A stretch of DNA of 64,000 bases from Raillietiella orientalis (lineage: Eukaryota): the NCBI GenBank assembly GCA_036172245.1, contig JAYWIR010000034.1, forward strand, positions 1,984,001 to 2,048,000. Direction: 5' to 3'. Made by a program: the position numbers and the translations under genes. Every line of letters begins with the position of its first letter. Position 1 is the stretch's first letter. Below, piece after piece: positions 1 to 64,000 of this stretch. The notes below the pieces were generated by a model, which was given only the letters and a program-made list of their open reading frames with translations, made no database searches and had not been told where the DNA came from.

Positions 1-1064
1 ACGGAGTTGGTAAATGGTCCACCATCAACCCGACGTGGCGACGGAAACAACAACTGATAAAAAGACAAAACCTGAAGATCATCCCAAAAAGCAAAGAACT
101 CTGACAGGAGGAATCCACCCTGGTTATCTCGTGGATGCTCCCCGTGCAGGATGACACGAGGAGATGGATACACCAGCCATCCGGAGTTTGCTTGATACTG
201 AATCATGGACAAGACAAAGACACTTGCATCATTCTCGGGTACTTCGTTATGTCGAAAGGATCTCCGGCAGCTTCACACTCAGGACCCGCGAAGTGTGGAA
301 GAACCACCGCGACTTCGCGTGGTCCAGGGTAACGAAGAAGAACATTCGCCAACCAATAGACGAAGAACAAGACACCAGCGCCCTCTAAGATGCCGCCGAC
401 CGTTGCGCTAGTAGTGGATTTAATCCACTAGCGATTGGGACGGTGCTCTGAAGGAGTGATTTACCACCGGACACTCAGGATAACCTCCTCATGTTCTTCC
501 ATGGAGGCATCCTGAGTGGTTCCAGGATGAAGCTCTTCACAGGAAGAAGAGAGGAAGAAATCTGCAGAGCATGTGAAGGAATCGATACAACACGTCACGT
601 GCTGACCTGCCCCACATTGCAAGCCAAGTGGAATTCCCTAAAAAGGGTCATCGGGCTGTCCAATGCCTCGACCATGGAGGTCTTAGCAGGGATGTTCCAG
701 GGAACTGGAACGGTTCCCCGCTATAACCCCATGGTAAGAGTGACCATCGCCCTTTTCATCATCGCCATTATTGTGCGGTGGTGGAAGATGAGGACCACGA
801 GGACCACCATATCTCCCCTGGACATCCTGAAAGTGCTCATCCAGAGGGAGATCGGCATCAGAAACTGCGGACGAGTGCAGGCCTGGAACTACCGACACAT
901 CCAGAGAAGGATTGGAGGAAGCACCTAGGCTCAAACGACAGCCAGGTAATTAAGTGCAGTGAACTCTTCAGAGGCCCAAAGAAGCAGACTTCAAGTGAAC
1001 ACCATGAAATTGTAGTATGAATGAGAAAATAAATTTATCCCACCCCTTGTGGGACTTGGGGAAA
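1..1064 (+). mobile_element. 3' portion of an L1/Tx1-clade non-LTR retrotransposon (ORF2 C-terminal zinc finger plus 3' UTR), degenerate
   Basis: ORF 491-928 has a CCHC motif (CRACEGIDTTRHVLTCP) and the tail YNPMVRVTIALFI...EIGIRNCGR. These are homologous to the end of the APE-RT ORF2 at ~19700-19985 and to copies at ~4100-4520 and ~63850-64000. It ends with the shared AATAAA..CCCACC..GACTTGGG motif at 1028-1064. Confidence 0.8.
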
Positions 1065-3944
1065 CGTGATTTCTATGTCTATTTCATCATTTTCAAGATA
1101 TGTGCTTTGTTAAGGCAGTGTCTTGTAATGTTTCGTATCGAGCATTGTGTGGTACCTCTTCAGCTGCATGCATTCTGTTGTACTGGACATTACATTGTGC
1201 TGTCTTATAGTTTGGTATTTAGGATTATGAAGTTCTCATGTTCTCACTACACAGGGGCTTCTGGGCTACGTGCCTTCCCTCTCCAGTTGTTGCATGTGAG
1301 CAGATTTCAGTCCAAAGCAAATCGAAGCTGGGTGCAGCAAAGTTTAAGTGAAGCTGATTCCCGTGCTATAAAAGTGTTGAACTCTTTTCGTATCAATGGT
1401 TGCAGAAGCCCGATCTCTACAACCAGAGATTATTGACCATGGAAGCTGCTTTCCTCCTATCGAAGTTGGCTTTGTATGATACTCTGCACAAGTTGGATGC
1501 TAGATAGAGAAGAAACTTGTTTGGAAGCACTGGGTATTCTCACCTGCAGTAATTAGCATATTATTGAGCAAATAGATGCAATTAAAATAATCTGACTTCT
1601 ATCCATTACTGGCAAAACAAAGAAATGCAAAAGAAAAGTTCGAAATGAACTCATATTCCATGGTACAACAAACCGAAAAGCAAACTTGAAGATAAGGAGA
1701 GGCGTTCGGGTTTCCATAAGTGAAAATTTTATCAAACTATATGGTGCTTACAATATACTTTTTCTAAAATAGACCGTATAGTTTTTCTTTTTTTAAAAAA
1801 AAAAGGTATTGACTTGGGGAAAACTGAGGCAAATGAAACAAAACGTAATGTTACTACTACTAATTCATAAAAGCTGAGCATTCAAAAGATGACGTGGATC
1901 TCTGAGTTCGGAAAAAGGAACTGTGTGGACTGAAAATGTGTTGCAAGAAAGGACAGAGCATAGAGTTCTCAGGCATCTTTATAATATTCTCGAGAATACC
2001 TGAACGATCGACCTTTTGCACCTCCACAATGAGACTGAACACCATTTGTAGCTTTATAAATGTTCAGAAAGAGATTACCAAGTACTCCATTACTGTTGTG
2101 GATATCTATTTCACGAATACCTTTACACGATGGAACAGAAACAGTTAATTTTATTTACCGTGCTATGATTCTATATGTTATCAAAAATGAAATCTCATTG
2201 CCTTGTCTCGACGTTTCTCCTTTCTTCTAGCATCAGTTTCTTTTAACTTTCAAAGCATTCCTACCTGTGGATTGCTTTGAAAAGCTTTGTGGAATTTCAA
2301 ATTATTTACAGAGGTACTTAATAAGTACGTATTTTTCCTCACACCAATAGGGCAATAGTTCCTTTTCCGGATAAGCTGTCTTTTATGAAAAGAACTCACT
2401 TTTTAAACCAATAAAGATGTAGAGAAAGCATTAAAAGAAAGTATTGATTTTTCCTAGAGTTTATCTGTACTGTCTGCGCATTTCGAATGTACAGAGAACG
2501 TTATTCAGGTAGCAAGTATCATCTATAGCATCAGATATGTATTTCACCTTGGAGTGATGGTAAAAACGATTCAACAGCATATTATCGAATGCAAAGATAG
2601 CATATATCCGAAACGGACGATAAAATTAAATATCCAGTTACGAACATGGGAATGGATCGAAGTACTGGGACGTATTCACCCATCTGGAGCCAAAAAGTTA
2701 TAAAGACCAATTTCCACTGGTCATTCAGCCTTGACTCCTGAACTGATTTAGATTCTTGGGGACTTTGTAGGTCACGGAAACCGTAAGAGGCGAAATTGGT
2801 CGAGGTGCTCACCGACCAATGCATTTTTTGAAAGCTTTTGGTTTCAGAAGCTCTTAACTACATATCTGCTTTTCCAAAAGTATTACCGAAAAAAAATCCG
2901 AAATCTAAGAAATACAAGAATTCACACAGAAATACCAAATAATGTATGTTTCTGACATCGGGTTAGAAATCTGTATTGCAACAAGTTAAGAATGCCGACC
3001 AGAATACTGGTTTTCAAACGAGGGATTTTGCTGGGGAAAGTGTACCAGCAATATGGAACACTGCGGACCAGAAAAGGACCAGAAAAGCATGTATCTGAAG
3101 CAACTTCCGGGCTCCCAAAGCCATCCAATTGGTGACATCACTTGGATCGAAGGATAGTACAGTCCTATAGTACAGTCATGCCGTTCACTAGACTTTAAAA
3201 GTTTCCGGTGAGAATGGAATGCAGGAGTGCTTGCAAACCCATCGGAAGATTGTGCATGATCTACGGAAATCGCTGAGTGCACTGCCAAAGTTCCATAGTT
3301 ATCAAAATGGTTTGAGAGTAACGGTTTCATACCAACTTCAGAAGACTTTCTTATCCTCCCGTGGGAAAAAGAAGACCCATGTACTTCCAGGAGACAAGAC
3401 CCCAACCTGCAGGATTTTGTTGTTGGAAAAACCTGGTTGTTTTGTCACTATTGTCTTTATTTACCAAGCCACTTACATGAGAAAAATCAGCTCGCTAAGG
3501 GTCAGAAAGTTAGCTCGTCTTTGGTGTTTTGAGAACAGTTGCATAAATCGTTCATTGGTGTCCGGACTCTTTGAAACCTTCCAATATCATCCGACAAGAA
3601 AGATTCAGATGATTTCATTTGAGTTAGTCGCGTCACATTGGGCTAAAATTCAAGACAGCTTACTTTAATCATGATGCAGACTATGAGAAAGGTCAGAAAT
3701 TCCAGAAAAGAAATCATTAAAAGCTTAAAAAATCCAGAAGAAATTAACATTCGTCATAATAGGATACCATTCGTTACGACTTGAAATAATTAACACAGAA
3801 GTACTTCCATCTTTACTCCTAAAGAAACTTTGCAATCTTGTAAAAAAAAAAAAAAATACAGTATTGAAAAAAAAAATGTCTTTCCAAAGGTACAACTCAT
3901 CCGTTACGTGTTACTTTGTAAGCAAGTTATCCCAACTGTACAAA

Positions 3945-4731
3945 GTGACGAAGACGGCGGACAGCACATTGCACATTTGGAACTGTCTTGGAGCGATGTC
4001 TTGGACGACGCCCTCGATGCAGCCTCGAGCCGCCACGGACTCGCGCACGCAAACGTGCAGGCGGCAGGGGCTGCACTCGAGAGGAGCGACCTCTCCCAGG
4101 ACGACTGTTCTATCACGGAGGGATCCCGAGTGGTTTCCAAACTGCAACACTGGACCGGGAACATCCAGGATGGATTCTGCAAGGCGTGTGGAGCGGAAGA
4201 AAAGCAGCTCCACGTGATCACCTGTCCCATGCTGCGACCGGATAGGAAGGCGGTGAACTGCCTGCAGAGAAGACGGAAATTACTGTGGCGGGTTTGTTTC
4301 AGGGGAGCGGGATCGCTCCCCTCTACAGCCCCATGGTTCTTGCCCTCTTCATTGCAGCAATTGTGATCAGAAGAGGAAAGATTCATGCGTCCGGACGAAG
4401 AGTACCGGCATTGGAGATCCTGAAAGGACTGGTGATAAAAGAGATAGGAATCAGGAGTTGCGGAAGGATCCCAGCCTGGACGTATCTCCAAATCCTCATG
4501 AAGATGGACAAATACGCCTGAGTAAGAGGAACAATCCCCGGCTCACTCTGAAACCAAACTTCAAAAAGACGCCAAAGAAAGAAAGTGAAGTGAAACGAAC
4601 GGTGGAGAGCGAAACCAGTGCAGCTGTTCGTGGTGAAAAGATCGAAAGGACAGAAAAGACTGATAGTTGTATGTTAAAAGTTTCAACTTTGTCTTCAATA
4701 AATTCACCCCACCGCTTGTCAGACCTGGGGA
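3945..4731 (+). mobile_element. 5'-truncated copy of the same L1/Tx1-like LINE family
   Basis: Frameshifted C-terminus FCKACGAEEKQLHVITCP and YSPMVLALFIAAIVIRRGK...EIGIRSCGRIPAWTY (ORFs 3830-4366 and 4285-4521). The terminal motif is at 4697-4731. The 5' boundary is approximate. Confidence 0.78.
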
Positions 4732-5958
4732 CCATCTTGCAACACGGAAACCTCCTCGAGCACCGTGCGCAAAAGGAACCGTGTGTAGTTGGAAACGGCA
4801 GAAAAAACAAACGGTTCCTAATGAGAAATGGTTTAAGTGGTGAAAATACACTTCAAGAAATAAAAAGACAGAAAGGTGGATTGCGAAATACATCACACTG
4901 GAGTTTCAATTGCTGGATATTCACAAGCAATTAACGTAAAATTGATGTAGGGAAAGGGCAAGCTTCATCGATGGAATCCAAGCAAGGTACCTTGATACTA
5001 TCAAAAATGTTTCGAAGGAACGCTCAAGGAACATCCCTGAAAGTTTTTCTAAACATACAATCGAACAATATATAACTATGTTTCTTTTTTTTAAAAAAAA
5101 AACCTTAATTCCTCCACAGCAGTTGAACATTTCCTCCACAGTCTCCATTGAACAGTTTTAAAGGATTAGGAGTTCAAATCAAATGGAAACTGAATTTCGA
5201 GCAAGGCTTTAATTACGATTGCGATAAATCTCCCAAATCAGATGGCCCACAAAATGACATTTTGAATGAAAGCTAAAGCTAACTGCGCTGAAAACATCGT
5301 TTTCAACCGAGATAATAGACATCAAACTCAGAAAATGAATCAGGCATAAAATATGGATAATATAAAACATGGTTGCATTTGCTCTGAATGAACATCACCC
5401 CCAAAATCCACACCACCACATTCAGTGACATTTGTAACTATACATCTCTCCAACAAGCACATGTCAAAAATTCATTTCTTGAGTTACGCCAATTTTCATT
5501 TTGTCTTCTGTGAATACAAATCCATTATCACTTTGCAAAACGTATCATTTGCAAATTCAGGATTATGTAGCTATATGCATGTCTGCATCACATTTTGGAA
5601 TATTGCAACAAATTGAAACCATGTTATATGCACCTATAAAGACAGTCTCATGACTTCACGTTTCCAATTGGAACTAGGTCTCCTTATTCAAGTAATCTTA
5701 GGTCTTAACCGCTGGTGTTTATTCATAAAAAACTGCAAAGCATTCTAAGTAAAACTGGTGACCTTAATTACATTTCATGGTTGAGTCTTAGTGTAAGTAT
5801 GAGCTTGAACTTTCTCAAACTTCAAACAAGAAAACGAAATTGATGTTTGGAACAGGGATTGAACCCTTAATTTCCAATTTAATCGCTTTCACTTTTTGCT
5901 GACATGAGATGCTACACAGACACATATTCACATATTAAAATAAATGAGAATTGGAATA

Positions 5959-8758
5959 TTAAGTAAGAAGAGCATGGAATTTTTTTTGAATCCTTGCTGA
6001 TCGGGGCTGGTAAGGACTTTCATATGGTACTTTATGAGCAAACACACGCGCATTTAAAGTTCGTAATTTCCCACTAGTTGAGTATGAACCTTGGGTACAC
6101 TGACTTGGAGTTATTGATCTAGCAGTTAAGGGAGCATTGAGTCTTGGTGATTTACGCAAAGGTGGACCGAAATTTCCACGTTCCCTTTTTCTAGAGTTCT
6201 GTAAACAAGCAACATGAAAAGAGCCAAAACAATAAATAAGGACCCTTACTGTTTCCTTGAAAACGGTAGTACTGTTACTGTTATCCTGACGAGAAAGCAA
6301 AGACCTCTGAAACTGAATTTATTGTTTCCTTAAAAGAGTGCTCACCAAAAAGTCACCATAAGTTGTTTTATCTGCTTGCAAAACATTATCACAGGGATTG
6401 ACATTAACATTTTCATTAGATGCGAACACAGGCATTGCTTTCCTTGTATTCGAAAGTTTGCTTTGTGAAGAAGGTTGATTCATATCAAAAGGACTCATCA
6501 TTCTCTTTTTGTGTGAGCTACCCAGTTTGTTTGCACCTGTTTTTTTCTGAGCTTGGGTCTATTTTAGAATGTATATTTGCTGTACTTTGTCAACATACTT
6601 ACGTTTTGTTTTTCATTTTCTTTATCAGCCAACAACACATTATAACGGTCAGCTAGATATTCTTCGAAAGGCTTATCAGCAATCCTGAATGTTTGGTTAT
6701 GTTCATTTTCCCAAACCTCAATGTCAGATCGTAGTTTCTTTTCAAGAAAGGGAATTTCTTTCTGAATGTGGCGACGATCCCTTTCTTCTTTTAAAAGAGC
6801 ACCTCCACGGTTATGCAATCTGTCAGGATTTTTCTTGTTTTGTTCCATAAAAAGCAAATGACTCCATAACTTGTCCCACTTATTCAGAATTCTGTAAAAA
6901 TCACTCATCTCTTCATAGAAGTTTTTAACACGTTCTAACTCATCCTCATGCTTCTTCAGCAACTCCTCTGAGAATTCCTCTGAAAAAATGGTATTACAGC
7001 CCACATCATCTGTTTTGGTATATAGTTACCACTATGAAAATCAGGGAAGTTAGTTTGTTGAGGACCCCAAAAGCACTGACTCCAGTAGACTTTCAATTCC
7101 TCCCGAATTTCTTTCACAAAATCTTCAATCTTTTCACACTTTAGCTTTTCTAAACTTGTCAATTCCTCTTGCATCTAATTTATGTGTTAAATACGAGCTA
7201 CACCATAATGTCCTACCTTTGAAACTGTGGACAGTGATAAACTATTACACTGGGCGTGGAACTGATCACGATACTCCTTTGGTGTTTTCAGACGGTCCCA
7301 AAGGATTTTAATTTTTTGCATCATGTCCCCAACTGTTTGCATTCGATCTTGCCTGACCTTCTGCAAGGTTTCTTCAAGATCCTAAAAATGTGAGGATTGA
7401 AAATAAACTGTGACAATGGAAATAACACATTACTTGCAGCTTTTGGAAATTTTCAGCAGTTAAAATAAATTCTTCCGCAGGCCCATTGATAGCTTCCTTT
7501 TCAAAATCATCAAATGAATCATAATCCAGCTGCTGAATGATAGCATGTATCCTTTCTCGTAATTGAATTAGTTCTTGCATTTTCAAAGTCTACAAACATG
7601 ACTGCATGGTATGGTCTGTTACTCAGAATCATACCTCTTTCTTTTCCAACTGCGAGACATGTCTTGCCATCTTGTCCAAATAATCCTCATCAGGTACATC
7701 ATCTGGAGACAATGGGAAACAAGGGAGCTGTAATCGATAAGTAAGAGAAACTTCCTTATTGCGTAACTGGTGATAATGATTTAGGCGCTTGTTCTTCATT
7801 TGTTCTAGGACCTCATGTTCAGTTTTCAATTTATTTTGTTTCTGGATTAAACTCAATCCATCCAGATTTACTGAAAAAAAAGAAATGAATGTTTCTAATT
7901 AACAAGCAGTTCACTGATGGTGTCAGATGATTAATAATCATGTTATATTTCCCAGTAAGAAAGTATCTAACAGAACATCAGAGGAGAAAAACTGCTACAT
8001 TTCTTGAACGTACTGATTTGAATCCCTACTGTTAGCTTGTCAAAGAAAAAACAAATGCAAACAATAGATCACATGTAGGTACACTGTAGGCACTTCATAT
8101 TGTGCTTCTCAATCTTCTGTTTGATAGCAGTTTTTAAATTTGTGCAATGTTTACTATTTTATATTCTGATCACTCTTTGAGTAAAAAGTATTTTTTTTAA
8201 GGCTGAAAACAGGCCATCAATAATAATTCAAGCATGAGTTAATAGTACTACAACGCGATAAGCATGTATTACTTTGTATAGCTTTTCTGAAGGCCAAAAG
8301 TTCATGTTTGATGAAATTCACTTTAAAGAAAGCTGTTGCCAAATTTTACATGTTGCATTGGCTCCAAAATAATAGCTTTACAATCTTTCAGGCATGCAAC
8401 ACAACAAAGAGAAAAATTATGATTTTCTACTTCACATACTATTTTGCTCCAGGTGTAACTGATTCAATAATAAACTGAGAGCTAATTTGAGATCTTCTAC
8501 ATTTTTGCATACAGTGTCACTCATTTCCTTTTCATCTTGAAGCATAGCTGAAACTAAATCCTAGAAAAGGTACACAAACAAATAATAACTAAAATTACAA
8601 ACTTGTATGCAGACCTTAATGCATTTTATAGCTATGTTAATTCTAGAGGTTCTTTGTTGTTGTGTCAGACCAACATATTGCCATATAGAAAATAACTCAG
8701 AAAAAGTACTTTCCACTGTCAGCATAACTTCACTGACTGCTTCAACAAGATCACCCAT
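5959..8758 (-). CDS. PRC1: Protein regulator of cytokinesis 1 (PRC1/Ase1/Feo, MAP65 family), ~10 coding exons
   Basis: GT-AG exons join in frame: 8758-8615, 8560-8440, 7870-7635, 7589-7434, 7381-7217, 7174-7030, 6979-6603, 6558-6346, 6306-6250, 6198-5959. Family motifs are ELFSIWQYVG, IREELKVYWSQCF, SEELLKKHEDEL and DRLHNRGGALLKEER. The basic C-terminal exons are less certain. Confidence 0.88.
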
Positions 8759-10699
8759 TATTACCAATGCTCAAATAGAAAACTCGCTTAACTTATGGAT
8801 TACTTTAAATTTGGATCAAAAACTGAGCTTCTCATGTTGAGTGTCACCTAGAAAAATACATCAGTTTACATGCATTTTACTGAACATACTTCATGAACAA
8901 ATCTTACTGAAAAACAATAACATAAGCCGTAGAACATATTCAATCTCATTATCTTAGGATATTTTATAATTTTCTTACATATTATGTACTTTACATTGAA
9001 TACGTGTTAAAATCCCAACTGTACATATTACAGAATTAATCAAAATGAGAAAAACAGAAAAGGTTAAAATACGAACAAATATGAGAATTTAATGAGTTCA
9101 TGGATCAAAATACAGTACTCATTGTTTCTTGAATATTTTAAATATTCAGTGACCCGTTATTATCTAAACTCGTCCTTAATAACTATTGGTGATTTATACC
9201 TTATTAGAAGAACTAGATATTTACAAACCGAAATTTACAAACTGTTTCGTCAAATGACTGGATCAATTTATCATTTTGTTTATTCTTATGAAGTTTAGGT
9301 CGGTTTCTTATTTTTTTTATGTTAAGAATTTTAAATTATAGTTCTTCATTATCCTTGCTAAAAGCCACAGAAAACATAACCACAAAAGCGTTAGTAAAAG
9401 GTCGGGTTACGTTTCGTTTGACTACTTAATGCATACACATCAAAACACACACATTGCTCACAACAGTCACAAAAACCTCTTTTCGAACCCCGGACGTACT
9501 CACAAGCTTGTTGCAACGAGACCATAATCGTTTCGCAATTCAAACGGGCGCTACAGAAGAATTCGTTGATCAATACAAGGCTACCAAGTGTTCAAATTCA
9601 CACCGACAAATCACAGTTGCTTCAAATCTAAATGTAAATGAGCACATGAACATGCAAAAACATACGCATTGTCAATAATAATTAGGGATACATCACGATG
9701 ACTCTTTGTTAGAACAGGTTATTTATTTCAAAAGCAAATTCACTTGCCGCCAAATATAATTTTAAACATCAACTGAATTTGGTGTATTGGTTTTGCGATA
9801 TCTTCGTATATATGATAGCACAAGGCAAAATATTATTTGATAATCTTGAAAAATGCCCCCGAACTTTTGCCACGGAAGGATCAGTTTGGAAAAAATGGTA
9901 ACTTTTTTTTTTTTATCTTGTACATTTGGAGTGATAAGTAAGCAACAGCTAACATTGAGAATAGATAAAACATTAATGTTTTCAGCGGTGTCTGTGTCGA
10001 GCAATACCTCCACAGTGCACACAGGCAGCAGAAGAAGCAAATCGTCTATATTGTTTCCTTACTTTCTTCTCAATGTTGAGAATTCAAATTCAAAGTTTAT
10101 TGTGTCTTTTCGAAAAAAATTAAAAAGCCCCCAATTCCAGAAGATAAATTACATAAATGTATCCTCTTTATAGTTTAGTTTAAACGTGAGCTTATATTTC
10201 TCTTTTAACTGGGAAATCAATTACAGATAATATTTTAGCATTTTCATTTGAGGAAAAAGCCGATGGATTTAGCAGCTGAATTTTTCTGCCATTTATAGTA
10301 GGCATGCAAAACATGGTTTTGTTGCAGTCACCTTCTATCTGTGGGTCTGCAATCGTGACCAGGAAAGTGTAATCACGTTGGAATTCGAATCCTTACATAT
10401 CGATTTATGATTTTGAACTTTGTTTTCATAAGATTTGTGTTTCAACTTTTCTAACTCCAGAGTTGCTGAATTGTAATACTCTATTCTTAGCCAAAAGTAT
10501 TTCCGATCGAGCTTAAACAAAGTTTAAAGTCAAGTTCCAATTAAGGGTATTTCAAAGTTTTGGGGAATATGTGGGCAAGAAAAGAGAAAGCTCTTTACTG
10601 CTACTACTTTCTTTCTATTGGAATTTTCTGCAGTTACAAATTCTTTGGTGGACTGTTTTCGAGGCTGAGATGCTTTATAGGCAAGCTGATTGATAATCA

Positions 10700-11400
10700 A
10701 GCTGATGGTTCCTGAAGTCCATGATGATTCAGTGAGAACATGTAAACTTATTGGTTGAAAACTTAAATATGGATAACTGTACAGGACGAAGGGTCATGAG
10801 AAAAATACATAGGTATCCAGAAAGTAGACGTATGGAAATATCTACTAGCAAGCACTCGAAATAAAAGTGGATAAAGATATTCATGAAATTGGATTTGAGT
10901 AAAAAAAAAAAAAAACATCCAAAGAATGAGTGAAAATTTCTTACTTTTCTTGATAACTATAGTGTGAAGTGCAGAGTCTGTATATGGAAAGAGAGATGCA
11001 AGCGGAAAATTGAATGATGGGTTATTTTGGCGAGACAGGTATGTATTGATAAAGGGATTTCTAAGGATAAGGAGAATGTTAAATATGCAAAGATAAAGGT
11101 TTTCAAGTAGGACTGAAGCAATAAAAAGGAACAACAAAGGAATGCATAGCTTGAGGAAATTACAATGTGTGATTTCTTTGTGCCTTAGTCAATTTTGGAG
11201 TAAGAAAGCTGAGAGCTTATCTAAACCGTTGTGTAGGTACACATAAAACAGAAATCAATCTGATGAAACGTTAATGTAAACACCAAAGTCTCTTGATGTC
11301 TTGAACTCCTGAAATGGGAAACTTCGTTTTTTCTCTTCCATAGCTTTCACCATGCAGGTGTTCTTGAAACAGAATTCGTTTGTCAACATAAATAAGGATT
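10700..11400 (-). mobile_element. Possible highly decayed CR1/L2-like LINE RT fragment
   Basis: The minus strand near 11270-11320 reads RDFGVYI, resembling the RT thumb motif (K/R)DLGV.I. There is no continuous ORF. Confidence 0.25.
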
Positions 11401-11559
11401 CCTCTTTGAAAACTAGAACATTGATTGGTTCCTAAATGAATAAAGGTTAATGCATGGTTTCCTGGATGTCATACAAGTAGAAAGGAGATGTAGGCTGAGG
11501 GAGAGGTGTGCTCCTGACACTCTTCTCAGGAGATCCCCCGAGGGGAGTCAACAAGCAGC

Positions 11560-11858
11560 TCCGTGGCACGGCTCCGTTTTCGCAACCGGAGGGGAACAGC
11601 CCTGAAGGGCTCCTTGAGCTATCCTTCCAGGATAGCTCAGTGATAGCTCTCGACTTTCGATCTCGACCAGTCAACGGGAGCACTGGTTTCCACCAGTGCC
11701 GTACCCATAGACTACAGATCATCCCCGCGGTGGACACTAGAAACCCACTCCCCCCTCCCCTCTCTTCCTCCGTTCTCGGCGTCGACGCTTCTTCTCCGGG
11801 CGGGATTCGATCCCGCGGCGCTTGGTGATGCTGCTCGCGGCCGCATGGCCTCCAACTT
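11560..11858 (-). repeat. tRNA-derived SINE-like repeat, copy 1
   Basis: The minus strand has an A-box-like AGGCCATGCGG (11851-11841) and a T-arm GCGGG-ATCGAAT-CCCGC (11816-11800). The body blocks GTCGACGCCGAGAA and GGGTACGGCACTGGT are shared with copies 2 and 3. Confidence 0.65.
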
Positions 11859-13368
11859 ACGGGAAGACTTGAAATGTGCGGCTGGAAACGCAGTCTGTAG
11901 GGGGCGGATGCTGCAGCGGAAGCGTTCCTCCTACTCTCTCTCGCTCCTGCCGCCGCTCAGGCCCGGCCCTGCTCGAAGGTTTATTTTGCGCTTCTCAGAC
12001 AAATGGTCGAACGGCCAGGGATGAGGAGACCCCGGGGGGACGCACGAGTGACTTTGTCATCGCTGCGGAATGTGCAAGAGTGTTCTCTTCCCGGGAGCGA
12101 GCGGGAGGAGGAACACCTCCTGGATCATCTTCCCGCGACGACCGCGCACCCCCGGATGAAGAAGGGAGGAAAAGGGGAAGGGGGATGGGAAGCTCTCGTG
12201 TTTCCTGGTGTTGTCTGAATCGCCCGAGTCGCCGTCACCCTCCTTCCCTGGAAATCGAGAGGTCGCACCTTTCGGACGCGAAATAGACCACCAGGTGCGC
12301 TAGTGAGCGCGGACTGCTCGGTGGGCGAGGCATCTCGGCCCCTTTTTTTTTTATTTCAGCAAGTAACGATGGCCACCTTCCCCCATACAAACGGAAAGCC
12401 GCCTTTACATTGTAATACAAAATATGCTCGGCTGCTTCCCTCGCCCGGAAGCGGAGCGAGCTGCTCAGAGTGCGTGTTGCGGCTTGACCCAATAGCAGCG
12501 CGGCTACCGCCACACCGCTGGTGAGAATAACCCGTATCCGATCACTCCCCTCCCCCACCTGCGCTCCCACGAGGTCCCCAATTGCGGGTCGGCTCGACGA
12601 GGGAAGCACGCAACCGCGTGGCTCAAGGTAACCTGCAACGGGGGCTGCAGAGAACCCAGTCCTACACGTGAGTCAACGTCTCCTTCGAAGGGACCGCTGT
12701 TCGTCGTGCAGACGGTTGCGGCATGCTGGCGCTTTTCCTTGAGTGCGAAGCGGAACGTCAATCTCCGCCTCCTTTCGCCATGCCTCTTCCGGGCGCCGTT
12801 GCTGAGCGCCCGCGGGGACGCCCGACGTCTCTTGAGGTTGTGGGGTACGTTCGGCGGACGCTACCCAGGTCGTGGGAGACGCTGCTCGCCTCGGAGAAAG
12901 GTCCTCCCACCAGCCGGTGTGGCAGGCGCGAGAGCGCCACGTCCCGGGCAGCGCCCTACCCACCACGAGCACCGGTGCTCGCCGGGCGCCCCCGCAGACG
13001 ACTTCGCACCGAGCACTCATGAACCGTCGCTTTACCGCCCGACGGGCATCGGAGCGGCTCGAGGACGACGACGACGTACGGGGGGGTCACGGGGTTCGTT
13101 TCACTGCCACGCCACCCAGGGACGCAGTTGGGAGAGGTTCGGTCAGGAGAGGGACCACCCGAAGGGAGAGTTCGGAGATAGAGTCCGCTCCCCTTCCCCC
13201 TTCGGAGGGGCTCCTGATTCACCCCTCCGAAGAGAACCCGTAAGGGGACACTTCCAGTTTCTCCGCGGAGAGCTTCCCCGGGGAGAGCATGCTTCCTACA
13301 AACGAGAGCGGGGGGGTCCCCGGGGGAGGGTGGGAACCGACCCTACGACACGGGCTGGAGGGTTGCCC

Positions 13369-13700
13369 GCTCTGGTGGCCGTGTGGCTGCGGCCTCTGTT
13401 CGTGGCACCACCAAACGGCGCAGGTTCGAATCCCTCCCGGGGGGAGAGGGGGAAGGGTCGACACCGAGAAATGGGTGCGGCTTCGTGGGTTTCAAGTTCC
13501 ACCCACAGGATGACTCTGCTTGGCCTGTAGGCTTCGGGTGCGGCGCTCGTGCCATCTGTGCCTCACCCGAAGCCTGCAGGAAGCCAGAAACACACGGATG
13601 CCCCCGTTGAACGTCCTCCGGAGTCCTTCCGGAAACCAAGGAAGGGGACGGTTCCCTTAGGGGCTTCCCTCCGGTGGAGCAGATGGAGCCGTCACTCCCC
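13369..13700 (+). repeat. tRNA-derived SINE-like repeat, copy 2
   Basis: A box TGGCCGTGTGG at 13376-13386 and B box GGTTCGAATCC at 13423-13433. The body GTCGACACCGAGAAATGGGTG...TTCGGGTGCGGC...CAAGGAAGGGGACGGTTCCCTTA aligns with copy 3. Confidence 0.7.
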
Positions 13701-14338
13701 CCCTCCTCCCCCGAGAGGAAGGAGGGAGAGAACCACTGTGTACCATGGAGCTGTTCAAGACTTCTCCAGAATGTCAAGTCCTGCCGGAAGTCTGGACACA
13801 AGTCCAAGACTTACAGGAGGCCAATTTCCCCTGCCGAAGGGTGGCGATCCCGCCTCCGGAAGCGGGGCTGATACGAGCGCGGGACTCCTCGAGCCAGAGA
13901 AAGTCCCATGCTTCGACGCGGAGGAAGCGATGGAAGGGATACAGGCAGTCCAGTTGCCTCAGGTGCCCGTCGTCCCTGACACCGACATCTTGCCCTCCCT
14001 GCAGGCGGATGCCGACGTCACCTCCCCAGCCTTGACTCCGGGAATTGCCACCTCTCGCCGTCGTCTGTGGAACGTCTGTTGAGACGTCATCGGGCTGGGT
14101 GACGACGACAAGGGGCAGTCACCCTGCAGTCTTTAGGTCTGGTGCTGCTGCAGGAGGTTCACTTCATCACCGCAGGCCACAAGCGCAGGAATCGCAAGGA
14201 TGTCGGGAGGGCGGCTGCTGTGGACACTGCGGCTCCCGACAGTCCTTCAACGGCCGGTTGAAGGAGGGGTGGCCTTCCTCCTTCAACCAACCAATTTTCG
14301 TGTGCCCCGAGTGGGCAAGCGACCGCAAAAGTGAGTGA

Positions 14339-14850
14339 ATGACCAGTGTGGTGCAAGATGGAAGCGCCAAAACCACCCAGATCGACCCACCACCGAGGTC
14401 CCAAGAGGAGGGAGAAAACTCGATGGATGGAAATGGAAGCGGATCCATTGATAGAGCAAGCGATACGACGGCTGCTGCGAAAGAGAGCAAGGCACCCGCA
14501 GCGCCATCGTACACGAGCGTGGCCTCTTCGATCCCATCCGCAAAGCCCGTGTCTTTCACGGTATTATCGTCAGGAGAATGATCAACGATTCAGGCCTCTT
14601 CAGGAATTTCGGCCCCAAGGTGACCGTCGTCACCTTCCTTATGGACAGATTAACAGACAAGGCCCCCCATCGTGAAGTGGCCCCCAGAGTGTTGGAACAG
14701 TGGCACTCTCCTCCTGAAGTGGCAAAAGACGGCATTGCTGTTGTCGCACTGGGGGATCCCATGCAGAACACGCCTCTTTCACTGGACATTTGGGAGCGTG
14801 GATGCCTGTTGTGCAGTGTGGAGAAAGGGAAACCTCCCCGCACCTAATCA
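14339..14850 (+). pseudogene. Possible LINE ORF1 N-terminal fragment
   Basis: A low-complexity N-terminus with SYTSVA, resembling the SYAxVA motif common in L1/Tx1 ORF1. It lies inside the retroelement cluster and is interrupted at 14581. Confidence 0.3.
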
Positions 14851-15384
14851 TGGACTCTGTCGATCTCGGAGCACTGTGACTCTCGTTGATGCTCAAAATC
14901 CCGATGGGCGACTCCAAAAACATTTTCCGTAGCCTCTTCATGAGTGACACCTTGTCCCCAGCCGTATCTCTAGCATTTCTATGCTGTGTGCGGCATCGTG
15001 ACAAAGTGAAACGCGAAAAGAGACCACAATAGCAGGGATGCCATATACTGGGCGAAAATCTTCTTGAAGACCGCTTCCCGATGGTCCCAACTTCGAGAAA
15101 AGATAACAGAACGTGCAGCACCGGTAACAGGATGCAGAGGATATCTCTTGCCAAATAGTAATCCCTTCCCTCCCCATGAAATATTCCCCTCCCTTTTTCT
15201 CTCATTTTTTGTTTCTTTTTTTTTTTGTTTGGTTTCCCTTCCCCTTTGCCGCTGGAGAGGACTTCAACCTCGGTCTCCGTATCGGTTTTGGCAAGTCTTT
15301 CGCGCAGCGTAGAACCGAGTACTCTACCACGATATTGTAAAAGTCGACTTTATTATGGAATTTTTTATGAAATTCTAATAATAA

Positions 15385-16410
15385 ATGCCCCTGCAAATCA
15401 GCATGACAAACAAACGAGGTGCGCAATATTTCCCTCTCGATTCATCGCAAGCAGATAAGCTTCAAGTTCATCAAGGTAATCGTGCCATTCGTCAGAGGAT
15501 TCTCCATGTACACGGACGACCAGGACGTCTTCGACGATCTCGTCAAGAACGGGCTGTCCATCAGCAAGAGGATCCTCCGAGGAATTTCGGAGCACGCGGC
15601 TACGAAGATCTACCTGTCAGACCTGCATCCGATGATGGAAGTGCAAGCAGTGTTCGCCCACTTCCGGCAGCACGGCAAGGTCGTGCAACTCGAGGAGAAT
15701 GGCTAACACGAAGATACCTTTGGGGGGGGAAGCCTTCCTGAAACTCAGGATGTCGGAAGGCGCGCAAATCCCAAGCCTCGTCCGCATCGATAACCACCCG
15801 ACCTATCGGGTGCAACCTGACTTCTACTGCACCTGCGTGGTCTTCGGACACGAGGCGGCGACCTGCCCTGACCGCAGGTGCAGGTACTGCGGCAAACCCA
15901 GGCACGCGGACTCAGAGTGCGAACATCCCAAGTGATGTTATTTCTGCAAAGCTGGGTGCCACGAGAGGAAGGACTGCGACAGATACAAGGATTTGCTAGC
16001 CTTCCAGGAAGAGAGGCAGAGGCACAAAAAGAACTCTGCCGACACACTGGAGGAGGTGCCAAACTCCTTCCCCCCGCCGCCGAAAACCCCGCAAGCGGCG
16101 AGAAGACGCCGATAACGCAGAAAAATGTAATTTGAGAGGAGACTCCACGAAAAGCAGCCTCCGCCACCACGACCCCCTCGGGGGAGATCGGGCGCGAGAC
16201 TGCAATCGAAGAGCAGTAGGCAAAGATGGACGGCCTGCGCTCTTCAATCAGCACGATCGCTAATGAGGAGCAGAAGGGGCAGATATTCCAGCAGTCAAAA
16301 GAACTTCTAGAACGCCAGAGAGAAGAAGCGATCCTGCCGCAGGAGGCGATGCACCTGATCTTCCAGGTGCATCGCCTCCTGCCTCATCTCCCTCGTCCTT
16401 CCGAATGACG
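15385..16410 (+). pseudogene. L1/Tx1-like ORF1 (gag-like, tandem zinc knuckles), disrupted
   Basis: An RRM-like stretch (TKIYLSDLHP...VFAHFRQHGKV) is followed by the knuckles CTCVVFGHEAATC and CRYCGKPRHADSEC and a third broken CYFC. It is frameshifted and lies directly upstream of the APE-RT ORF2. Confidence 0.75.
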
Positions 16411-16652
16411 ACAGAAGAAAGGGGAAGGAAAGACCGCCGCCGGCGGTGCTGAACGGCACCGAGGGGTGAGCAGCTCCGGAAGAAGAAGAGAGCGCGGCGA
16501 GCTGCTACACCTCGGAAGAGAATATCCCGACGAGGAGGTAGCGGCGGTACAGCAAGTCAGGAGTCAGAATAGGAGAGACAGACTCTCCTAGAAAATTTGG
16601 GCGCATTTGTCGAAAAAGAGGAGATTCGATCAAAGAATCCAGCCGTCCGAGA

Positions 16653-19600
16653 ATGGCGCAATTCCTATCATCGATCCGGAAGATCGGGTTCGCATGCTGA
16701 AGCATCAACGGATGCACGAACCCGATCAGGAGGAGACCTCTTGCAGAAGGAGGTCATCTGCTACCTGCAGAAAACTCACTTCCTGACACAATCAACACAC
16801 GGAGAACTATAGAGAGATCTCCAAGTGGATATCCACGTGAATCAGGGCTCAACCAGTCGCAAAGGCGTCGCGATCCTCGCAAAGAGGACCCTCGCACCAA
16901 CCATCCTGGAGGTGTTCCACAGATGGGCAGGCCGCGTCCTGGGCCTGCCTAATGATGGCGTGGTCCGGAAGCGAACACCTGTTTGTGGTGAACCTGTACG
17001 GACCACTGTTTGACAAGCAAGCCTTCACGAATGCCCTAGTGGAGTTGGTCAAGAACAAGACCAGCCCGAAGGACATCGTCGTGATCGCAGGCGACTTTAA
17101 CGTCCGTCTGGACGGCAGCCGCCACGACGAGTCTGGAGTGCATAGCGCCTACCGACACATGGTGGAGGAACTCGCCCTCCTGAAAATAACGCGCATCGGC
17201 CACGTCATCTATTCCGAAGCGCTCACCAACCGCATCCAGGGATCCAAGAACTGAACACCAGCATCTCGAACCAATCCCTGTTGAAATGGAGAATGGCGTC
17301 TCGGAATCTCAGGAAGGGGAACGCGGTGCTCTGGGCGGTGGTGCGCATGCCCGAGTGGTACGTGCGTTTGCCTTCATACCAGCGCGTCATGGGGATTATC
17401 CTGGCCACGACGAATATCTTGAGCGTGGGCGACTGGGACACCCTCGATCACACCGTGCATCTCTTCTCGAACCTTCAATACGGCGAGCGGGATTTCCGCG
17501 GGGAAGCCTAAAGGAAGACCCACCAACTTCACCCCTCCCACTCTGCGTACTCGGAGGAGTACCAGAGGCGGCACTTCCTCAACAGGAGCGTCAAGAAAGA
17601 AATCGGACGGCTGGAAAAGCGAAACCTGGCGACGGACATCCTCCGCGTCCGTTCACAGGATCTACACTTTGATACTACACTTCGATCAAAATTGCAGAAC
17701 CTCGGAGCAAGTGCTAGATGCCTTCCAGCACCACTACTCCGAGCTGTTGAAAGAAAGATATCTGGACCCTGGAAGTCAGGAGCGGATTCTCCGCAACGTG
17801 AAGAAGCTCCTGGCTTCCCAAGAACAACAAGACTTGGATGAGGACTTTACAGCCGACGAGATCAAGGCGGCGTTCGACAGACTGCTCAAAAACGCAGCAG
17901 CCCCTGATTGTGTGCTCGTCACGCAATATCAGAGGCATCGGTCTGCCTACCTGCGCCTGTTTCGTCAACTGCTAGACTGAGTCTGCCGAGAAGGACGACT
18001 GCCCTCCTCCTTCCACCGAAGCAGGATGAGGCTGCTCCCCGAGAGCGGCGGGAACCTCCGCAACGTCACCCAGTGGAGACCAACATCTGTCCTGAACTCG
18101 GATGCGAAGTGGATGGCAAAGATCTGGACCAACTGACTGAAGAAATCGCTGAAGTAGGTGGTTTCCCCCACGCAGGAGTGTGCCGTGCCAGGCAGACGCA
18201 TGTGGGATAACCTGAAGTGCGCGCAGAGCCTCCTGAGATACAACTGTATCCTAGGCAACGACCTGGTGCTGGACTTCACTGACATCGAGGACTCGGTGGA
18301 CCACGCCATGCTGCTGAAGATCCTGGGAAAGCTGGGCTTCTAGGGGAGATTCGTGCAGTACGTGACCTACACTCTGAAGGAGGCCAAATTCAAGATCAGC
18401 GTCAATGGGCTCACGCCGCACAACATCAAGATAGGAAGAGGAGTCTGCAAGAGAGACGCCCTGAGCCCCATGCTCTTCGTTGTGTACATGGAGACGGTGA
18501 GCGCCTTTGTCCACCACGAGAGTCGGATCAAGGGTATCACCCTGGGAGAAGAAGAGAACAGCATCATGCACCTGGCCTACGCCGACGACGAGCTCTTCGT
18601 CATGTCGGACGAGCAGGATCAGAAGGCGTTCCTGGGCATCGTTCAGGCCATGGAGTGAGGCCTCGGACTCAAGGTGAATCCCAGCATGTCCCATCTGCTC
18701 GCCGTGGGACTACCGGACGTCACCGTCCTCCACGCCCACGGCTTCCGGATTTCAGACAGCATCAAGTACCTTGGAGTACACATCGGCGATGAAACACCAA
18801 CCCTGTTGTTGCAACAATGGTCGACTATCCTGGACAAGCTACGCGGAGAAGCCAGCCAGTACGTTAGATCTTACTTCTCTCAAAAGGACAAGGCCAACCT
18901 CTGGAACGGGATGATGGCGCCGAAGTTCCTCTTCGCCACGTCTTTTCTCACGATTCCCTCGAGGACGGCAAAAGAGCTAGCCTACATCCAGAGGAACCTT
19001 GTCTGGAACGGTAAAAGACCGAAGACGAAACTAAAGTACCTGTGTCACCCGCAGTCGCAAGGAGGTACCGAATGCGCGACCTCGGCACTGCCGTGAAGCT
19101 TTAGGACCTCAAACATCTGGTCCGAATCATCAGCGCATGGGACAACTGGCCGTTCGCGTTCCATCACACCTACGCAAGACTGGTGCACGGAACCGACGGC
19201 CTCATGTCCGCCATGGAGCTCACCGCGGGAGACTGAAAGAAATTGTACCCAAAGTGGACACGAATCCAGCGTCTCCTGTGGAATCTGAAATTGGAAACCG
19301 TGCCAGGGAGCAAAGAGCTCTGGGAAAAGGAACTCACCAAGGTGATCCCGCATTTCATAAGCGTCCCTTGTGAAACTGGAATATGGATCCATAAGACCGG
19401 AAAGATGACCATGGAAGCATGCAATCGACTGTCGAAAAGCGTGGTTATCCACGTACCAAAAGTTCTCGCGTATAAAAGGAGATAAGTGGGAAGAATAATT
19501 CACAGGACGCGAGAGCTCTGGCAAGACCAAGGCATCCAATGGTTCAGGGTGAACCCCCAAATAAACAACCTGAAAATGCTGGAAGACGTTGCACCGTGCG

Positions 19601-19985
19601 AAGAAATGGGAAAGATGAGATGCAAGCTAGGTAACGTTGCCCTCGACCCACAGGCGATCGGGACGGAGATCCTCCTTGCCGCCTAGCATCCAGGATTGCT
19701 TCCTGATGTTTTATCGCGGAGGCATCCTGCGCGGCACGAGGCTCCTACACTGAACGACGACCAGTGTCCAGCGTGCTGGTTGATCGAAGACGACCTGCAC
19801 ATCTACACCTGCCAAAGTCTCATTCGGGATTGGAGAGTGTGAGGCGGACGGTGAAGATGGAGGACACGTCGACACTGGGGATCCTGCGAGGACTCTTTGA
19901 AGGCGAAGATGGTATTCCCCACTACAACCCCACCGGGCGGGTGATCGTCGCCTTCTTCCTGAGGAGTATCCTCATCAGAAGAACA
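16653..19985 (+). mobile_element. L1/Tx1-clade ORF2 (APE endonuclease + reverse transcriptase + C-terminal zinc finger), pseudogenised
   Basis: APE motifs are ICYLQKTH, KGVAILAK, VVNLYGP and VVIAGDFN. RT motifs are WRPTSVLNSDAK, QECAVPGR, DSVDH, GRGVCKRDALSPMLF, LAYADD and IKYLGVHIG, followed by LCHPQSQGG. There are many stops and frameshifts. Confidence 0.9.
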
Positions 19986-21170
19986 ATACTGGAAGAACAT
20001 GCTTTCGCCGCAAGGGCGAGTCTACTGAATTGGACCTTTCGCTCCAGCGTAAGGAGGCCCAGTACACCAACCTTACACGGAGCACATAAGTCTTTTAGAC
20101 GAATTCGGGACTTCCTTGTGCCCCAAAGGGTTTTCCTCAGGTGATCCTCGGTTCGTTCTTTAATGTTGGGTGGGACGGGACAAACAAAAGGCAGGGGGAA
20201 GAGGTGGGAGCTGCGAACAAGCTCCACATCGCAGCTTGTTTTGGAAAGTAAAACCTGCCGTTTTGGAACGGGTCAAGCTCCATTTCTACTTTTGGTGACG
20301 GCAGGACCAGACTTCTGCTACGCAGAAGTCTCTCAACGGAACGCCAAGGTACTTGAAGTAGCCATCCCTGCGGATCCCCAAGCGGATCCAGTCCGACCAT
20401 GCATCTCACGTCGCACCGACTGGCACCACTGACGATTTCGCTTTGTTCTCCTCCAGGCTCGTCTCGCGGGATAGCAACTCGAAGAAGCCCTTGATGCCGG
20501 GGTGGACATGGGGAGCAGCAGCAGAAGATCGTCAGCATAAGCCGACACAGCAGGTGTGCCCGGACAGGAGCTCGGCAGTGTTGCCAGAGTCTCCCTGTAT
20601 GCTCTCAGCACCAGCTCGAAGTAGATGCTGAAGAGAAGAAGACTCAGGCTGTCACCCTGCGTTATGCCGCTGCGAACGGGCAAGCTATACACGTGCCGGC
20701 CGATGAAACACATGCTGATAAACCGCGAAGTGCCAGCAGGAGCGCGGATGGTTCAGGAACACGTTCAGGAAACACGCGTTCTAGGAGCTCCAGAATAAGC
20801 GCCTGGTCGACACAGTCGAGGTATTTGAGGGGGAACGGGAGTCCCTCCCCCACCTACTTGTGGATTGTGTTGCCCTTCGGCCCCTTTGGCTACTTCGCGG
20901 CCATCGGAATTCCCTGCGGCAACCCCAGGGACTCTTTGAAAGCCCTCTTCGTTGCCGACGCCCTTCGGCCTGCGGCCTCGTTAGCAGCCCTGTGCTGCCT
21001 TCGCGGGATCGTCGCCGCTTGGCGCAAGGCTACGGGAGGACCTCGCGATAAGGGTGCCATCCAGCACGCCGCCGAATTTTTGAAGAGGGCGTCGCGATGG
21101 CTCCATCTGGATCCACGAATGCAGAGAGAGCTTGCCGGCATCCTGCGAAGAATGCAACGGTCCCAGTAGC
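19985..21170 (-). mobile_element. Second L1/Tx1-like RT fragment, inverted against the first element
   Basis: Minus-strand motifs KYLDCVDQ, SGITQGDSLSLLLFSIYFE, VSAYADDLLL and LKDLCAPCKVGVLGL (ORFs 20662-20853, 20333-20713, 19922-20227). Boundaries are approximate. Confidence 0.8.
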
Positions 21171-24100
21171 AACAGTGATCCCTTTCCGTACCCTCCCACG
21201 TTTTCTTTTCTTTTTTAGTTTTTTGTTTATCCCCCTTCCCCCTGCTGCCGTGGTGGACCGCACCGGTCTGCGAACCGGTGACCCGGCAGACTCTGCGTTT
21301 CTTCGTGCGTGGCTGGAGCACTGGTCCAGCCACAGCACGTTTTTAAAGTTTGTTTTTTAAATAAACGCCCCGGCGAAAACCGGATGAAAATCGAGACATT
21401 TGCGCAAATCAACCGCGACTGCAAGGGTTCCCGACGCGTTCTTTCCTTGTTGGCCTTCCCCTCTCTGGTCATAGGAGAATCCAAGATTCTCTTGACTTGT
21501 CGGTGCAACGCGTTGTTGAAACTGTCACCGTGTGCTAGCGAAGAACAGGTTGACCTCCATGGTTCTTTCGGGAACAGCGTAAGTCTGTTCCGGACTGATC
21601 ACAAATTCGGCCACCCGTCTCAGTCGCTCCTGAAAGCGACGAAACAATGGGGGAATTCGGAGGGAAGGCGGCAAGAAGGAAGAAATCGATATGGTGCCGT
21701 CAAGCATCAGGAACGGTCGAGACATCTATTAGAGTCATTGCCTCAGTCACCATCATGAAGTAATCGGAGAATATTCCATTGAACAGCAGGCTTCGCAATC
21801 CGAATCCGATCCAACAAGTTCAGTGATCTCCGTTTTTAAGCCGAGTACTTAAGTTGCTTGGCGTGGAGACTGGGGTTCCAACTGTGGCGAAAAATGGGAT
21901 GGAGTTCGAAATCTCTATGGCTCAGTGTTCTCTCCGTTGCTACTCTTGAGTTTCGTTTACTGGTCATTCTATTTATTTGATATTCCGTCATCCACGAGAG
22001 TTTCTTCGAGGTTTTTCAAGATGTATGCTGCTTTTAAATTAACACGAGTGCATAAATACATGCAAGTGCACGAAAATTATCGCATTTTCATTAAAGAGTA
22101 AATTATTCATGTAAAATACTTCAAGGATGAAAAGATTCTTTGCTTCTCATTCGTTGTGGTTTTATTACTCTTGCATTGCAGATGGGATTTTCCGGTTCCT
22201 ATGCACGTCCCTGAGAACGCTCCACCCAATGATTATTGCAACCACATGGCTCTCAGCTATTCTATTCTCGAGATTTCATGTGAGTGGTTTATGGCGTGAA
22301 AAACGGTCTCCCTATTGATGGAACCAGTTCATTAACAAGGCAGCGGATGTGCTGGGAAACTTACTCATGCACTTACCAAGTGTTCTGATAGCCTGAATGC
22401 AGTGTGTATCTCGAGTGTCATTTTCCCCTATCTTCTCCTTCAGTGGGAACGCTGGTGATGCAGTAACATACAGCGTATCATTAATAATTGGCATTGCTTC
22501 CAATTACCGGAAGACTGCAAGCTATCTGGTTTGAGGTCGACGTGTTTAGAATCCTCAGGATGCCAGAGGCCGGCAGCTTAATTCTGTGCATAGCTTTTGA
22601 GAATAAACTTATTTGAAAAATAAAACGGGAAAACGCAAAGTTAGGAGGAAGCTCCAAGAAATCTTTGCTACGCTGAGGGAATCACATAAAGGTTGGAAAT
22701 CATTGATGCAAATGAACTAAAGAACATACATTTCAAAATAACGGAGTGCAAACAGCTTTTCAATATATACATTTTTTCGTTTTTTCAATACGCCTTTGAC
22801 AATTCTGTGTATTCATGACTATTTTAAAAACTCCTAGAGAATGGTAGGATTCTACAGAAAAGTCCTACAGAATGGAAAGGAAAATCTACAGGAAAACCTT
22901 TTGTGGAGCACAGATCCTTTATAGCATAATCACCTTCACCTTTTATGCATCGTGTGTCATTAATTCGTTTAAAATGCTTACAATGAAGTTAAATTGTACC
23001 AAGCAACATTTTCAAGCAAACAACGTTTTCCCAACATTTGGTATTAAAAGGAGTCTTAACGTATTCATGGGCACAAATTTCAAATTGCGCTTTCCATAAG
23101 TGAACGCATGACCATTTCAGTTGAATTTATTGTTTCTGAGAACTTTGTGATTGTTTATTCTTAATTTGTGCAAGGTTTAAGAATTGTATGTCCCCCAAAA
23201 TCGACTTCAAATAATTCAAAAATCCCAAGGATGAGATGACATTATATGAATACATTTTGCAACATTCTCTTTCACTCAAATAGAAGCGTTTCGTGCCAAC
23301 AAAATAACACGGTAGTCTTCTTTTTTTTTCTTCCGGAACAATCATTAGCTGATAGCATGTAATACTTATTGCAGCAATCGCAAGAATCATTTGGAGCAGC
23401 AAAGAAGTATGTATTAATTCACACATTATTCATCCCAAATGTTAATAAGGAGAAGAAGTTAAAAACTTTAATTTTAAGACAGCAAACGCTCCTCAGAATC
23501 CGTCTATGGGATTAGATCGAGATCTTCGGAAAATCACATACATCTGAATTACAAAAGACAAGCGCGTGTGTACGACTTGAAGTACGTTATGTTGGAAAAC
23601 ACTGGCCAATCTTTTGACTTGAATTTCGACTGTATTTCATGAACGCATGATTAACTGACAGTGGAAGGAAAATTAGATTTCAACTACGTCTTATGATATG
23701 TTCTCCTGTGTCCATTACCAATCACAATGGCAAATGTCATTCAAAGCTTTTCAAATTGGGATAAACTGCTCTCAATACTCTAAACAAATCGTGGAATCGA
23801 TAAATTATTCTCTGTAAAAATCAATTCCGAGCATTTAGATAATTAAAGCCATATCTAAGGGATGCGAACTCATTAAAGTCTCATTAAAATGCACATGAAA
23901 ATCTTGGATCAGTGAAAGGCGCGGTTGTGTATCGAACATCCAGCGTTGGAGTCAGTTTTTATGTTTTTTATGGAGAGAGGAATACAAAGATTACAACTTT
24001 TCTGTTTTACTGCATCTTCCTCTCTGGTTTACCCTTCAGCTTTTTTGAGATTATAGCAACCAATGTTTTTTATCTGCGATTGGACTCTGGCACACATACA

Positions 24101-24434
24101 CTTAACGCAGTGCTTGGTAGTAGGATTGGCAAAGCATCTCTGTGAGTGTTTCTTAAAATTATCTGATCCTTGGAGGGATGTGGAAACGCATTTATGGAGG
24201 GACGAAGTGGAATAAAGCAAGGACAAACTTTCAAGTCAGAGCACAGTAATTTTTGCAAATCACGCACGGGAGTGGAGCATCGAAAGTGACTCCGACCTAA
24301 TTGAATGACAGGTGGTGGCGCGTTTAACGAGTTGGGGCGCCTGGAAGTTGTGGATGTGGTTTGGTTTGGGCACCAAACTGCTTGACCGTTGCGTCGTCTC
24401 CAGTTTTGTTTCGAAAAGATCCCAGTTTTTCAGG

Positions 24435-27276
24435 ATGGAAGTAGATTTAGGAGGTAAGAAACTAAATTCATTTGTACGTGATTGTAGCGTCGTGCTCGTT
24501 TTTGATCACATTTGTTCAAAGCGCGTGTATTTATCGTGTTCACAACGGTGAAACCTGCGCAACTACAAAGATTAATTTGTATTTGGAGGGATGAGATACC
24601 GTTACACGAGTAAAGGGCATCTGGTAGAAGACCATGCCGCAGAGAAAGATCCAACAGAGCTATTTGATATTTGGTTTAAAGAAGCTTGTGAATGTCATAC
24701 CATAAAGGAGCCAAATGCTGTCAATTTGGCTACTGCAACAAGGTATGCAATTGAATTTATTCGGTTTATTTGTCCTAAAAAAAAGTAATTGCCTTTGAAG
24801 AGATGGAAAACCATCAAATCGTATGGTTTTACTTAAAGGGTTTGGTAAAGAAGGTTTCAAGTTTTTTACCAACTATAGAAGCAGGAAAGGTAGAGAACTT
24901 GTAAGGAATGTTTATCGTATTTATCGTACTTTGAATTTTTATTTATACAATCATGACTTTTTGAAGTCAACATACAACTCGTCTTGTCTGTGCAACATGA
25001 CAACTATGTTGTACATTTTTGTCAGTTAGTTTACTCCAACTTTTAAACATGGTACCAGTACTGAGCCTTTCTGTTTTAGGAGGAAAATCCAAATGCAGCC
25101 ATGACCTTTTATTGGGAACCACTGCTTAAATCGGTTTGTTTTCTAATTTTCAGTTCTAACTTTAGATAAAAGTTTGTGTATTACGGTGGTGTACGATTGA
25201 TAGTGTCATCATTATTTCCAGTTGTATGCTGAATTCATTAATGTATGATGAAAACTAGTTTCATCATTGTTGCATGGCTTGTTGATTGAAATTCAGTTAC
25301 ATTCACAGAATAAAATGCAGACTTGAGCAGATAACTGATAATGTTCTGACTGCATTTTAATTTACTAGGAGTGAGCAGAACAATGATACACGTGAATATG
25401 ATGATTTTTAGGTCAGAATCGAGGGTGTAGTAGTGAAGCTGTCAGATAAAGAATCCACAGAATACTTTCAGAGTAGACCCTTTGGAAGTCAAGTTGCAGC
25501 AGCAGTAAGTCTGCAGAGTCAAGTCCTTCCATCGTATGGAGAATTCTTAAATAAATATGAATCTTTATTCCATGAAATGGTGGAAAAATCGGTGGTCCCC
25601 CGACCCTCTCACTGGTATGACCATGTTGGTGCAATTAAGAAAAAGCATTCATTTGGGTTATTTGAACTCGGCAACCCACAGGCAAAAGAATAATGCATGC
25701 AAAATGGTAAAATAGTATGCAAAATAAATGACACAAATTCATTTGTGTCATCTATTTTGCTTAGTCAAATAGATTGAATTCACAAGATGCATTAATTTGA
25801 TTTTTCTAAAGGAAATCGTTGTTTTGTAGAAATTATAAAAACAATGGTGAATACCTGCGAATTTAAATAAGCATAATTTAGTAATATCTAGACATGCTTT
25901 TGCATGTTTCAGTTACAAGGAATGCATTTGAAGTCACAGTAAGAAAATTCTGAATGTTACAATTGACAGAACAAAGATTTAGCAAATTAGGGTTGAATTT
26001 TTTGAATTTTGCTGTATACTTTTGCAGTTTATTATGTTTTGTTAACGTGAATTTCACTCTTGCAAGTATTTTACAAGTTGCCACATGTTTTGGTTGCAAC
26101 TTCATCTGCTTTTTTGATGCTTGTTTAGTATTGGTCCAAATAATTAATTTCAAGACAAACTTAGCACTTTGAATTGTATAACAGGATTATCTTATTACAC
26201 TTGCAACATATTCTTACAGGTGTACAAGAATCCAGTTTTCAAATTTCATGTTTCAATTTGAAAAATTCTTGAAATGCTCTGATCTATCAGCAACACTGCA
26301 GAAATGATTTTTGCCATTGTGTAAATAATAATAATGAAAAAAACGAGCTGTAATAGGATGCACACAACTCTGCAAAGCTTTAGTAACTCAGTTATAGATT
26401 CACTATGGATTTTTGCTTATCAAAAGGGCATTTGAATACTGTTTGTTCCATTCATTTAAATGAGCAAGGTTGTAGATCGCAGTTTGTAACGTTATAATAT
26501 AGAATCTCTTTTTTTACTAAACTAAGTGTTCCATATGTATTCACAATACATTAAATCTCAATAAGTGCAAGTGCTTTCACTTAAAAATTAAGTTCAATGA
26601 AAGTTTCTGAGCTATGAACCAAACAATTGTTTTGTGTTTAAAAAAAAATTGCTAAATTCAGTGATCTAAAATCACCAGATTGAGTGTATGAAAAAGACTT
26701 TTGTTTGCAAAAATAAACTAAAAAACATACAAGTAATCAATGCACACCATTAATGTTGGATAACTGTTTTTCTGTTGGAGTTTTGATGAATTTAATGTCG
26801 TTATATGCTAGTGCGATAACAGTTTGGAATGTTATAATAAATTGTGATGCTGCAAATAACCTTAATATTGAATTATGCTTCCAGAAAGAAAAAACTCTTT
26901 TCACTTGTAGTTGTGAATAGTGCTGTACATTTTCAACAAATGCAAAAGTAAAACGCAGAATAGATGCTATCTTTGAAATTAAATTTAAAATGTTTTTAAA
27001 TCAAAGATTGTTTAATTTACTGTTCTTAACTTGATGTAAGTGTGCTTGACAGTAAAGTTTGTGCAAGATTTTAATTGTAATGTTTAGTAGTTGTAACTAT
27101 TTTACAGGGGAGGATTCCGAATTATTCCACACACTATCGAGTTTTGGCAAGGGCAAGATACAAGATTACATGATCGAATCAGATTTAGAAGACAAAAAGT
27201 AACTGCACTCAGTGATTCAAGTGATGAGCATATGAGTGGAAGCAATGAATGGACTGTTGAAAGACTGTATCCATAG
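24435..27276 (+). CDS. PNPO: Pyridoxine/pyridoxamine 5'-phosphate oxidase, 6 coding exons
   Basis: Exons 24435-24453, 24589-24742, 24801-24900, 25080-25133, 25412-25614 and 27108-27276 splice in frame. Motifs are [62 protein letters not shown] and ERLYP*. Confidence 0.95.
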
Positions 27277-27334
27277 GAATTTTATGTTTGTAGATGCTTG
27301 CCTGTACGACCAATAACATTGTTCAAATGTTGTA

Positions 27335-28772
27335 CTAGCTATCATTAAATTTTACTTCCAAAATTTTCCTGATTACTCCTGGAAAATGAGTGCATGAGTT
27401 AAGTTCATGGGCAATGATTGTGCACTTACCATTGCCATTAGTGTGAAACACTGTTGCTGTACTAAATCCAGCTTTAATGAGCTCAGTCTCAAAAATATTC
27501 AGATTTCCATCAAGTCCAAAATAATGAATCTTTGAAGCAATATAGCTGAACAAACATTAAAGCAAATTTGGTATAAAAATTTTGAAGTATACATTACTCC
27601 ATCATGCTTAAGACATTCTTTAAAGATGGTACACAGTTTTTTGTGATTTGCTTTTGAATAAATGGTTTCACATGTCATTATAATATCATAAATCCTAATT
27701 GCTTTGTGTAGGGATGTCACAACATCAGGTAATCCTTCCCAGTCACCACAATAGAAGGTTGTTTTCTGAATAGCAGAAGCATCATTCAGCAGGATGTTTG
27801 GTAAGGTTGCCATGCCCAGCACTTCACAGTTCTTGAGAAAAATGGTCTCTGATGCAATGCTCCAAAACTCACATATTCTTGAAGATCCACAAGAGCACCT
27901 GATTTCATGGCAAATATGGATGGAAGGGCAAATCCACAACCTAATTCAAGTACTTTTTTGTCTTGAAAGAAGTTTGGATTTTTGTTGGTGACTGTATCCA
28001 AGTACTGCAGTAAATCCCATGTGCATTCCCAAACTTTGAAACCACCTCAAAGAGAAACAGGGACTTAAAGTCATTTTTATTTTACTTTGTAACTCGGATC
28101 AAATGTGCATTGAAGCAATAATATACACAGCACTTAAGGTCAAAATATCGAAATGGAATGCTTATATAAATTGTATTTCAGATCTACGTCATTTTTCCAT
28201 TTATAACACCAAAAACTAACCAGTGTATTGCCACATTAGCTTTCATTATTCACCACCAAATGTATAATCAGCCGGTTTCAACATAAGATAAAACCTCTCA
28301 ATGTGTGTTTTGTGAATCGATCATCGCATATGTTTTCTTTTAATGCTTTAAAACTTTTGCCTTTATGGTGATAATCTTGCTTGTAATGAATGAAAGGGAA
28401 TTCACATGCTGTAGAAATACATCGTATGAATTGCAATTTTTCGGAATAGATGTTAACTTCCATGAAAAATTCATAAATCCACATACCTTCATAAACAAAC
28501 GGGACACGGTCACTGTTTGCACAAACATCCATGTGCGAAATATTAAGGTCATTAGAAGTATTAACATTTATTTTCTTCAAATGTACATCAATAACTGAAG
28601 ACGGGTAATAATATATAAGAAATTTTTTGCATGTAACTGTCACGGCTTTTGAAGAATCATACTGTTCTCCATTCTGAATGAAATTTACAAGGGGTATCCA
28701 TACTTCAGCTTTTCTTGGTTTGCAAAGTGATTGACCTGCACCTGCTCCCGCCCAGTCAGTTTGGTACTGCAT
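27335..28772 (-). CDS. METTL18: Histidine protein methyltransferase 1 homolog (METTL18/Hpm1), multi-exon; start codon uncertain
   Basis: Motifs VYEG|GFKVWECTWDL, VLELGCGFALPSI, LQEY|N..VL..ATLPN, FYCGDW, YDIIMTCETIY and ASKIHYFG, joined across GT-AG introns. I could not join an upstream donor near 29200 in frame. Confidence 0.85.
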
Positions 28773-30769
28773 ATTTCATGAATATGCCCTGGGTTCACTC
28801 TTCAATGCTCACTTGAGAAAACAAATAAAACATCATCATGAATGCCATGCATATGGCCACGATGGCATCATTGCGCTTTCGGCCCATCAAATATTTTGAA
28901 ATTATTCAGGAATCGAAACTGAACTCACGATGTAATTCTACAGCACAACTACGAAGTTTCACCAAAGCGAATTATAACACTAATACACCATAATGTGCAC
29001 ACACGCTTAGTACACAAGGCTGACTAGTGCACAAACTTCAAAAGCACAAAGGAACTTGATTCAAACTGGCCAATTTCCTGAATGTAAGACAGAAAGTACA
29101 TTGAATGTTTAAAGGAAATAACAACACAGAACCTAACGAAAGGTTCCACACAAAAACACTAAGCTACTTTACGATATTGGCAACCTTCTAGGAGAGCTTA
29201 CCTGCAGTTTCCCTCTATTTCTTGCAGTTCCATCGTTTCGGTCTTCAGGCAAAGTTGATGAAGGTATGGACAGCGGGACTCAATACACCATCACTGCTTA
29301 ATGCTTTTGCTGGTGTACGAGGTCAACTGGTAGAAGTCGTTTCCTACATCTGTCAGTAGGCGTCGAAGGCTTCATTTGTAAAGGTGTCGCACGAATAGTA
29401 CTTAATTAAGAATTTAAAGATTTCCACAAATTTCCAAAGACATGTGCAAACTTTTCTCGTTTCTTTCGACAAGGTTCGAAGATCAATCCTTTTCCCTCAT
29501 AAAAAGCGTAACACTCACTCCCGACGAAGGAATAAAAGTATCGGCAAATCTAAGAAAAACAATTTCAAACATTTTCGATAAAGAAATGATTTTGTATTTT
29601 CTAAACACAAGTGCTTACACACTAATAAGAGGGCGCTTGCTTAAGATTAAGAAATGGTAATGGTAAAAGTAAGGTTGCAGTGAATGCACCAGGTCCACTT
29701 CTCTCCCTGTCCCTGTCCAACCCAGGCCCACGGAAATCATGTTGAGTCATCATGAGTATGAATCATCCCACCTCTGTTCATTTATTTATTCTTACCTAGC
29801 TTTCATCTACTGCCTATCTAGTTCCATCACCTCTAGTTTCGTCCCTTTAATGTCGATTAAGCAAATGTCGCATCTTTCTTATTTAAAAATTTTATTTATT
29901 TATCTTTAATGAATACTCGACATGCTTTTGGGAGAACATTGCTCTTAGACTTGCATTTATGTGTACAAAGGGAAAGATAGATAAATACAGTAACAGACAT
30001 GTAGGAGGCTCATTTCCTACTGAGTCCGAACCCACTGGGTCCACGACCCATTGAGAACTTACGTTTATTCAGACAGGGTGGTGAGATAAAGCAGAGATAA
30101 TCACAAATAAAAATAAAAGATGCTTTGGTATGGGAAAGGAAAGTCATCATCTCCAGATCGCCTCCTTACTGGTTTGAGGAAAAGACAAACCAAAGATCAA
30201 GTTGAAACGTTTGTGGCGTAAGAAGAAAGGATGTGGCACGAGAATGAAGCACACTGAGCATTCAGATGAGGGCAGATGAGGAAGACTCATCTAAGACAAA
30301 AAAACCTCCCCTTGGTGACAAAAGATGGATAGCCGCATGCAGATTACAGATGTTTGGAGATGGAAATTTCGAAGGATAACATTGGCACCTGCAGAAAAAA
30401 TAGAAAGGTGAAAGATCCCACCTGAATGAACGAAATTTGCTTTTCGCTTCAATAATCTCAGATTCTTCAAAGTAGATGAATTGGGAACAGTACTATTCTA
30501 GTTCCTAAATGTGGAATGATTAGAGCATTGTTAGCATTGGAAGTCATCATAGGAATCAAAAATTGATAGGAATACTTAATTGGAAAATGTTTTTACATAA
30601 TTCTTTTTAGACTCCCGAATTGCAGGTAGAGTGAAGAATTACGCATAACCCACGGGAACTGAAGATAAACTAAGGACATCATTGATGCAATCTGACTCAT
30701 GATGATTCGATCAAGGAACCTGATCTTACAACAGATATGTTTTAGGAGACCTAAATTAGTCCTAACTGA

Positions 30770-31400
30770 GTTATCAGCTCCAAGTGAAAAATGAAGGTGA
30801 ATATTTCAAGTTATTTGTTCTTGTATCGACAATTGAGTAGAAAATACTCAAAGTTCCCTCTCACTTTAATTAAGTAGTCCTGTTCTCAAGTTGATCTTGA
30901 AGTTTTCGGAATGCTTTCCCATATTTCTCATTCAATGCCGGATTCAGCCATTGTAGTATATGGAAACGTGATACATCATAGTTGTAAAGTTGGTTTTGCC
31001 ATAATGGGAGTTTTCTTTGAGAGGTTATGCATAACTGACAATGTAATAAAGCTAGTTGATGAACTGCACAGGACCCTGAAGTTTGATATCTAGTTCTGTT
31101 AGATGGCCAGTGCTATCTCCACAAAAAATACTGGATCAGAGAGTCAAGCAGTATTTTCAATTTCAGTGATCGGATTACCTTTCCTCTCCATAAACAACTT
31201 AATCCCTTCTTTGAATTTCGAGAAACTCTTAAGATTTCGTCTTTACAGAGCCATCTAACATAGGAATAATACAGAAGATATTGTATCTCCAATTCAGATA
31301 AAATGACGACTGTTTAGACCACGATTTCTAATAAAATTTACACAGGTACTCTTCACAGATCTACTACATTGAGGGTAAGGCACCTGTGCACAAAGATATC
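30770..31400 (-). mobile_element. hAT-superfamily (SPIN/GTF2IRD2-like) transposase remnant
   Basis: The minus strand reads VNFIRNRGLNSRHF, VRWL, IKLFMERKG and TGHLTELDIKLQG, matching motifs of this transposase family. It has stops and frameshifts, and I saw no terminal inverted repeats. Confidence 0.7.
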
Positions 31401-33275
31401 CCTAACTTATACGGTAGCAGAGCTCTGCGAGCAATACTAAACATATCAAATACAAAAGTAACAAAAATTTATTTTAACAGATACAGTGTTGTAATTCACT
31501 GAATTTAACATCACACGAATCTGTTGGTAGATAGCGAACAGCTGCATTCTTCTTAATGTTATTCGTATTCTGCATTGCATAAGCAATTTCGTTTCGCAAT
31601 ATTATAAGCTCAACTGTGATTTCAAAAGGTGATGATGACCTTTGGAATTTGGATGTTCAGCATTAAGTTTGAAAGAAACTATTAGAATAGACATGTAGAT
31701 CTCTGGATATCAAATTCTGAGAGCATCTCGGTCTTTTCCCAATTCTCGATCTTAGCAAATTAAAGAATGTGTTGGTTTTCTGAAGTACTTCATTTTCCAT
31801 TCAGAAGAGCACGAATGCATCTTTTGAGAACAATCAGTTACTGGGTAAAATTGTTCATAGCTACTGGAGAATATATTGCTATTAATTTTATGAAAACTAC
31901 GAATTAAAAAAAAAAAATCATGAAGTTGTCCTAGGTAGATTCATTAAATACAAAATAAGCTTATTTGCTTCTCTATTTTGTCACTGATGTCAAGCAGTTT
32001 TTACTATTCAGCTCTGTCACTATATGAATATTGATGCTGAATTTTGTTCTTTTTAATTGTTCCAAGAGCGTCAAAACAAAATCTGATTAACTATTTTATA
32101 TCACGATCATTCAGTGAATAATTTCGTTGTGTGTAATCCTGAAACGGGATCAGCATGGTTATGACAGATTTTTTTGAATAGGATTCGTGAAAGAGTGCTT
32201 AAGGTGATCAGGCTGGAAACAAACGAACAGGTTTCAAAATTGCCTAGCAGAGGAATAGCAGAGGAACTGAAATAAATGTTTATTTTTGTGCCTGTTTTTT
32301 TCAAATACGGGTCCATGTAAGAATATTCGCCGAGAACTAACGTGAATCCGAATTTCTGCTTTCAGTTTGATTCACTTATTCTGTTAACTGACTATGAAAA
32401 GCAAACGTGAAACGGAAAATAAAAATTAGATAAAGTATAATTTTTCCGATACTTCCCTATCAATTTATGTAACGTGTTGCTATACATTTCGTGTTGAAAT
32501 ATTGTATTATTTCGAGAATTAGCGGTGAAGAGTGAAGCATTCGTAAACCTTTTTTTCTTGTAGCTTATAAGCTGCTTGATAAATAGTGAATAGGTTTCCA
32601 TGTGAATGGTCAAGATGTTTACATAATGTGCAGAATACAAAAGTATTAGTTTCTGTTATTCGGTTGTAGTTTACAATAGATTCTCTTGCTTTGTTTTTAT
32701 CATGGAAGTTTCCGTCATTCACCAGATTTCCACTAAATGCAGTAAATGTGGATGCAGTAATGTTAGTTTAGTCATTTCATTTTGTTTATATGATCAAATA
32801 ATGTAAAATGCAATGTTGTCATACGGATTTTTTATGTGAACGAGAGAATATCTAAATGATGTCTTAATCATGACATGATGGTGCATGGTTTATTTATTTG
32901 AGAAAACCAATACGATTGAGCTTAGTGCTGTGTTTTGTGTTAATACATTTTGTAAGTACAACGAGCCATACAGATGTGATATATATTAAAGGAACCTACT
33001 GAAAGCTTGTCTAATTATGTATATGATTTGCTTAAGATTACACAAATGTAAAGGAAAGGATACAAAGTATTTATTGCTAAAGGACATTGTGTGTGACATC
33101 CACTGTGTGAATTTCATAATTTCATAAAAAATCATGGAAAGTGTAACTGCATGTGTAATTCAAAAGATTTTTATCATTTATTTTAGGCATTTTGGATTTG
33201 ATTATTCAGATTTAAGTATGTAATGTAAATACAGGAATGTAAATATCTGCATATTTCCATCATCATTCTCCCAAA

Positions 33276-36200
33276 ATGTCTGGTGATGGTCCCAATGTGA
33301 ACTTAATACACAAACCAGGAAATACCCATTACATATTTGAAAATGGATCAAATCATTTTGCAAGAACATGGCAGGAAACATCTGCTGACTCACCATTAAA
33401 AATCTTTGTTCAAGCCAAGCAGCGTATCAATGATATTTATGGTGAAATAAACCAATACATATCGGAAACTGTTACTTCACTAAAAGGTTAAATATTAAAT
33501 TTAGGTTGCAGGATGTCTAATGTTAAATTTGCTTTAAAATCTATTACTTCTTTACAAACAGTTACTTTTGTTTTGTTCATATTTAGATTGGATTTTTTTA
33601 AAGGGTTGTGAAATTACAGCATCAGATTCAAATCTGTGCTTTTAAAACGTTGTTTTTGAGCTTTTTAAATATGTTTGCAAAAATAATTCCTCCCTCATCC
33701 AAGATTTTTTGCATTCATTGAAAACAGTCTTTTGCTCATCAGAAATTTAAATTGACAGTTCTAATTCCATAAAACAAAATGCTATTTAAGATATAAAACC
33801 CTTTTACATTTATTTACATCATAGTTAAGGGTTAAATTTCCAATAGAATTTATGCATTCTAATGTAATTGCTGATGCTTATTCTGTTAATCATTTCCACA
33901 ATGCAGCTTTTTGTTTGTCAGTATTTATTTTTACATAAAAAGCTGAAATTTTTTTTTTTTTTAATGTTATACCAACATTTGTTAATTACATTTCCTTTGG
34001 AAATGCTGTAGATAGAACAGATCAGAACAATTGTTATTAGATTATACCATCTGATAGCAAAGTAATTGAATTTTAAATGCTGATGATATGATGCTCATTC
34101 TCCTAAATTCGAGTATGCATTTTTTTTTTTTCTCCCAGCTTCACTTCATTTGAATTTTATTGGTATTAAAAATGAATGAGTGGTTTTTGTGTGGCATTCC
34201 CTATTGTATAAGCTTTTTGCTACTAATGTATCATAATGTTCCCAGAGAGCAGTCCTGGAGAAATTTTCACCATAAGCAGTCTTTTGTATTATATGACAAA
34301 GTTGGTGTTCTGTGGTAGACTTTAGAAAATTGGCAGCATTTTTTCATATTACAAACAACTTTTAAGTACAACCTGATTCGTGAATTTTTTTTTTTTTTTT
34401 TGCAATGATTTTTCTTCAAGGAACCATCTTAAAGCTTTAGGTGTTTGTTTTGAGCATAGGTATAAATAACAGCACTAAACTTGATGATATGGCTAATAGT
34501 AAGCAATCCACCACTTTGTGAAATATTTTGTATCAGTAGTTTAAAAAAAAAGATACAAGCCAATACAGGTATGATGACATATTTTGTTTTAATGTGAATG
34601 TTCAAATGGATAGAGGCTTGAAAAGTTGGCAAATGTTTACCTTAGTTTTATTGGTTTCCTTTCAATTATAGATGTCTTTTTACCTAGAATTTTTTAAAGC
34701 CTTCTCTGAATGCAACTCCACATGCACAAAGAATACAAAATTTTCTATCAATTTGTAATCCTCTCTTTTAATTATGTAAAACTTAAACTTTGTTTTATTT
34801 TATAATGATGGTCTGTCAGTTACAAAACAAATTCATACAATTTTCAATTGTTACTTATGTTTGCAAATTGATTACTTTAATTACAAACTTCATACTTATT
34901 TCTTTTCAAGGACTTCCAGTTGAGAAAGAAATTGTAACAAATGAGCAAATTCTCTCTACACTTAGTTATCTAAGCAAAGTAAAAGGAATACAAGATGTGA
35001 TTTCAAGGAACCACATGAAGGTTGCTTTCTTTGGAAGGTAAGGTTCTTAGATAATGTAACATTAATCAAATTGGAGTTGAAGAACAAGCAATGGAAAGAG
35101 CACAGTCATTAATGCTATGCTCCATGACAAAATACTTCCAAGTGGCATTGGTCACACAACTAATTGTTTTCTACAAGTGGAAGGAAATGATTCTAAGGAA
35201 GCTTTTCTCATCACAGAAGATTCAAAAGAAAAAAAGAATGTTCAGGTTAGTCATGCGTTTGTGTGCTTATTGTTCTTAATGATATGTTTTGAAAATTCTG
35301 CTGCCTTAATAAATTCTGCATTTTATTTTCTTTGTGTATCAATTCAGTTTGTTATTTTAAAGATTCTGAAAAATATACATTGTTGGAAGGATTATGGAAA
35401 GTGCGATAAAAAAGGAAAAGGACTGAGAAACTCAACACAAGAGGAAAAATTAAAACTATGTTCGATGGAATGATTGTTCATGTTGTCTCTTGTTGCTACA
35501 TGTTGAAAAATACTTTTATGTTGTTTATGTATTGCATTAAATGACATGTAACTTGAGCAATTAAAGTTAATAGTAATCAAATTGAACATCGAATAATATT
35601 TCGATTCCTCATGAAGATATCACAAAATTATTTCTGTTGAAAATGACTAGCAAAAATGTAAATTAATGTAAAATGTTGAATAACTGTAAATGTGTGAAAT
35701 GTTGAAACCAAAAGATATGTTCCTAACAAGTAATGGACCAATATATCATTAGCAGTTGATTGACTAAGGTTGAAAAATGCATAAATATGGAATTTTCAAG
35801 ATTCATTTTCATTTTTTAATCGAACATAATAGTTTTAAACATCATAAGGTAAACAAAAGTAGCCATCTTAGGCACTTTATGTGTAGACATTTATTTTAAA
35901 ATCATTTGTGCAAACATGATTTTTTACAAAGTTCTTTTTGTACACTAAAAGGGGCTATGGATAGTTGATGTGGAATAACAGTTCCATTACTGATGGTTCT
36001 TCGTTTTTGTAATTGTAAAAGAAAATTGCGAATAATGAATGCACCAATATTTGTAATACCTTCCTAATTATTTAGATTGGTATTTATGGTCCTAGAATTC
36101 ACAAATAAATGTGGTAAATAAACAAATTGTCAACAGCAACGCTTTTTCAGTTAGTCAAGTTGCAGATTTTAAGGTTGTAGTAATTTGGTATGTGAGGTTC

Positions 36201-39200
36201 TCCTAAATACCTTATGTGAAAATGTTCTTAAATTTTGTAACATGTAATGTGAAGGTTGCTTTGCATTTAGCAAATTTTTTCTTCAGTGATAGGAGCTAAT
36301 GTGCTTTTTAAACATGATGTCCAACTTTCTCAGTCTGTCCGCAATTAAGTTTTTTTGCTTAAGTCATTGCCCTAGGATTGAAGAATAACAGCATCGTGGA
36401 AATTGATTCAGAATACTTATTATTATTAAGATAATTTAACTGTATGATAAACTTTAATAAAGGAATCTACATTCATCAATAACTAAGTTGAATTTTCAAA
36501 TATCACCATATTTCGAATAGTATCCCATTTTCATATGCATTTGATCTGGTTGATAGAGATTTTGGTTTTCTGCATGAAAAAGGTTATTTTTAATTATTAA
36601 AAATTAAGACTCTTATAAGATTTCTTTATTTTCTGTTTAATTGTTTATGTCACAAATCGTGAATTTATTAATTCATATCGAAGAACAAAGATCCTATGTG
36701 AAATGATTTTTAAAAAAATGAGATCTGTGGGTATTAGCACATTGGAGTTGTGAGAATGCTGTGTTTCTTACGTAAGATGAGCATATTGTTTAAAAAACAG
36801 CATTGGCTACTTAAGGTATCTTTAATGACATGCAGTGCAAGAAGCTGAGAATAATTTCTCACAAGACTCATTGGTGATAGACTATGAAAATTTCTTTCGT
36901 ATTTCGGTTAATCAGTGGAACTCAATTTTAATTTAATTTAATTTCAATTTTAATTTTACTTTTACAGACGTTGAAAATTCACAAAAAGAAATGTTCAAAA
37001 TAAAAGAAAAACTTTAGCAAGAAACCTAAATCTATTAAATTTGTCATTGCAGTCAGTGTCTCATTTAGCCCATGCACTATGTGATCAGAATCTTGGAGAA
37101 AGCTCTTTAGTTTTTATTTACTGGCCCAAACATAAATGTTCGTTACTCCGAGATGATGTAGTGTTTGTTGATAGTCCTGGAATTGATGTATCCCCTGACA
37201 CAGATAGTTGGATTGACAAATATTGTCTAGATGCTGATGTTTTCGTACTTGTAGCAAATGCAGAATCTACTCTTATGGTCACAGTGAGTATTTATTTTTG
37301 TTTTTCTAATTATTTTTAATGTTCAATTATTTTAGGAGAAAAAGTTTTTTCATAAAGTTTCTGAACGATTTTCGAAGCCAAACATTTTTATTTTGAATAA
37401 TCGCTGGGATGCCTCTGTGTCAGAACCTGAATTTCTCGATGAGGTAATCTTTGAATGTTAACTGATGTTTAAAAGAAGTTTAAAGAAAAACCTCTTTTAA
37501 ATATTTTTAGTTTAGACCTTTCAGTGAATTTCTTCCAATAAAAGTGGTCTTTGCTTTTAAATTATTTATTTGTAGCTTGCATTTTCCGTGATAAATTCAA
37601 GCATACTTTAGTTTATTCAATGAATCTATTGCCTCGCTCAAAAATCTGTTACTTAACTTAACGTTGTGCATTATTTATTCTGTTTTTCGGTAGAATCTCA
37701 CTTCTGTTTATTCAAAGACAGAAATGTAGTTCACTTCGTGTGTTTTGGATTTTTGACGATTTTCTTGCTAGGGTGCGGGATATATCAAGTGGTGGTCTGA
37801 TAAAAGCAGGAATTTGTGATTCCAAGGAGTCAAAATTTTCTCCTTTTTAATATTTGTATTGTTATTGCTATCAAAAGCATCAAGAGTAGCACTCAAAATA
37901 CAATGAAATCTTATATGGTATGTACAGTTGTTTACAAAACGAATCAGATGTCCAAAGAATGTTCTAAGTAACTGATGGGAAAATCAACAAGTAGTATAGT
38001 TTTTTTTTTATTCTGGAAGAAAAAAACATTTAGATGAAAATTGAAATTGGTATTTCTTTGAAATTAATGCAGCTACTTTTAATAATCTGTCATTGAAGGT
38101 GAAGTGCTTTCTCAGGGTTTTTCTCATTCTGTGATCTCTCTGATTTGTCTTTCTGTCAGTTGAATTGGGTTTTGTTTTGAAAAACTTTTAAATTGTTTTG
38201 TGGAAGGTACTATGAAAGATTTTTTGGGATGAATGTATTCATGGAGAAATGCAGATTTTAAAACAATGAGTGTTGCAGAAGTCATGAAACAACCAAATAT
38301 TAGTATATTTAATTTCATGGAGGCTAACACACCAAAATATGTAAAAGGTGAATTTTCACAATAATTGAAGCAAATAATTGTAATAAAGGTTTTCGTATTT
38401 CCTGAATCAGTTTTTATCGTAAAAAAAAAGATAAAATTCTTCTGAAGGAAAATTCAAGAAAGCAGATAAGTTTACTTTCACAGAATTTCTTCTGGATCAC
38501 GTTTTATTTTATTTTTATCATTTCCAAACCAATCCGAACTCAAAAATAGGTTTAAATTGTCTATAATTATAGTAGTTGGCCTTTTCAAATATCCAAGAAA
38601 ATAGAAGCCATAATGAAAACTGGCATGCAGATATTGGGGCTTCTTTATAATTACTTTGAATTCTTTATTTCAACATGGCTGTGTATTTTTAATTTGCTTT
38701 GTTTGCAAAACCTTTGGAAAAATTCATGTTTCTGTAATTTGAACCAATTTTCTAGTTGATGCTTCCAAGAATTACTCAGGAGTCTGATTGTAGAAAAATT
38801 ACGGAAACATTTCTGGGATGAATTGATCATATGAAATGCAAGCATAATTCAGTGTTATCTGAATAATCGTAAACAGAACATTCTATTTCCCCTTCCAAAG
38901 TAGTTGTGAATTCTGGGAATCTTTATTCTGTGCAACCAAATTGATGACTATTTGAGTTTTACTCAGTAAACACACAGTAAGATACAGATGATGGAAAATG
39001 AAATCCAAAGAAAAATGTAGAAAAATGAATTATTTCACCAAAGGGCACCAAACAAAATTCAAAATAGCAAAAGAAAAAAAAATCTGATTTCTCAGTCTAA
39101 GCATGCAATACGCTTATTCAAAGTTTCAGTTTATTTTGCATTTATTCTGGTACTTTGTGAAATTTTCCATCATTTGTTTAAAACTTTTGGAATTATACAT

Positions 39201-42200
39201 TTAAGCTACATTAAATCCAATAAGTATACATCAGTTCATAGTGATTATTCGTCAATTCACATGTGCACTTTTCTTTATGCTAAAGAGATTCCAAATCAAA
39301 AAAAGATCGAAGAAATATATTACAAGTGCGTAGTTGTGTTTTCTAATTGACGAACGGTATGTCTTTAAAGTTTTTATAAGCAGGCATCATTTCAACCATC
39401 ACACTGAAATGACATATAAAAACATGAAAAAACTTATTTCTCATATATTTAGGATACTTGTTTAAACTGAAATGGTAACTGATTTTCCATGAACAGAAAT
39501 TTGCAAGATATAAAAAACCTGGGTAGCGAAATTGATGCAGTTATACTGAAAAGTAATGCGGATCAACTTAAAGCAAGTTCATGGCTTTGAAAGCAAGTCA
39601 TTAAAAAAAGATTTACGATTCCTATGATTATCTCTTATTTAAAAGAAAGTTAGCATATCACAAATGATACAAGAAATTAACTACATTTTCATGCAATTTT
39701 GAAAGCAAAATTAAATGGAGGTTATAGCAATCACATTAATTGCATGATCACAAAGAGAAATTTGCATCGATAGTTCAAAACATGTATGTTTTCAACACTT
39801 GCTCGCTTTCTCTATAATTTCTCTCTCTGCTTTCCCAGATCACCAAAGCAAAAATGTTCATGTTCCCAGTTTCTTCCTTAGATCAACTAGGTTGTGGAGT
39901 AGACTACTAAGATTTAATTGTAAAAATAAATTTATGTTACTATAAAGAGAATTATGAGCAAAGATTGTAGATCTATGACTTAATAGTTCCCATTAGCCTG
40001 TTAGTTCCCATTTTTCGAATTTACCTTTTCATTTGTGGAAAGCAGTTTTGCTCCAATTGCCGAATTGATCTCGCATTTATGTACTGAGTATGTGAAATTG
40101 CTCAGGATAAAGTTCTAAAAAATCTGTAAAATCTAAATCGGGAAATCTTGGTTGCATTCTTTAAATATTCGGAAAAATACTAAGCATTGTAACGAAGAAA
40201 GCATTGGGAATTTTCTGTAATTTTCGTTTACCAATAGATTTTTAAGATTTTTAACCTATAGATTGTTAATTGTTTTGTTTTAGGTCAAAAAGCAGCATAC
40301 AGATAGAACTCTAAATTTTTTGGTGAATGAGTTAAAAGTGTGTTCAAAACAAGAGGCTGAGAATCGGGTCTTTTTTGTTTCAGCAAAAGAAGTATTGCAA
40401 GCTAGATGTCTGCAGCAGAAGGGATGCTCTCCTCTCTGTAAGTTAATCAAACATTCCACAAGTAAATAGCATATGCATGTGCTTCTTTGGAGTATACTCA
40501 TCAATGGGATCATTACCCTTGTTAATTACTCAGTGCTAGTGCTAGTTCTCCACAAACAAAATCTAGGGATACCAAATGATTTAGGAGTATCAAATGTGCT
40601 GTGAATGTTGTGTACAAGTTATCCATAGGGGGCAAGAAAGCTTGCATAAAGAAATAAAATTGCGTAGGTCTTTAATTTTTGTATTAATGATGTGCACTTT
40701 AGAAATCTCAAGTGTCTATTTTCAATTATGCATACCATTAAAGAATAACATTAACAGTAAGCATCTGCCTACAAATATAATACAACAATACTTTGTGTAA
40801 TTTTTTTAGTTTGGTTTGTTGTGTTTACATTCTGTATTTGTTCAGGACCTAAAATCAAATTGCAAACAGAAAATCTTTGTGAAAGTTAGCAGCATTAATA
40901 ATTAGGGGTAGACAAGCAATACAAGGTGCTTCTTTATTATTTGTTCACGGTTCACGATTTTAAAATGTGTTCAATTGAATATTATGGATTAGAAAATTTC
41001 TTACCATGAATCAGACTGTAACATGAAAAATGCAATGGGTCTTATTTATTTTTAACGAACTGCATCATCTTTTGACCTTGTTATATCTAACAATATTTTG
41101 TTTAGTAATATCTGATATCATGAACTAAATCAGAAAATGCTTGATATATATTCTTAACTGTTGCTTATTTTTCGAGTATTAATTCGCAATAGATGCTGTG
41201 AACTTCCTTCTTTTAAGATTGCTCTTGATATCAGCACAGCTGATGCTGCAGAATTTCAATTTTTATCGATTACGTCGACTTTTTGATATTTCCATTGCAC
41301 AGTTCAGTTCATTTTAGCTTCAAACTTTGCTGTCTGATTTTATCTTTAATCAGTATGGATTCATGTTATCCTAAATCTCTTTTTTTTAATGTATTTATTA
41401 TTTGTCTTTTGTATCTTGCATTGTTACCACTAAAGGAATGAAGGTGAAACTGCCTCGTTGAAATTTTCCATGTGACTTTCTTATTCATGTTCAAATGCAA
41501 GCATTTATTCATCCATATATTTCTTGTTATTTGCACATTGACTCAACACTGGCTGATTAGTTTAGTTCTTTATGGTCTTCTTTGGAAATTGTATAGCTTT
41601 TCGAATTATTGATTCAGAAAAAATCCAGGCATGCATATGAAATAAATCGTTTCATTGTTCCAAGGATCTCGTCTTATTGTTATCTGTGGTTTACAGAATT
41701 CTTCACTTATTGTGGCATAATTTGTTTGTATGATTTTAATTACTTAGTCTGCATACATTGACTATAAATCAGCAAATGGAGGATTGTACTAAAATTTCTT
41801 ATAAATTCCCATGAGGATTTTACTATTTACTTCATAAGCATGTATGCCTGGCTTTTGATTGCAATGCATCAGTGTCTTAATAATATTTTTTTTTATATAT
41901 CATGTAATGTATTTTATTTAAATCATTTCTTATTATCCTGGTCGTTTGGTTCTGATTTAAAATTTAGCCATAAATCTCGATTCTGTTATAGTTATTCATC
42001 CCCCATGTCAAAAGTAAGATGGTTTTCATTCCCAAACAACCCAGGCTTCTTAGAATTTGTTTGTACTTGATTGCAGTTACAATTTGCACATTATCTTAAC
42101 ACTTCAACTTTCTCAAGTACAGTGCATTCAAGACTCAGTCCCATGTTACCATTAAGAGCTTAATGAATTTATTGAAGCTGAAATCTGAGCTTTTTATTAA

Positions 42201-45200
42201 TTTGGAAACTTCGCAAATTAATAGAAGTAAATAGGAAAACCAACATTTACAACAGGTGATTTGTCGAAAAAAAATAAAGTCTAATATTTTGTACAGATTT
42301 CCTGGTGTAAGCATTACTGCAAAAGGTGAGACTGCCAGGATTTCGTTTTTAATCTGTGCATATAGCAGTAATTGCTGTGACCATCCTTCTGTATCACAAA
42401 TACACCCTAAGAGTTACTAAAGCTTCATGTAGGAAGCAAAAAAATACTCAAAGGAGTTATGCTCATTTTTTATCTGTTGAAAAATTATATGGTAGCGTTT
42501 TACAAACACGAGCTAGTTTATTTATTCTAGAAGTACTTGACAAACTATTATAGAGATATTCAGTTTTTAATGTGTTAATGAGAAAATATCTGTTGTGTGA
42601 ATTTGTCAACATGCACCATGTATTACAGATGCAAAATAGAACAGCTTAGGAGCAAGTATTTTTTAGTAATTAAAATATATTTTTTAGCTGGAGCTTTAGC
42701 TGAAGGTTTTCAAAAAAGATACTTTGAATTCCAAGACTTTGAGCTTAAATTTGAAGAATGCATTTCAAAGTCTGCAGTGAAAACTAAATTTGAACAGCAT
42801 ACAATTGGAGGCAAACTCATTTGCAGGTATGTTTTCAAAATACAGTTTGCATTTCACTTTGAATGAGAAATTTCTTATAAGAAAAATTTTTATAATGTGG
42901 AAGAGAAGTGCTTAAGTAGTAAATTTTTTTGTATGATAACTCATAGAATTTAATTTTTCATGTTTTTTCTTTCTTTCCTTGATTTTTCATTTGATTTATC
43001 ATTTACTCGTCGCGAATTTTTGATTGCCCGTTAATTTTTCTGTCTGTTTATTTGATGAACTACTACTGAGATGAATTAACATAATGACTAGTTGACATTT
43101 GTTGATCAAATAACATCCTGTGTTGAGAATGAGTTGAGATGTATGGTTGAAGTGAAAGCATTATCTCCTTTGCTATATTAATTTTACAGACAAAATTTGA
43201 GCCTTATTCTGGTTTGTTTTATTCACGTATCCGTTTTTAGCAGTTGAAATTTTAAAATGTTGGAGACTTAAAATCCTATCTGTAATTAAGCAAATTTTGT
43301 TTTAATATATTGGATGCTTGAATTCGTGAACTTACAGCAGTAAATATGTCGAATGTAGCCCGTATTTTTTCTTTCGAAATAATTTAGTTTTTACTAAGTT
43401 TTCGAGGACAGTGCTTTTAAAACAAATCATAAACTGTAAAGTTCAGTTTAACTGTCATAACTTGATATGCCTGATGTTTCCCTCATGCTAAACCAAAGTT
43501 TGGTTTGGAGAGATTATTTCTTGTTTGTAAATCTATAGGAATATTCTGTATTTTTGTAAAAATGAAGAAAAGATGTTAAACAAAAGGCAGCAACTGAATA
43601 AATAGTTTAGTTTTGAGCAACACTTTAATAAACTTACCCGAAGATGCTGGTTTCATTTCTTTTAATCAAGTATAGTCTATCTTTAGTACGCAAAAACTAG
43701 ATCTTTGTGATTTTGATTGTATACTTTATTTGATGTAGAGTAGTAAACTGCTTGAAATTGTTCTAATTTTTTCAGTCATCTTTTATTGCATCTTGCAGTT
43801 TTGTCATTGTATGCATGTTAAAAGGTTGACCTGAGTCCTATTTGGTGGTCATACATGATATTCTATCTTAATGCATTCTTCTTTGAAATATTTCTTGATC
43901 TTTAATCAAAAAATATGAACTTGATCATTAAATCGAAATGCAATCTTCTAGTGAAATAAAAGCTCTTTTAAGTACCGTAACTGAAACTGTTCAGAAACAT
44001 ATTGCAAACAGCCTTACCGAAAAAAAGCAATATGAAGATACAAAACAAGAAACTGAAAGTCAGCTTATGGTTCTTACAAATGAAATGAAAGGGAAAATAT
44101 GTGAAATGGTTGAAGATGTTGAGCAAAAGGTAAAATCTCAAAAAGATTTAGAAATGCATAGTTGCTTTGAAAGGTGTCAAATGCTCTCAATGAAGAAATT
44201 AGACGATTATCAGTTCTTGTAGATGAATTCAACACTAATTTTAGCTCTGATCCATATGTATTGTCTGTATATAAACGAGAAATCCATCAGTATGTGGAAA
44301 AAGGACTAGGGAACAATCTTCGTGCAAAACTTTCAGCTGCTTTAGCCTTGAGTATTGATGCAGCACAAAAGGAGATGACAGGTACTTCTGTTCCTTAATT
44401 CATTATAGACGATAATGTTAATATCATGGTAAATGTTTTTTCTTGCAAAATGATTTTACACCCTTCCCTGAAGCTTTTCTTGTGTCACATTGTTTCAACA
44501 AACTTCTACAGCTTGTTAAAAGTTGGAGCATTTGCACTCATAAAGCAAAATGAATACAATGTAACCTTGTGACCTCTCTGTAAACTATAAATGAATTATG
44601 GGAATTTTTTTCCTGTATATTTGTCTTGTGCTCTTCATCACCTTGGATAGCATGTTTTGTAATGTGTGACAGACAGCCTATTAGAAATCTGGACTTTTTT
44701 TTTTGTTGTTTAAAATTAGACAAGTTAAAACCATGGGCGACTTTTCAATGTCAATGTCATGTTGTCCTGATTCAATGTCATGTTGGCAGAAGTACTCTCG
44801 AAAAAAAAAAATCTTTAGTACCTGCAAAGTTTGCTTGCCTCTGAGAAAGTAGACTTTAACTTTTATGTTGGCACCACAGTGCTGCCCAAATCTGAAAGTT
44901 GTTACAGAATTTCTAGTTTATTTCTTCCATAGAAACATATAATTAAAAACTTTTCCTTGTAGAAGTACTTAGTAGGCTTTTTAAATATGTTAATAAGTAC
45001 CAGTCAAGTTCAAAGTCATTGCAAAATAATTGCAAAATATAATAGATTTGCAGACCAGCTTGTTTCATTTGTATTATCAAATAAATACTTTACGTTCCCT
45101 TAAATAATAAAGTATTTATAATGTAGTTTCTGATACAACATCTATATGTTTTAGAATGACTTAATTTTAGCAGAAGAATGTAAGGCATTGATCGCAGTTG

Positions 45201-46135
45201 CGAAAGTTTTTCCCGAAAGACTTATTAATGTTGGTTTGCAATTTCAGCAAAGGTGATTAAACTTCTTCCAGAAGAACGCCATCGAATCCCCCTGAGCATT
45301 ATGCCTCATAAGGAACCTTTTGAAATATTTTATCGTATCAATTGCGAAAACTTATGTGCTGATTTCCAAGAGGATATAGAATTTCGGTTTTCATTTGGAA
45401 TTTTAAATTTAATCTCTCGTATCCTAAAGAGAAAGCGGTTTCCTAAATTTGCCTTGATGGATAACTCGAATCCTCCGATAAACAGGACTCCATATCCAGT
45501 TGTTAATTCTCACATGGACGTATCTTCTAATGAGCCTGAAAATTGGTCATTATTGTCAAAAGCAGCAGTGGCAACAGTTTCATCACAAGGAACTGTAGGG
45601 AGCATTCTCCTTACAGGAATGGTGATCACAAGTGTATATATTTAGCATTCAAAATTACAAGTCTTTTTTAGCTCCTCAAAACTGTTGGTTGGAGATTTCT
45701 TGCAGCCACAGCAGGTGCATATGGTCTTTTATACCTGTATGAATGGCTTACTTGGACAAACAAGGCCAAAGAACGTGCATTTAAACAACAATATGTTAAT
45801 CATGCAACCAGAAAATTACGTTTAATTGTTGATTTGACTTCCACGAATTGTAGTCATCAAGTACAACAGTAAGCCATCATTAACATTTGTTTTATTGCTC
45901 TTATACCTTTTTTTTTTTTTTCTCCATCAGACAATTATCTAGTACTTTCGCACGCCTTTGCCATCTAGTTGATGAGACCACACACGAGATGAATGAAGCA
46001 TCATTAGTTTTAGAGAAAGAAATTCGGTTTTTAGAAGAGACGTTGGTGGCTATGAAAAGATTGCACAATCAAGCTTTCTATCTGCATAGCAAATTGCAGG
46101 TTTTTGAACAACAGTTCCTCAAGACTTCACTTTAA
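33276..46135 (+). CDS. Marf: Mitofusin (transmembrane GTPase Marf/fzo), 12 coding exons
   Basis: Exons 33276-33486, 34911-35037, 35083-35245, 37053-37283, 37336-37443, 40284-40437, 42688-42826, 43952-44129, 44174-44381, 45248-45621, 45672-45868 and 45931-46135. Motifs are [62 protein letters not shown] and [10 protein letters not shown]. Confidence 0.96.
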
Positions 46136-47389
46136 ATCACTTGGCTTCCTACTTAATTGCATTGTCGACATACATTTAGTGTGTGATCTTACAATGATTT
46201 CAAATACTGTGGTTAAAAGCATCAAGATGTACGTTTTTGTAATTTTAATATTTTAGTGCAATGATACGTGGATGCAAAGATTAGTACTAATTTGAAATTG
46301 ATTGTGTTCTGCTGCTTTCTTTCCTTCTAATATGTATACATACTTGTAAATTATGAAATTTACTTTTTCTTGTGGACTCTAGTTTTCTTAGATACAGTTG
46401 TCTCTTTTGAGAATACATGAAATACAACTTTCAAGTTTCAGTAATTGTGGTTTTTCTTTCTTACAAATTGTTTGCTTAATGGTGGCCGTGTGCATATAAC
46501 CCAATAACAGCCGTGCATTTGCCCGACAATTTAAGTGACTCTCCCTGGAAAGCCAGAAAAATTTCTATAAAGGTGTTTTCTTGCTTTCTGGTTAAAATGC
46601 AGATCCTGGCTGCTGCTGCCCGCGTTGTTTCTTTCATTTCGTACCTTTTGTTCATAATCAATTTTCAGTGATTGTTCCCATTTTTGTTGTTCATTTTAAA
46701 GTTTTATGAAATCACAATTTTTTACTTTCCAATTTGGTTCCTGACTTTATTGTAGAAGCTAGGTTAATTCACTTATTTATCTATATATACATGTATATGT
46801 AGGTATGTATTTGTGTAAGCACTCGTGTATCCGTAATTGGGTTGTCATGGTGGTTTTATTAAATCAATGAATGTACACATACAATCATTATTAGGGAATT
46901 GACTGAACCTTATGATACATTAAAGACTTAGTCAAACGTAAGACACACTCGAACAATTTACGCAGAAGATCGCTTTTCTGTCGTATGCATTCACAGAGTA
47001 TTTGTTTCTTAAATTACTGGAAATTATTGGATAATCCTTTAGAAACAAATTCAACAAACCATTGTTTCCGCTTGTGCGTGCGTGTGTGCAGTATACATTG
47101 AAAAGAGGTGTACAAGTGCAAGCAAGGGTGGATGTGCAAACAAGCAAAACAAGTCGCTATTGATCACAGTCCATGCATTGAGCCAAACAAAAAAATCCCA
47201 CGGTACATACTAGAAGTAACTTGGCAGTACTGAAACAAAGTGAGCGATAAGAAAACAAAAGGCGCTGGACACAGAAGAAATTCTTTGTTTTCACTAATCG
47301 CTTTTAAATAAAAATGTTACAAAATCGGATGGAAATCCCAGAGCTCTATTTTGCATGCATGTTGCACATTAGGTTTGCGACACATTTTA

Positions 47390-47791
47390 CAGTCTATGCC
47401 TGCCGTGGACATCTCTTGAAGGGACTGTGGATTTCTGTTGAAGCTGAGGCCAAAGGGGTAAAAAGTTGAGACCACGAGATTATATTGAGCAGGCTGCAGG
47501 AGATTGTGGATGAAAGAAAAGAAAAAAGAGCCAACCAGTAAGAGGGGAAACTGCTGGGTGCGTATTCAAAAATCCAAAGGACTACCCAGCAGGGAAACTG
47601 GTTCCGGCTGTCGAGGATTAGGTAATAGTGGAGTCAAAATTTGTAAGAAACGCTGTAACTTTCTGCTGAGTTGCAATAAGGCAGATGCATCTGACCTGGG
47701 ATGCCTTGGCAACAGGCTAAAAGATGCAGTAAAGGATAAATTTAACGTGGAGCTTGAATGGGAAATAAGGGTCTCAGGTAGAAGCTATTAG
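47390..47791 (+). pseudogene. murB: UDP-N-acetylenolpyruvoylglucosamine reductase, 3' fragment (Wolbachia-like)
   Basis: Across frames it reads TAGCVFKNPKG and KKRCNFLL...ASDL...KDAVKDKFNVELEWEIRV, the MurB C-terminus. It is 5'-truncated at the left junction. Confidence 0.8.
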
Positions 47792-48049
47792 GCGGTTTTT
47801 TACAGCTGCTGCATTTTCCATATAACAACCGTTGGAAACGGAAAAAAAGATGCTTACTTGACAAGTTTTGGCAGTCTTGTTATCAATAGTAAAGTTAAAG
47901 CCTATCAAAAGCCGCAGGGAATGCAGGGAAGGTATGTCTTTTTTAGGGCGTTGCACTTGATTTCTGGGATATCTTTGCTATATTCTTTCCAAAGCTTTTC
48001 TATCGTTACTCCGCCTAATATAACGCCAACACTTTAAAGTAAGTGTAAA

Positions 48050-48335
48050 TAACTAGCTATCACAGACTTCTTTTGCCTTTTTTTCTGCTTGGTAAACGTA
48101 AACGCTTGCAGTATAGGTTAGTTGCAAATTAAAAGCAGCTGTTGTCGAGAATTTTAGAATTAAAAAGCATCGACATTTGAGGTAAATAGTAAATAGCCAA
48201 CCACCACGGGGCTTTTTCTGCCTTTCTTTCTACTTTGTAAATTTCTTAATATCTATAGCTAAAGTAACGCCAACAACTGTGATCCCGCTAAGTGTTAGCG
48301 GCTGAGATACTCCAAGTATCCTGCGGCGGAAATTG
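48050..48335. repeat. Wolbachia-type intergenic repeats
   Basis: Two related units, CTTCTTTTGCCTTTTTTTCTGCTTGGTAAA (~48067) and CTTTTTCTGCCTTTCTTTCTACTTTGTAAA (~48212), plus the palindromic CCGCTAAGTGTTAGCGG (48285-48301). These resemble dispersed Wolbachia repeats, recognised from memory. Confidence 0.55.
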
Positions 48336-48420
48336 GTCATGCAAGAGATCTAATGTGAATCCCTTGGGACCAATACTAGAGGCCAAGAGTTTTTAAACTG
48401 AACTCTATGCAGTGCTAAAC

Positions 48421-48960
48421 ATGATAGAAAACCTAAGCGGAAGAGTCGACGAGGTTCACAGTGATCATACAATCTTGAATGTAAATGATGTTGGCTATAT
48501 AGTGTGCCTTTCAGCCAAATGCATGTTCCATTAGAGGTAGAACAAAATTACTTATTGAAACTCACGCAAACAGCAGAGAAAACTTTACTCAGCTACTTGG
48601 TTTCATAAGCAGAGAAGAGCAGCAGTCCTTCCGAGTGCCTGTCAAAGTACTCGGCGTCAATCATAAAACTGCAAGGTCAATTTTGAGTAAATTAACCCCA
48701 GAGCAGTTGTTTTTGGCAATTACGAATGAATTTGAATTAACACTCAAAATGAGCGGGCTAGGTCGAAAACTCATTAATCGAATTATAAAGGAAGTGAGTG
48801 GCAAAGTGAGTAAATTGGAATAACAATTTCCATCCAATTAAAGAGGACGCTGTTTCAGCTTTGATCAACCTCGAATATGAAAAAATGCAAGCTTACGATA
48901 CAATAAAAACATGTCAGGAGTGGACACTAAGGAGCACTTAAGGAACTTCCAACATTATGA
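48421..48960 (+). pseudogene. ruvA: Holliday junction branch migration protein RuvA
   Basis: [60 protein letters not shown] and DAVSALINL. It is frameshifted, and its stop overlaps the ruvB ATG (ATGA). Confidence 0.88.
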
Positions 48961-49880
48961 AATCAATATCATGTAGGTAAAGAATATGCCGAAGATGCGC
49001 GTAATGTAAACATCAGACCTGAACAACTTGATGATGATTTTGTCGGTTCAAAAAGATTTAATAGAAAATTTTAAAGTGTTTTAAATGCCGCAGAGACGAG
49101 AACTGAAGCTTTGGGTCATTGTTTTGCTACACGGTCCTCCAGGGCTTGGCAAAACAACTTTAGCACAAATTGTCTCCAAGGAGTTAAGGGTTAGCTTTCG
49201 CGCTACTTCTGGTCTTTGGCTCGACAAAGCTGGAGATTTAACCGCAGTGCCTACCGCTTAAATACAAAGGATGTCTTCTTTACCGACGAAATCCGTAGAT
49301 TAAATCGCGCATTGAAGAAGTCTTGTATACCGCCATGGAAGACTTTTGCCTAGATATATTAGTGAGTGAAGGCCCATCTACTCGCACTCTAAGGATAGAT
49401 TTGCACCTTGAGTATTCTTTTTCTGAGGAACTGGTTGATGATACTGCAAAGAGAGGCGCAACAGCCGTTCTTTCTGCTGAAGTCGAAGATGCTGTGCAGG
49501 AAATTGCATGCCGTGCGCGTGGCACTCCAAGAATTGCTTCGGGATTACTCAGAAGAATAAGAGATTTTGTTGAAGCGGAAGATGACAAAAAAAAAATTAC
49601 CAATGAAACTGCTGACTGCGCTATCAAAATTGGGCATAGATAAAATGGGATTTAACAATGGATTAGATATGGATTATCTAAGATTTTTATTCAATACTGC
49701 AGGACCTGTTGCAATTAACAACATACCTATTGCGCTGTCTGAGGATGCTGGCAAAGTTGAAGAAACAGTAGAAACTCAACTCAAATTTAATCAAAATTAG
49801 TTTTGTAAAGCGCACACCAAGAGGACGTATTAAAACACAATCAAAGGAAGGAGTATTTGAACCTTCGATATTAAATAGCT
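48957..49880 (+). pseudogene. ruvB: Holliday junction helicase RuvB
   Basis: RPEQLDD, Walker [38 protein letters not shown] and VKRTPRGR. It has stops, frameshifts and a central deletion. Confidence 0.92.
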
Positions 49881-49966
49881 TTCCTGCCATAATTAGTTAA
49901 CTAATTGATATAATGCCGTATACTGGTGTTATGTGCTAGGAATAATGAAGGTAAATAAGTATAGGA

Positions 49967-50820
49967 TGAATAGCACCGAAAAGCACCTTTAATTGCAACT
50001 TCCACTAATCAAGACAGCCCTTCCGATAATAAAACACCTCTGAGCACTCAAAACGTACCTGAACCAACACTGGATAAGGAAGTACATAAATACATCACTC
50101 TTAATGATGAAGAAGCATGGAAAAGATAGATTCTTTGCGTTGCAGAACGACTTTTCTGCCAATATCACGAGCTCAAAACCTTTTGCTCGGGGTAAAAATA
50201 AATGTAATGGATATCACGGACAAAGTGGCCGAACAAATTAAAGAGTTTTCTAAAAGTATAGAAAATAGTGCTATAAAGTCTATAAGGCTCAAAGAAACCG
50301 AGAAAATAATGTTTACCCTCCCGTGAGGGTTGTGCTGGATGATAGCGAAAAAGAAGTAAATGTAACTAAGCTTCTGAGGGGTAATATATGTAAAAAGTAC
50401 AATATAAAACAATTACATTTTCTCACCCTAAACCAAAACGAGGAGCATGTTGGGAGGAGCGTAATAGTGATTTTTTACCACACGCAAGGCTATATTAATG
50501 ATAATGGAGAAAGAATTTATGAGGTGATCAAGGGGTCATACGAAACGATTCTAAAGTGGTATGTTGAAAGAAAAGAATGTAAAATTAAAATTCTCATTAG
50601 TGATGATGGTTCCATAAAACTTGTTGAAGGCAATGATGTAACTGAAGAACAGTTACTTGTGCATAAAGAGGTAAAAGTAAGCAACAAATGAGAAGCAAAG
50701 TTTTTACATGACGCATTAGCACCTCAATCACTAGAATTACAACAAAAAAACTCTGAAGTAGTCAACGTTTTGCAAGTCTTCAACATGTGTGACAGATGTC
50801 AATAAACCACAACACCAAGC
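49967..50820 (+). pseudogene. Wolbachia-like hypothetical protein, fragmented
   Basis: Consecutive AT-rich ORF pieces (50117-50326 and 50323-50691) between ruvB and mpg. I recognised no family. Confidence 0.5.
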
Positions 50821-50902
50821 TCCTGCTGCTCGAGCCAAGCAGGCGAAGTGGTGAAATTTCAGCATAAATTGCTTGCAAATGTAAGTCACTTATAATTCTA
50901 TG

Positions 50903-51400
50903 ATGAACACAATACTACCAAAAAAATTCTTGGAGCAGCTGACCTTAACTGTAGCTGGGGAGTTATTGGGAAAGATCCTCAAATTTTCTGACTTGTGTAA
51001 TAATAACTGAAGTTGAAGCCTATATAGGAATGGATGATCCAGCTGGTCATGTAGCATGAAGCTATACTAATCAAATCTCAGTAATGTTTGGTATGCCAGG
51101 ATTTTCATACATGGAGTGGAATATATGGAATGTATTAATGTTTAAAGTAACAGAAGCAGAAGGGTTTCCACCAGCAGTGTTAATAAGGGGATTGAAGCTC
51201 ATGGAACCACCTGAGGAAAATTTAGGTGGACCAGGAATTTTATGCAAAAGGCTGAATATTACCAAAGAACATAACAAACAAGACCTCACTATAAGCCACG
51301 AATTTTTTTTACAAATCTCACCTCGAACCAGATTATGTTTGCATGCCAAGAATTGGAATCAGTAAAGGCAAAGAGAAATTTTGACAATTTAAGATTCTTT
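50903..51400 (+). pseudogene. mpg: 3-methyladenine DNA glycosylase
   Basis: LTVAGELLGK, IITEVEAYIGMDDPA, GFPPAVLIRG, GPGILCKRLNIT and PRIGISK. It has stops and deletions. Confidence 0.85.
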
Positions 51401-52191
51401 AAATCAAGCTTCTCAATGTCATTACATGCTGGAATAGAGAGTAATGTAAGAGGTCTATTAGACTCATACCCTTGGTAATGCTTTCATACTTTCTTAAAGA
51501 ATGATTATCTGGGTATCCATTGATAGTTCTGATGCTGGAATACTCAACAGAAGCTTGATCTTTAAAAGCAAGTTGTCTCAATTTCTCTCTGAGTTTTGCT
51601 TCTTTTTCTTGTGCTAAAAGGCAAGATTTTATCAATGATTTTATAACCGAATTTATGGCCTTTGTATCTCAGAATGTGCTAGAACATTAATGATATTTTC
51701 TTTTACCACACAATTATACATACTTTTCTTGCTCTTTAACAATTCTATGAACATTCTGCTATTTTGTGAATTCAACTCCAAATTCTTTTCACTTATAGGA
51801 GTTATCATGAAGGTGTTCTTATTTACTCTAATGTTAAACTGTGGAAAGCCCTGAAAAAGTGGAATGGCTACATCCTTAGATTCAAGTGGATTATCGTATG
51901 CAGAAAAAAGAGCACATGCTATAATGTTGGTTGGCATCTCCATTCCATGCTAGCTCAAGTAATGTAATACATTTTCAACATCATATGTAAAGCCTCACTT
52001 TTCAGTAAATCAACAACCTCTATGCCATCATGTTGTTTATACTCTATTCTCACCTCCTCTGTAAAAAGTGTTTTTGCTACTATATGCTTATCAACTACCA
52101 TAAAAATTTTGATGAAATTCCCTAAATCTTGTTTGTCGACTAGTTCACTCCTAATTAAGGCCTTATCAACAATTGAAACATTTTGTGTCAT
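51399..52191 (-). pseudogene. Wolbachia-like hypothetical protein, split into three ORFs
   Basis: Abutting minus-strand ORFs 51955-52191, 51653-51943 and 51399-51635 inside the insertion. Confidence 0.5.
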
Positions 52192-52319
52192 TTTTGCTCA
52201 CTAAAAAAACTCACTAAGTGAATTGTACTTTTAATCCGTTAAAATCTGCTTAAAGTGAGCATGCCAGCTCCTGATTGTGCATTATATAACAGTAAAAGTA
52301 AGCAAAATCACATAAAATC

Positions 52320-52665
52320 GTCGTGTGATGCTACACGGTCTTAATATTCATCATTACTGCCTGTGTAAGTTGTTACATCAGCGTTGTTATAATTGTTACT
52401 TAGCATATCATCTAACTTCCTTCTTTTTCGAGATCCATCAGCTGCTCCCCCCCCCTCCCAATATGCTTGTCATTGAGATTTGTGAAACTGTTCTGACATT
52501 CTATTCAGATTTCACCTTGTTAAACAAATCGGGATTTGCATCTGCATCGATTGCTTCATATTTTACACCTTTTTGCATCTTTGCAGTGACAGTACCACCT
52601 TGTGTATATTATAACTTTTCTTTGGGTGCATTTCATGATTTATCTCCGCAGTATAAAACATAGTT
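52320..52665 (-). pseudogene. grxC: Glutaredoxin 3-like
   Basis: The minus strand reads HCKDAK...GVKYEAID...NVRTVSQI..NDKHIGG, glutaredoxin motifs with a degraded CxxC. It is divergent from ribF. Confidence 0.65.
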
Positions 52666-52699
52666 ATTCAATATAAGAAATATATATGAAACCCCAAAC

Positions 52700-53310
52700 T
52701 GTATGAGTCTATTTACGATTGTGAGCAGGAGATAGAAAATAATGTAGCGTTAACGTTCAGAGATTTTGATGGAGTTCATTTAGGATATGACTTTGCAGTT
52801 TCTACTCTAAAGAAAGTGGGGCAGGAAAAAGGATTACCCTCTGCAATTTTAAGTTTTGAGCCCCACCTGTTGACTGTCTTATTCAACAGAAACAACTTTC
52901 GATTGATAAACCAAGAACGAAAAAAGGGAATGATTAGCAGCTATAGCATAGATTACTTATATATTATCAATTTCAATGGAGGTTTTCCCTAAATCAGAGG
53001 CAATGACCTTATTAGTAGGGTTTTGTGTGGATAGATATAGCACTAAACATATAATTGTTGGAGAAAATTGCACTTTTGGTCATAAATGATTAGGTAATAC
53101 ATCAACTAGATACAAGGAAATATTCAGAAACATATGGATATTCTTTAACTAAGTTGGAACCATTAGTAATCAATGGAGAAATTTGCTCCTCTTCTTCAAC
53201 CAGTTTTCACAGAAGGGCAAAATAGAGATTGTCAGTAAGTTGCTTGGCAGGCCTTATCAAATCTATGGTATTGTCACAAAAGGTGCCCATCAAAGAAAGG
53301 TACATACCAT
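52700..53310 (+). pseudogene. ribF: Riboflavin kinase/FAD synthetase, N-terminal part only
   Basis: ALTF..FDGVHLG, LSFEPH, IIVGENCTFGH, ICSSS and KLLGRPYQIYGIVTKG. It breaks off at the start of the kinase domain. Confidence 0.85.
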
Positions 53311-54235
53311 TTAATTGAAAATGAAAGCTTTTTACGCAGATGATTTCATCACTATATATCAAATTTACATTTAAGTTAGTGAAGGCCAAGTTTTTATCCA
53401 AGTGATTCTCTGTATTTAATACGTATATGTTTCCATCTACAACTTCATCCTTTCCATTAATTCTCACTGAAAACTTTCCTTTGAATCCTATTTCTTTGTG
53501 CAAATTGTAGCTTTTAACTAAATTAGAAAACTCGTTAAATAGTTCAAATTTTAGGTTATAAAATGTCCCACACAAATTTAACAAAGTATTGGGGTTCCTT
53601 ATTGTAATGGATACATCATATAGAAACCCTTTACCTTCTTTTGTATGGACACGGATATCCAAAGCATTGAAATCTTCCCCCTTTCCTACATACACTTTAT
53701 CAATGCGAAATTCACCTTCCGTGCTTTTATTGGAGGCAATGTTAGTAATTTCAATCTTTGAACCCGCATTTGAGTCAAAAAAAAATTACCTTACTGCTTT
53801 CAAAAAAGTTTTCGAATTAAAAGTAGCTGTTGTGAAGTCACCAAAGTGTCTCCTTCATATTTGTATATGAAGTTCAACCAGGAAGAAATCTTTGTCCTGG
53901 TTGATATACACACACAGCATCAGCCGAGACTTGAGAGAAATTTGCACTGGTTTTTAGCAAGGAACTGAACTTAAAATGCACAAAAACGTTGGGAACTTTT
54001 ACATTAAAACCAGGATTTATTATTTTTAAATCTGTAGTGACTAGATACGGATCTGTGTCATCTTTTTGTCAACTAACCGAAGTACTCTCCATATTGACAT
54101 TTCAGTTGTCAAACTTTCTCGATATCTTATCCTTTAGGTAAAAATTGATATAGCTAATACTAACTTCTAAGGGACTCTTATCTTTGAAAAAGATAAAAAC
54201 GCAGAGCGTAAATAATGAAACTATAGAAAATGATA
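53300..54235 (-). pseudogene. Wolbachia-like hypothetical/membrane protein, 3'-truncated
   Basis: ORF 53207-53695 and upstream pieces follow rnhA on the same strand and collide with the truncated ribF. Confidence 0.45.
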
Positions 54236-54246
54236 TTGTGATTTTT

Positions 54247-54680
54247 TTAAGCATCGATTATTGCTTTTCTTGTTAAATTATCTGCCTCCTCATTATGTTT
54301 ATCCCCATTATGAGCTTTAACCCACCTCCAATTAATCTTGTGTTGTGAAGCAATGTCATTTAATTCTTTCCACAACTCCATATTTTTTACTGATTTTTTA
54401 CCACTTGTCTTCCAATCATTATTTTCCACTTTTTTATCCACTCTGTTATATCATATTTGACACAGAGACAATTCGTATATAAATGAACATTACAGGAAAA
54501 TTTTAACATCTTCAGTCCATTGATCACTACTGTTAACTCCATTTTATTGTTTGCAATGTTGTCTTCCTTACCATAAACATCCTTTTTATGATTTGGAAAT
54601 AGTATAATTGCCGCCCATCCTCCTATTCCAGGACTACCAAGGCACGTTCCATCCGTGGATATTGTCACTTCCTTTTTACT
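54247..54680 (-). pseudogene. rnhA: Ribonuclease HI
   Basis: TDGTCLGSPGIGGWAA, NNKMEL, ELWKELN and WRWVKAHNGDKHNEEADNL, split by a frameshift (ORFs 54387-54668 and 54247-54441). Confidence 0.92.
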
Positions 54681-54879
54681 CAGCTTTAACTATATAAATT
54701 AATAATTAACTATTATAAATTAATAGTTGCTTTTATGAAAGCACAATTTCAATGAGACACATGGATACGCAGGCCTTTAATCTGTACCTTTAAGTTTTAT
54801 TATAGAAACAAAGAAATGCTCAACAAGGAACACTATTAGAAGGAAAAATAAAAAATGGTTTTTATGTATCTGCCGTTCT

Positions 54880-55456
54880 TTCATTGCTAAAACAAATCAG
54901 TAGAACAAAAAATAATACTAGTAAACAGAAAAAATAAATAAGAAATTGAATAAGAAAACATTTTTTTCAGTGAGCTATGATTCTTAAGCCTTATAACAAA
55001 CATAGCATACCAAATAAAACGCGCCCACCAAGGATTGCCAGACTTAGGTAAAATAGAGCCTTTTTCAAAAATAGTGCTGAAAGGAAGCTAGTTAACACCA
55101 ACAACACACTATAAATTAATATGTGTTTTCTTGTGTTCTCTGGGTCGTAAACCACATTGAACATTGGAATCGACGTTTTTGCACAGTCTTCGGACTTATT
55201 TAAGTATAGAGACCAAAATTGCGTTGGAGTCCACATAAAAATTATTAGGAATAGAATAAAACTTTTCCCAACTTACAGAGTTAGTCACAACTGGAGCAAC
55301 AGATATAAGAGATAGTACGAGAAAAGGATGAATACTACCTGGTGCAGCAACCATTCCTGCAATCGCAGTGAATACTAAAAAGTACATTATCCTTGGCAGC
55401 GAACGCCAAAAATCTAGTCTTGTTGATTCAACATTTAACAAAGCACTTGTGCACAT
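54880..55456 (-). pseudogene. cyoE: Protoheme IX farnesyltransferase with a large internal deletion
   Basis: [15 protein letters not shown] and WTPTQFWSL...IPMFNVV. The central aspartate-rich region is missing. It lies immediately downstream of coxA. Confidence 0.82.
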
Positions 55457-55457
55457 T

Positions 55458-56971
55458 CTATTTTACCACTGGTGGTTTTTCGAAAGTATGCAAAGGTTGT
55501 GGTGAAGATATTGTTCCTTCCAAGGTATCACTTCCCCAAGGGTTATTTCCAGTTTTCTTGACCCATTTGAAGAGATGGATAACTATAAATACAAAAAGCA
55601 TAATTGAAATGAAGGACATGTTTGAACCAATTAAGGATACATAATTCCAAGGAATGAAAGCATTCGGATAGTCGGGTATGCGCCTTGGCATGTCAGTCAG
55701 TCCCAGGAAATCCTGAGGCAAAAAGTAATATTGGTGCTAATAAAAGTAAGCCAAAAGTGTATTTTTCCTAGGCAGTCATTGTATTGTTTACCCGACATTT
55801 TATCTACCCAATAATGAAAACCAACGAAGGCTCCAAATATTGCAACAAGTGACATGACTTAGTGAAAGTGAGCAACAACATAGTAGGTGTCGTGCAAAAG
55901 CTTATCTATTCCACCTTGAGACAGAATTATCCCGGTTATGCCACCGCCAACAAATATGAAAATAAAACCTAATGCAAATAGCATAGGAGTTTTAAGCTCA
56001 ATCGCTCCGCAACACGCAGTTGCAATCCAGCTAAAGACGTTGACACCAGTTATAACACCGACGAAGATTGTGCTGTTGCTAAAAAAATATGGCAGCATCT
56101 TCACTAAGTTCAACAGTAGACATATGATGAGCCCAAAACATGAAGCCAATTACTGCTATCTTTGTATAAACCATTCCCATGTAGGGAAAAAATATCGGCG
56201 TATGAGATAAAGTTGACACGACTTGGCTTGCGATGCCAAACGCAGGAAAAATGATCATGTAAACTTCTGGATGACCACAAAATCAAAATTTCTCAAAGCA
56301 TATCAGATGTTGCCAAAAGGTTTAAAATTGGTAAGATCTTGCAAAACACAGGGTCACCTCCCCACCCACCCCGGCAGGATCAAAGAAGGAAGTACCAATG
56401 TTGAGATCAGTGAGCAGCATAGTTATTTCTACCGGCGAGCACCGTGAAGCGACAATTAACATAAACGACGTTAATAAGAGAGACCAAACAAGTAGTGGCA
56501 TCTTAGTGACATGCACACATGTTGAATATAGTAACTATGAAGTTGATTGCTCCCACAGTCGATGACATAGCAGCAATATGGAGTGCAAGTATGGCGAGGT
56601 CAACTCCTGCACTTGGATGAGACATAATTTGCGACAAAGGTGAGTATAAAGTCGAGGACCTTCGCCAGCAGATACGGGGAATGCCACATCTGGTGCACCA
56701 ATCGTGAGAGGTACAAACCAATTGGCAAACCTTTCCATTAGGGGTGGCATTATCATAAAAAAAAACACCATTATTACTGCATGCCCTGTAACCATGACGT
56801 TAAATAATTGATAGTTATTGTTAAGTATATTAATGTGCATTAGTTGAGTGCGAATAACCACTGATAACAATCCACCAATAATTCCAGCTAATATGGAGAA
56901 GATATTGTTCCTGTGTCTTTATGATTAGTAGAAAATAGCCAACGTCTTATACCTTTTGGTACATTGCTCAT
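55458..56971 (-). pseudogene. coxA: Cytochrome c oxidase subunit I (bacterial, Wolbachia-like)
   Basis: [64 protein letters not shown] and MPRRIPDYP. Trp is encoded by TGG. There are many indels. Confidence 0.93.
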
Positions 56972-56984
56972 ATCTGTACTCCAA

Positions 56985-57780
56985 ATTTAAGCTCACTCAT
57001 TTCTTTTATTTTCGATCCACTTATTAAAATCTTTACTTACCGCCTCAACAAAAATTATCATACACCCATGACCTTGACCACGCAATTCGTAGTATTGACC
57101 ATAATTAATACGAGGCTTTTTAACTTTAAAACATTGCTTCATCGAGCCTATTTGGTACTGCATCAATTTTTACACAGAAGGCTGGTATTCCCCAGCTGTG
57201 TATCACATCTCCTGCCGTTACTTGTAAACGAACGTTAGTATTGATAGGCAAAACAAACAGAGAATAGCTTCGAATCTCCTTCGCCACAGTCATCTCTTCC
57301 TGTAATATAACTTGATGTTCTGGATATTTGATATTCACCTATTGATGTTCACCTTGATATTCTGGATATTGATAGCTCCAATACCATTGATGACCAATAG
57401 CTTTCAGTGTTACGTCAGCCTTTGGCACGTTTCCCTGTGGCTCACTTTGTTCAGCGTTTTGAAAGGCCAATGTTGTACCAATGAGGATCGTTGATGCAAC
57501 AAACCAGAAGATTTCTGAAAGGACGTTGTGACTTGTTCAACTGGTATTCTTCGTTTTGCTCTCACGAAAGCGACCTACTACTACATAAGCAAGCAGTGCC
57601 CATACGAGAAGTCTTATTGCAATAAGCCATTGCACTCATCACAGACGCAGGTGGCTCAACTACAACTTCGATTATCTCAGCTGCAGAAGGAGAACATCCA
57701 AATTGCCAAGAGGTAGGGGCAGAAGCAACTAATAATACACTTGAAGGAAACATTACCACTAACGCAAGTAACCTCACCAT
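56985..57780 (-). pseudogene. coxB: Cytochrome c oxidase subunit II (bacterial, Wolbachia-like)
   Basis: An N-terminal signal MVRLLALVVM..APTSWQFG, then GHQWYWSYQYP, TAGDVIHSWGIPAF..KIDAVP and a degraded CuA motif GQYYELRGQGHG. Confidence 0.9.
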
Positions 57781-58146
57781 ATTTGTTTGCTGTAAAACTA
57801 AGTGACATACCGTATGATAGTATATATATAAACTTACTATGCAAACAGAGAGTAGCAATGATTAATAACTTTTTAGTGTTTGATAGGTATAATAATACAA
57901 TACGAATCCAGAGGGAAAAGCATTTACATGAATCTATTTTAAATCGAAACACTATAATATTTTTCGTGGAGTATTTACTCTAATTCTATGGTGAGTTTAG
58001 TAGTGTCTGTTACTGCTAATAACCCTCTAGCCTCACACCTAAAAGCAGCAACAGGTACTGTTAAACTTTATGACGAACTTACTCATTTATGAATATAAAG
58101 ACCTGCCGCTTATTCATATAGTACACTATACTTTATTAGCTAAGTT

Positions 58147-61100
58147 TTAATGCCTGTAACCCTGTACGAACTCCTGCATAATTTTATTTTTTCTCTCTCT
58201 CCTAGTAAAGCACATTTCTTCCGAAATTTCCAGACAGTGATGGATGCATTTCTCCGCTGTTACATTCCCTGGACATATCCGGCAGGCAGGATCAGGAATC
58301 AGTTGTGTGTGCATCTCCAAACATCTTCCCCAACGGATGCGCTGTCTCATTCGCTGGCTTCCGTTTTCTAGCCCCTTTTCCACTACTTTCATTGAGGAAA
58401 ATCAAAGGAGGAAAACGTGAAAGCTTAAGGATATCGATGCTTGGCTTTCCCTATCTTTCCAAAGTGTGCCTATCTTCAAGTGAAAATTTGCAGCACAGTT
58501 TTGGCCATTTCGTTCCCATTCTATGAAGTTCCGTCTGAGAGCCATTTTTTCCCTTTTAATCATATGGTACTCAATGAAAACAGCTCAGTGAATAACGTGG
58601 TGATATTTTAGTCATTTAACACGCTCAACACTTTAAAAGCAAGAATCTGAAACTGATGCCTCAGATGCATCCGAAAAGGAAACCTTTATCAATTGACCTG
58701 TTTGACGAATGGGTCACATGTAAGAAAAGTGGTAGTCAGTGATAACGTCCAACCCTGTGAACATTCCAGATGGAACTGAGGAATGGTATCTCCATTTCAA
58801 AAACCTCATTATGATACATGTTTGAGCAGTTTTGGTCTCTGTTCGCTTTGAGTATACAAAATGCCTTCGTTTCATAGGAAAACTTTGCTTACGACGTTGA
58901 TTTTATTGAAGCGATGTGGTAAAAAGCCAACATTGAAATGCATGCACCCAAATCTCCAAAGAATGATGTGGCTTGCGCAAGGATTTTTGCTATCATCATC
59001 AAGACTAGAAGCTATCATCAGGTCTGCAGTGACCTTGTGTACTGTGCATAATTGTTCATCAGAAGCACACGATTTTGTATTCAGAAGGTGCTATCAGCAT
59101 GTGTTTAATATCTTCGCGTACCCTCACAGTTAGCCACTTGATTTGCATGCGTCACATTGGTAAACATAACAAGCCAACTAGATTCACATAACGAGGTTGT
59201 TTTACTTCTTGGACGAAAGAAGGGTTTCAGACTGCTTGCACGTGAGCACCTCATATAAGAAATTTCATCCATAGAACATGAACAAGTTACACAGAACATA
59301 AAAATCACTCTATCGAATGGATTTCCCTCCGGTCGAAAATGACACACCTTGTAGACTTTTGGCGGAACTTGGAGACATTCAGTTATTAAGAGAGCTGTAC
59401 TTATCGTCTATAAATTTATGCTTTGTATAATTTATGGACAGCAGTCCATAAATTTATTACGGTAACTATCAATAAAAAGCGATTGTAAATCTTCAGAGGA
59501 TGATAAAAGCATGTGATGCTTACCGTCAGAAATGCAATTCCTCCGTTGCTCCTCAAGTGTTCTAAAACCGAACCACATTGTCCCATGAAAAGTTTGATGA
59601 GGCTGTTTTGTGCGAAACAGCGTTTCACAAGGCCGAACGAAACTATACAGGGCGAGGGTTTTAGTTGGGATACAGATTGCTCCTCTTTTCCGTATACGTG
59701 GTACGGGCAGCGCCCGTCGTGGGATATCTTCTCTCTGTTCAACACGCCAATTCCTCAAAATTAATGTGTTAAACGTTGGTCACTTGGTGACAGGGAACCT
59801 TCGAGGGTCCCCCTAGAGATCGTTGTTAGTCCACGTTCATGCTTCCGACTTGCGCTGAAGCCAGGCTTTCATGAATAGCGTTTCTCCATCATCAGAGGGC
59901 TCACTTATGCCCTCCTTCGTCACGGAAATCTTTGCTCATGACCTGGCAGTGCATAAATGACAGATGTGAAAGCGCTCGCCCGTCTCACTGAATGCTACAT
60001 CAAGTCTAAGCACCTTCTGCCCATCCCACTTTATGATCGAGATTTTCATTCTTCGCACCTGAATCCTTTTCGGATGAGAGTGCTTGCTAGGGATTCAGAA
60101 TTCGAAACTGTTTATCTGCCCAACTCACTATGGGCTTTACGGTGCCCTAGTTTTGGTCATTTTTAATCTCCTGTCTCTCGTATTCCCGCCTTACTAACCG
60201 AAGTTTCGAAACCGAAGCAAAGCTTAAAAGTCAAATAATTTTCTTCCTGAGGTGTGTCCCTATGTATTTGGTAAGCTCTGCATTTACTCATGTTCTGAAG
60301 CTCTCGACTTGAAACACCTTACGTTTAACTGTGTTCAAGCAGAAGTTACCGTATAACCTCATTCCTTATTGCAAATGCGAGCTGAGAATGGTGCATACCG
60401 CACTGATGCGCTCGTAAAAATCCCAAATATCCCTAACTTAACATTCTGGATGGAGTATTCGTCCGAAAGCTCTGCATATGCAATGTTTGCCGAGAAAACA
60501 CTGGAAGATGTCATCTAATGTCAATGCACTTTCCGCTCCACGGCTTCCCAGAACAAGCAGGCCTTAAGTATCCTTTGTTTTTCCTTTTTCTTTCCATTGT
60601 GAGTTGACAGAAAGCAACAGCGGATCGTGGAGTCCGCTCCCAACATTCCCGGATAGCTTATTGAAATGCAGACGGTCACCCTGTAATCAGAACTGTGGTT
60701 TCCCTAAAAGATAAACTAAACAGGGAGAACCGTCCCCTCTTAATCCCCAATAAAAAAGCAAGCAGGTATTCGAGTACCTGTTTGCCTTTATTATGTCATC
60801 AACACAGAGTTCTTGCACAGACCGAACGACCAAATTGCAAAATAGGTACATCTGTTACTACTATTGCCCAACTTTCTCCACAAGGAACGGAATAGAGCTC
60901 CACCCTCCTACCGATCAGATAAATTGAGCCCCACATTTATGTGCATGCTTCTCCAGTCTTAGTAGGTCAAAACATAGGTTCTGCAAATCTCTATCAACAA
61001 TTCTATCACCCCAGTGCTCCTCAATAGCGAAATCTCGCTCATCAATGCGTATATTTACCTTGGATCTGGAACCCAATCGTCTAACGTATTCTCTTTTATA

Positions 61101-62000
61101 AACCTGAAGTCTTCGTGTAGGATGCTTCTGCGTAGGCCGGTAGTGGTCGAAAGAGTTTTATCCTTCGGAAGCTCCGCAGCATCCAGAAAAGTACTCTGCC
61201 TGGTTAGGAACGAAAACCCAGGGTGACGATTTCTAGCTTAATAAGATATGGTGTACCGGTTGAAAAACTATCAAGAGGAAAAATGTCTGGGACGGTGCCT
61301 AGAAGGAACGAAGTGTGCCATGTCTTTCCATTGTGGTCCCGGTTGCCAACTGGAAGAAGAGATCCCTTTCACTGGCGAGAAGTCCTACGTGTTGGCCAAG
61401 TCGCTCAAGAGGGTTTCTTTCAGGCTACTCCGAAGGATGTCCACCAGCACGTGAACGAGAACAGCTAGAGCCGCAGGGCTATCCTACCTTAGATCTAGAA
61501 TCACGTAGAAAAGCATATGCGACCTTCCTTCATTCAGGTTGCAGGAATCGGAAATCAGTCCAACGTCCGGAATCTTCGCCATCAAAGGAGAGGGCTCTGC
61601 CTGAGCTCTCGTTTCTCCCAGAGAAAGTTGTTGTCACGCCAACGCCGGCCACTTGGTTTGCCTCCACTGCTCTCAGATAACCACTGCCTCCTCCGGCATT
61701 CTTTCCAGCTTCCTGCAGGGGATCCAGACTTTTGCGTTTTCTCAAAACGTGCCTTCCATTACAGCAGGATCTCTGCTTTCAACCTGAGGCTGCTCCAAGA
61801 CAAGAGCAGGCCACAGACTCAGAGGAGCCATCTCCTGAAGCCATCATCTGTGGTTCCGTAACCCTACTGTGAAAGGCAAAGGGCCGGGAGCTCACGCAAG
61901 AAAAAAATCACCCGCTAGTAACGCCCATCCGGATCGCCCGACTTTGGCGCAGCTGCAGCAGCAAGAAGCCAGCAGCACTCTCTGGGAGCCTACGATGCTA
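58147..62000 (-). mobile_element. Probable very old APE-RT LINE abutting the right end of the nuwt
   Basis: A C-terminal zinc-finger-like DPACRICPGNVTAEKCIHHC (58147-58392), plus weak RT-like (NSLIKLF, EGNPFDRVIF) and APE-like (ILHEDF) remnants in the expected order. No intact YADD was found. Confidence 0.4.
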
Positions 62001-63099
62001 CCGATTGACATCCGGTTTCTGGAAGGGATAGAAGGAAAAAAATTTTTTTTCTTCTTTCAAAGTGATTCGAAGTGGTGCCGTGGGCACACCAGCACTCTGT
62101 TCCCCTTGCTGAAACAAGAGAAAAGAGAGAGAGCCAAAGACAAGCATTTCCTCTTTTATGTAGGGTCTGCTGCTACTTAGTACGCTCTCTCTTGCTTGTG
62201 ATTCTCTATGCTTTCGTCCCCTGCTCCTCAGGTGGTAACCTTTGCCTTCTCTGGGGGAATTGGCGAGGCACTCGAAGAATTCCAATCTCTCTGTCCGCCA
62301 TCTGTGGATGTTGGTGCTCTGAAAATAGAACTCCAAGTAAAAATCCCCGCAAAAGGGAATCCCCACCTGATACGTTCGAAGCAGACCACTAGACCTTCAA
62401 AGCCTCGGTGGCACGGGGCCTTCGTTGCACCGAAGTTTCCTGGCCTGAACAAATTTCCTCCTTCTACCTTGGAACGAATGCACCCTCAAATTTCGGCTTG
62501 TTGGCATCCAGGCTCTTTCTCTGACACTACCAAGTGATCTGGATCGTCAAAAATGGCAAATGTATAGCTGGACTGTCCACGGGCAGTTTTGCGTTCAGAT
62601 TTTTGCGAACTTCACAGAAACAGAAAGCTCGGCTATGGATACAGTGGACACGTGTGATAAGAGCACTCCATCAGCCGCAAACCATAACGGTGTTTTCCCT
62701 GCCTAATGGTCGATCGTACCCTGTCGAACGGTTTCAATCACGTGCGAACTTTGCATAACGGGAAGGCATCGACTACAATCCTTATTCAGGGGGAGGTAAA
62801 AAAATTTTAAAAAAAAAAAACTTCTAGATGCAGCCACTTGCATCTACAACCTGCTCGACATCCGAAAAGAAATGATGGTGATGGTAGGAAAGGAGATTTT
62901 GGAACCATTCATCTTCTGGCTTTTCTGGAGTGTGGATCCACCGCTACTGGGCTCTTCTCGGAGATCGCAGTGATTTTGAACCCCGTTTTCTAGGACCTTG
63001 TGCTGTTCCGCCTCCGCCTCTCCCTTCCGACGGAGCCGTGCAGCGCGCAGTTGCTTCCCTGCTGGTCTTATCCTCGCCGAGGAATACAATCCTCTGATA

Positions 63100-63580
63100 G
63101 AAATTTCTTCTTCGGAGGGAACCTGCAAGGGAATCGCTCCCAGTTTCCTCATCCTCTGAAGAGAACCCCCCGAAAGGACACTTCCGAAATTCAGAAGAGC
63201 GCTGCTTCTCCGAAGGGCGCGTCGCTCTTCTTTGCACTCTCTGGAGAGGTGGCTACACACCTACTCCATCAGCACGACCCAGGGGGTTCCCTACACTTGG
63301 GGGTTCCTTTGCACAACCGTAAGGGAAATTCCCCACTCCTTGATTCCTGGGAGGATTCGGAGGTCGCCGCCTAATGTCCGGGCCATCATCGGGGACATCC
63401 GGTTTGAACTGCTACCAGTGCCGTACCCGAATGAATGTAGACCAACCAGCGTCATCTTGCAGGAGGAATTCGGACCCACGACACACCCATTTTCCCCGGC
63501 GTCGATTCTTTCCGGGTGGGATTCGAACCCGCGACGCTTCGTGCCACGCGCGGAGACCGTAACCACATGGCCTCTGACTC
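63100..63580 (-). repeat. tRNA-derived SINE-like repeat, copy 3
   Basis: A-box-like AGGCCATGTGG (63573-63563) and B box GGTTCGAATCC (63529-63519). The body is homologous to copies 1 and 2, and the distal block GAAGAGAACCC..GGACACTTCC is also present at ~13228-13256. Confidence 0.7.
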
Positions 63581-63712
63581 GGTTCGAGTTCTTGGACCGT
63601 TCCGCCTCTTCCGGAGGAAGCCTTCGAACATTGCGGAGCGTCCCCGGCTGGGGGCACGGGAAGGATTTTCTCCCTTCCGACGGCTCCGGCATGCAGCGCG
63701 CAGTTGCTTCCC

Positions 63713-64000
63713 TTTTTCCCAAGTCCCACACGGGGTGGGGTAAATTTATTTTCTTTTAAATCTCATTCATTCTACAATCACATTCATACAACATACCAAC
63801 ACTTTATCACTTTGAAGTCCTTGGGGGTATCACAAGTTCTGCTTTCAGGGTGGGTTTCTTGATGTTTGGTCCCGGGTGTCGTCTTCAATCCTCTTCAGGA
63901 TGAATCGGTACGTCCAGGCATGGAGTTGTCCACAGTTCCTGATACCGATTTCCTTCCTGATGAGTCCTTGCAGGATCTCCATCGGGGATGCGGCTCTTCT
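63713..64000 (-). mobile_element. 3' end of another copy of the L1/Tx1-like LINE family, running off the window
   Basis: The minus strand encodes SPMEILQGLIRKEIGIRNCGQLHAWTYRFILKRI, followed by a 3' UTR and the terminal motif at 63750-63713. Confidence 0.82.

Follow-up and report, generated by a model that had tools for sequence, protein, structure and literature searches.

The window, a 64,000-nt stretch of DNA, contains a host mitofusin gene followed by a bacterial insert. DNA comparison revealed that positions 47395–58158 (10.8 kb) are homologous to genomes of the genus Wolbachia, with a top nucleotide identity of 87%, and no Wolbachia-like DNA was found at 1–47394 or 58159–64000 in comparisons with five of the closest genomes. 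The insert comprises 13 bacterial gene remnants, which were named from their intact orthologues in genomes G330 and G284 (NCBIfam, Pfam) and from the insert's own frames (Pfam); in G330, each orthologue is one uninterrupted frame. The features are arranged as follows, with identities given at the nucleotide level unless stated otherwise.

33255–46132, + strand: host mitofusin (Marf), about 11 exons; Pfam Dynamin_N and Fzo_mitofusin, the match reaching the profile end
47395–47820, + strand: piece 1, the 3′ part of murB and the 28 nt that follow it; bacterial homology has its left limit here
within 47395–47820, + strand: murB 3′ end (about codons 166–295), 78% identity to G330:C7; Pfam MurB_C, orthologue NCBIfam murB; two frameshifts, one stop
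47821–48015, no strand: unassigned inter-piece stretch with a motif of about 30 nt (around 47854–47885) that is present in several copies in G330
48016–48326, no strand: one copy of a short repeat dispersed in genomes of the donor clade, recognised by DNA matches
48412–48960, + strand: ruvA, 85% identity; Pfam RuvA_N and HHH_5; four frameshifting deletions
48957–49872, + strand: ruvB, 88% identity; Pfam RuvB_N, AAA_lid_4 and RuvB_C spread over four frames; nine frameshifts, an 81-bp deletion
50109–50842, + strand: 336-aa hypothetical protein, 68% identity; 45% amino acid identity by tblastn over residues 103–315; six frameshifts, one stop
50900–51402, + strand: DNA-3-methyladenine glycosylase, 87% identity; Pfam Pur_DNA_glyco, NCBIfam; four frameshifts, four stops
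51466–52191, − strand: 290-aa hypothetical protein, 87.5% identity; two frameshifts, two stops
52308–52636, − strand: glutaredoxin, 75–76% identity; orthologue NCBIfam GRX_bact; two frameshifts, two stops
52710–53286, + strand: ribF, 5′ 584 nt only (about codons 1–194 of 310), end of piece 2; 85% identity; Pfam FAD_syn; three frameshifts, two stops
53284–53286, no strand: joint of pieces 2 and 3, a 3-bp microhomology (TGC) common to both donor sequences
53284–54254, − strand: yhdP-like gene (DUF3971), only its 5′ 925 nt (308 codons out of more than 930), where piece 3 starts; 89% identity; one frameshift, a 48-bp insertion, three stops
54247–54682, − strand: rnhA (RNase HI), 91% identity; Pfam RNase_H in two frames; one 1-bp deletion
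54887–55456, − strand: ctaB (heme o synthase), lacking an internal 312 bp at 55293/55294
55458–56971, − strand: coxA, 90% identity; Pfam COX1 in seven pieces; nine frameshifts, a 60-bp deletion, two stops
56987–57780, − strand: coxB, 85% identity; Pfam COX2; six frameshifts, two stops
57781–58158, − strand: donor region upstream of coxB; right limit of bacterial homology

The last Marf exon ends approximately 1.26 kb upstream of the insert on the same assembled contig. A tblastn search with four arthropod Marf proteins yielded exon HSPs from 33255 to 46126, which span residues 4–771 of an arthropod Marf 775 aa in length; stops are confined to places where the alignments cross introns. The left flank is apparently a spliced, intact mitofusin gene of an arthropod-like animal. 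Since this Marf is of the arthropod type and has multi-kb introns, the host is not likely to be a nematode. In the Marf tree, the host falls outside insects and crustaceans, beside a centipede; this placement serves as a lead only, given the length of the branch (1.02) and the use of that same centipede protein as the guide for choosing the exons. Protein-atlas comparisons for the host taxon gave no usable hit in one case and nothing more specific than broad eukaryote clusters in another. The right flank is unlike Wolbachia and richer in G+C (0.455). No RNA genes were detected in the whole window with Rfam or ARAGORN. The original prediction had set the limits of the insert at 47390–58145, downstream of mitofusin, in close agreement with the limits of homology and the position of the last exon. 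It had also described the bacterial genes as joined to lesion-free eukaryotic ones, which applies to the left side, where the Marf exons are open; on the right, none of 15 ORFs could be recognised as a gene.

The insert is assembled from at least three donor fragments: the murB 3′ end, a piece running from ruvA to ribF, and a piece running from the yhdP-like gene to coxB. The copy of the donor repeat sits between the first two. The second and third pieces form two 4.9-kb blocks, each collinear with a G330 contig: piece 2 corresponds to G330:C10 from 48383 onward, while piece 3 corresponds to G330:C39, whose alignment reaches its position 489 at window position 58158. The operon-like order noted earlier is thus a property of these blocks; overall, the insert is a three-piece mosaic with genes cut at the joint. 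The three pieces are non-adjacent in the complete relatives checked (G284, G305 and G277), and hundreds of kb separate them in G284 and G305. The joint was located by aligning the window next to the ribF and yhdP-like sequences of G330. Two truncated genes are fused there: ribF is interrupted at about codon 194, and the break in the yhdP-like gene falls at codon 308. No relative keeps synteny across 53285, and the G330 alignment ends within ribF. A transposon-like insertion was considered and rejected, as neither terminal repeats nor a target-site duplication was found at the insert. The inter-piece stretch at 47821–48015 gives weak matches only (best E 5e-5). The adjoining repeat has dozens of matches of 69–80% scattered over G284, G305, G330 and G334, fewer in G277, and many in G001. 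The gene for the 336-aa hypothetical protein occurs in G284, G305 and G277, belongs to no Pfam family, and has no match at the corresponding place in G330. The gap of about 313 bp in ctaB shows against every relative.

Every bacterial gene in the insert is dead. All 13 remnants carry at least one frameshifting indel, and the window-only lesions amount to 79 indels (51 frameshifting) together with 19 stops in the reference frame. Because 21 of the indels are 1 bp long but 33 measure at least 4 bp, homopolymer sequencing noise is not their cause. At sites unvarying in 13 Wolbachia genomes, window-only changes affect 76 of 1020, 93 of 1147, and 53 of 566 sites at codon positions 1, 2, and 3, respectively (7.5, 8.1, and 9.4%; chi-square p 0.41), and include eight stop gains. 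This equal change across codon positions indicates neutral decay: evolution has been neutral since function was lost, with about 8% of the invariant sites changed. The nonsynonymous-to-synonymous rate ratio at these sites is 0.69 rather than 1, a value biased by the conditioning on invariance. The least damaged remnant is rnhA, in which 18 of the 20 window-only substitutions lie at codon positions 1 and 2. A functional, domesticated bacterial gene was considered and rejected, as no remnant is in frame and even rnhA carries its 1-bp deletion. The original prediction of about 13 genes, each broken, is therefore borne out, as is its argument against contamination or read error, the neutral decay effectively excluding a living contaminant. 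Decay in all 13 remnants also fits the old insertion that it proposed.

Nucleotide identity to the insert is 84–87% for nine genomes of one genus, 72–81% for its remaining matched genomes, and about 66%, over coxA only, for other Rickettsiales. Piece 3 is matched by 59 of the 60 genus genomes at E ≤ 1e-150; phage WO DNA (KX522565) is present in 41 of these 60. The named relatives of the yhdP fragment are all Wolbachia or 'Rickettsiales bacterium' MAGs, with Wolbachia YhdP family or DUF3971 proteins as the named matches, and those of the rnhA fragment are likewise Wolbachia or 'Rickettsiales bacterium' MAGs, except for one Candidatus Mesenet. The coxA piece returned, among the matches listed, mostly Rhodobacterales at about 60% (a universal motif) and one Rickettsiales MAG at 87%. 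A word-based search gave no confirmed relative for a 192-aa open frame, as the decayed copy no longer conserves 8-residue words. Among the control genomes, the one reported to match the Surface_Ag_2 family is Caulobacter vibrioides rather than a Wolbachia.

In the coxB+coxA tree (59 rows), the insert lies in a 12-row clade (SH-aLRT 98) within 53 genus rows, and five outgroup Rickettsiales fall outside the genus. The tree of the whole of piece 3 (5062 columns) supports this clade at 100, and a careful 17-row tree at 100/100. The insert branch in the latter is 0.13, compared with 0.005–0.07 for nine short-branch members, and two long-branch clade rows reach 0.22 and 0.34. In the piece 2 tree (1869 columns), the insert is sister to five clade members (99/99), and in the piece 3 tree it arises from a basal polytomy; its own branch is long throughout, at 0.13–0.19 substitutions per site. 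A protein tree of the single YhdP fragment places the insert outside a group that also includes two supergroup B strains; this fragment holds too little signal and its frame ends are not coding, suggesting that single genes resolve poorly. Judged by sequence comparison, the donor genus is Wolbachia, as originally proposed from the genes alone: the named matches are Wolbachia, phage WO DNA occurs in most genomes of the genus, and the insert nests within the genus in the trees of coxB+coxA and piece 3.

The donor clade, on which both large pieces agree, indirectly points to supergroup F. The clade member G319 has a YhdP N-terminus identical to that of a protein attributed to the Wolbachia of Mansonella ozzardi, described as supergroup F (PMC12693587), and the best named protein match of the yhdP fragment is from the Wolbachia of Alcedoecus sp., a louse whose symbiont is likewise described as supergroup F (PMC9903615). 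The label 'supergroup F' follows from protein identity to named entries and these two papers rather than from MLST, of whose five genes (coxA, fbpA, gatB, hcpA and ftsZ) the insert contains coxA alone. The suggestion that the donor might belong to a supergroup without a reported transfer is not supported, since the clade corresponds to supergroup F and nuclear transfers from that supergroup are described (PMC12693587).

These findings suggest that the insert is a nuclear Wolbachia transfer (NUWT), in which Wolbachia DNA of the supergroup F clade, or sister to it, lies in the germline genome of an arthropod-like animal 1.26 kb downstream of mitofusin. We assign this reading a probability of roughly 85%, with the integration beside Marf read from one assembled contig. 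Wolbachia DNA would have entered the germline genome of such an animal, and its fragments may have been joined by end joining, either when bacterial DNA was captured in a chromosome break or through later deletions in a larger insert. Nuclear inserts of organellar DNA (numts and nupts) likewise consist of non-adjacent donor fragments joined by short microhomology, without target-site duplications, and then decay neutrally. The insert resembles them in mechanism; its donor differs, being a facultative intracellular bacterium and not an organelle.

The second of these routes, by which the insert is the leftover of a Wolbachia insertion that was once far larger (tens of kb to a whole genome) and whose pieces were brought together by later host deletions or rearrangements, is possible, though we consider it somewhat doubtful. 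Deletion has been active since the transfer, as the internal deletions in ctaB (312 bp), ruvB (81 bp), and coxA (60 bp) indicate. The wide separation of the pieces in G284 and G305 points the same way, and very large Wolbachia transfers are on record (PMC4299567). However, the remaining 53 kb of the window yielded no further Wolbachia-like DNA, and the 3-bp microhomology joint is compatible with either history. A misjoin by the assembler, linking decayed nuclear Wolbachia DNA from elsewhere in the host genome or from an unplaced fragment to the mitofusin contig, appears improbable. With no gene recognised in the right flank, the insert is anchored to a known host gene on one side only. On the other hand, homology stops cleanly at both limits with unique sequence beyond each, no repeat common to flanks and insert was found that could mislead an assembler, and the pseudogenised state means that the DNA would not come from a living bacterium in any case.

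The least probable account by far is contamination, in which host DNA was joined to a contig from a living, highly degenerate symbiont, either a Wolbachia or another member of the Anaplasmataceae. Some supergroup F strains are described as having strongly reduced genomes with many pseudogenes (PMC9903615), but such a symbiont would hardly carry multiple frameshifts in core respiratory and repair genes (coxA, coxB, ctaB, ruvA, and ruvB) or changes that are equally frequent at the three codon positions where the genus is invariant. Furthermore, two genes are truncated and fused to one another in an arrangement absent from all bacterial genomes searched, and other Rickettsiales reach no more than about 66% identity.

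Wolbachia nuclear transfer is a common and well-described phenomenon, supergroup F included, and the insert adds one case rather than a new kind of element. NUWTs are known in arthropods and nematodes, for example in Drosophila ananassae, Brugia malayi, and Glossina morsitans (PMC3849323, PMC3998919). As in those species, Wolbachia DNA would lie beside host genes, and it is fragmented and rearranged relative to the donor, with its genes inactivated. The best-studied NUWTs, however, arose recently and hardly differ from the resident symbiont, whereas the present insert is at least 13% diverged from every sampled relative, and neither the 60 genus genomes searched nor the protein collection yielded a close living donor (best 84% amino acid identity). 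Older genomic fossils, termed 'palaeosymbiosis', are described in Dictyocaulus viviparus and Wolbachia-free filarial nematodes (PMC4046930); NUWTs of D. viviparus are reported as attributable to supergroup F, and F-derived NUWTs as occurring in nearly all of 22 filarial genomes studied (PMC12693587). The present insert shares with these fossils the character of old, frameshifted Wolbachia fragments recording an earlier infection, but differs in its arthropod-type host Marf with multi-kb introns and in the single locus visible in the window. To our knowledge, supergroup F is the only Wolbachia supergroup common to arthropods and nematodes.

The insert would thus be a functionless fossil of an infection, recording that a supergroup F-like Wolbachia was once present in the germline of the host animal. 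Its age is probably on the order of at least ten million years, a figure that depends on the host mutation rate. Because its relatives are at least 13% away and divergence lies on the insert's own neutral branch, the locus could help date the association, given a comparison of hosts or relatives. A bolder and rather unlikely reading is that the insert derives from a supergroup F lineage that branched early or belongs to its stem, perhaps in a non-pancrustacean arthropod (myriapod or chelicerate) possibly now free of Wolbachia; it is prompted by the sister position of piece 2 to the five sampled clade members and the basal polytomy of piece 3. If correct, it would add a new host group to the palaeosymbiosis records and, if the insert were datable through a host neutral rate or an orthologous empty site, would provide a rare minimum-age calibration for the supergroup F radiation. 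For annotation, the 13 open-frame fragments are not genes, and would represent host DNA of bacterial origin rather than contamination to be trimmed.

Bacterial homology in this eukaryote-like window begins at 47395 and ends at 58158, and the other 53 kb matched nothing in five of the closest Wolbachia genomes. In the stop-to-stop frames at 47.4–58.2 kb, Pfam matches comprise MurB_C, RuvA_N/HHH_5, RuvB_N/AAA_lid_4/RuvB_C, Pur_DNA_glyco, FAD_syn, RNase_H, UbiA, COX1 and COX2, and every one of these families is broken across several short frames. The insert was compared with the intact orthologues of two Wolbachia genomes, G330 and G284, and is composed of three pieces.

Composition of the insert (window positions)
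47395–47820: piece 1, the last ~130 codons of murB
Interval separating the first two pieces: ~200 nt without assignment, followed by a dispersed-repeat copy at 48016–48326
48383–53286: piece 2, with ruvA, ruvB, a 336-aa hypothetical gene, mpg, a 290-aa hypothetical gene, a glutaredoxin gene and ribF, the last cut at ~codon 194 of 310; collinear with contig 10 of G330 apart from the 336-aa hypothetical stretch
53284–58158: piece 3, with a yhdP-like gene (first 308 of >930 codons), rnhA, ctaB, coxA, coxB and 381 nt upstream of coxB; collinear with contig 39 of G330

The three pieces lie far apart in the complete Wolbachia genomes G284, G305 and G277. Synteny is broken at 53285 in every relative, and this position is the meeting point of the truncated ribF and yhdP-like genes, with three bases (TGC, 53284–53286) common to both donor sequences. 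Since truncated genes meet at 53285 and the pieces are widely separated in the complete genomes, the operon-like order described in the original prediction holds inside each piece and does not extend across the pieces. No terminal repeats or target-site duplication were found around the insert.

The repeat copy at 48016–48326 has dozens of counterparts genome-wide in the Wolbachia genomes G284, G305, G330 and G334; in G277 there are only a few. The repeat is ~215–290 bp long, the genome copies are 69–80% identical to the window copy, and it looks like a miniature mobile or palindromic element specific to the clade of Wolbachia genomes that groups with the window in the trees described below. 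The gene content of the ruvB–mpg interval (window 49872–50861) also varies among members of this clade. The 336-aa hypothetical gene is matched in the window, G284 (C1:323371-324087), G305 and G277; no match to it was found at the corresponding place on contig C10 of G330, where ~630 bp including a dispersed-repeat copy lie between ruvB and mpg instead.

On the left flank, Pfam identifies Dynamin_N and Fzo_mitofusin, the latter reaching the profile end at 46132. Four arthropod Marf (mitofusin) proteins align in 11 exon segments spanning 33255–46126, for example through residues 4–771 of 775. Stops in these alignments are confined to stretches running through introns, and the host mitofusin gene (33255–46132) therefore looks intact. 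For one mitofusin exon, the relatives that carry names are arthropod Marf proteins, with identities of 36–51%, and the host protein is only ~60% identical to the nearest of the 28 arthropod Marf proteins compared. In a rough Marf tree, it branches outside insects and crustaceans, beside a centipede and on a long branch. The animal may come from an arthropod group with few sequenced members. The right flank, with no Pfam family in 15 ORFs, is unlike Wolbachia, with a G+C content of 0.455 versus 0.364 in the insert. The apparent joining of the insert to host DNA is seen on the assembled contig.

Besides mitofusin, the window includes one more host gene, PRC1/MAP65/ASE1, which encodes a microtubule-associated protein and is represented by an exon at 6564–7025 on the minus strand (Pfam E 4.5e-31). 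A G+C-rich block (50–63%) at 11400–21800, located amid a region of 30–38%, contains long overlapping open frames on both strands and a weak reverse-transcriptase match (20333–20752, minus strand), and probably represents one or more decayed retroelements. At 61000–64000, the G+C content rises to 47–55%, and overlapping frames on both strands at ~63.2–63.8 kb contain no Pfam family; this region may be another host repeat or transposon remnant.

Lesions in the insert were counted from multi-genome alignments, in which only window-specific indels were scored. All 13 remnants carry at least one frameshift, and the insert contains 79 indels in total, 51 of them frameshifting, together with 19 reference-frame stops. 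Deletions that preserve the frame have removed 312 bp from ctaB, 81 bp from ruvB and 60 bp from coxA. The least damaged remnant, rnhA, has one 1-bp deletion. Single-base indels account for only 21 of the 79, and 33 are at least 4 bp long, indicating that sequencing error is not the cause of the lesions. Neutrality was tested on the five genes of piece 3, using sites that do not vary across 13 Wolbachia genomes, of which nine belong to the clade and four do not. At these invariant sites, the window has changed at 76 of 1020, 93 of 1147 and 53 of 566 first, second and third codon positions (7.5, 8.1 and 9.4%; chi-square p 0.41), and eight of the changes are stop gains. The nonsynonymous-to-synonymous rate ratio at these sites is 0.69, a figure distorted by the conditioning on invariance.

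Raw counts of the changes on the window branch at the invariant sites of piece 3 (53284–58158) favor AT to GC (123 versus 70), and the bacterial coding strand shows an asymmetry of 56 T>C versus 35 A>G. The overall G+C content is hardly shifted (0.36 versus 0.35 in G330).

The coxA fragment of the window, which matches one Rickettsiales MAG at 87% amino acid identity, served as the entry point of the genome search. The order of this MAG (301 genomes) was searched, followed by the genus of the best match (60 genomes). Window 53285–58200 is matched by 59 of the 60 genus genomes (E<=1e-150): nine (G330, G334, G329, G328, G305, G284, G332, G319 and G277) at 84–87% nucleotide identity and the remaining matched genomes at 72–81%. 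Rickettsiales outside the genus reach ~66%, in coxA only. The rnhA fragment retrieves 35 proteins, the named ones being from Wolbachia save a 'Rickettsiales bacterium' MAG and one Candidatus Mesenet. The yhdP-like fragment retrieves 76, all named ones being from Wolbachia or 'Rickettsiales bacterium' MAGs, with the Wolbachia of an Alcedoecus sp. louse among its best matches (82–84%). WO is the temperate phage of Wolbachia. Its DNA (KX522565) was detected in 41 of the 60 genus genomes (E<=1e-100), with several copies in G284.

The coxB and coxA tree comprises 59 rows, namely the window, 53 genus genomes and five outgroups; seven genus genomes with matches that were partial or not listed (G302, G309, G318, G321, G322, G324 and G329) are left out. 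The window lies inside a 12-row clade with an SH-aLRT support of 98. In the tree of the whole of piece 3 (5062 columns), the clade has a support of 100. In an AU test on piece 3, the grouping of the window with the nine short-branch members was not rejected (p 0.998). In a 17-row tree, the clade (100/100) is an unresolved radiation from which the window emerges on a branch of 0.13. Branch lengths are 0.005–0.07 for the nine short-branch members and 0.22 and 0.34 for the two long-branch rows. The piece 2 tree (1869 columns, 15 rows) places the window, on a branch of 0.19, as the sister lineage of the five members sampled (99/99), whose crown is supported at 100/98. The trees thus indicate that both large pieces derive from the same clade, and the window's own branch carries nearly all of the divergence. 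A single-fragment protein tree of the yhdP-like sequence was set aside, as it was too weak to add anything.

Three observations match this clade to supergroup F. The YhdP N-terminus of the clade member G319 is identical to a protein named for the Wolbachia of Mansonella ozzardi, a strain listed under supergroup F (PMC12693587). The Alcedoecus strain, the best named match, is likewise placed in supergroup F (PMC9903615). The latter source also reports a pair of sister strains with long branches, located at the base of F or close to it, and the genomes G325 and G326 show the same shape in the present trees.

Transfers derived from supergroups B and F have reportedly been found in a grasshopper. 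Wolbachia-to-host transfers are described as common (PMC4299567), old frameshifted Wolbachia 'fossils' have been described in nematodes (PMC4046930), and F-derived nuclear Wolbachia transfers are reported from many nematodes (PMC12693587). The present locus is therefore a further example of a known phenomenon; its interest lies in its age, in a placement close to the base of the F clade and in a possibly unusual host.

Among the genus genomes, G310 contains segments 99–100% identical to the phage WO of the Nasonia vitripennis strain (KX522565), and proteins named for a planthopper Wolbachia show full identity to its RnhA and to its YhdP N-terminus over the 94 residues aligned. These matches hint that strains from different hosts have exchanged phage very recently.
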